Positions 1-64,000 of a stretch of 64,000 nucleotides of DNA are shown piece by piece. Numbering within the stretch: the stretch's first letter is position 1; every line of letters begins with the position of its first letter. The DNA is from an uncultured Verrucomicrobiota bacterium (GTDB lineage Bacteria > Verrucomicrobiota > Verrucomicrobiia > Methylacidiphilales > CAMAQI01), in NCBI GenBank assembly GCA_964555235.1, contig CAZKRU010000005.1:2457-66456 (forward strand), given 5' to 3'. The notes below the pieces were generated by a model that did no database searches, was not told the DNA's origin, and saw nothing but the letters and a program-made list of their open reading frames with translations. The translations under genes were made by a program, and so were the position numbers.

Positions 1-130
1 CACTGAAGCCATGGGAAATTCGAACGGAACATGTGAATGGCCTTAAGTCTGCCATGGCAGAAAGTGAAAAATTTATTTCAATTCCGTGTCACCAGAATAA
101 AGACAAAAAGATACTCGTAGAAAAATTAAA

Positions 131-319
131 ATGAGACCTTCCATGCAACTCCGCGCTATCATTTTCGATCTGGACGGCGTGCTTGTCTCGACTGACAACT
201 TCCATTACCAAGGCTGGAAACGGCTCGCGGATAAGGAAGGTATTTACTTTGACGAAACCATCAACCACCGGTTGCGCGGGGTTAGCCGCATGGAAAGCCT
301 CGATGTTATCATATTTTAG
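131..319 (+). pseudogene. Truncated HAD-superfamily / beta-phosphoglucomutase-like N-terminal fragment (62 aa)
   Basis: The translation has HAD motif I 'IIFDLDGVL' and the following helix typical of beta-phosphoglucomutase N-termini. The frame stops after 62 aa, 5 nt before the AraC-type gene. The cap domain and motifs II-IV are absent. Confidence 0.6.
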
Positions 320-324
320 CTTTA

Positions 325-1212
325 ATGGAATTCTCATCACGTCATAAGCAGAACCCGCTTCATCGCTGGAAAAGCCTGAGATCCGAGTTGTTATGGGTTC
401 ATGATGGACCGAGCGCTGCAGGGGCGCTAAGGGAAAAAGCTAATCATAGCATCGGCTACTGGGTTTGGTTGATCCGACGTGGAAAAGTTCGTATCGAAAT
501 GGATGACAATACCTGGGAGGCAACCGCAGGCCAATGGGTGGTTACCCCCCAAGGCGTAATAACTCAGGATTTCTCAAAAGACGTGAGAATTCTTTCCATT
601 CATTTCCGATGCCAATGGCCGACCGGAGCAAATCTATTTTCCGGGAATGGCTGCGAGATCTGGAATGCCAAGGAGTTTCCGCAACTGGAGCGCAGCGCGT
701 TAGCGCTATGCCGCATTATTCAGCACCACTTTCCCCAAGTGCGCTACGAGTTGATCGGGAGGGAAATTGATTATCCTGTTTTCCTGCGTTTTGAGCAAAG
801 ATTTCAACAATTACTGATCAATTTTCATCAGATCATGACGGCCTTGGGACGCACGCTCGCCCATGCCGGCGCAGGAGACGAGCGCGTACTTCGTGCGGCG
901 CGCTACATGCACAAAAGTCCGCTTAATGGGCCCTTTCCCGCCGAGCGCCTCCAGCAGGAGGCCGGTTTGGGACGAGCCCATCTCGATCGTCTCTACTCGG
1001 ATGAATTCAATGTAAGCACGTGGGAATACTGGGAGCTTCTTCGCCAAGAAGTGGCGATGCGCAATCTCGAATTCACAGCGCTTTCTGTCAAGGAGATCGG
1101 CTTCAAACTCGGCTTCAAACAGGCATCCCATTTCACAAAATGGTTTTTTCGCCGGGTGGGAAAAACGCCAAAGACATATCGGGACGAGCCGCCTGCAAAA
1201 CGCGTGTTTTAA
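325..1212 (+). CDS. AraC-family transcriptional regulator
   Basis: 295 aa. The C-terminal double HTH is typical of AraC/XylS ('VKEIGFKLGFKQASHFTKWFFRRVGKTPKTYR'). The N-terminus looks like a cupin-type sensor region. Confidence 0.85.
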   Translation: MEFSSRHKQNPLHRWKSLRSELLWVHDGPSAAGALREKANHSIGYWVWLIRRGKVRIEMDDNTWEATAGQWVVTPQGVITQDFSKDVRILSIHFRCQWPTGANLFSGNGCEIWNAKEFPQLERSALALCRIIQHHFPQVRYELIGREIDYPVFLRFEQRFQQLLINFHQIMTALGRTLAHAGAGDERVLRAARYMHKSPLNGPFPAERLQQEAGLGRAHLDRLYSDEFNVSTWEYWELLRQEVAMRNLEFTALSVKEIGFKLGFKQASHFTKWFFRRVGKTPKTYRDEPPAKRVF

Positions 1213-1410
1213 ACCCCGGTCGAAGGCCCGAAGCTGCCGGATCCGGTGACAGCCGGGCTTCTTGTTTTTACAGTAGAATCATACTGCCTCGAAGAGAGTT
1301 GCATTCCAAGTGAAAGGTCGCGGCGGAGCTCCTTACGAGAATACTCTCGTAATCAAAGGTGTCGACAGCTCGCGATAATTTTAGGATTCTTGCAATATTA
1401 AAAAACCGAT

Positions 1411-2781
1411 ATGCTATATTCGAAAATCATGAGCCAAGCCATTCTCGGTCGAGTATTGCCGACAAAAGCCATTATTCTTTTTGTCTGTCTATTATTGCCT
1501 GTAGGCCTCTTCGCACAATCGGGGTATGAAACGGAAAAATTGACGGTCGCGGCCAGTTCGGGCGAGACGCAGACCCTGGTTAAAAACAATTCGGCCAGTG
1601 GTGGAGGGAAACCGAACTTCATCGTCATCCTGACCGATGATTTAGGTCTGGACATGATCAGCTGTTATGGAGCCGTTCAACCGACGCCCCAGATTGATGC
1701 GTTGGCCAGCGGCGGTATCCGATTTGATCTCGGCTACGTCCCGCCGCTCTGCGGTCCCTCGCGTGGCCAACTGCTGACAGGGCGTTATCCGTTCCGCACG
1801 GGTTGTAATGAAAACAACACCACCGTAACAGGACTCGTCCCCGGCAAGGAAATCATGATCTCGAAAGTGCTGAAAACCGCGGGCTATGCTACGATGAGTG
1901 TGGGTAAATGGGGTCAACACTCCAGCTTCGGACCGCACTTGTGGGATTTCGATGAGTCGCTGGAAGTTGCCATATCCAACCGATATTGGGCAGATGGTAC
2001 TCACCCGAATACGATCAATGGCAAACCCACTCCCACAGTGAAGGGTGTCTACACGGCCGACACGATGCACCAGTTTGTCGTGGACTTCATGACCCGTCAT
2101 AAAGACGAGCCGTTTTTTATCTATTATCCGATGCTGCATATGCACAGACTTCTCGAGAAGACACCCGACAGCGCGCCTGGAGCGAAGGGAGGTGAGGTTA
2201 GACGAGACAATCTGATCTACATGGACAAGCTTGTCGGGCAGCTCGTGAGTAAACTGGAGGAGTTAAATCTGCGACAGAAGACGGTGATCCTTTTTATTGG
2301 CGACAATGGTTCTGGGGGGCCTCAGCCCATGGTTGGCGGCAAGAACGTCTTTGGTAAAAAACACGAGTTGAACGAGGGCGGCGCCCACGTGCCATTTATC
2401 GCCAACTGGCCAGGAACCACCCCGGCAGGTATCGTCAGTCGTGACCTGGTAGATTCCACCGACGTCTTCGTGACTTTGGCGGAATTGGCCGGAGCGACGC
2501 TGCCTGCGGGTGTGACGCTTGACGGAAAAAGTTTCGCTCCCCAGCTCAAGGGTCAAGCAGGCACTCCACGCGAATGGGTCTATGTGGAACTCAATGGCGA
2601 CTCATGTGCTCGTGATGCCCGGTACAAACTCACCAACCATGGCAAAATGTTCGATCTGATAAAGGCTCCGTTTGAAGAAATCGCCGTCCCCTCGAACAGT
2701 ACCGACTCCGCCGTCATCGCGTCACGCCAGCGCCTGCAGCAAGTCCTCGATACACATCCTGCCGCTCCAAAAAGCCACTAA
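1411..2781 (+). CDS. Secreted sulfatase (formylglycine-dependent arylsulfatase family)
   Basis: N-terminal signal peptide. 'NFIVILTDDLG' is followed by the C-x-P-S-R formylglycine motif 'CGPSRGQLLTGR'. 456 aa. Confidence 0.9.
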   Translation: MLYSKIMSQAILGRVLPTKAIILFVCLLLPVGLFAQSGYETEKLTVAASSGETQTLVKNNSASGGGKPNFIVILTDDLGLDMISCYGAVQPTPQIDALASGGIRFDLGYVPPLCGPSRGQLLTGRYPFRTGCNENNTTVTGLVPGKEIMISKVLKTAGYATMSVGKWGQHSSFGPHLWDFDESLEVAISNRYWADGTHPNTINGKPTPTVKGVYTADTMHQFVVDFMTRHKDEPFFIYYPMLHMHRLLEKTPDSAPGAKGGEVRRDNLIYMDKLVGQLVSKLEELNLRQKTVILFIGDNGSGGPQPMVGGKNVFGKKHELNEGGAHVPFIANWPGTTPAGIVSRDLVDSTDVFVTLAELAGATLPAGVTLDGKSFAPQLKGQAGTPREWVYVELNGDSCARDARYKLTNHGKMFDLIKAPFEEIAVPSNSTDSAVIASRQRLQQVLDTHPAAPKSH

Positions 2782-3020
2782 ACGCGGCGTTATAAATTAA
2801 AGGACGTCAGACAATGGGAGCGTATCTGATTATTAATTTGAGTATTTCAATTGGGGGCGGAATATGGAGTGGACTATGGAGCCGTCGCCAGTGGAATTCA
2901 ACAAGTTCGAGCCTGAATGAGAAAAGAGAAAGGCTTGGAGCGAGTTTATCAAAAACTCCGAAAAAACATAATTAATGAAAAATGAGATGCGTCCCCATTG
3001 TTTTCGATTTCATTTTCAGT

Positions 3021-3038
3021 AGGGTTACACCCCATAGG
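3021..3038 (+). promoter_or_regulatory. Copy a of conserved upstream motif (AGGGTTACACCCCATAGG)
   Basis: This 18-mer is identical to copy c at 22930..22947. It ends 31 nt before the ATG at 3070, on the sense strand. Confidence 0.55.
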
Positions 3039-3069
3039 CCTTCTCTTCATTCGAGCCTACTTTGGGTTC

Positions 3070-3414
3070 ATGACAAAAACACTTCGATCCTTGGCATTTA
3101 TGGTTATTGCAATTGGAACGATTCTCTTCGTGACTCGCGCTTCTGCGGAGTCTTCGTTGAGTATTCGTATCGGGCCGCAAGCTCCTCCGCATCACGAGGA
3201 CTATCGTCGGTGGGAAAGTCCGCATCGTACGGCAGTTTGGATTCCCGGACATAACGAATGGAGACAAGCGCCGGGACAGAGACATGGACGTTATGTTTGG
3301 GTCGGCGGTTATTATGCGTACCCTTCTCATAAAGGAAGCCAATGGGTAGCTCCTCGATATTCGCGCGATCGTGATGGTAACTACAACTATCGTGCCCCTT
3401 ATTGGACGAAATAA
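3070..3414 (+). CDS. Small secreted W/Y/R-rich protein (YXWGXW-repeat-like)
   Basis: The internal ATG gives a signal-peptide-like start, 'MTKTLRSLAFMVIAIGTILFVTRASA'. The mature part has 'RYVWVGGYY' and 'QWVAPRY' motifs. The ORF opens at 2998, so the start is uncertain. Confidence 0.5.
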   Translation: MTKTLRSLAFMVIAIGTILFVTRASAESSLSIRIGPQAPPHHEDYRRWESPHRTAVWIPGHNEWRQAPGQRHGRYVWVGGYYAYPSHKGSQWVAPRYSRDRDGNYNYRAPYWTK

Positions 3415-3467
3415 AGGTTATTTTACCCCAGTAGTGTCATGATGTTAATTATTAGATTAACGAGATA

Positions 3468-3498
3468 GGGGGGAGTGGGGAGTGGGGAGGATGAGGGG
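3468..3498 (+). other. G-quadruplex-forming tract (GGGGGG-AGT-GGGG-AGT-GGGG-AGGATGA-GGGG)
   Basis: Four G-runs of at least 4 with loops of 3, 3 and 7 nt. It lies in the spacer between two convergent genes. Confidence 0.5.
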
Positions 3499-3565
3499 AG
3501 GAATTTATCGGGATGGTTGGCGAGGCCTTTACCGTACATCGAGGGCGCCAATGGGTTGGAAAAAA

Positions 3566-4339
3566 CTATTGAGCGGTCCAGCCGCCGTCGATAGTGATGG
3601 TTTGCCCGGTGACGTTGCGAGCGAGCGGGCTGATGAGGTATTCGATAGCGGCGGCGATCTCTTCGGAGGTGATGAAGGCTTTTTTGGGCATCGGTTCAAG
3701 CATGACTTTTTGGATGACTTCTTCTTCAGAAATTCCGCGAATTCGGGCTTGGTCTTTGATCTGTTTCTCAACGAGGGGGGTCTGAATATAAGCAGGGCAG
3801 ATGGTGTTTGTCGTGATTTCGGCATCGGCGGTTTCGAGTGCCAGCACTTTTGAAAAACCGATCAAGGCATGTTTTGCCGTGACGTAAGCGGATTTTCCAG
3901 GTGAGGCGACAAGGGAATGGAGTGAGCCGATATGGATCAGTCGACCAAAACCGCGCTCACGCATTCCAGGAAGTGCGGCACGGCTCATGAGAAAGGTTCC
4001 TTTTAAGGCGACATCCATAATTTGATCCCATTTGACCGTTGGAAATTCCTCCAATCGTGCGACATGCTGCATTCCCGCGTTGTTGATCAAGACCTCTACC
4101 GGTCGATCCTTGAGTTTTTTCCAGAGCTGCTCAATTTCAGTTTCGGAGGTGACGTCCAAGGCATGCGCTTCTGCGTTTCCCCCGGCTTTTTGAATTTGAG
4201 CGGCGGTCTCCTCGGCGGCGGCGAGATCGCGATCGGTTGAAAAAATGATGCCGTTCTGTTGCGCCAAGGCGAGGGCGAGTCCGCGGCCGAGTCCACTGCC
4301 GGCTCCAGTAATCAGAATGTTGCGTTTGGGAGAGTTCAT
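3566..4339 (-). CDS. bdhA: 3-hydroxybutyrate dehydrogenase (classical SDR)
   Basis: Rossmann motif 'TGAGSGLGRGLA', catalytic 'YVTAKHAL' (YxxxK), and a C-terminal '...TIDGGWTAQ' typical of BDH enzymes. It overlaps the upstream ligase gene by 4 nt. Confidence 0.75.
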   Translation of the reverse strand: MNSPKRNILITGAGSGLGRGLALALAQQNGIIFSTDRDLAAAEETAAQIQKAGGNAEAHALDVTSETEIEQLWKKLKDRPVEVLINNAGMQHVARLEEFPTVKWDQIMDVALKGTFLMSRAALPGMRERGFGRLIHIGSLHSLVASPGKSAYVTAKHALIGFSKVLALETADAEITTNTICPAYIQTPLVEKQIKDQARIRGISEEEVIQKVMLEPMPKKAFITSEEIAAAIEYLISPLARNVTGQTITIDGGWTAQ

Positions 4340-6186
4340 CGATTGGAGAGGTATTGGTCGCGAAGGACGCGACGCATGATTTTATTGGAGGCGGTTCTCG
4401 GAAGAACGGAAGTGATGACGACCTCTTGAATTTTGAAGAGGGGATTTAATTCGCGACGAATGGCATTTTGCATCGCCGTGGTCAGGGATGTTTTGTCGAT
4501 GGAGCTATTTTGAGTGCAGACCGCAAAAATGACGAGTTGACTCGGGCCGCCTCCCGGAGCGACAGCGATGGCGGCGGTTTCCAAAAGATCCGGAACCGAT
4601 TGCACGGTTCTTTCGATTTCAGCGGAACTCACTTTAATGCCGCCAAGATTCATGGTGTCATCCGCACGACCATGAGCGCGCCAATATCCGTTTGGCAATC
4701 TTTCGATCTGATCGCCATGGCGGCGAAGAAGTCCTCCGTCGGTGTTTTTGGGAGTATTCGAAAAGTATTCCTGATGATGGTCTTTGTTGAGAAGCGTGAG
4801 GGAGAGCCCAATCGAGGGAGGAATCAGGAAGATTTCTCCGTTTTCTGCAGGAGATCCTTCTTCATCGAGAATGACAAAATCGAGGCCGAGTGCTGGAGTG
4901 TTGAACGTGCCGGCAATGCAGGGGCGTGTGACGGTTCCGGTGAGGTAACCTCCGCCAATTTCGGTTCCCCCACAATATTCGATGACGGGACGTCCTCCGC
5001 AGAACTTCATCAACCAGCGCATCTCTTCGGCGTTGGAACATTCACCGGTCGAACTGATCACTTTAATTTCACTCCAGTCCAAGCCCTTCATGCAATCCGT
5101 GGCGCGCCATGCTTTGACCAGACTTGGAACGATTCCGAGCAGCGTTGCTTTGGAATTCTGCAGAAACTCTCCGAAAGGTCGTCCGGTTGGCGCTCCATCA
5201 AACAACCCAAGCGCGGCTCGATTCATCAGGCTCGCGAAGATCAACCACGGTCCCATCATCCATCCGATATTGGTCGGCCAGACGAGGAGATCTCCCGGCT
5301 GAACATTTTGATGAAAATGGGCATCAACCGCGCATTTGATCGGAGTCGTTTGAGTCCAAGGAATTGCTTTCGGTTCTCCCGTCGTTCCAGAGGAAAATAA
5401 AATATTTACGGGATCCGATGGAGTTCGTGGAACTGCTTGGAAGGTTTTTGCTTCGACTAAGAATTCAGACCAAGTCAAATCTCCTGCACGAAGCGTCGCT
5501 TGGACCTGATTTTTTGCCGGGAGAACAATCGCAGGAGGCGCCTCGGCTTCCACGACGTTGGTAAAAAGAGGTAACTCTTTGCCGGCTCGATACGTTACAT
5601 CCTGGGTGAAAATTGCCACCGCCTTCGCCAAACGCAATCGGGTCGAAATCTCTTTAGGACGAAAGCTGTCGGCGATTCCGACGACGACACATCCGGCCTG
5701 AATGATTCCCAAGTAGATCGCGACGGCTTCCGGCGTCATCGGCATGAAAATCGCCACGGCATCGCCCGGTTTGAACCCGCGATGGACGAGACTTGCTGAA
5801 ATCTGATTTGTGAGGGATTGCAGTTCAGCGACACTCATCTTCTGGATGGCGCCTCCTTCGCTTTGGTGAATGATTGCAGGCGAATTGGCTGGAGCCTTGA
5901 AGCAACTCTCAACGATATTCAATTTTGCACCGAGCAACCAATTGGGATGCTCAATTCCTAAAGTGAGATCCATGGCTCGGGAAAAGGGATGTTGAAAAGG
6001 GATTCCGAGTCGCTCGATCACTTTCGCCCAGAAGGCTTCATGATTTTTTGTCGACCACTCATGAAGTTTTTCGTAGGTGTTGACACCCACTTCCTGCATC
6101 AACCCAAAGAGATTCGTCGTGCGAATAAATTCCGGAGTTGGAGTCCAGTCTGGCAAAAGATTCGTAAGTTCGGGATTTGAATTCAT
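4336..6186 (-). CDS. AMP-forming acyl-CoA synthetase, acetoacetyl-CoA/acetyl-CoA synthetase-like
   Basis: 616 aa. AMP-binding motif 'FSSGTTGEPK'. The N-terminal region ('...YEKLHEWSTKNHEAFWAKV...') resembles the ACS/AACS family. It sits between the thiolase and BDH genes. Confidence 0.7.
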   Translation of the reverse strand: MNSNPELTNLLPDWTPTPEFIRTTNLFGLMQEVGVNTYEKLHEWSTKNHEAFWAKVIERLGIPFQHPFSRAMDLTLGIEHPNWLLGAKLNIVESCFKAPANSPAIIHQSEGGAIQKMSVAELQSLTNQISASLVHRGFKPGDAVAIFMPMTPEAVAIYLGIIQAGCVVVGIADSFRPKEISTRLRLAKAVAIFTQDVTYRAGKELPLFTNVVEAEAPPAIVLPAKNQVQATLRAGDLTWSEFLVEAKTFQAVPRTPSDPVNILFSSGTTGEPKAIPWTQTTPIKCAVDAHFHQNVQPGDLLVWPTNIGWMMGPWLIFASLMNRAALGLFDGAPTGRPFGEFLQNSKATLLGIVPSLVKAWRATDCMKGLDWSEIKVISSTGECSNAEEMRWLMKFCGGRPVIEYCGGTEIGGGYLTGTVTRPCIAGTFNTPALGLDFVILDEEGSPAENGEIFLIPPSIGLSLTLLNKDHHQEYFSNTPKNTDGGLLRRHGDQIERLPNGYWRAHGRADDTMNLGGIKVSSAEIERTVQSVPDLLETAAIAVAPGGGPSQLVIFAVCTQNSSIDKTSLTTAMQNAIRRELNPLFKIQEVVITSVLPRTASNKIMRRVLRDQYLSNR

Positions 6187-6189
6187 GAG

Positions 6190-7326
6190 CTACCTCAGTG
6201 ATTGAGGACGTTCCACCACGACGGCGCAGCCCATGCCGCCTCCAACACAGAGCGTTGCCAGTCCGCGCTTCGGTTTTTGATGGGCCAGGTGAACGAGAAG
6301 CCGCGCGCCGGTCGCCCCAATCGGATGCCCGAGAGCAATCGCACCGCCGCTCGGGTTTACTTTTTCTTCATCGAGTCCCAATTCCTTACTACAAGCGAGG
6401 GCCTGAGCGGCGAAGGCTTCGTTCAACTCGATCCAGTCAAATCCGCTGATGTCATGGCCCATTTTGCGAGTCGCATGGACCGGTCCCATCCCCATCAAGG
6501 AGGGATCGCAACCGGCAGAGGCGCTGGCCGTGAGGATCATCATTGGCGTTAATCCTTGTTCGCGTCCGGTTGCTTCGTCGCAAAGAACGAGAAGAGCGGC
6601 TCCATCGTTGAGCGTGGAGGCATTTCCGGCGGTCACCCGGCCATTCGGTTGGAAAGCGGGTTTCAAGGCAGTGAGTTTTTCCAGAGAAGTTTCCGGACGT
6701 GGCTGTTCATCTTGAGTGACCTCATTCACCGGAGTGAGTTCACTTTGGAAGGATCCTTTCGCGAGCGCTGCGGCGTAACGTTTTTGACTGCGAACGGCAA
6801 AATGGTCCTGGGCTTCACGTGAGATCTGAAATTTTTCAGCCACCCGCTCGGCGGTCATTCCCATATGTTCATTGCTGAACGGATCCATTAATCCGTCGCG
6901 CAGCAAGGCATCCACGAGAACGCCATTCCCCAGTTTGTAACCGGAGCGTGCGCGTTCCAAAAGAAACGGAGCATTCGACATCGACTCGGTTCCTCCACAC
7001 AAAACCATGCGCGCGGCGCCGCATTGAATGGATTGAGCTGCCAGGATCACGGCCTGCATTCCGGAGGCGCACATCATGTTGACGGTGAAGGCCGGGGTAC
7101 TGATTGGTAAGTTGAGACGGACGCCGACCTGACGCGCGACGTTCATTCCTGATCCGGAGCTGAGGACATTGCCAATAATGACGGAGTCAATGGAAGCACG
7201 ATTGATTCCGGTGAGTGCGGCTTCGCCTGCAACGAGCGCCAAATCAACAGCAGACTGTTTGGCGAGCGCTCCCAAAAAGCGGCCTTGTGGGGTTCTTTTG
7301 GCAGAGACAATCCAGATCGGTTTCAT
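6190..7326 (-). CDS. Acetyl-CoA C-acetyltransferase (thiolase II)
   Basis: 378 aa. Active-site Cys region '[11 protein letters not shown]' and C-terminal '[14 protein letters not shown]'. Confidence 0.9.
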
Positions 7327-7352
7327 GTATTCCTTGAGCTTCGAAGGTTAAA

Positions 7353-8438
7353 TTAGGAGAGTCCTGCGATTTTTTGAACTTCATCCACAACGGATTGCAG
7401 TGAATTTTCCTGTGTGAAACGATTGCGGGTAAAACCAAAGGCCAGTCGATGTTTGAGACTCGCAAATCCGATCGATCCTCCATATCCGCCATGACCGAAG
7501 CGAGTCATTGTGGGGAGTGTTTCGACAATATATCCGAGCGCCCGATTTTTATTTGCATCTTGAGCCGGTTTATTTTTTGGAAGATGAATTTCGGTTGCGA
7601 GACGGATCCGTTCGGGTGGGAGTAGCTCGACGCCCTCAACTCCGCCGGGAAGAAGTGCCGCGTAGTGCCTGGCGATATCGTGGGCATTTGAGATTCCGCT
7701 GGAAGCTGGGAGGCAGGCGTGTTGTGCGTCGGAGCGATTCATCCATTCATGAAGGGGTTGGACCAGAGGAGGAATCGCTTGAGGGGCGGCGTTATGGGGC
7801 ATCGGTTCGGGAGCGGATTCTGCAGGTTCAGATTCGAGGAAGGCGACCTCGACTTCAGCCGGAATCCCGACATACAAATTGGAGAGGGAAAGGGGCTTGC
7901 AGATTTCATCTTCGAGAATTTTTTGAAACGATCTTCCATCAACCCGTCGAATCACTTCTCCAATCGTCCAACTGTAGGTAATAGCGTGGTAGGCGAATTC
8001 CTCTCCCGGTGCAGTGAGCGGCTTGAGGTCGGCAATGGCGGCCGCCATCGTCTCCCAGTCGCAAAGCTCTTTGTGTCCGATTCCCGTCGGCATGTGAGGA
8101 ACGCCTGACGTATGGCTGAGCGCATGGCGCAATGTGATTTCACCTTTTCCATGAGCGGCAAATTCCGGCCAACAATCGGCGATTCGAGTATCGTAAGTGA
8201 TTTGGCCGCGTTCAACGAGAAGATGAAGGAGGGTTGCAGCGATTCCTTTCGTCGTTGAGAAAACGGGGAAGAGGGTTTCGTTGGTGACCGGCTTTTGAGT
8301 TCTGACATCCGCAATTCCTGCCGAGGCGTTGACGACGAGTTTGCCGTCGAGGTAGGCGGCCGCTTGAACGCCACGCTCCTTTCCATCGGCGACGAGTTGA
8401 TTGAGAAGCGATTGAATGGAGGATTGGATGTCTTTCAT
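7353..8438 (-). CDS. Serine hydrolase, class C beta-lactamase/esterase family
   Basis: S-x-x-K motif 'FSTTKG'. I chose the start at 'MKDIQ' because it forms an ATGA overlap with the stop of the upstream regulator. The ORF track opens at 8474. Confidence 0.7.
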   Translation of the reverse strand: MKDIQSSIQSLLNQLVADGKERGVQAAAYLDGKLVVNASAGIADVRTQKPVTNETLFPVFSTTKGIAATLLHLLVERGQITYDTRIADCWPEFAAHGKGEITLRHALSHTSGVPHMPTGIGHKELCDWETMAAAIADLKPLTAPGEEFAYHAITYSWTIGEVIRRVDGRSFQKILEDEICKPLSLSNLYVGIPAEVEVAFLESEPAESAPEPMPHNAAPQAIPPLVQPLHEWMNRSDAQHACLPASSGISNAHDIARHYAALLPGGVEGVELLPPERIRLATEIHLPKNKPAQDANKNRALGYIVETLPTMTRFGHGGYGGSIGFASLKHRLAFGFTRNRFTQENSLQSVVDEVQKIAGLS

Positions 8439-9004
8439 GGGGCTTTCGAGGTTGGGGATTCGATGAAGAGGCAAATAAATTGGGCCCTTTTTTTGTGAAG
8501 CGGTTTGAGGGCGTGAGTCATTTTCGGATCAAAATAAAGAGAATCGCCGGGAGTGAGTTTCAGGGTTGTATCGCCCAAGGTAAAGGCCAACTCTCCAGAG
8601 AGCATGTAAATGAATTCTTGTCCGCCATGTTGGAATCGACCGTCTTTGTCGCCAGGTGAAACCGTAATGAGAAATGGCTCCACCGGTTTGCCCGGGTAAT
8701 CGATGGCGAGTGCTTCGTACGTGTAGCCAAGATCTGTTCCATCACGAACGATCTGCTTCCCCTTTCCTTTGCGGGTCAGAACATAAGAGGAGGGGGTGGA
8801 GTCTTCTTTGAAAAAATCGGCCAATCGAACGCCCAACGCCGAGGCGATCACGACCAGATTGGAGATCGGGGAGGAAATCCGGCCGTTCTCGATCTTGGAG
8901 AGAGTGCTCTTGGTGATCTTCGCGCGTTTAGCGACCTCGGTCAGGCTCACCTGGGAGGCCATGCGAATTGCCCGAATATTTTCGCCGACCATCTGTTCAT
9001 TCAC
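8435..9004 (-). CDS. XRE-family transcriptional regulator with C-terminal cupin domain
   Basis: HTH 'SLTEVAKRAKITKSTLSKIENGR' plus a cupin core 'GGQEFIYMLSGEL...GDSLYFD'. Confidence 0.85.
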   Translation of the reverse strand: MNEQMVGENIRAIRMASQVSLTEVAKRAKITKSTLSKIENGRISSPISNLVVIASALGVRLADFFKEDSTPSSYVLTRKGKGKQIVRDGTDLGYTYEALAIDYPGKPVEPFLITVSPGDKDGRFQHGGQEFIYMLSGELAFTLGDTTLKLTPGDSLYFDPKMTHALKPLHKKRAQFICLFIESPTSKAP

Positions 9005-9057
9005 AAGACACAGTGTATCTTTAAAAGAAACAGTGTCAAATTGATTTTTGCGGAAGC

Positions 9058-9783
9058 TTACGGATTAAGCATCTGGGTTTCCACCCAACGAACGGCGTGA
9101 CGAATGAGTGCGGTGGCATCCTTTAATCCGAGCTTCTCTTTGATGTGACCCCGGTGAACATCGACGGTTTTGGAGCTGATGTGGAGTTTTTTGGCAATCT
9201 CGCGAGTGCTCATTCCCTGACCAATGTGCTGAAAGACTTCAAATTCCCGGTCACTCAGTTTTTCGATTGGCGAACTGGAGCCTCGCGGTTTGCGTCCGGT
9301 GAAGAGATCAAGAATCCGGGTCGACATCTTATCGCTGACATAAATCTGTCCATTTAAGACACGACGGATGGCGACGAGAAGATTTTCGCCGCCCGCCTCT
9401 TTCATGAGATAGCCACGGGCCCCGGCACGGAGGACGCGCTCGGCATAAAGAACTTCGTCGTGCATCGAGATAACGAGAATCGGGAGACCGGGGTGAGTGG
9501 CTTGAATGTCTTTAATAAACTCCAAGCCGCTTCGATTCGGCATGGTGATATCCGTGAGAATCAGATCAGGTTTCGACTTGGCGAGCTCCTGCATCGCGGA
9601 AACCGGGTCGCTGGCCTGGCAACTGATTTGAAGATCCGGCTGTTGATTGATCAATTGGGCGAGTCCCATACGCATCATCGGGTGATCATCCACGAGTAAA
9701 ATGCTTTTACGTGCAGTGCCCGAGGGAGGATCGGCTTTCAATTCAGAAGCTCCTGTTCCGGAAGATTTCTTTTTAAGACTCAT
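9058..9783 (-). CDS. NarL/LuxR-family response regulator
   Basis: Receiver domain ('ILLVDDHPMMRMGL...DLILTDITMP') plus a LuxR HTH ('LSDREFEVFQHIGQGMSTREIAKKLHISSKTVDVHR'). It overlaps the kinase gene by 4 nt. Confidence 0.9.
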   Translation of the reverse strand: MSLKKKSSGTGASELKADPPSGTARKSILLVDDHPMMRMGLAQLINQQPDLQISCQASDPVSAMQELAKSKPDLILTDITMPNRSGLEFIKDIQATHPGLPILVISMHDEVLYAERVLRAGARGYLMKEAGGENLLVAIRRVLNGQIYVSDKMSTRILDLFTGRKPRGSSSPIEKLSDREFEVFQHIGQGMSTREIAKKLHISSKTVDVHRGHIKEKLGLKDATALIRHAVRWVETQMLNP

Positions 9784-11237
9784 GATTTCGCTTTCTTCAG
9801 GGTGCAGAGGATCGTGGTTCCTTTACCTGGTTTTGATTCCAATTGGAGCTGTGCGCCGATTAAGTTTGCGCGTTGCCGCATGACATGAAGTCCAATCCCA
9901 GGTTTTGAATTTTTCTTTTTGGGAAATCCCTGACCATTATCCGAGACTTGCAACTGAATGCCGCTTGGGTGGTTTGTGAAATAAATGGTGACTTTGCTGG
10001 CCTGGGAGTGTTTCAGGGCATTATTGACCGATTCTTGGGCGATCCGGTAGAGGTGAATGGCGGTAGCGCTATCTTCCAGAGGGATGGTGGAGGGCGAATG
10101 TAGAACGCATTGAAGAATGCCAAGTTCGTTGGTGCAATAGGCGAGTTCGTCCAAGGCTTCCGTCAAGCCATCGGCTTCGAGATGAACGGGAGCCAAGCCT
10201 CGCGCCATTGCTCGGGTTTGAGTGATGGCTTCGCGGAGGTGCTGACAAATTCGCGAGGCTTGTTCTTCAAGGAAAGCGTTTTGACCGGGAAGACTGTTCT
10301 TTAAGGACTGACACATGAATTCGATCGCGGTGAGTTGTTGACCAAGACCATCATGTAATTCTGTCCCAAATCGATACTGTTCGCGCTCGCTCACAGTCAA
10401 AACGAGTCGTTCGCTCTCCTGAAGTTTAAGTTCGTTCGCTTTGCGTGCGGTGATGTCGGTTCGAATGGCAATATATTGAAACGGTTTCCCGGCATCATTC
10501 AAAAAGGGATAAATGGTCGTATCGACCCAGTAGTGTGAACCATCTTTTGCGCGATTTTTAATTTCCCCCCGCCAGACGTTCCCTCGAGAAATGGTGGTCC
10601 AGAGGTTTTTAAAAAATTCTTTCGGATGGTGTTGGGAGTTGATGATCCGGTGATCCTGACCGATCAGCTCCTTGCGGGAGTATTTGGAAAGGGAACAGAA
10701 TTTCTCATTCACGTCGGTAATTCGTCCACGCGGATCCGTAATTGCCACGATGGAGTGTTCGTCCAGCGCGGCTTTGATGGAGGTCAATTCATTCAGCGCA
10801 TTGATGGTACGCTTTTCGGAGAGCTTTCGGGCTGAAATGTCCCGAACAAATCCGACAAAGCCGCGTCCGCTCGCCAGATGGACTTGAGTGATGGAAAGTT
10901 CCATGGGAAACGTGGATCCATCCTTTCTTCGTCCGATCGCTTCGTGACAGAGGTGCAATCCTTTTTTCTTGGGATGGGAACGAATCAGATGATCTGCGAA
11001 CGCGCGGCGGTTTTCGGGATGCAAGAGCGTTTCGACTTTTCGTCCAATGAGATCATCCGGCCGATATCCGAATAATCGTGCCGCGGCGGGATTCAATGCA
11101 TCGACCAAGCCGTGAGGGGTTATCGTGATAATTCCCTCCGAGGTTGCTTCAAGGATCGCGTGCAATTTTTTCGCGCTGTCGGGAGTAGGAGTCTCACGAG
11201 CAGTCCTTTGAGAGGAAGGGATTTTTTTGAGTGCCAC
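9780..11237 (-). CDS. Soluble double-PAS sensor histidine kinase (HisKA_3 / NarX-type)
   Basis: No N-terminal TM segment and two PAS-like modules. The H-box 'ELHDGLGQQLTAI' and an HATPase region ('DNGQGF...GIGLHVMRQRA') are present. Confidence 0.85.
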   Translation of the reverse strand: MALKKIPSSQRTARETPTPDSAKKLHAILEATSEGIITITPHGLVDALNPAAARLFGYRPDDLIGRKVETLLHPENRRAFADHLIRSHPKKKGLHLCHEAIGRRKDGSTFPMELSITQVHLASGRGFVGFVRDISARKLSEKRTINALNELTSIKAALDEHSIVAITDPRGRITDVNEKFCSLSKYSRKELIGQDHRIINSQHHPKEFFKNLWTTISRGNVWRGEIKNRAKDGSHYWVDTTIYPFLNDAGKPFQYIAIRTDITARKANELKLQESERLVLTVSEREQYRFGTELHDGLGQQLTAIEFMCQSLKNSLPGQNAFLEEQASRICQHLREAITQTRAMARGLAPVHLEADGLTEALDELAYCTNELGILQCVLHSPSTIPLEDSATAIHLYRIAQESVNNALKHSQASKVTIYFTNHPSGIQLQVSDNGQGFPKKKNSKPGIGLHVMRQRANLIGAQLQLESKPGKGTTILCTLKKAKS

Positions 11238-11307
11238 GACATGCGAGTCTAGCGGTGAGGGTGATCTCTGGACAAGTGCGCTTTTTCAGAGGGGTGGTTA
11301 TCATTGG

Positions 11308-11535
11308 TTACGGTTTTTTGGGGCCCGCGTTTGCTCCGGCTCCGTAGGTGACCGCGCTTTCATTGAAAACATCTGATTGAAATCCACCGCTGTAGGACAT
11401 CAGATAAGCACCTGCCCAAAAAAGGAAAAGGCAGCACAGAATCCAGACCCAGAGAGGGAGCGCCTCTGTTTGAAAAGAGGGCGCCGCGTCTGGAGTTTCA
11501 GGATTATTTGAGAGGAGCAAAGGAGATTGGTTCAT
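11308..11535 (-). CDS. Small single-TM membrane protein, last gene of the cbb3-like cluster
   Basis: 75 aa with one hydrophobic helix ('LPLWVWILCCLFLFWAGAYLM'). It overlaps the CcoO-like gene by 32 nt. No recognisable motif. Confidence 0.35.
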   Translation of the reverse strand: MNQSPLLLSNNPETPDAAPSFQTEALPLWVWILCCLFLFWAGAYLMSYSGGFQSDVFNESAVTYGAGANAGPKKP

Positions 11536-12148
11536 CGTTGGGGGACTCCGGGAGTTCGTACGATTGATTAAGGGAGAGTAAATAGGCTACGAGTGCTTTT
11601 GCATCGGATTCGGGAACAATTTCATATCCGTCTGCAGGAGTGAAGGGAGGAGGAAGGATGAGTCGTTCGGTCGAAGGTTGACCCTTAATGGCTCGACGCG
11701 AATAAAGAAACGCAAACGACGGCATGAGGGTTCCACGACTGTGAAGCGACGGAGCGTAGAGGTGTTGATGGTGCCACTCGGCAGAAGGTTGGCGCTTTCC
11801 GATGTTCGCCAAATCCGGTCCAAGCCGGATGGAGCCGATGAGTGCGGGAGAGGTGCTCAGATAATCGCGAGCGACCGAACGACGATCTCCCCAACGCCGT
11901 GCGGCATCGTAGCCTTGATCTCGGGATCGTACTTGTTGCGTGTGGCAGGCGACACAACCATTGGCGGCATAAACCTGACGTCCCCGCTCCGCAATTCCGG
12001 AAAGGGGCGGAGGGAGGAGATCGCCTGAAACGGAATCCTGAAGTGGTTCGAGTTTTGCACTCTGCCAGAGCGGAATGAAGATGGTCCCAGTCCACGCAAA
12101 AAGAAATGCGGCGGCGCAACCGAGAATGAGTGGGATGATGCGTTTCAT
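11504..12148 (-). CDS. CcoO/FixO-like monoheme cytochrome c
   Basis: TM anchor, heme motif 'CVACH', and the FixO-like 'LGPDLANIGKRQPSAEWHHQHLYAPS...LMPSF'. I chose the start at 'MKRII', 1 nt after the stop of the upstream gene. Confidence 0.7.
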   Translation of the reverse strand: MKRIIPLILGCAAAFLFAWTGTIFIPLWQSAKLEPLQDSVSGDLLPPPLSGIAERGRQVYAANGCVACHTQQVRSRDQGYDAARRWGDRRSVARDYLSTSPALIGSIRLGPDLANIGKRQPSAEWHHQHLYAPSLHSRGTLMPSFAFLYSRRAIKGQPSTERLILPPPFTPADGYEIVPESDAKALVAYLLSLNQSYELPESPNDEPISFAPLK

Positions 12149-12149
12149 A

Positions 12150-13547
12150 TCAGGTCGAAAGTGAGGATTGTGGAGCAATCGCTGTTGGTGAAGGAAGATC
12201 GGAGGCGACCTTGAAACGGGTGAGGAGATAGAGCGTCACGAAAATGAATTGTCCTGCGGTAATGGAAATCCAGGCGAGGCTTCGGGCCCAGAGCGACGTT
12301 TTTAAGGGGTCGAGTAGATCGAGATAGGCGGTTTCTGCATGGGGAAGCGCAAAGGCTTGAGAGATTCCCGCATAGGCCAACGCGACAAAAGCAAATGCAG
12401 TTCCGAGAGCGACGAGCCAAAAGTGTGCATTCATCAGATCCGCTGAGGGCCATTCCCACTCACAGATTTGAGGAACGATCCAATACATGGCTCCGAACAT
12501 GACGAAGGTGTAGAATCCGTAGGTGACGAGGATCTCTTGTGCGGCAAAAAGCGGAGTGAACTGAAAAGGAGCATGGAGCGAGCGAAAAGCGAAGATCGCT
12601 TCGAAAATTCCGGAGAAGGTATAAGCCGCCAGCCCAAACCGTATAAATCGCAGGGCGGGATTGGCGCGAATGGAAGTTCCGGAGGTTCGAAGGAGGGGAA
12701 CGCTCAAATTTTTTACCACAGCGATGAGGGGAAGCAGTAACAGAACCCGGGCGATAATTCCGACGGTGACCAGCCAGCTCGGAATGGGGCCACCGACAAA
12801 ACGCTCGAAGCCGGTCCAACCTTGAAGAAGGATCAGGGACCAAAAGCCGAAGCGAGCGAGACCGAAATTCTCGATCGGTTGATCGGTGATTTTTGGAATC
12901 AAGAAGTAGAGCGTTGCCAGGGCCAGAGGAGTCAGCCAGAGGCCGATCAAGTTGGACGCATACCAAGTTTGAATTCCCGATGCCATGATTCCGAGTTTCA
13001 ACGTGGAGCCGAGGACTGCATGAAGGGTTCCCATAAGCCAAGGAAGCGCAAAGAGCGCGGCGATGAGATACCAGAGGGAAACAAAAAGAGGGCCGTTGAT
13101 TCGATTTTGTAAAAGTTGAAAAAATCCAAAAACCATCATGCCGTAAGCAATGAAGAAAAGAAAGAGAGCGCCATTTGAGAATTCCATTCCCGGTAGACCG
13201 ACGCCTTCTCCCGCAAGGATTCCACCCAAACTCCATAGGAGGACTCCATTCCAGAGAGTAATGCCGCTGATCGGAAGGGTTGAGGAACTGAGTGAGCTCC
13301 CGCAAAGTCGTGCCGTGATCCAGTAAGCGACTCCGAGTCCTGAAAGAGTGGCCCATCCGTAGAGAAAGAGCATCGCCGCTGCCGCATGAACGCGTCCGTA
13401 AGTCAGAAATGCCGTATCGTTCAAAAATTGAGGGGCGTGAAGTTTGATGAAGGCAATCAAGGCAAGTAGGCTGCTCGTGAGGAGCCAAAAAAGAGCGCTG
13501 CTGAAACAGGCCAAGACCGGAGGGCGCACGGAAGCGTCAATCTTCAT
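12150..13547 (-). CDS. CcoN-like polytopic membrane protein lacking the CuB and heme b3 histidine ligands
   Basis: Collinear with the CcoN part of 14102..16408, but 'WWYGHN' becomes 'TWYASN', 'GPHHLL' becomes 'GFERFV', and 'GHVHSG' becomes 'AQEILV'. The start is taken at 'MKIDAS' (the ORF track opens at 13637). Confidence 0.65.
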   Translation of the reverse strand: MKIDASVRPPVLACFSSALFWLLTSSLLALIAFIKLHAPQFLNDTAFLTYGRVHAAAAMLFLYGWATLSGLGVAYWITARLCGSSLSSSTLPISGITLWNGVLLWSLGGILAGEGVGLPGMEFSNGALFLFFIAYGMMVFGFFQLLQNRINGPLFVSLWYLIAALFALPWLMGTLHAVLGSTLKLGIMASGIQTWYASNLIGLWLTPLALATLYFLIPKITDQPIENFGLARFGFWSLILLQGWTGFERFVGGPIPSWLVTVGIIARVLLLLPLIAVVKNLSVPLLRTSGTSIRANPALRFIRFGLAAYTFSGIFEAIFAFRSLHAPFQFTPLFAAQEILVTYGFYTFVMFGAMYWIVPQICEWEWPSADLMNAHFWLVALGTAFAFVALAYAGISQAFALPHAETAYLDLLDPLKTSLWARSLAWISITAGQFIFVTLYLLTRFKVASDLPSPTAIAPQSSLST

Positions 13548-13607
13548 GTTGCTAGTCTTAGCAAAGCTGATGAAAATTTGACATTGGAGGTCCGGCGAAA
13601 TTTCAAT

Positions 13608-13622
13608 AGGGAAGTTCCTTAG
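13608..13622. promoter_or_regulatory. Second copy of the GGAA-N-TTCCTTAG site (AGGGAAGTTCCTTAG)
   Basis: 13 of 15 positions match the core of the 13711..13733 palindrome. It lies about 60-75 nt upstream of the CcoN-like start. Confidence 0.4.
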
Positions 13623-13710
13623 GGCGAATTGCTCCACGGCTTCCTCAATTTAAGAGGGAGCATGGTTTTTTTCGATGCTTCCCTAGGGGCGTTTCCGAGG
13701 AGGTTCAGGT

Positions 13711-13733
13711 TCACTAAGGAATTTCCTTAGTGA
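13711..13733. promoter_or_regulatory. Perfect 23-bp palindrome TCACTAAGGAA-T-TTCCTTAGTGA (candidate operator)
   Basis: 11-bp arms around one central base. It sits in the divergent intergenic region between the two cbb3-type clusters. Confidence 0.5.
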
Positions 13734-13916
13734 GAATTCGCTCCGCCTCTAATTTCAAGCGGGCTTAAAAATAGGTATCCTCTCTCCCATGAAAACATTC
13801 TGTCTCATGGAAGTGGCTCACGTGAGTGCGATGAGGCGGGATGGATCAATCTCGATTCAAGAAAAATGAATGGCCGGATCTATGAACGAGTACGACGTGT
13901 TGTGGGAAAGGCAATC

Positions 13917-14090
13917 ATGAATGTGATTGTGCTGACGATCTTTATTGGGCTCGTGCTGGTCTTCGTTTTTATTTTTCTATTTATGATCAATCAAAGTGAC
14001 GCTCCGGGAGATCGGGATGCGTTGCTTCCCTTGACAGAGGAAAAGCCGTCAGTTCCTCGAGTTCATTCAACTCCCCCAAAACAAACCTGA
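13917..14090 (+). CDS. ccoS: cbb3 oxidase maturation protein CcoS
   Basis: Short protein with one TM segment ('MNVIVLTIFIGLVLVFVFIFLFMINQSD...'), directly upstream of ccoNO. The start is taken at an internal ATG (the ORF opens at 13866). Confidence 0.6.
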   Translation: MNVIVLTIFIGLVLVFVFIFLFMINQSDAPGDRDALLPLTEEKPSVPRVHSTPPKQT

Positions 14091-14101
14091 GCCATTCCCC
14101 T

Positions 14102-16408
14102 ATGAGTCAATCGTCTGGAAAAAGAATCACCGTTGAATTTGATGACGAAATCGTCAGAAAGTTCATGACGGCGTCGATCGTCTTTTCAATTGTGGGGATG
14201 TTGGCGGGAGTGATCATCGCTTCCCAGTTGGCGCACTGGCAGGCGAACTTTAATCTCCCCTGGTTGACCTTCGGGCGATTGCGTCCGCTTCACACCAACG
14301 CGGCGATTTTTGCGTTTGTCGGGAATATGATGTTTGCGGGGATTTATTATTCCATGCAGCGTCTTCTTAAAACAAGATTGGCTTCCGATTTTCTCTCGGC
14401 CGTTCACTTCTGGGGATGGCAGGCGATTATTGTCGCAGCGGCCATTTCGCTCCCGCTCGGATATTCACGTGGTAAGGAATACGCGGAGTTGATTTGGCCC
14501 ATTAATATCCTGGTTGTGGTGATTTGGGTCGTCTTTGCCGTTAATTTCTTTTGGACTCTGGCGATCCGTCGCGAAAAAACGCTCTACGTCGCGATCTGGT
14601 TTTACATTGCGACGATTATCACCGTGGCGATGCTTTATATTGTCAATCATCTGCAGATACCGACGAGTTGGACGCACGGATATCCGATCTTCGGAGGGGT
14701 TCAAGATGCCTTGGTACAGTGGTGGTATGGGCACAACGCCGTCGCCTTCTTTTTAACGACGCCGATTCTTGGAATTATGTATTACTTCATGCCGAAGGCG
14801 GCGGAGCGACCGGTTTACTCCTATCGACTTTCCATTGTTCACTTCTGGTCTTTGGTTTTCATCTATATTTGGGCGGGGCCGCATCATCTTTTAAATACGG
14901 CGCTTCCCGATTGGCTTCAATCACTCGGAATGATTTTCAGTCTCATGCTCTGGGCGCCTTCCTGGGGAGGGATGCTGAATGGGTTGCTGACGTTACGAGG
15001 TGCCTGGCATAAGTTGCGCACGGATCCGGTTCTCAAGTTTTTAGTGGCCGGGGTGACTTTTTATGGGATGGCGACCTTCGAAGGGCCACTGCTGGCGATC
15101 AAGTCAATCAATGCGCTTTCCCACTATACGGATTGGACGGTTGGACACGTTCATAGTGGAACGCTCGGTTGGAACGGATATATGGCGGCGGGGATGTTTT
15201 ACTGGCTGGCTCCACGACTTTGGAATACGAAGCTCTACTCGATTCCTCTCGCCAATATGCATTTCTGGCTCGGTCTGATCGGAATTCTCCTCTACATCGC
15301 CTCGATGTGGGTCGCGGGGATTACGCAAGCACTGATGTTGAATGCGACAACGGAAGGGGGAACCGTTTTGGCGAATCCGAATTTCATCGAGTCATTGCTG
15401 GCCATTCGTCCGATGATGTATATGCGAATGATTGGCGGCGCGTTTTTCCTCATCGGATTTATTCTGATGGCCTACAATATTTGGATGACTGCCCGAAGCG
15501 GGCAGGCGGTGAATGGAACCATCGAGGTTTATGAAGAGGAGGGAACTGAAGTTCGCACGGTGAATCTTGTCCGGGCATTCTTCAACGCTCCGGTCGCCTA
15601 TGCTTTTGCAATCATTGTTCTGGCGCTGACTTGGGGCGTGGGAGGAGATTTTCTCAAGCTGATGGCAATGCTTGGGCTGATTGGAATTCTGCCCGTCGCC
15701 TATTTTCATATGCGACTTCGAGAACAGACTTGGGGGGACTGGTATGATCGTCTCCTGGCGAGCGTGGTTCCTTTTGCGATGTTAACGGCGGTGGCGGCTG
15801 TGATTGGGGGGATGGTTCAGATTATTCCGACTCTGATCGTCAATCGAAAGGATAATGTCGAGGGGATGCGTCAGATTCCGTACACGCCGTTGGAGCTGGC
15901 AGGGCGCGAAATTTATGTTCGTGAAGGATGTTATAATTGTCACTCGCAGATGATCCGGCCTTTTGTGAGCGAGGTGATGCGGTATGGGGCCTATTCTCGC
16001 TTGGGCGAGTCGATCTATGATCACCCATTTCAATGGGGATCCAAGCGCACGGGGCCCGATCTGCAGCGTATCGGAGGAAAGTATCCGAACCTCTGGCATT
16101 TCAAGCACACGGAAGATCCTCGCTCGACTTCGGTTGGATCGAACATGCCGAACTATCCGTGGCTCTACCACCAATCAACCGACATCGCTTCATTAAAATC
16201 AAAGCTGGATGCACTGACTCAACTCGGAGTTCCCTATGCGCCCCGGGATCATGCGACGATCCAACGTGAGGTGCTCGAGCAGGCGCAGGGAATTGTCGAT
16301 GATCTGAAAAAGAATGGAGCGGAGACGCAACCGGATCGGGAGATTGTGGCAGTGATTGCCTATCTCCAGAAACTTGGAAAATCAGAAAAAGTTCCTGCAA
16401 AGCAATAA
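14102..16408 (+). CDS. ccoNO: Fused cbb3-type cytochrome c oxidase subunits I+II (CcoN-CcoO)
   Basis: 768 aa. All CcoN ligand motifs are present ('RPLHTNA', 'WWYGHNAV', 'GPHHLL', 'GHVHSG'). The C-terminal FixO domain has 'CYNCH' and 'GPDLQRIGGKYPNLWHFKH'. Confidence 0.9.
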   Translation: MSQSSGKRITVEFDDEIVRKFMTASIVFSIVGMLAGVIIASQLAHWQANFNLPWLTFGRLRPLHTNAAIFAFVGNMMFAGIYYSMQRLLKTRLASDFLSAVHFWGWQAIIVAAAISLPLGYSRGKEYAELIWPINILVVVIWVVFAVNFFWTLAIRREKTLYVAIWFYIATIITVAMLYIVNHLQIPTSWTHGYPIFGGVQDALVQWWYGHNAVAFFLTTPILGIMYYFMPKAAERPVYSYRLSIVHFWSLVFIYIWAGPHHLLNTALPDWLQSLGMIFSLMLWAPSWGGMLNGLLTLRGAWHKLRTDPVLKFLVAGVTFYGMATFEGPLLAIKSINALSHYTDWTVGHVHSGTLGWNGYMAAGMFYWLAPRLWNTKLYSIPLANMHFWLGLIGILLYIASMWVAGITQALMLNATTEGGTVLANPNFIESLLAIRPMMYMRMIGGAFFLIGFILMAYNIWMTARSGQAVNGTIEVYEEEGTEVRTVNLVRAFFNAPVAYAFAIIVLALTWGVGGDFLKLMAMLGLIGILPVAYFHMRLREQTWGDWYDRLLASVVPFAMLTAVAAVIGGMVQIIPTLIVNRKDNVEGMRQIPYTPLELAGREIYVREGCYNCHSQMIRPFVSEVMRYGAYSRLGESIYDHPFQWGSKRTGPDLQRIGGKYPNLWHFKHTEDPRSTSVGSNMPNYPWLYHQSTDIASLKSKLDALTQLGVPYAPRDHATIQREVLEQAQGIVDDLKKNGAETQPDREIVAVIAYLQKLGKSEKVPAKQ

Positions 16409-16419
16409 CGGAGCAAACG

Positions 16420-16605
16420 ATGTTTCATCGATTACATTATGAAGAGTGGCAGACTTGGTTTCCGATCATTGGATTTTTCATTTTCTTTGCGGTCTTTTTG
16501 ATCGTCTGTTATCGGGTGATTCGAATGCCGCGCCGGGATGTTGAGCGTTTGGAAGGGCTTCCCTTTGATGATGAAAAGGCAAAATCTTCCGGAGCTCATT
16601 CATGA
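16420..16605 (+). CDS. CcoQ-like small cbb3 subunit
   Basis: 61 aa with a single TM segment ('WFPIIGFFIFFAVFLIVCY'), between ccoNO and ccoP. It overlaps ccoP by 4 nt. Confidence 0.55.
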   Translation: MFHRLHYEEWQTWFPIIGFFIFFAVFLIVCYRVIRMPRRDVERLEGLPFDDEKAKSSGAHS

Positions 16606-17153
16606 GCGAGCATTCTCAGCAGCCAATGGCGGGCGATGAATCGGTTCGAGCACACTCGTTCGATGGAATTCAGGAATTTGACAAACGACTTCCGAATTGG
16701 TGGCTCTGGACGCTTTACGTCATGGTGCTTTTCTCCTTTGGATACTGGTTTTACTACCAATGGCCGGGACCGGGAAATGTGATCAGTGCCGGAGAGTGGC
16801 TTGACCGGGAAATGACCCGGATCGAAGTCGAGGCTTCGACACGCGCGGGAGGCGATCTTAATGATGCGCAGCTCTGGAAGATGAGTCAGGATCCGCAGAT
16901 TGTGGCATCCGGGAGGACGACCTTTCTGACGACTTGCGCCTCCTGTCATGGACCGGAAGCCAAAGGACTCATTGGCCCCAATCTGACCGATGAAGTCTGG
17001 ATTCACGGGGGGCGTCCGCAGGAAATTGTTACAATGGTGACGAAAGGTTCGCTAGAGAAAGGGATGCCGCAATGGGGTCCGCAGTTAGGGCGAAAGAAAA
17101 TCGTCGAGGTGGTTTCCTATATTCTGAGTCTTCACACGCCGCCGGCAAATTAA
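16602..17153 (+). CDS. ccoP: cbb3 oxidase subunit III (CcoP), monoheme form
   Basis: FixP N-terminal motif ('HSFDGIQEFDKRLPNWWLWT') plus a single 'CASCH' cytochrome c domain. Confidence 0.8.
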   Translation: MSEHSQQPMAGDESVRAHSFDGIQEFDKRLPNWWLWTLYVMVLFSFGYWFYYQWPGPGNVISAGEWLDREMTRIEVEASTRAGGDLNDAQLWKMSQDPQIVASGRTTFLTTCASCHGPEAKGLIGPNLTDEVWIHGGRPQEIVTMVTKGSLEKGMPQWGPQLGRKKIVEVVSYILSLHTPPAN

Positions 17154-17154
17154 A

Positions 17155-18540
17155 ATGAAGATGGTTCAGCCCTCTTTGGATCAGGTGACAACCATTAATG
17201 AGGATGGCTCACGAAATTTTATTTATCCAGCTGATGTTCGGGGGCGATTTACGAATTTGAGAAAGTGGGTGGCATTGGCGCTGATTCTTTTCTATGCGTC
17301 CCTTCCGTGGATTCAAGTGAATGGAAATCCAGCGGTTTTTCTGGATACGACCCATAACCAATTTCATCTCATCGGTTTAACGCTCGTCGGGCAGGATCTC
17401 TGGCTCGGTTTTTTTGTCGTCACCGGAATGGGTTTTTCGCTTTTTTTTCTTACCTCGCTTTTGGGGCGACTTTGGTGCGGGTGGGCCTGTCCTCAAACCG
17501 TTTTTATCGAACAGGTTTACCGCAGGATCGAGCGATGGATTGAGGGGCCTGCCTTGGAGCGTCGTCAGCTTGAATCGTCATCGTGGAGTTCCGATAAAAT
17601 CATCAAGCGATTTTTCAAGCACCTGATCTACCTCGTGCTTTCGGTGGCAATCGCCCATCTTTTTCTTTCGTATTTCGTATCGCTTCCGGAACTTTATCGA
17701 ATGATGAAGACATCGCCGGGAGCAAACCTCGGGCTCTTTCTTTTTGTCTTTCTGCTCTCCGGGCTGCTCTATTTTAATTTTGCTTGGTTCCGTGAGCAGT
17801 TCTGCATTGTTCTCTGTCCGTATGGGCGACTCCAATCTGCGCTCATCGATGATCATTCTGTGGTGATTGGTTACGACAAAATTCGAGGTGAGCCTCGAGG
17901 AAAGGCAACGACTTCCGGAGTGGGGAGCTGTGTCGATTGCCATCGATGCGTCCAGGTCTGTCCGACCGGAATCGATATTCGACAGGGACTCCAGATGGAA
18001 TGCATCAGTTGCTCCAACTGCATTGATGCGTGTGACGAAGTGATGGTGAAGCTGGAACGTCCCAAGGGCCTGATTCGGTACGATTCTATGAAAGGTCTGT
18101 CAGGCGATCGGACTCGCTGGATTCGTCCTCGGACGATTCTCTATAGTGGCTTGCTTCTCTTGGGGACGGCGGTGATGGTTTTTGCCCTTTCAACATTTCG
18201 CCCCTTGAGTGTCAGTGCGCTTCGCATGGTGGGGGCACCGTATTATTTGACGGAAGAGAGCGTTCGGAATCAATATCTGATGAAATTTTTAAATAAGGAG
18301 AATCGTCCCTTGAAATGCCGAGTCATGGTTGAAGCGGAAGGGAAGCCCGTCATCTTAACCGGTGTCGAGGATGAGATTGAAATCCCGGCACTCGGGGAGC
18401 AGATGCGTCCTCTGGTTGTTACCCTTGCACGCTCGGAATTTCACGAGAGTTTTCCCCTCAAGGTTACAATAACTTCTCCAGATCATTCCTTTGTCATCTC
18501 GAAATCGCTTCCATTTTTAGGCCCGGAGGCGGCTCATTGA
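17155..18540 (+). CDS. ccoG: cbb3 assembly ferredoxin-like protein CcoG
   Basis: Multiple TM helices and two 4Fe-4S motifs ('CVDCHRCVQVCP', 'CISCSNCIDAC'). Confidence 0.85.
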   Translation: MKMVQPSLDQVTTINEDGSRNFIYPADVRGRFTNLRKWVALALILFYASLPWIQVNGNPAVFLDTTHNQFHLIGLTLVGQDLWLGFFVVTGMGFSLFFLTSLLGRLWCGWACPQTVFIEQVYRRIERWIEGPALERRQLESSSWSSDKIIKRFFKHLIYLVLSVAIAHLFLSYFVSLPELYRMMKTSPGANLGLFLFVFLLSGLLYFNFAWFREQFCIVLCPYGRLQSALIDDHSVVIGYDKIRGEPRGKATTSGVGSCVDCHRCVQVCPTGIDIRQGLQMECISCSNCIDACDEVMVKLERPKGLIRYDSMKGLSGDRTRWIRPRTILYSGLLLLGTAVMVFALSTFRPLSVSALRMVGAPYYLTEESVRNQYLMKFLNKENRPLKCRVMVEAEGKPVILTGVEDEIEIPALGEQMRPLVVTLARSEFHESFPLKVTITSPDHSFVISKSLPFLGPEAAH

Positions 18541-18553
18541 GCGGGGAGAATTT

Positions 18554-18703
18554 ATGATGGAATGGATTTTAAGGCGTCCTTGGATTTGGATCGTTTTACT
18601 CTTCGTCGGTTTGATTATGAGTTGGTCACAACTTTTTGTCTTGGCGGGAAAAAATCAACCTCAGCCGATTCCACTCGAATCGGGGTCCGCTCGGCATGAG
18701 TAG
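18554..18703 (+). CDS. Unlisted 49-aa single-TM ORF between ccoG and the DsbD_2-like gene
   Basis: ATG at 18554, in frame to TAG at 18701-18703. Translation: 'MMEWILRRPWIWIVLLFVGLIMSWSQLFVLAGKNQPQPIPLESGSARHE'. Its stop overlaps the next ATG (ATGAGTAG). It is too short for the ORF track. Confidence 0.4.
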   Translation: MMEWILRRPWIWIVLLFVGLIMSWSQLFVLAGKNQPQPIPLESGSARHE

Positions 18704-19391
18704 TCTGCTCCCGGTGACTCCATGGGCGGCATTGGTTTTGGGACTGGTGACCAGTTTACACTGCGTCGGAATGTGCGGGCCGTTGGCTTGTGCCACGGGA
18801 ACATTTTCAAATAGTAAAATGTTTCGTTGGGATATTCTTTCGTATCATGGGGGAAGATTCTTTTCGTATGCCGTAGCAGGCATGGTACTGGGTGGTTTTG
18901 GTGAAGTCGCCGCGGGTTGGTTTTCAAGTGCTCCCGCGCAATGGCTTCCCGGGTTCATGATTCTGGCATTCCTTCTGATGGCATTGGGTTGGGAGCAAAA
19001 AATTCCGAAACTCTTGATTTTTCAGAAATTAATGGGGCCATTCTATGACCGAATTCGTGGGCACTCGAGCTGGATTCGTTTGGGTGGACTGGGACTGGTG
19101 ACACCGCTTCTCCCGTGTGGACCGCTTTATCTCGTCTTTGGGGCTGCGGCACTTTCCGGTTCCTGGAGGGCCGGGGGATTTCTCATGACGATGTTTGTAT
19201 TGGGAACCATTCCGCTCTATGCAGGGCTCAATCTTTGGATTGTTCGATTGGGAGGGATTTTTTCTCCGCGGATTCTCCAGTGGTCACGGCAGGGGATTGC
19301 CTTATTGTCCGTGTTGTTATTAGTCTGGAGAGTCTTGCCCTCCCATGGAGAAGGAATAGTTGTGACGGAGTGTCCGTTCCATGGGCGTTGA
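18696..19391 (+). CDS. DsbD_2 / TauE-like membrane protein associated with cbb3 maturation
   Basis: Polytopic, with the motif 'LHCVGMCGPLA'. It lies between ccoG and ccoI. The start is taken at 'MSSLLP' (the ORF opens at 18636). Confidence 0.55.
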   Translation: MSSLLPVTPWAALVLGLVTSLHCVGMCGPLACATGTFSNSKMFRWDILSYHGGRFFSYAVAGMVLGGFGEVAAGWFSSAPAQWLPGFMILAFLLMALGWEQKIPKLLIFQKLMGPFYDRIRGHSSWIRLGGLGLVTPLLPCGPLYLVFGAAALSGSWRAGGFLMTMFVLGTIPLYAGLNLWIVRLGGIFSPRILQWSRQGIALLSVLLLVWRVLPSHGEGIVVTECPFHGR

Positions 19392-21747
19392 ATTAACCGC
19401 TTGTTTGCATTGTGGGACTCCGTTTTATCCGACGCCACAACGGGCCGACTATTGCTGCTCCGGATGTGAATTTGTCCGAGGGCTGATTGTGGAGAAGGGG
19501 TTGGGAACGTTTTATGATTTAAAAGAAGCTCCGGTTCCTCCGGTGACCTCTCTGGTTTTTCAACAGCGGGATTATCGATGGTTGGAGGAACTCGTTCAAC
19601 TTCGAGAGGTCGAGGAGGAAAATGTTTCGGAACTGAAACTCGATTTGCAGGGGATTTCCTGTGTGGGGTGTGTCTGGTTGGTAGAGAAATTGTTTATGCG
19701 TCGGGTCGGTGCAGTTTCGATCGAAGTGGATGCGGCCCTGGGGAAGATGAGGCTGCGTTGGGAACGCGGTCATTGTGATCTTCCGGAATTTGCGCGTGAG
19801 ATTTTAGCCTTCGGTTACTTGGTGGGGCCCGAGGGAAAATCGCTCCCGGAGGAGAGCCAGGGCTTGGTCCGACGCATCGGGCTCTGTGCGGCGTTTATGA
19901 TGAATTCGATGCTCTTTGCGTTCCCCGATTATCTCGGGATGGAATCTACCTTTGAGTACTCCCGACTCTTTCATTTTCTTCTCGTGGTCTTTGCGACGTT
20001 GAGTTATCTCGTCGGGGGAAGTTATTTTTTGAAGCGAACGTGGCATAGTTTGCGCCACGGGGTCCTTCATCTGGATCTTCCGATTTCACTCGGAGTCACC
20101 GCAGCGTATGTCGGCTCACTCTTCGCTTGGTGGCATGGAGCGATGCATTTTGTCTATCTTGAATTTGTTTCGACCTTTATTTTTTTAATGTTGGTCGGAC
20201 GCTGGCTTCAGCAGAAGGCGTTGGAGCGGAATCGTCACCGTCTGTTGGATGCCGGAATGGGAATTCCTCCGGTCACCGCGCTCGAGTCTGAGGAACGGAT
20301 TGAAGTCGAGGAGGTGAAGTGCGGACTCGCTTATCGAGGAGGGAGTGGGCAGGTCGTTCCGGTGCGGTCGAAGCTTCTTTCATCCGATGCGAGTGTGGGG
20401 TTGGATTGGATCAGCGGAGAAGCGGGGGCCCGGCATGTTCGAGCGGGGGAACTCGTACCTTCGGGAGCGATTTTATTGGGCCAGCAAGAGGTGACACTCG
20501 AGGCATTGGAGGATTGGAGTGAATCGGTTTTGGCGTCGCTGGTCAAAATCGTCACCCGCGATCCCTTTCGGAATCTGGCCGTGGAACATTGGATTCGTGG
20601 ATACCTTTTCGTAATTTTGGGAGTGGCCTTTGCGGGGGGATGTTACTGGCAGTGGCAAGAGGGAGAGTGGTTACGAACGCTTCAAGTCGTGACTTCAATT
20701 TTGGTCGTTTCGTGCCCTTGTGCGACGGGAGTTGCGTTGCCGATGATTGATGATCTTTTGGTGCGGCGACTTCAAGCGATTGGCGTTTTTGTGAGGGAGT
20801 TAACGCTTTGGTCGAAACTTCCTGGAGTGCGTAAAATCATTTTTGATAAAACGGGAACGATCACCTTTGATACACTGGCGTTGAAAAATCGGGAGTCGCT
20901 CGATGCGCTTACCGATCGGGATCGAGAGAATTTATTGAATTTGGTTTGGGAGAATTGGCATCCGGTGAGTATTTGTTTGAGATCGGAGCTCTTGGCGATG
21001 GGGACTCGCCTCAAAGAGAAGAATTGCGGAGCGATTACGGAATGCCCCGGTTATGGCTTGGAGGATGCGAGCACTGAAGGGAAGTGGCGTCTCGGTCGGC
21101 CTTCGTGGGCGATTCCCGAGATGAAAGAATTCCAAGGGGGGATTCCCGATACAATTTTGTCACGGGATGGAGAGGAAGTGGCGCGCTTTTATTTTTCAGA
21201 AGAAATCAGACCGGATAGTGTTTCGGAGATGATGGCACTTCATCGGAAGGGATATGAAATTCATCTTCTCAGCGGGGATCGTCGCTCAAAAGTTGAGGCG
21301 ATGTCTCAGAAGTTGAACCTGCCCATCTCCCGCTGTCTGGCGGAACTGACTCCGGAAGAAAAGGCGGAGCGAATTCGCGCACTCGATCGACAGGATACCT
21401 TAATGATCGGAGATGGCGCCAATGACAGTCTTGCGTTTAATGCTAGCTGGTGCACTGGAACACCTGCCGCAGATCGGGGACTGCTCGAGCGTAAGGCCGA
21501 TTTTTATTTTCTCGGACGAGGGCTGATTGGGGTCCGGCAACTTTTGATGGCCTCTGAAGCACGACAGAAGACCATTCGACGGGTTTTTACCTTTACGATT
21601 CTTTATAATTTGACCGTGGTGATCCTCTCACTCCTTGGAAAAATGAGCCCAGTGATGGCGGCCATCCTCATGCCATCGAGTTCCGTCGTTTCCCTCGCGA
21701 TTGTCTTCGCCTCTCTCCCTGATTTCCAACGGATGAAGGCTCGCTAA
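19381..21747 (+). CDS. ccoI: Copper-translocating P1B-type ATPase for cbb3 maturation (CcoI/FixI)
   Basis: 788 aa. N-terminal Cys-rich region ('CLHCGTPF...CCSGCEFV'), TM 'SCPCA' motif, 'FDKTGTIT' and 'GDGANDS'. Confidence 0.85.
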   Translation: MGVELTACLHCGTPFYPTPQRADYCCSGCEFVRGLIVEKGLGTFYDLKEAPVPPVTSLVFQQRDYRWLEELVQLREVEEENVSELKLDLQGISCVGCVWLVEKLFMRRVGAVSIEVDAALGKMRLRWERGHCDLPEFAREILAFGYLVGPEGKSLPEESQGLVRRIGLCAAFMMNSMLFAFPDYLGMESTFEYSRLFHFLLVVFATLSYLVGGSYFLKRTWHSLRHGVLHLDLPISLGVTAAYVGSLFAWWHGAMHFVYLEFVSTFIFLMLVGRWLQQKALERNRHRLLDAGMGIPPVTALESEERIEVEEVKCGLAYRGGSGQVVPVRSKLLSSDASVGLDWISGEAGARHVRAGELVPSGAILLGQQEVTLEALEDWSESVLASLVKIVTRDPFRNLAVEHWIRGYLFVILGVAFAGGCYWQWQEGEWLRTLQVVTSILVVSCPCATGVALPMIDDLLVRRLQAIGVFVRELTLWSKLPGVRKIIFDKTGTITFDTLALKNRESLDALTDRDRENLLNLVWENWHPVSICLRSELLAMGTRLKEKNCGAITECPGYGLEDASTEGKWRLGRPSWAIPEMKEFQGGIPDTILSRDGEEVARFYFSEEIRPDSVSEMMALHRKGYEIHLLSGDRRSKVEAMSQKLNLPISRCLAELTPEEKAERIRALDRQDTLMIGDGANDSLAFNASWCTGTPAADRGLLERKADFYFLGRGLIGVRQLLMASEARQKTIRRVFTFTILYNLTVVILSLLGKMSPVMAAILMPSSSVVSLAIVFASLPDFQRMKAR

Positions 21748-21803
21748 CTCCTTTATTTTCTTGCCCCCGACCCGGGCTTGGATGAATGATAGAACTCCTC
21801 CAC

Positions 21804-21877
21804 GGTCCCGTAGCTCAGATGGATAGAGCGAAGGTTTCCTAAACCTCAGGTCGGGCGTTCGACTCGCCCCGGGACCA
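21804..21877 (+). tRNA. tRNA-Arg (anticodon CCT)
   Basis: Manual fold of 74 nt. The acceptor GGTCCCG pairs with CGGGACC, and the D arm is GCTC/GAGC. The anticodon loop is TTCCTAA and the T arm is GGGCG-TTCGACT-CGCCC. The discriminator is A and no CCA is encoded. Confidence 0.9.
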
Positions 21878-22225
21878 AACTTCTCCCCATCGGGGTTGCG
21901 CCCCCGTTGAAACTTCAATGATCTGCTTTCTTTCAAATGGATTGTGTTTGGGTGTTATTTAAAATATAAATCCATTTCTCGAATGTTCTCTCAATTTCGA
22001 AAAACGGTAGGGGCTCTGCTGTTGTTGACGATGACACTTGTCTACTCGGATGAGGTCAAGGTTTGGTCTCCCAAAGTCTTAGAGCCCGTGGCGGTGCGAT
22101 TGTTTAAAAAAGAGCAAGTTCTGAAGATATTTCTTACTTAATCCGAAGCGGTGGCGTCTCTACTAGTGGGATAATAAACGAGTTCAACGTTTTTCCTTTC
22201 TTGATCTGTCACAAGGAGGTCTCAC

Positions 22226-22245
22226 ATGGGGCAAACACCCCATAG
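22226..22245 (+). promoter_or_regulatory. Copy b of conserved upstream motif (ATGGGGCAAACACCCCATAG)
   Basis: Sense orientation. It is 8-11 nt before the GTG/ATG at 22254/22257 and 71 nt before the ATG at 22317. Confidence 0.5.
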
Positions 22246-22316
22246 AGTGATGAGTGATGTTGCGGGTATTGTTACGTGATGATAAAAATCAATCGTTTTC
22301 AAAATGGAGACCACTC

Positions 22317-22514
22317 ATGTCTCTAATCTCTCTTGTCGTAACGCTGATCGTCATTGGAGTATTGCTCGGGCTGGTTAATACCTACATCCCGATGGACGGA
22401 AAAATCAAAAATATCTTAAATGCCGTCGTTGTGATCTGTGTGGTGGTTTGGTTGCTTTACGCCTTTGGGCTTGCTGATTTTGCGCAAAATCTCCGTGTTC
22501 CACGCGTGAGATAG
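22317..22514 (+). CDS. Thivi_2564-family small membrane protein
   Basis: 'MSLISLVVTLIVIGVLLGLVNTYIPMDGKIKNILNAVVVICVVVWLLYAFGL' has two TM helices and matches my memory of that family. The ORF opens at 22254, so the start is uncertain. Confidence 0.55.
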   Translation: MSLISLVVTLIVIGVLLGLVNTYIPMDGKIKNILNAVVVICVVVWLLYAFGLADFAQNLRVPRVR

Positions 22515-22529
22515 AGTGGAGGGTTTGAG

Positions 22530-22838
22530 GTGAAAATTTTGAATCAAACAATTTCAAAACCGTTCTGGAATTCGAGAAGTCAACTTTTCTTCGGCTCTCG
22601 AGAACTTTTGGAAAAAGTTGATCTTGCAATCGAATTTTATGTGGACGGAATTGCAAAACGAATTATCGAGCTCAGAGGCTTTACAGGGTTTACGGAAGAA
22701 GCAATTCACTTGATTCAGCGAATCGAGCGAGCACGAGCGATTCATCTGGTCGACATGGCTTGGATTAAGACGATGGGAGATCTCCTTGAAGAAGCGGAGC
22801 GCCTACTTGCAGAGAAATGCTTTCAGAGGAATGCTTAA
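22530..22838 (+). CDS. Hypothetical protein (102 aa, GTG start)
   Basis: An open frame with non-repetitive, helical-looking sequence, 15 nt after the preceding gene. No motif recognised. Confidence 0.35.
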   Translation: MKILNQTISKPFWNSRSQLFFGSRELLEKVDLAIEFYVDGIAKRIIELRGFTGFTEEAIHLIQRIERARAIHLVDMAWIKTMGDLLEEAERLLAEKCFQRNA

Positions 22839-22840
22839 CT

Positions 22841-22917
22841 ATTGGTAGGGCGGGGTCGATGACCCCGCCGTTCCGGGTTTTACGGAGCGGACCAATCATC
22901 GATCGGTCCCTACCAAA
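22841..22917. repeat. REP/MITE-like element with TTGGTAGGG...CCCTACCAA termini
   Basis: 9-bp perfect terminal inverted repeat enclosing the hairpin CGGGGTC-GAT-GACCCCG. It starts 3 nt after a stop codon. Related copies are at 25048 and 36127. Confidence 0.55.
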
Positions 22918-22929
22918 TCGCAATTTCAT

Positions 22930-22947
22930 AGGGTTACACCCCATAGG
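22930..22947 (+). promoter_or_regulatory. Copy c of conserved upstream motif (AGGGTTACACCCCATAGG)
   Basis: Identical to copy a. It is 86 nt upstream of the ATG at 23034. Confidence 0.55.
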
Positions 22948-23033
22948 AACCATCAGTTGATGTTGCTAGCTTGAGGGGAGTGATAGAGAAAAAGCTCTTC
23001 ACGGAAAATTATAACCCGGAAAAAATAAAAATT

Positions 23034-23267
23034 ATGAATCGAAACCAACAAATCATTCTAGCTGCCTCTGCCGCGTCATTGATGGCGTTCACGGCATTTG
23101 CCTTGGAGTCATCCAGTACCAGTACCGAAGAAACAAAAGTCAAAACACACGTGACGACAAGTCCTGATAACACGGTGAAGAGTGAACTCCACGCGCCAAC
23201 CATAGCACAGGCAGTGCCAACACGTTTAAGCAACCAGACAAGCTTCTCGGGAATTGAACGCTCCTGA
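23034..23267 (+). CDS. Small secreted S/T-rich protein
   Basis: 'MNRNQQIILAASAASLMAFTAFALESS...' is signal-peptide-like. 77 aa. The ORF opens at 22971. Confidence 0.4.
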   Translation: MNRNQQIILAASAASLMAFTAFALESSSTSTEETKVKTHVTTSPDNTVKSELHAPTIAQAVPTRLSNQTSFSGIERS

Positions 23268-23727
23268 ATTAATCTTACCTCTTGAGAATGGTTTCTTTTC
23301 GCGCAGCATTCCCCTTGGGAAAATGACCATTTTCAATCCCTCAGATCTTCGTAAGCAAAGTTACCCTACCTCAAACTAAACACACCAGCTCCATGCCCGC
23401 CTCGGAGAGTTGTCTCGGTTAACCGGTCTTCATCCAAATGGCGTTGCCCCGACAACGGGTCGAGGTAAAGGGCTGAATCGGATGTTGATTCAAATTCGAT
23501 GAGATGTGCGACTTGTTGATCTATGTGTACGGCGAGGTAAGCAGATGCTTAAAATCTTTCAAGAGTGGAAGTTAGCACCTTGCCAAACAACAGGGAAAAG
23601 CTCAAAAAAAGGCACCGGGGACGTATCCCGTTTTCCGACTTTTGAGAAAGCCTAGCGAAATGAGAGCGGATCCGTCGCGAAGGATCTGCAATCGTTTTTG
23701 GGTGACCTTCATTTTTAGCCGCTTACA

Positions 23728-24585
23728 TCAAAGCAGCGTGATCTCGACATACTCCGGGGTAGAATTGGCAAGACGATTCACTTCGCTCTCCTCTCCCACG
23801 TAAATATCGATGACGGGATCTTTTCCTGCAGAAGCTTTTCTCGATTTCACGGCGGTTCCGGTATCCTCGACTCGATGAACTCCAAAACCGGGAATATGAA
23901 TCCATGTCCCATAGGGAAAAAGCGTTGGATCTGCGGCAACGGTTCTTCCGAGTTTTGCCTGTAACACTTCACGCCAGGCAACACGCGAGCCCCATTGATC
24001 ATCCTTTCCTGAGTAAAACGTAAGTCGGACGCGCACTTTTTTAGCTACAGGTTGAACTTGTTGAGACAAAAGGGCCTCTACCACAGGCGCCATGGAAGCT
24101 TCTTGAGCTTGAAGTGGAACGGTGGTTGGAACGGGTGCAGGAGGAGTGACTTCGGTGAGGGATAAAATCGGTAAAACTTCAGGTTGCTCCAGACTTTCAA
24201 TGGGGAGCATCGGGGGCTCTGCGGTAACAACCGTGATGCTTGGTGTTTCGGATTCACTGGAGTCAGAAAAAGGCACTTCCTCATTTTCATCGGCGAGCGT
24301 TGGGGAAAGTGTTTCCACAATTACCGGAGTTGCCAATGAGAGGGCAATCGGCTCGGACGGCTCGACCGGTAGTAATCCATCAGAAAGCTTTAAGTCGAAA
24401 GGAGGCTCGTCGCAGGAAGGAAGTGGCTTCAGGAGAAAGACGAAAGGTTTGAAGGACTCACGAGGCTTTGTCACGATGAATGGAGAATTCGATAACTCTC
24501 CTTCAGGAGCCGCAAAAAGTGCTTTTCCTGGAATGACAAGAAATGTTGTGAGAGCGACAAGCTTCGAGAGTTTTTTTGTTTTCAT
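23728..24585 (-). CDS. Secreted 3D-domain protein (MltA/RlpA-like barrel) with P/E/S-rich linker
   Basis: Signal peptide 'MKTKKLSKLVALTTFLVIPGKALFA'. The C-terminus 'TVAADPTLFPYGTWIHIPGFGVHRVEDTGTAVK...VIDIYVG' carries the three conserved Asp of 3D domains. The ORF opens at 24684. Confidence 0.7.
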   Translation of the reverse strand: MKTKKLSKLVALTTFLVIPGKALFAAPEGELSNSPFIVTKPRESFKPFVFLLKPLPSCDEPPFDLKLSDGLLPVEPSEPIALSLATPVIVETLSPTLADENEEVPFSDSSESETPSITVVTAEPPMLPIESLEQPEVLPILSLTEVTPPAPVPTTVPLQAQEASMAPVVEALLSQQVQPVAKKVRVRLTFYSGKDDQWGSRVAWREVLQAKLGRTVAADPTLFPYGTWIHIPGFGVHRVEDTGTAVKSRKASAGKDPVIDIYVGEESEVNRLANSTPEYVEITLL

Positions 24586-24641
24586 AATGCCTTGTTTGAT
24601 TCCTTCAGATGGAGAAGAATGCGCCCATTCGTCTGCCTGTG

Positions 24642-24660
24642 CAATGGGGGATAACCCTAC
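24642..24660 (-). promoter_or_regulatory. Copy d2 of conserved upstream motif (minus strand: GTAGGGTTATCCCCCATTG)
   Basis: Sense orientation for the 3D-domain gene, about 56 nt upstream of its ATG at 24585. Confidence 0.45.
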
Positions 24661-24673
24661 CATCAGTCGAGAG

Positions 24674-24691
24674 GGGGGTAACACCCCATGG
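24674..24691 (+). promoter_or_regulatory. Copy d1 of conserved upstream motif (GGGGGTAACACCCCATGG)
   Basis: 37 nt upstream of the ATG at 24729. It lies back-to-back with copy d2. Confidence 0.5.
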
Positions 24692-24728
24692 TGCTATTTT
24701 GTGGATTCCCCTATTGTGTTAAATACCT

Positions 24729-25034
24729 ATGGAAAAAAAGAAACAATTTGCACAGTTTTATCTGGGATTGAGGGAATCAAATTTGGATGAATTTCCTAAA
24801 GGGTGTAAGACCTGTAAAAAGACGTTTCAAACGTTGGATGATTTTTTAAATGAGACGGTTGAAATCCCTGCTTCCACAGGATTGATTGAGGTAGAAGTTT
24901 TTCCGGAAAGTCCGGTCGGACTTTGGAGAAATTGTTTATGCGGGTCGACGCTCTTGGTGCTTTGTGATGATCGAAGGGATCCCTCCGAAGAGGCGGCTCG
25001 TCAAAGACGAATTTTTAGTAAATGCCTGAATTAA
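24729..25034 (+). CDS. Small Cys-rich protein (possible zinc ribbon)
   Basis: 101 aa with 'CKTCKK' and 'CLCGSTLLVLC'. No family recognised. Confidence 0.4.
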   Translation: MEKKKQFAQFYLGLRESNLDEFPKGCKTCKKTFQTLDDFLNETVEIPASTGLIEVEVFPESPVGLWRNCLCGSTLLVLCDDRRDPSEEAARQRRIFSKCLN

Positions 25035-25047
25035 AGCTTCGGATGCC

Positions 25048-25070
25048 TACGGAGAGGCGTCCCTACCATT
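25048..25070. repeat. Half copy of the GGTAGGG REP-like element (TACGGAGAGGCGTCCCTACCATT)
   Basis: Shares TACGGAG...TCCCTACCA with the right arm of 22841..22917. It lies 14 nt after a stop codon. Confidence 0.4.
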
Positions 25071-25129
25071 AATACAAATGACCTCAACAGTCATCATGAG
25101 CAACGGTTGGAACTGAATGACACTTTTCA

Positions 25130-25149
25130 ATGGGGCGAATACCCCATAG
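25130..25149 (+). promoter_or_regulatory. Copy e of conserved upstream motif (ATGGGGCGAATACCCCATAG)
   Basis: 33 nt upstream of the ATG at 25183. Confidence 0.5.
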
Positions 25150-25182
25150 CTTCTGCGGTGCGTCCCCGCGTAGCTTGGGGAG

Positions 25183-27777
25183 ATGATACTAGAAGAGATT
25201 CATGATCTGGAAGGCGAAACAAAGCGATCCCTAGAACTTCGACCCGATGAGGTTGGAGAGGATGTGGACTCAAGCTCACCGGTGTTAAGTAAGACCACAG
25301 GGGAAGCGCTTACCGAAATTCGCCGTGAAGAAGCTCTACTCAAGACAGGGGCATTACAGAGCGCCATTTTCAACAGTGCGAATTTCTCGAGTATCGCGAC
25401 CGATGCGAAGGGGGTTATCCAAATTTTCAACGTAGGTGCGGAGCGGATGCTTGGCTATGCCGCCGCCGACGTGATGAATAAGATCACGCCAGCAGATATT
25501 TCAGATCCTCAAGAAGTGATCGCACGTGCGAAGGCGTTGAGTATCGAACTTTCGACTCCGATCACGCCGGGCTTCGAAGCCTTGGTCTTTAAAGCGTCAC
25601 GCGGGATTGAAGATATTTACGAGCTGACCTATATTCGAAAAGATGGGAGTCGCTTTCCTGCAGTGGTTTCGGTTACTGCGCTGCGCGACGCACAAAATTC
25701 GATCATCGGTTATCTGTTGATCGGCACCGACAATACCGCGCGTAAACAGGCGGAAGAGGCGCTGCTCAAGGCCGGGGCCTTGCAGAGTGCGATTTTCAAC
25801 AGTGCGAATTTCTCGAGTATTGCGACCGACGCGAAAGGGGTCATTCAAATTTTCAACGTCGGAGCGGAGCGGATGCTCGGTTATGCGGCCGCCGATGTGA
25901 TGAATAAGATTACGCCGGCCGACATTTCAGATCCGCAAGAGGTGATCGCACGAGCTCAGGCGTTAAGCGTGGAGCTAGCGACGCCCATTACGCCGGGTTT
26001 CGAGGCGCTGGTGTTTAAGGCTTCACGTGGGATTGAAGATATCTACGAGCTGACTTACATCCGAAAAGACGGCAGTCGTTTCCCTGCGGTGGTGTCGGTT
26101 ACGGCATTGCGCGATGCACAAAACACCATCATCGGCTATTTGTTGATCGGTACCGACAATACCGCACGCAAACAGGTCGAGGCTGAGCAGAAAAAATTGG
26201 ATCAACGATTGCGAGACCAACAGTTTTACACGCGCTCACTGATCGAGTCTAACGTCGATGCGCTGATGACGACGGATCCATCCGGCATAATTTCAGATGT
26301 TAACAAGCAGATGGAGGAGCTCACGGGGTGTACTCGTGACGAGCTTATCGGTGCGCCCTTTAAGAGTTTTTTCACCGATCCGGAGCGAGCTGAATCAGGG
26401 ATCAAACAGGTGCTGAGTGAAAAGAAAGTGACCAATTACGAGCTCACAGCACGTGATCGAGAGGGGAAGGAAACGGTTGTTTCTTACAATGCAACGACAT
26501 TCTACGACCGTGACAGAACCCTGCAGGGCGTCTTTGCTGCGGCGCGTGATATCACCGAACGTAAATTTCTCGATCAATCGCTCCAGGAAACGAATGCGGC
26601 GTTGGAGAGGGCCAAGTCTGCTGCAGAGAAAGCCAATCTCGCGAAATCGGACTTCCTTTCCAGTATGAGTCATGAGCTTCGCAGTCCGCTCAATGCGATC
26701 CTCGGATTCGCACAATTGATGGAGTCAGCCTCTCCAGTGCCGACAGATTCGCAGAAGGAAAGTATTGCCCAGATTCTCCAGGCGGGCTGGCATCTCCTGA
26801 AGTTAATCAACGAAATCCTTGATCTCGCAGTGATCGAGTCTGGAAAAGTTTCTCTATCACTGGAATCCGTTTCATTGTCGGAGATCTTGTCCGAATGTCA
26901 GGCGATGATGGAATCGCAGGCGCAGCAACGCGGTATTCGCATGACCTTTCCACAATTCGATGCCCCGCTCTTTGTGAATGCCGATCGAACTCGCTTGAAG
27001 CAAATTGTCATTAACTTACTTTCCAATGCGATCAAATACAACAAGGAGCAAGGAAGTGTGATCGTCCAATGTACAGTTTGTTCCCCCGAACGCACTCGCA
27101 TCAGTATCAAGGATACCGGTGTCGGATTGCCGCCAGAAAAGCTGGAGCAACTCTTCCAACCGTTCAATCGGCTTGGTCAGGAATCGGGTGGAGTGGTCGG
27201 CACGGGGATCGGTTTGGTGGTGACGAAGCGATTGACCGAACTCATGGAGGGAGCCCTTGGTGTTGAAAGTACGGTCGGGGAGGGGAGTTTGTTTTGGTGC
27301 GAACTGAACGCGGCAGTCGCACCGCAACTTGCCGAACCAAGTGACGGAGATGAGGCGTTTGTCCTCCCTCAATTACCCGATGGAGTGCCGTGGCGCACGC
27401 TTCTTTATGTTGAGGACAATCCGGCGAATATGAAACTGATTGAGCAACTGATTGCGCGCCATTCTGATTTGCGAATGTTGACTGCAATTAATGCACCACT
27501 TGGCATTGAGCTCGCCCGCACCACTCTACCGACTGTAATTCTCATGGATATCAACCTTCCAGGAATTAGTGGAATCGAAGCCTTGGCGATCTTGCGCGAA
27601 AATCCAGTGACCGCTCATATTCCCGTGATTGCTCTCAGCGCGAATGCGATGTTGCGAGATATTCAGTTGGGCATCGATGCAGGATTTTTCCATTACCTCA
27701 CTAAGCCGATCAAGGTCAAAGAGTTTATGGATACACTGAACGCAGCGCTGGAATTTGCTGAAAAAGATACGAGATGA
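25183..27777 (+). CDS. Hybrid sensor histidine kinase/response regulator with three PAS domains
   Basis: 864 aa and soluble. The first two of the three PAS modules are near-identical. H-box 'SHELRSPLNAILGF'. HATPase ('DTGVGL...GTGIGLVV'). C-terminal receiver ('LLYVEDNPANMKLI...MDINLPGISG'). Confidence 0.9.
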   Translation: MILEEIHDLEGETKRSLELRPDEVGEDVDSSSPVLSKTTGEALTEIRREEALLKTGALQSAIFNSANFSSIATDAKGVIQIFNVGAERMLGYAAADVMNKITPADISDPQEVIARAKALSIELSTPITPGFEALVFKASRGIEDIYELTYIRKDGSRFPAVVSVTALRDAQNSIIGYLLIGTDNTARKQAEEALLKAGALQSAIFNSANFSSIATDAKGVIQIFNVGAERMLGYAAADVMNKITPADISDPQEVIARAQALSVELATPITPGFEALVFKASRGIEDIYELTYIRKDGSRFPAVVSVTALRDAQNTIIGYLLIGTDNTARKQVEAEQKKLDQRLRDQQFYTRSLIESNVDALMTTDPSGIISDVNKQMEELTGCTRDELIGAPFKSFFTDPERAESGIKQVLSEKKVTNYELTARDREGKETVVSYNATTFYDRDRTLQGVFAAARDITERKFLDQSLQETNAALERAKSAAEKANLAKSDFLSSMSHELRSPLNAILGFAQLMESASPVPTDSQKESIAQILQAGWHLLKLINEILDLAVIESGKVSLSLESVSLSEILSECQAMMESQAQQRGIRMTFPQFDAPLFVNADRTRLKQIVINLLSNAIKYNKEQGSVIVQCTVCSPERTRISIKDTGVGLPPEKLEQLFQPFNRLGQESGGVVGTGIGLVVTKRLTELMEGALGVESTVGEGSLFWCELNAAVAPQLAEPSDGDEAFVLPQLPDGVPWRTLLYVEDNPANMKLIEQLIARHSDLRMLTAINAPLGIELARTTLPTVILMDINLPGISGIEALAILRENPVTAHIPVIALSANAMLRDIQLGIDAGFFHYLTKPIKVKEFMDTLNAALEFAEKDTR
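25330..26175 (+). repeat. Intragenic tandem duplication (2 x 426 nt) encoding two PAS modules
   Basis: 'EEALLK(T/A)GALQSAIFNSANFSSIATDAKGVIQIF...' recurs exactly 142 codons later (25330 versus 25756). Confidence 0.9.
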
Positions 27778-27925
27778 CGATCATCCGGTAACGCCCGGAC
27801 CCATCTGTTTTTTAATCAGAAACTCACGAACTCAGAAAAAATGAGAGAGCACTCTGCTTCTTTGCCTCATGAGTTCCTGAGTTTCAAATCTTTTCGAAAC
27901 CATGAGATTAATTGCAATGTCTAGG

Positions 27926-27942
27926 AGGGTTATACCCCATAG
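27926..27942 (+). promoter_or_regulatory. Copy f of conserved upstream motif (AGGGTTATACCCCATAG)
   Basis: 35 nt upstream of the ATG at 27978. Confidence 0.5.
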
Positions 27943-27977
27943 CACCACTAAGTCGTTCAGGTAGATTGTTGGTATAT

Positions 27978-28187
27978 ATGAAAAACCAAGTCTACAAACT
28001 CATCGAAATTACCGGCACTTCAACGACTTCCATGGAAGACGCAGTGAACCGAGGGATTCAGCGTGCTCATAAAACGGTTAAGGATCTTTGTTGGTTTCAA
28101 GTGGTTGAAACACGCGGAAGCATTAACAAAGGAAAAGTGGATCATTGGCAGGTGACCATCAAAGTTGGATTTTGCGTGAAAGCCTGA
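27978..28187 (+). CDS. Dodecin-family flavin-binding protein
   Basis: 'MKNQVYKLIEITGTSTTSMEDAVNRGIQRAHKTVKDLCWFQVVETRGSINKGKVDHWQVTIKVGF' matches the canonical dodecin pattern. The ORF opens at 27912. Confidence 0.8.
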   Translation: MKNQVYKLIEITGTSTTSMEDAVNRGIQRAHKTVKDLCWFQVVETRGSINKGKVDHWQVTIKVGFCVKA

Positions 28188-28195
28188 GAACGACC

Positions 28196-28408
28196 ATGAG
28201 TCTACTTAAATCAGAAGTACCGGTTGTTGAAAAAAATTTCGACAAGGATCTCAAAACATTTGAACGCCTCCCAGACAAAACGAAGGAATTAGAGCTTCTC
28301 AGGGATCAAGGAGAGAAGTCGATTGGTCAGGCCTGCGCGAACCTCAATAAAATGATCTGGGAGAAGTCCAAACAAGCTCCGATCCGGCCGATTTGGTTGT
28401 TGTTGTAA
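28196..28408 (+). CDS. Hypothetical small protein
   Basis: 70 aa from an ATG 9 nt after the dodecin stop. No motif recognised. Confidence 0.3.
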   Translation: MSLLKSEVPVVEKNFDKDLKTFERLPDKTKELELLRDQGEKSIGQACANLNKMIWEKSKQAPIRPIWLLL

Positions 28409-28448
28409 CAAGGGAGAGGTTCATCGCGAGAGGATCTTTTACATCGAT

Positions 28449-28487
28449 GGACAGGATTTACAGGATGTAATCATGTTGATCCTGTTC
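28449..28487. repeat. ACAGGAT / ATCCTGT hairpin-type intergenic element
   Basis: Two direct ACAGGAT copies (28451, 28460) and one inverted ATCCTGT (28479), downstream of a stop codon. Confidence 0.45.
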
Positions 28488-28562
28488 ATTTGAAAACAAC
28501 GCTTATTTGCAGTTTGTCCCTCGTGCTTGACGTGTTTTATCGATTATTAAATCTTGCTTCTC

Positions 28563-30467
28563 ATGAGTATTAGCAGTCCGAAGAAACAGGCCGTTCTAAA
28601 TCCAAATCAAGACTCACCGTCCGGTCTCTGGCAACGCAAAAGTATGATCATCGCGGCGTTATCTGTCGTGGCCATTCTTTTGCATCTAGTACTCCGTTTT
28701 GGTTTTCTTGCTGCTACGGAGACCTATCGGATTCCGTTGCTAGCCACGTTGGTGATCGGTGGTTTGCCGCTCCTCTACGATTTATTGCGAAAGCTCCTCA
28801 AGTGTGAATTCGGATCGGATCTGCTGGGCGGTATTTCCATCATTGCGTCTGTTTTACTCGGAGAATACTTGGCGGGTTCGATCATCGTATTGATGCTCTC
28901 GGGAGGTGAAGCGTTGGAGAGTTATGCGTTGAAGAGTGCCTCTTCGGTGTTGGCCGCATTGGCAAAACGAATGCCTTCGATTGCGCATCAGAAACGCGAT
29001 TCTGGAATGGTCGATGTCGCGCTGACTGATATCGCAGTGGGCGATATTCTTGTGATTTATCCGCACGAAATTTGTCCTGCCGACGGAGTCGTGATCGAAG
29101 GCCACGGGGTCATGGATGAGTCTTATCTGACAGGTGAACCGTTCCAGATTATAAAGACCTCCGGGTCGACGGTTATCTCGGGTGCGGTAAATGGTGAGTC
29201 AGCACTGACGATTCGCACGTCACAACGTGCGGCGGATTCGCGTTATGCCAAGATCATGGAGGTCATGCGGGAGTCCGAATCCAAGCGTCCTCAATTGCAA
29301 CGATTGGGCGATCAACTTGGGGCCATTTATACTCCGGTCGCCCTGACGGTGGCTCTCCTTGCTTGGATCATCAGTGGTGAATCAATTCGTTTCCTCGCGG
29401 TGCTGGTCATTGCTACGCCATGCCCGCTGCTTCTCGCGATTCCGATAGCCATCATTAGCTCAATCTCCCTCTGCGCCCGTCGGGCCATTATCGTGAAAAG
29501 TCCTGTTGTTCTTGAGCAGATTGCTGGATGTCGTACTGCGATTTTTGACAAAACGGGAACGCTCACTTATGGAGAACCGACTTTGACGGAGCAATTGATC
29601 GTTTCCGGATTTGAGCCGCGGGAGGTGCTGACGCTGGTAGCAAGTCTGGAGCGTTACTCGAAGCATCCGTTAGCACGTGCCATTCTTGCTGCGGCGAAAG
29701 CGGAGGCTCTTCAGCTTCCGGAGGCGACGGAAGTCAGCGAAGAGCCTGGCAAAGGATTACGCGGGATTGTTTCTGGTCACCAACTACAAATCACAAGTCG
29801 AAACAAACTTCTCGCAGAGCAGGTGACCGGCCTTGATCAGCTTCCGCCAATTGCTGGGGGACTCGAATGTGTGGTGGTCATTAATCAACGCTATGCGGCT
29901 GCTTTACGTTTTCGCGATGCGCCGCGTGCGGAAAGTCGTTCTTTTGTGAGTCATCTCGGGCCAAAGCACCAATTTCAGCGGGTCATGATTGTATCCGGAG
30001 ATCGCGAAGCGGAGGTTCGGTACCTAGCGGATCAGGTCGGAATCACTGAAATCTATGCCCAAAAGAGTCCTGAAGAAAAGCTTTCCATTGTCCGTCAAGA
30101 AACGGCGGTTGCAAAAACACTTTACGTGGGAGATGGGATCAATGATGCCCCGGCGATGATGGCGGCCACCGTCGGGATTGCGATCGGTCAGAATAGTGAC
30201 GTGACTGCGGAAGCGGCTGGCGTGGTGATCATGGATAACTCGCTTAAAAAGGTGGATGAGTTCATGCACATCAGTCGTCGGATGCGAGTCATCGCCCTCC
30301 AGAGCGCGGTCGGCGGCATGGCATTGAGTGTGATTGGGATGGGCTTTGCGGCCACCGGTCATCTCAGTCCGGTCAGTGGCGCGATCACGCAAGAAGTCAT
30401 CGACGTGCTTGCGGTGCTGAATGCTTTGCGTGCTGCTTTTCCTCCCAAAGTGATTCATGATCTTTAA
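28563..30467 (+). CDS. P1B-type heavy-metal ATPase with P1B-5-like signature, no soluble metal-binding domains
   Basis: 'FDKTGTLT', 'GDGINDAP', a TM 'TPCP' motif ('VIATPCPLLLAIP') and a late-TM 'QEVID'. The track opens at a TTG at 28554; the first ATG is 28563. Confidence 0.8.
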   Translation: MSISSPKKQAVLNPNQDSPSGLWQRKSMIIAALSVVAILLHLVLRFGFLAATETYRIPLLATLVIGGLPLLYDLLRKLLKCEFGSDLLGGISIIASVLLGEYLAGSIIVLMLSGGEALESYALKSASSVLAALAKRMPSIAHQKRDSGMVDVALTDIAVGDILVIYPHEICPADGVVIEGHGVMDESYLTGEPFQIIKTSGSTVISGAVNGESALTIRTSQRAADSRYAKIMEVMRESESKRPQLQRLGDQLGAIYTPVALTVALLAWIISGESIRFLAVLVIATPCPLLLAIPIAIISSISLCARRAIIVKSPVVLEQIAGCRTAIFDKTGTLTYGEPTLTEQLIVSGFEPREVLTLVASLERYSKHPLARAILAAAKAEALQLPEATEVSEEPGKGLRGIVSGHQLQITSRNKLLAEQVTGLDQLPPIAGGLECVVVINQRYAAALRFRDAPRAESRSFVSHLGPKHQFQRVMIVSGDREAEVRYLADQVGITEIYAQKSPEEKLSIVRQETAVAKTLYVGDGINDAPAMMAATVGIAIGQNSDVTAEAAGVVIMDNSLKKVDEFMHISRRMRVIALQSAVGGMALSVIGMGFAATGHLSPVSGAITQEVIDVLAVLNALRAAFPPKVIHDL

Positions 30468-30541
30468 ATTCCTCTCTGAATTGCATGGGCTAGTTTCATC
30501 AAGACCGTAAGCTTTGCTTTATGGAGAACGAATTCAAACCG

Positions 30542-31561
30542 ATGAAGACCGTTGCCTTTTACGACACGAAATCTTATGATCGGCAATATTTTGAGAGTGC
30601 CGCCGGTGCGGAGCGCTTGAACTGGCAGTTCCACGAATTTCGTCTCACGTACGAGACTGCTTCCAGCGTGAATGGGGCTCAAGCGGTTTGTGTCTTCGTC
30701 AACGACCGCCTTGATCATGCGTGTCTGGAACAACTTCATCGCGTCGGTGTTCGGTTCGTAGCATTACGATGTGCAGGTTTTAATAATGTAGATCTCAATG
30801 CGGCGAAAGCACTCGGGATTGCTGTCACAAGAGTCTCTGCTTATTCACCACACGCCGTTGCAGAACATACCGTCGCGTTATTGCTTGCACTCAATCGAAA
30901 AATTCATCGCGCTTGGAATCGTGTCCGAGAATATAATTTCTCTCTCGCAGGGTTGGTCGGATTTGACCTCGCAGGCAAAACCATTGGTATTGTTGGGACG
31001 GGAAAAATCGGGAGAATCACGGCGCAAATTTTCCGTGGCTTTGACGCGACCGTACTCGCCTTTGATCCTGCGCCAGCGACCGATTGGGCAGAACAGCATG
31101 GGGTTCGCTACACGGATTTCGACACACTCCTTGCTGCGAGTGATGTCGTTTCGCTGCACTTACCACTGACACCGCAGTCGCGTCACCTGCTGAACGCGGA
31201 GACTTTTGCGCGAATGAAGCCTGGCGCGTTCCTCGTCAATACGAGTCGCGGAAAACTCGTGGACACGACCGCGCTCATTGAGGTTCTGAAGAGTCGGCGG
31301 CTCGGTGGCGTGGCGCTTGATGTTTATGAGGAAGAGGAAGGACTCTTCTTCGAAGATCACTCCGGTGAAGTGTTGCAGGACGATGAACTTAGTCGCCTCC
31401 TCAGTTTTCCTAACGTGCTGGTTACTGCACATCAAGCGTTTCTCACCCATGAAGCGTTGAGCGAAATTGCGCGAGTGACGACTGAAAATCTTCTCGCTTT
31501 TGCTGCGGGCCAGCCGCTTTTGGAATCGTCAGTATTGGTGGGTTTATCTGACCTGCGATAG
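30542..31561 (+). CDS. ldhA: D-lactate dehydrogenase (D-isomer 2-hydroxyacid dehydrogenase)
   Basis: Collinear with E. coli LdhA as I remember it ('MKTVAFYDTKSYDRQYFE', 'ALRCAGFNNVDL', 'GTGKIG', 'TAHQAFLT'). The ORF opens at 30521. Confidence 0.85.
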   Translation: MKTVAFYDTKSYDRQYFESAAGAERLNWQFHEFRLTYETASSVNGAQAVCVFVNDRLDHACLEQLHRVGVRFVALRCAGFNNVDLNAAKALGIAVTRVSAYSPHAVAEHTVALLLALNRKIHRAWNRVREYNFSLAGLVGFDLAGKTIGIVGTGKIGRITAQIFRGFDATVLAFDPAPATDWAEQHGVRYTDFDTLLAASDVVSLHLPLTPQSRHLLNAETFARMKPGAFLVNTSRGKLVDTTALIEVLKSRRLGGVALDVYEEEEGLFFEDHSGEVLQDDELSRLLSFPNVLVTAHQAFLTHEALSEIARVTTENLLAFAAGQPLLESSVLVGLSDLR

Positions 31562-31594
31562 GCTTGGTTTTCAATATAAAAAATCAAGGGATTG

Positions 31595-31620
31595 ACAGGA
31601 TGCAATCTTCCCCATCCTGT
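31595..31620. repeat. ACAGGATG-N10-CATCCTGT hairpin (same family as 28449)
   Basis: 8-bp perfect stem, 34 nt after the ldhA stop, followed by a T-rich stretch. It may act as a terminator. Confidence 0.45.
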
Positions 31621-31643
31621 TGAGCCATTTTTCATGCAGCAGT

Positions 31644-31660
31644 AGGGTTACACCCCATGG
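31644..31660 (+). promoter_or_regulatory. Copy g of conserved upstream motif (AGGGTTACACCCCATGG)
   Basis: 35 nt upstream of the ATG at 31696. Confidence 0.5.
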
Positions 31661-31695
31661 GAAAGTCGCGATGCTCCGTTTAAGGTGATTTCATT

Positions 31696-32118
31696 ATGAA
31701 AACTCTATTTACGGCAGAAACAATTTCAAAAGGCGGCCGCTCGGGAAGCCTTCAAACGGAGGATGGAATGCTCGATATTATTTTAGGAAATCCATTGGAG
31801 AAAGGGATCGAAAAACGGGGTCCCAATCCAGAACAGTTATTTGCGGGGGCCTACGCCGCTTGTTACCACGGAGCATTGGTCAATGCTGCTAAGAAACTCG
31901 AAACGACGATCAATAACTCCAAGGTACGAGCCTTGGTGAGTTTGGTTGAGGACGATCAGGATAACTACCAACTGCAGGTAGCGTTGCATGCACAACTTCC
32001 CGGGATCGATCGTATCCGGGCGAAACGGATCATGGATGCGGCGCATCAGACCTGCCCTTACTCCAAAGCCCTGCGAGGTGACGCTTCTGTTACGTTGGTG
32101 CTGGATGAATCGAACTAA
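31696..32118 (+). CDS. ohr: Organic hydroperoxide resistance protein (Ohr/OsmC family)
   Basis: 140 aa with the two Ohr cysteines in context ('AGAYAACYHGAL', 'AHQTCPYSKALRG'). Confidence 0.85.
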   Translation: MKTLFTAETISKGGRSGSLQTEDGMLDIILGNPLEKGIEKRGPNPEQLFAGAYAACYHGALVNAAKKLETTINNSKVRALVSLVEDDQDNYQLQVALHAQLPGIDRIRAKRIMDAAHQTCPYSKALRGDASVTLVLDESN

Positions 32119-32175
32119 GAAAACATTTTGTCGTCATCATGGCGGCGATTCAAAAACAAACTAAAGGAAAATACA

Positions 32176-32379
32176 ATGAACACACTCGAAATCAAAGGCG
32201 ACTGGAAGATTATCAAAGGTCAATTGAAACAGAAATGGGCCAAACTCACGGATGACGACCTTCAATTTGCCGAGGGGAAGCATGACGAATTGATCGGTCG
32301 CATTCAAAAGCGTACCGGTGAAGCACGTGAAGTGGTCGAAAAGGCATTCAAGGAAGCTTCGTCCTATTGCAATAAGTAG
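32176..32379 (+). CDS. CsbD-family general stress protein
   Basis: 'IKGDWKIIKGQLKQKWAKLTDDDLQFAEGKHDELIGRIQKRTG' is the typical CsbD pattern. The ORF opens at 32128. Confidence 0.8.
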   Translation: MNTLEIKGDWKIIKGQLKQKWAKLTDDDLQFAEGKHDELIGRIQKRTGEAREVVEKAFKEASSYCNK

Positions 32380-32403
32380 ACTGTCAATGGCTCGGGTATA
32401 CAG

Positions 32404-33843
32404 ATGAAGCTCAAGATAACCCATGTGGGAAGTTCTAAAAAAACTTGGAGCGACCGCCTGAACCAACCGGTTCGGGCGGTGTCCAGGTCTTTGCCAAAGC
32501 CCGCGTTGGTGGAGGGTGGAACGGGGATCGTTCGCAAGCGAGCGTTGTGGAAGTCTGCGTCACCTTGGCAAGGCTTGAGGCGATTTCGAGAGAGGAGTGA
32601 TTTACTCTTTACTTCCCTTCGTCCTCGGATGAATCGCGTCCTGCCGGTGGAGCTGCAATCGGAGAGTGTCGGGCTTCTCGTTGAGGGGCTCCCTGAAGGA
32701 ATTCGTGACGATGGATTTGAGCGCTTGGTCACTCGAATCGATACGGGACCGATTCATCATGGCAATGAGGTTCAACTTTTTTTTCGGGGGGAAGAGGCGT
32801 TGGATTCGGTTTGCCGAGAGATCGAAAATGCGACGGAAGAAGTTTTATTGGAAACCTATATTCTACGAGATGATGCCACGGGGCGAAAAATCTTGAAGTT
32901 ATTGGCGGGGGCCGTTGCGCGAGGAGTCAGGGTTCGAGTTCTGGTGGATGCGTACGGCTCATGGAGCACCAAATCGTCGTTTTGGCGTGAGATGCAGAAT
33001 TCAGGGATTGAGGCGCGTCGCTTTCATCCGTTTTGGAGTCATTTAAAGAGCTTTTTTTTTCGCGATCATCGCAAGATCATTGTCGTCGATCGCCGAGTAT
33101 CGTTCACGGGCGGCATGAATGTGGCCAATGAATATGGGTCCTCTCGTCACCACCAGAACACTTCGTGGCGCGATACCCATGTTCGTATCGAGGGACCCAC
33201 CTCGTGGGAAATGGCGCTTGTTTTTAATGAAGGATGGGAGCGTGCAGGCGGCAAGCCCCTTCAGATCCCTTCACTTGCGCCAACGAATCATGGGGGTGCG
33301 AAAACACTCGTATTGGATTCGTGCTTTGGACGTGGTCATGATGAGACGGCGGCAGTCCTGGCGGCGTTGGTTGCGGGGGCTCGAAAACGACTTTGGATTA
33401 CCAATTCCTATTTTGCACCGAATCAGATGGCGATTCGTCTCTTAAAGCGTGCGGCTCAGCGTGGGGTGGATGTCCGGCTTCTGTTGCAGGGCCAAACCGA
33501 TATGCCTCTGGTACACTATGCTGGACACGGAAATTATTCTGAACTCCTTGCAGGCGGGGTGAAGATTTTCGAGTATCAGTCTGCGATTCTCCATGCCAAG
33601 ACCCTCGTGGTGGATGATTACGCGTCGGTAATCGGTTCATCGAATCTCGATTTCAGATCCTTCTATTTCAACGCTGAGTGCAATGTTTTAATCTTTGACG
33701 AGATGACGGGAGAAACGATGGCTCAGCAGTTCCAAGAGGATCTGAAGCAGTCGACGGAGATACGGCTTGAAACCTGGAGCCGACGACCACTGCTGCATCG
33801 CTTGCGTGATATCCTGGCGCGGAGTCTGAGCCCGTTGTTTTGA
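32404..33843 (+). CDS. Phospholipase D-family cardiolipin synthase (ClsB-like)
   Basis: Two HKD motifs ('HRKIIVVDRRVSFTGGMN', 'LHAKTLVVDDYASVIGSSNLD'). The start is uncertain; an alternative ATG at 32629 would remove a basic 75-aa extension. Confidence 0.8.
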   Translation: MKLKITHVGSSKKTWSDRLNQPVRAVSRSLPKPALVEGGTGIVRKRALWKSASPWQGLRRFRERSDLLFTSLRPRMNRVLPVELQSESVGLLVEGLPEGIRDDGFERLVTRIDTGPIHHGNEVQLFFRGEEALDSVCREIENATEEVLLETYILRDDATGRKILKLLAGAVARGVRVRVLVDAYGSWSTKSSFWREMQNSGIEARRFHPFWSHLKSFFFRDHRKIIVVDRRVSFTGGMNVANEYGSSRHHQNTSWRDTHVRIEGPTSWEMALVFNEGWERAGGKPLQIPSLAPTNHGGAKTLVLDSCFGRGHDETAAVLAALVAGARKRLWITNSYFAPNQMAIRLLKRAAQRGVDVRLLLQGQTDMPLVHYAGHGNYSELLAGGVKIFEYQSAILHAKTLVVDDYASVIGSSNLDFRSFYFNAECNVLIFDEMTGETMAQQFQEDLKQSTEIRLETWSRRPLLHRLRDILARSLSPLF

Positions 33844-34679
33844 ATGGGACGAACTCAAAAAAGATCTACTCGATGAAGATGATTCAGATGATTTCAGAAC
33901 TCGGAACATTCACGATCTCCCAGTTGCAGGAGCTGAGCAGTCTGGTCTGGATGGGGAGGGAGACGGTTTCTGAAATTGTCGAGCGAGTGATGAAGCGTCG
34001 TACTCCGTTTCGGTTGGAACATTTTTTTTATCAAGGGAATCGCGCCGGGGTTGGGTCTGTTCCGATGGTGGTGCTGCTTTCTGTTTTTGTGGGGCTGACG
34101 ATGGCGTTGCTGACCGGCTACCAACTGCAGCGATTTGGACTGGTGACCTTGGTGCCGGCGGTTGTTTCCGTTTCTTTCACGCGTGAGATGGGGCCACTTT
34201 TCACAGGCATCGTGCTGGCGTCACGAGTTGGTGCCGCCTATACGGCAGAGTTGGGAGCCATGACGGCGGGAGGTGAAGTGAATGCGATTGAGGGAATGGG
34301 GATCGGGGCGCTTCGTTATCTGGTGACGCCTCGAATTCTGGCGATCTTTTGTTTGACCCCCTGTTTAACCGTCATTTCCATTGTTTCCGGTGTTTTTGGC
34401 GCGGCGTTTATCTCGAGTTTGATGTTGCAGATCAGTCCTGATTTTTTCTTTGATCAAGTGATGTCGAATCTGCTGGTGAAAGATGTGATGTCTGGAATTG
34501 TAAAAAGTTTTTTGTTTGGCGCCATTATTGGGATTATCGCCTGCTACAAGGGCCTCTCGGTGAAGGGGGGCGCGGTCGGGGTGGGGAGTGCGACAACCTC
34601 CAGTGTGGTGAGTGCAATCTGCTCCGTCATTGCCTGTGATTCATTCTGCAATGTTTTTATCGTCACCTTTTTCCCATGA
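33840..34679 (+). CDS. mlaE: MlaE-type ABC transporter permease
   Basis: Polytopic permease directly followed by ATPase and MCE genes. The track start is a TTG overlapping the cls stop; an ATG alternative is at 33873. Confidence 0.75.
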   Translation: MNGTNSKKIYSMKMIQMISELGTFTISQLQELSSLVWMGRETVSEIVERVMKRRTPFRLEHFFYQGNRAGVGSVPMVVLLSVFVGLTMALLTGYQLQRFGLVTLVPAVVSVSFTREMGPLFTGIVLASRVGAAYTAELGAMTAGGEVNAIEGMGIGALRYLVTPRILAIFCLTPCLTVISIVSGVFGAAFISSLMLQISPDFFFDQVMSNLLVKDVMSGIVKSFLFGAIIGIIACYKGLSVKGGAVGVGSATTSSVVSAICSVIACDSFCNVFIVTFFP

Positions 34680-35443
34680 GTGCGAATCCTGAAAAATTGG
34701 TAGAGATGCGAGGGGTTAATCTGAAATTCGCAGAGAAAGTCATTTTGGAGAGCGTGGATCTTTCCCTCAAATCGCAAGAGGTTTTGGTGATCATGGGACT
34801 CAGTGGTTGTGGGAAGAGTACCTTGCTGAGCATTCTGATGGGACTGCTGAAACCGAATGCAGGGTCTGTTTTATTTAGGAACGAAGAGCTGACAAAAATT
34901 TCACGACCCAAATTAAACGACGTTCGAAGCCATATGGGAATGGTTTATCAAAATGCGGCTTTAATTAGCTCGATGAATGTTGGCGATAATATCGGACTTT
35001 CCTTGAGAGAACTTTCGGAGAAAACCGAGAAGGAAATAAATGCAGTGGTCGATCAGAAATTGGAATTAGTCGGACTGAAAGATTCTCGAGAAAAACTCCC
35101 CTCTGAACTCAGCGGGGGAATGCAGAAACGGGTCGGCTTAGCGCGGGCGTTGGCGATGGAACCGGAGTTGGTGCTTTTTGATGAGCCCTCGGCGGGTCTT
35201 GATCCGATTAATAGCAAACTGATTGATGAACTCATCGTTAAATTGAGAGACCAGCAGAAAGTCACCTCCATTGTGGTGACTCACGAAATGGAGAGTGCGT
35301 TTGCAATCGCGACGCGCATGGCGTTTCTTCATGAAGGAAAAATAATTCTCGATGGGACTCCTGATGAATTTAGACATTCGGAGCATCCCATCATCCGTAA
35401 ATTTCTTTCCTCTTTTTCAGATCACAAATCGGCCAAGGAGTAA
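34676..35443 (+). CDS. mlaF: MlaF-type ABC transporter ATP-binding protein
   Basis: Walker A 'GLSGCGKST', signature 'LSGGMQKRVGLARA' and Walker B 'LVLFDEP'. Confidence 0.9.
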   Translation: MSANPEKLVEMRGVNLKFAEKVILESVDLSLKSQEVLVIMGLSGCGKSTLLSILMGLLKPNAGSVLFRNEELTKISRPKLNDVRSHMGMVYQNAALISSMNVGDNIGLSLRELSEKTEKEINAVVDQKLELVGLKDSREKLPSELSGGMQKRVGLARALAMEPELVLFDEPSAGLDPINSKLIDELIVKLRDQQKVTSIVVTHEMESAFAIATRMAFLHEGKIILDGTPDEFRHSEHPIIRKFLSSFSDHKSAKE

Positions 35444-35446
35444 TGG

Positions 35447-36115
35447 GTGCAAATTCACAAAAATGAAATAACGACGGGAATTCTCGTTTTGACAACGTTC
35501 GGTTTTTTGCTCGTGATTCTCGTGATCATCGGAATGCCTGGGCTCATCAGGCCGCTCAATACCTTTCGAATTTACTATGACAATGCCGGGGGGATTCGTC
35601 CGGGTGCACCGGTGCTCCTCGCGGGCCGAGAGATCGGCAAGGTCACCACACTCCAGTCCCCGGTGCCGTTGGAAAAACGACCGAGCGGGCATGACGATTT
35701 CGAAGTTTCCATTGAGGTACAGGTGGCAAAGGATGCGGAGATTTATCGGAATGCAACGGTGCGTTTAACCCAGCAAGGTCTCATGGGACAGCAAGTGATC
35801 GACTTTGTGCGCGGGGAGGCAAGTGCCGGATTGGCAGAGAATCATATGGAGTTTGCGGGGGAGCGGGTCCCCGATATGTCGGAATCGGTGGCCAATAATA
35901 TGAAGCGTCTTACAGGACCTGATTCCGATCTGGCGCAGACGATCAAAAAAGTGAAGGAGTTTATGGAGATGTTGAACAATTCTAAAATTCCAAAAGTCAT
36001 CCAGAATACCGAACAATTTACGGATACCCTCAAGCGTGAACCGTGGAGACTCCTTTGGCCGAGCACCAAACCTTATGCTGGTGATGAGAAAGCTCCTTCC
36101 GCGAAGAAGAAATAG
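35447..36115 (+). CDS. mlaD: MlaD-type MCE-domain substrate-binding protein
   Basis: N-terminal TM anchor, then an MCE core ('FRIYYDNAGGIRPGAPVLLAGREIGKV'). GTG start. Confidence 0.75.
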   Translation: MQIHKNEITTGILVLTTFGFLLVILVIIGMPGLIRPLNTFRIYYDNAGGIRPGAPVLLAGREIGKVTTLQSPVPLEKRPSGHDDFEVSIEVQVAKDAEIYRNATVRLTQQGLMGQQVIDFVRGEASAGLAENHMEFAGERVPDMSESVANNMKRLTGPDSDLAQTIKKVKEFMEMLNNSKIPKVIQNTEQFTDTLKREPWRLLWPSTKPYAGDEKAPSAKKK

Positions 36116-36126
36116 GATTCTCGTTT

Positions 36127-36155
36127 TTGGTAGGGCGTGGTCTCCGACCGCGCCG
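36127..36155. repeat. GGTAGGG REP-like element copy (TTGGTAGGGCGTGGTCTCCGACCGCGCCG)
   Basis: Close to the left arm and hairpin of 22841..22917. It lies 12 nt after the mlaD stop and contains the hairpin GGCGTGGTC-TCC-GACCGCGCC. Confidence 0.5.
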
Positions 36156-36314
36156 CGGCTTGGGGATCAGACCAACTCGGAGCAGGGAGGGATTGCCACA
36201 GAACGCACAAAAGCCACAAAAAGGACGGGCTGCTTTTATATTTTGAATTCAACGCTTTTCGATGGATCTATGATTTAAGGTCATGACACTGGGGGGGGTC
36301 TCAAAGCGATCCTT

Positions 36315-36851
36315 TTATCGTTGGTCTCTAAGTTTCAAATGGGAAAGCCTTTTTGTAGGAGGATACATAATCACTCCCATGGATTCTACCACATAAGGTA
36401 GAGTAGGAATTTGGGCTTTCGCTGCCTCAATAGTTTGCTTCGCCAAGGCCAATGGAAATTGCATTGCGAGTGTGCAATGTGGTTTCCATCTTTCAACGGT
36501 GTAATAGTCATGGCATTTGACGCAAGCTTTCGCCATTGCTTGAAGCACATCGACATGCACTTTCTCTAGGGCTCCGATTCGCTTGAACCCTGAATAAACA
36601 ACAGTCGGATCTGTTTGAAATGATGCAATATCAGAAGGGGAAAGTGGAAATGGGGATAGTACCTCTGCTATCTGAATCAGATCTTTCTCCAATTCAGGGT
36701 TTAAGGATTCCATAACAGCTAAGGCAACATGTGGATAAACACCGTTCTGAAGCATGTATTCAGATCCAGTAATCTTTGAAAGATATTCCCAGATAGCTGC
36801 GATGTCTTTGGAAGTTGCTGAATCAAAAAATAATTGTATCGAATAAGGCAT
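36315..36851 (-). CDS. 2H phosphoesterase / 2'-5' RNA ligase-like protein
   Basis: Two H-x-T/S-x-type motifs about 90 aa apart ('PHVALAV', which is degenerate, and 'PHCTLAM'). 178 aa. Confidence 0.5.
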   Translation of the reverse strand: MPYSIQLFFDSATSKDIAAIWEYLSKITGSEYMLQNGVYPHVALAVMESLNPELEKDLIQIAEVLSPFPLSPSDIASFQTDPTVVYSGFKRIGALEKVHVDVLQAMAKACVKCHDYYTVERWKPHCTLAMQFPLALAKQTIEAAKAQIPTLPYVVESMGVIMYPPTKRLSHLKLRDQR

Positions 36852-37050
36852 ATAACTTTAAAGGCTACAGGTTTGGCGATCTATTACGTTCTCACTTAGG
36901 CCGCGATAAAATTGCGGTTGACGATGGTTCATTTAAAACATGTTTTTCTGTTCGGTCTTAATCTCAGCATGGAGATGCCGACGCCTCAAGATCTAAAAGA
37001 TTCTGCCACGCTGAAACGGGAGCGTTTTTATCATCTTGCTCTCATTGAAA

Positions 37051-64000: not shown

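Follow-up and report, generated by a model that had tools for sequence, protein, structure and literature searches.

The window, i.e., the whole 64-kb stretch of DNA that we analyzed, encodes a CcoN paralog (here N*) that has probably lost every heme and copper ligand, the first heme b histidine included. Our preferred explanation, to which we give about an even chance of being right, is that N* is a pseudo-enzyme that would act as the scaffold of a small complex beside a real oxidase, with the heme c of its cytochrome partner (O) as the sole redox center. The genes concerned are as follows:

9058..9783, minus strand: NarL/LuxR-type response regulator, REC and GerE (Pfam)
9780..11237, minus strand: soluble sensor kinase, two PAS domains, HisKA_3 and HATPase_c (Pfam)
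11308..11535, minus strand: truncated third subunit, 75 aa, single TM helix and YSGGFQSDVF motif
11504..12148, minus strand: O, CcoO/FixO-type monoheme cytochrome c, 214 aa, N-terminal TM anchor, CVACH, axial Met motif LMP
12150..13547, minus strand: N*, CcoN paralog, probably cofactor-less, 465 aa, 12 TM helices (Pfam COX1, BLASTP, AF2, Foldseek)
13548..13865, no strand: divergent control region between N* and the ccoNO cluster, with a palindrome, its second copy and outer arms
13866..14090, plus strand: small TM ORF, 74 aa, directly 5' of ccoNO in a ccoS/ccoQ-like position
14102..16408, plus strand: canonical fused CcoN-CcoO, 768 aa (Pfam COX1 and FixO), all six His and the Tyr
16420..21747, plus strand: rest of the cbb3 cluster (Pfam; gene order as in loci L096, L097 and L098), comprising the next five entries
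16420..16605, plus strand: small ORF in the CcoQ position
16602..17153, plus strand: monoheme CcoP (Pfam)
17155..18540, plus strand: CcoG (Pfam)
18636..19391, plus strand: DsbD_2 protein (Pfam)
19381..21747, plus strand: CcoI-type P-type ATPase (Pfam)

Checked against the window, every feature described in the initial annotation of this DNA was present where it had been placed. The gene order N-O-third subunit matches the cbb3-type order; a single nucleotide separates the N* stop codon from the O start, and the last 32 nt of the O gene are shared with the third-subunit gene. On the 5' side of N* there is a 555-nt divergent intergenic region, followed by ccoNO.

N* keeps the CcoN fold and lacks the cofactor ligands

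N* aligns collinearly with the CcoN portion of the fused CcoNO (BLASTP: 24% identical residues across 415 aa, E-value 1e-29) and scored 115.9 bits against Pfam COX1 (PF00115; cut-off 34.8). Its score on the TIGR00780 ccoN model was 93.4 bits, under the cut-off of 583, so it does not reach equivalog level. Among solved structures, a sequence search at an E-value threshold of 0.001 matched cbb3 CcoN chains only. An AF2 model gave a confident full 12-helix fold (pLDDT 90, pTM 0.92), which Foldseek matched to the cbb3 CcoN subunits of 9g6b, 8smr and 3mk7 with TM scores of 0.88–0.90 (E-value 3e-19); this was the CcoN-like half of a structure prediction proposed at the outset. By sequence (COX1) and fold (AF2, Foldseek), N* is therefore a member of HCO subunit I.

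The strings TWYASNLI, WTGFERFV and FAAQEILV, at which the initial annotation had seen the histidines to be gone from a protein otherwise collinear with CcoN, were all found in the N* translation, and BLASTP and family alignments bore that reading out. In the family alignments the CuB His columns are S198, E248 and R249, the heme b3 His column is Q337, the first and second heme b His columns are A57 and I339, and the column of the cross-link Tyr of helix VII is Q242. Taken in the order heme b His 1, CuB His 1, Tyr, CuB His 2, CuB His 3, heme b3 His and heme b His 2, the seven-column signature is ASQERQI in N* versus HHYHHHH in the canonical CcoNO. Mapping the six canonical histidines by profile alignment, as had been suggested, found none at the aligned columns, which read A, S, E, R, Q and I, and HMMER against 8smr was concordant. 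The only candidate for a shifted ligand is H54, which BLASTP pairs with the first heme b His column only by way of a 3-residue gap; in HMMER (against 8smr) and MAFFT alignments it lies three residues upstream of that column, and P0002, the closest relative, has Q there. Because H54 is offset and is replaced in P0002, the loss probably covers all six N* ligands and extends beyond the binuclear center. A 62%-identical ortholog and hundreds of relatives are His-less too, so the state is not a chance feature of this protein.

We looked as well for a NOR-type site (cNOR, qNOR and the newer NOR families) and saw no His at the N* site columns and no family-conserved replacement. The ligand columns are hypervariable in the family, with nearly any residue accepted, which argues against a conserved substitute metal site. 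With zero ligands remaining, N* is predicted from its sequence to be incapable of O2 or NO reductase activity, in agreement with the earlier view that such a scaffold could not reduce O2.

The cytochrome c partner, the third subunit and the canonical oxidase

The next gene had been described as a FixO-type monoheme cytochrome c with a CVACH motif; it scored 81 bits against Pfam FixO and has the LMP methionine too, making O a CcoO-type partner by its CXXCH and axial Met. Matches of O to the NCBIfam ccoO-type models were under cut-off. The L001 gene call and the L084 ortholog place the O start at the ATG at 12148 (214 aa), not at the TTG at 12178. Its TM segment spans residues 3–27. Among the His-less loci of a genome scan, 24 of 24 O subunits had CXXCH and 22 of 24 had the axial Met.

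The small TM protein after O, whose one helix (residues 23–48) had been recognized from the start, had no Pfam match. Residues 17–75 match the N-termini of 230–300 aa cytochromes c (blastp), and in an alignment with homologs of about 180–300 aa from L008, L093, L094, L095, L002 and L016 the protein stops just before the start of their cytochrome c domain. It has no CXXCH and so does not qualify as a CcoP-like cytochrome; only the 75-aa TM anchor is left. These alignments identify it as the membrane-anchor remnant of a cytochrome c third subunit.

The fused CcoNO scored 363.7 bits against Pfam COX1 and 278.1 bits against FixO, and by its motifs it is a real cbb3 oxidase, encoded divergently from N*. 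The 74-aa ORF at 13866..14090 had no family match; equivalent small ORFs occur in L097 and L099.

Origin in an ACIII-linked family with repeated ligand loss

The closest relatives of N* (38–40%) and O (51–53%) are His-bearing proteins linked to Alternative Complex III (ACIII), and the best blastp matches of both are ACIII-linked Chthoniobacterales proteins, which puts them in that clade. The sequence relationships indicate that N*/O is derived from a cbb3-like N-O-P module encoded after ACIII operons. Hosts of this module are mainly Verrucomicrobiota, with some Planctomycetota and Acidobacteriota, and its position is directly after actABCDEF(G); co-location of ACIII and cbb3 genes has been noted for Methylacidiphilum (PMC6688271). 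Wherever the upstream DNA of a His-less locus could be read (23 loci), act genes lay there, and they did so in three further loci (L093, L094 and L095). Of the 18 distinct loci whose downstream sequence reached at least 5.5 kb, 14 had CoxI/III(/IV) genes on that side, as had L093 and L094; some His-bearing loci too have a downstream CoxI. Disabling of the catalytic subunit appears to have recurred in the family, as a rule with a second terminal oxidase encoded alongside, an association given here as raw locus counts that include shared phylogeny. In the relatives that oxidase is a downstream aa3 type, and in the window and two related contigs it is the divergent canonical ccoNO cluster. ACIII genes are absent from the 64-kb window (tblastn with ActB-ActG), as are aa3 genes, and N*/O does not lie directly downstream of actABCDEF(G).

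An all-His-less grouping was monophyletic in 0 of 100 bootstraps, and ligand-state changes on the O-subunit tree had a median of 6 (all trees were neighbor-joining trees), suggesting that the N-subunit ligands were lost several times within the family. The genome survey proposed earlier for a His-less clade did recover such a family: among the 149 nearest clusters at 50% identity, about 140 are His-poor, with few or no ligand His left, and these are mostly of normal full length.

In a conservation analysis of 178 His-poor members versus their His-bearing sisters, residues conserved in at least 75% of the former, most of them Gly, Pro, Trp or others that do not serve as ligands, were the majority residue in the sisters as well, save for an Ala/Ser and a Gly/Ala exchange. 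This bears on the idea that the N* scaffold has taken on a new activity as an ion or proton channel, a transporter or a non-His metal site. The HCO fold does have proton and gas channels, and E122 (82%) and H375 (87%) are conserved in His-less members (window numbering). However, the His-less group has no conserved residue of its own, almost any residue occurs at the ligand columns, and the sister-conserved positions 153, 193, 194, 267, 282, 329, 332, 422 and 433 were lost together with the ligands, so we consider a new activity very unlikely.

Selection on N* and O

The comparison of dN/dS that had been suggested for separating selection from decay gave 0.13 for N* (window versus P0002) and 0.21 for the His-less N of L097 versus L098, with 0.13–0.18 for O and 0.03 for the true CcoNO orthologs of L097 and L098, all of them rough ratios since dS is near saturation in these pairs. 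The N* values are 4–7 times that of CcoNO, and identity between the window and L097/L098 is 25–27% for N*, 51% for O and 74% for CcoNO; from the higher ratio and the low identity we take the constraint on N* to be weak. The 465-codon frame, reported as intact at first reading, is indeed so in the window, P0002, L097 and L098, at saturated synonymous divergence. These codon comparisons indicate that N* is kept by purifying selection and is not decaying. Loss of the catalytic residues, retention of the fold, a dN/dS well below 1 and retention in multiple lineages together describe a pseudo-enzyme.

The loss of every cofactor ligand, the truncated third subunit, the fast sequence evolution and the absence of the pair from L096 would all suit a non-functional remnant of a relocated, truncated and decaying oxidase operon. 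We regard this as improbable, the reading being largely refuted by the selection data; it also sits poorly with the confident full fold, with a family that is predominantly His-poor at mostly full length, and with a non-coding element upstream of N* that is conserved with L084.

Conserved placement beside ccoNO and the divergent control region

As in the window, L097 and L098 encode a His-less N and a heme c O divergently from ccoNO, and the O proteins of the three grouped together in 88 of 100 bootstraps. L096 possesses this ccoNO cluster but no N/O pair, which shows the pair to be dispensable for cbb3.

This placement is relevant to a purely structural or assembly role, in which N*/O would stabilize, assemble or regulate the neighboring cbb3 (in relatives, an ACIII-aa3 supercomplex). 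Such a role accords with the conserved divergent position in L097 and L098, with the conservation in N* of fold-type residues only, and with published precedents in which respiratory subunits stripped of their ligands persist as structural parts, the COX1-like protein of Acetobacter near ctaB and the deranged bc1 complex (PMC10715153). Yet the heme motifs of O, which should drift if the heme were irrelevant, persist in 24 (CXXCH) and 22 (Met) of 24 loci, and L096-type cbb3 clusters exist without the pair. We judge this role unlikely, if less so than the other alternatives. N*/O could in this case be a docking subunit or a holder of a CcoO-type cytochrome, for example; in any form of this role there would be no electron transfer, and the heme would lie off the main electron path.

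Within the N*/ccoNO intergenic region, positions 13711..13733 form a perfect palindrome (TCACTAAGGAA/TTCCTTAGTGA), of which a second, degenerate copy lies at 13606..13622; the palindrome scan gave 2 matches versus 0.19 expected, both confined to this region. The exact palindrome was absent from the other loci scanned, a set that took in two (L088/L089 and L090) of the three kinase-ortholog contexts, the third being L091/L092. The outer arms of the intergenic region, at about 13575..13610 and 13722..13760, correspond to a 73-nt hairpin that lies upstream of the P0002 ortholog.

The kinase and regulator are neighbors particular to the window

A soluble double-PAS kinase gene follows the small TM gene after 70 nt on the same strand and is followed by a NarL/LuxR-type regulator gene that overlaps the kinase stop codon by 4 nt; the domains and the gap are as first described. 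No terminator-like site was seen in the gap, and the kinase/regulator pair may share a transcript with the N*/O module. The initial annotation had linked the two functionally, and this part did not hold up: this kinase stood beside the module in none of 82 related loci, and L097 and L098 have neither kinase nor regulator at their His-less N/O pair, so the co-occurrence that the earlier synteny check was to look for is not conserved and the adjacency is specific to the window. Three kinase orthologs (56–60% identity), alike in domain architecture, lie in PocR/AraC-kinase-regulator-radical SAM neighborhoods with no oxidase gene, and the kinase and regulator are kept together in L088, L090 and L091. 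From these neighborhoods the pair would be a neighbor acquired in the window lineage and outside the module.

We accordingly hold it very improbable that N*/O is a sensor reporting redox, O2 or NO to the PAS kinase, with the LuxR-type regulator controlling the divergent cco promoters. The shared strand, the short gap and an operator-like palindrome found solely between N* and ccoNO are what such a circuit would predict, but the exact palindrome is missing from the scanned kinase-ortholog contexts (L088/L089 and L090), and the kinase has no TM segment, no recognizable docking domain and, on reading its translation, no CxxC-type cluster motif in its PAS domains.

Proposed function and comparison with known systems

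Under the pseudo-enzyme explanation, N* would bind no heme b, heme b3 or CuB and would persist as a membrane scaffold. N*/O would then be a membrane-anchored cytochrome c module that docks through the large transmembrane surface of N*, and the O heme would hand electrons to the real oxidase, or N*/O would keep the latter within a supercomplex. Inferred points here are the N*–O complex itself, the heme on O, the flow of electrons through that heme and the partner served. Since the ligands are lost yet the heme-c partner is retained, the probable role of N* is that of a non-catalytic scaffold or an electron relay. A sensor, a relay or a channel had been offered as repurposed roles; of these the relay is the best fit, since the heme c site is invariably retained by the CcoO partner, and the kinase-linked sensor was not supported. 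Gene neighborhoods (ACIII and aa3 in relatives, ccoNO here) suggest the role of a supercomplex adaptor or membrane-anchored relay.

With cbb3 oxidase (P. stutzeri 3mk7, P. aeruginosa 8smr), N* shares the 12-helix subunit I fold and the adjacent FixO-type monoheme subunit; unlike it, N* lacks the six His and the cross-link Tyr, its third subunit is reduced to an anchor, and no O2 reduction is expected. The ACIII-linked N-O-P oxidases have the same three-gene order and the same third-subunit N-terminus as the window module; they keep HHYHHHH and follow actABCDEF(G), whereas the window module does neither, has no act genes within 64 kb and lies opposite a canonical ccoNO. We found no published description of a His-less N/O clade. 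The Acetobacter "deranged" COX1-like protein, according to the summary in PMC10715153, misses all metal-binding residues, is retained beside ctaB and is proposed to be structural. By that summary it resembles N* as an HCO subunit I homolog without a cofactor ligand that is kept in the genome; it differs in being an A-family, alphaproteobacterial, heme O synthase-linked protein with neither a paired cytochrome c subunit nor an ACIII/cbb3 context. In gNOR, which is related to the B family and thought to be a catalytic NO reductase, one His is replaced by Asp, and it was called the first HCO family with a replaced active-site His (Murali et al. 2024, PMC11214002). N* likewise belongs to an HCO family with active-site His replaced, but in N* all ligands are gone and nothing is conserved in their place. 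Cytochrome cy, seen with CcoH in the R. capsulatus CIII2CIV supercomplex (6xkw), is membrane-anchored and wires complex III to the oxidase. By functional analogy, N*/O would likewise tether a heme c that links a quinol:cytochrome c oxidoreductase to a terminal oxidase; the anchor of cytochrome cy is a single helix, whereas that of N*/O would be a whole disabled oxidase subunit.

A CcoN paralogue without cofactor ligands

The region contains the genes listed here, in which N* denotes the ligand-less CcoN paralogue and O its partner FixO/CcoO-type cytochrome c.

Genes of the N* region and the adjoining cbb3 cluster
12150..13547, minus strand: N*, COX1-family protein, 465 aa (Pfam)
11504..12148, minus strand, start ATG at 12148: O, FixO-type monohaem cytochrome c, 214 aa (Pfam)
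11308..11535, minus strand: single-TM protein, 75 aa (one hydrophobic segment)
9780..11237, minus strand: kinase with two PAS domains, HisKA_3 and HATPase_c (Pfam), 70 nt past the 75-aa gene
9058..9783, minus strand: REC-GerE response regulator (Pfam)
13866..14090, plus strand: small TM ORF, start of the complete cbb3 cluster
14102..16408, plus strand: fused CcoNO (Pfam)
After CcoNO, plus strand, in order: small ORF at the CcoQ position, monohaem CcoP, CcoG, DsbD_2 protein, CcoI-type ATPase (Pfam)

A 555-nt gap (13548..14101) separates N* from the plus-strand fused CcoNO, and by BLASTP N* was collinear with the CcoN half of that protein (24% identity over 415 residues, E-value 1e-29). Sequence matches to N* among solved structures were cbb3 CcoN chains only, and an AlphaFold2 model made from 27 homologues (pLDDT 90, pTM 0.92) showed twelve long helices and matched cbb3 CcoN structures with TM-scores of 0.88–0.90, with cNOR and the A-type and B-type oxidases ranking behind. 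By fold and ancestry, N* is a C-family subunit I of the haem-copper oxidoreductases (HCOs). Against the NCBIfam ccoN model it scored 93 bits (cut-off 583), and in the family alignments the key columns read A57 for the first haem b His, S198 for the first CuB His, Q242 for the cross-link Tyr, E248 and R249 for the second and third CuB His, Q337 for the haem b3 His and I339 for the second haem b His. The initial annotation had described a collinear CcoN homologue whose ligand histidines were gone, and BLASTP, family alignments and structure matches bear this out: N* mapped to curated models as a COX1-family protein with no ligand His at its column, and the predicted structure of N* alone was a confident, cbb3 CcoN-like fold.

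We considered H54 ('GRVHAAA') as a surviving first haem b ligand, a pairing that needs a 3-residue gap in BLASTP; it was ruled out, as H54 sits three residues upstream in both HMMER and MAFFT alignments and is a Q in P0002, the N* orthologue (62% identity) found on contig L084. With the ligand columns empty and H54 misplaced, N* most probably binds neither haem nor copper, and judged by its defining ligands it is to be placed outside every catalytic HCO family.

The reading frame of N* was unbroken in every relative examined. Values of dN/dS were 0.13 for N* of the window versus P0002 (JGI contig L084; pN 0.23, pS 0.70), 0.21 for N* of locus L097 versus that of L098, 0.13–0.18 for O in both comparisons and 0.03 for CcoNO (L097 versus L098), ratios that are only rough because synonymous sites are near saturation. 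N* is clearly under constraint, weaker than that on the real oxidase CcoNO. With purifying selection and intact frames, the pseudogene that the initial annotation had allowed for found no support: N* is a real feature that selection maintains, and we consider it very improbable that it is decaying.

Relatives of N* and loss of ligands in the family

A phmmer search across 1.84 billion cluster representatives found 1512 matches, 237 of them below 1e-30. Among the best 149 of the 1512, the full signature HHYHHHH (six ligand His and the cross-link Tyr of ligand-complete N) was present in only ~5, while ~140 were without most or all ligand His and held almost arbitrary residues in the ligand columns. 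Scanning one genome per GTDB species with a 5-sequence alignment as query returned 80 loci, mostly from Chthoniobacterales and other Verrucomicrobiota but also from Phycisphaerae/Tepidisphaerales and Bryobacteraceae; together with two more loci carrying homologue P0016 these made 82, with a ligand-complete N in 57 and a His-less N in 25 (~30%). Since a metagenome scan for nearer relatives of N* found none above 36% identity, P0002, on its 1.9-kb contig, is still the sole close orthologue. For the 24 distinct loci with a His-less N in the genome scan, every O partner kept CXXCH (24/24) and 22 of the 24 kept the axial Met.

Comparing 178 His-poor N proteins with 73 His-bearing sisters, we found that columns at least 75% conserved in the former share their majority residue with the latter, apart from two exchanges (Ala/Ser and Gly/Ala), and that these columns hold for the most part non-ligand residues such as Gly, Pro and Trp. 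Besides the ligands, His-poor proteins have lost invariant sister residues at window positions 153, 193, 194, 267, 282, 329, 332, 422 and 433. As read from these alignments, the pattern is that of a scaffold and not of a new active site. No residue was newly fixed in the His-poor set relative to the 73 sisters, and we give a new activity of N* little credence.

A neighbour-joining tree of the N proteins was set aside, as it placed all His-less sequences at the base on long branches, which we treated as long-branch attraction; because of this distortion, and because O evolves more evenly, the O-subunit tree was used instead. There the His-less partners were monophyletic in 0 of 100 bootstrap neighbour-joining trees, and parsimony required a median of 6 state changes (range 3–7 over the 100 bootstraps). 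As far as the O tree can tell, ligand loss in N is recurrent. N* and O of the window are themselves nearest to His-bearing, ACIII-linked Chthoniobacterales (38–40% and 51–53% identity, respectively), above other His-less members.

Several ligand-complete homologues (P0008, P0010, P0011, P0013–P0015, P0018, P0020 and P0024) carry an N-terminal extension of ~50–80 residues (alignment A1, columns 1–100) in which a TM helix precedes a 'W-A-x4-Q' and 'IF..GE' pattern; by eye the extension resembles a CcoS/FixS-type assembly protein in fused form. In locus L015 (9209..11458) the longest ORF holding the His-less N (AHSQSWT) is 749 residues, its N-terminus ~250 residues longer than those of relatives; this may be either a genuine fusion to the act gene before it or the result of an in-frame start further upstream.

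Gene neighbourhoods of the relatives and of the window

Using the Alternative Complex III (ACIII, actABCDEF(G)) proteins of locus L002 as queries, we found that all 23 His-less loci with readable upstream DNA lie directly after actB-C-D-E-F(-G), as do most His-bearing loci. Three further His-less loci looked up independently (L093, L094 and L095) run actA-G, then N*, O and a cytochrome c, followed in two of them by CoxII, CoxI, CtaA, CtaB, CoxIII and SCO1. A-type CoxI, CoxIII and usually CoxIV were downstream in 14 of 18 distinct His-less loci with sufficient DNA. With act genes upstream and an A-type oxidase downstream, the family makes up the oxidase module in ACIII 'superoperons'; that ACIII and cbb3 genes can lie together is known from Verrucomicrobia (PMC6688271).

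The ACIII operon, N*-O-cytochrome c and a complete A-type oxidase (CoxI, CoxIII, CoxIV, CoxII, with CtaA/CtaB/SCO1 in some loci) lie on one strand as a single long cluster in L017, L024, L031–L036, L042, L049, L062, L068, L093 and L094, and CoxI is also downstream in some His-bearing Chthoniobacterales loci (L007–L013, L019–L021, L035). A 'hybrid oxidase', in which CoxI after the His-less module would lack a CuA subunit II and use the N*/O cytochromes instead, was ruled out when a relaxed CuA pattern found CoxII with CxQxCGxxHxxM in those loci, and is also countered by Pfam-annotated COX2 genes in L093 and L094. The motif has Gln replacing the Glu of the common form (e.g., L017 18061..18885, L008 12410..13729, L024 16632..17549), which is why a pattern requiring Glu had missed these CoxII.

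No act genes were found within the 64-kb window. The 75-aa protein corresponds in alignment to the anchor at the N-terminus of the third subunit, a cytochrome c, YSGGF motif included, and ends just short of the haem domain of that subunit; it has one hydrophobic segment, as does O, and the kinase and regulator have none. Looking up relatives of the window CcoNO at 73–75% identity, we found in L097 and L098 (L099 being a partial copy) a His-less COX1-like gene (signatures AHASELT and AHSRDLT) and a FixO-like gene with CXXCH, the pair in the same divergent position beside the small ORF, ccoNO, Q, P, G, DsbD_2 and ccoI, and in L096 a cbb3 cluster without the His-less pair. O of the window, L097 and L098 formed one clade in 88% of bootstraps, and between the window and L097 CcoNO was 74% identical, O 51% and N* 27%. 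The window module is a relocated, reduced version of the ACIII-linked one, in a conserved arrangement.

CcoP of the canonical cluster is short (183–196 aa) in 4/4 related clusters (window 16602..17153, L096 12480..13070, L097 12573..13133, L098 12573..13133; Pfam), with FixP_N and a single cytochrome c domain, and so is monohaem in place of the usual dihaem form. Downstream of the cco cluster are a hybrid kinase (25183..27777; three PAS stretches, HisKA, HATPase_c and REC; Pfam) and a second P-type ATPase (28554..30467). A series of very large plus-strand ORFs occupies 42811..60049, including two proteins with RCC1 repeats (990 and 1370 aa), which also carry CHB_HEX_C_1/Fn3-associated and TSP3 repeats, one with YadA-head repeats (406 aa) and an ORF of 2967 aa.

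Kinase, response regulator and upstream palindrome

The initial annotation had linked N*/O to the PAS kinase and LuxR regulator. Since the 70-nt gap contains no terminator-like site, co-transcription of module and kinase is possible; however, blastp with the kinase found no match in any related module locus, and downstream of O there are unrelated genes, amt/P-II in one of L097 and L098 and ruvC and others in the other. Elsewhere we found three orthologues of the kinase with the same architecture (56–60% identity), each followed by the regulator and all preceded by a PocR/AraC regulator gene, with a radical SAM gene next in 2 of 3 contexts and a respiratory gene nearby in none of the three. 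The survey for synteny with PAS kinases showed no co-occurrence and the link is not supported: the association looks lineage-specific, and the adjacency probably arose in the rearrangement that shortened the third subunit. That N*/O serve as a sensor input, for which this adjacency would speak, is in our estimation a slim prospect. NreB-like Fe-S sensing by the kinase was rejected on reading its sequence, as the PAS domains have no CxxC pairs.

Upstream of N* is a long palindrome (13575..13760, minus-strand sense), shared with the P0002 contig L084 (56..128) and conserved between the two despite saturated synonymous sites in the coding region. The L084 version is a hairpin of 73 nt (-35.3 kcal/mol, z -5.7). 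The window has the same outer arms around a ~108-nt insert that holds a second inner copy, and a perfect inner palindrome, TCACTAAGGAA/TTCCTTAGTGA, lies at 13711..13733. The exact window palindrome had no match in the other loci fetched by then, including two of the three kinase-orthologue contexts (L088/L089 and L090). Its role may be that of an operator or of a structure in the 5' leader. An XRE-type HTH and cupin regulator (8435..9004, minus strand; Pfam), directly downstream of the response regulator, could be a further candidate to bind it.

Possible role and relation to known oxidases

In a cbb3 oxidase, electrons go from the haem c of CcoO to haem b in CcoN. In N*/O the donor haem site of O has been kept under selection and the acceptor in N* is gone, and the pair is always next to a different, complete terminal oxidase or ACIII. 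We propose that N*/O would be a cytochrome c module anchored in the membrane by a dead oxidase subunit, a module that may relay electrons to a true oxidase or form a supercomplex bridge to it, the oxidase served being the divergent cbb3 in the window and aa3 in ACIII-linked relatives; we put the chances of such a relay or bridge at about even. Formation of an N*/O complex, haem loading of O and electron flow are what we infer. The main rival, a purely structural or assembly role, would fit the scaffold-like conservation of His-poor N and sits less easily with the haem site kept in O; we judge it unlikely, with more in its favour than any other alternative. The repurposing of an oxidase scaffold suggested by the initial annotation stands in part, as a His-less N* under selection with its haem c partner kept, and its kinase link is not supported.

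More tentatively, there may be a large family in which a cbb3-like catalytic subunit was repeatedly turned into a cofactor-less 12-helix scaffold with a CcoO-type haem c, and this scaffold would link ACIII, as quinol oxidoreductase, physically and electronically to another terminal oxidase (aa3, or the canonical cbb3 in the window). If true, this would be a new class of respiratory supercomplex subunit derived from a dead oxidase; under this model N*/O should contain haem of the c type alone and purify together with ACIII-aa3 or cbb3. Repeated ligand loss in N with strict retention of haem c in O amounts to a natural experiment on non-catalytic uses of the CcoN scaffold. Gene surveys routinely take 'cbb3-type subunit I' matches as high-affinity O2 respiration. 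With ~30% of the ACIII-linked relatives retrieved (25/82) and ~140 of the 149 nearest clusters cofactor-less, such annotations overstate microaerobic capacity for Verrucomicrobiota and their neighbours.

Recent HCO classifications take the active-site His to be fixed, with a single substitution in gNOR as the exception (PMC11214002), and a fully ligand-less clade under selection is outside that scheme. In the openly available literature we found no published His-less CcoN clade; the sole ligand-less precedent we found there is an A-family COX1-like protein of Acetobacter kept next to ctaB, for which the authors suggest a structural role (PMC10715153). Within that literature, a C-family clade with repeated ligand loss, a cytochrome partner and an ACIII or cbb3 setting appears to be undescribed. 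gNOR, called the first HCO family with an active-site His replaced (Murali et al. 2024; PMC11214002), exchanges one His for Asp, whereas N* is without all ligands; the Acetobacter protein is ligand-less like N*, but is A-family and beside ctaB, whereas N* is C-family and has a cytochrome partner.
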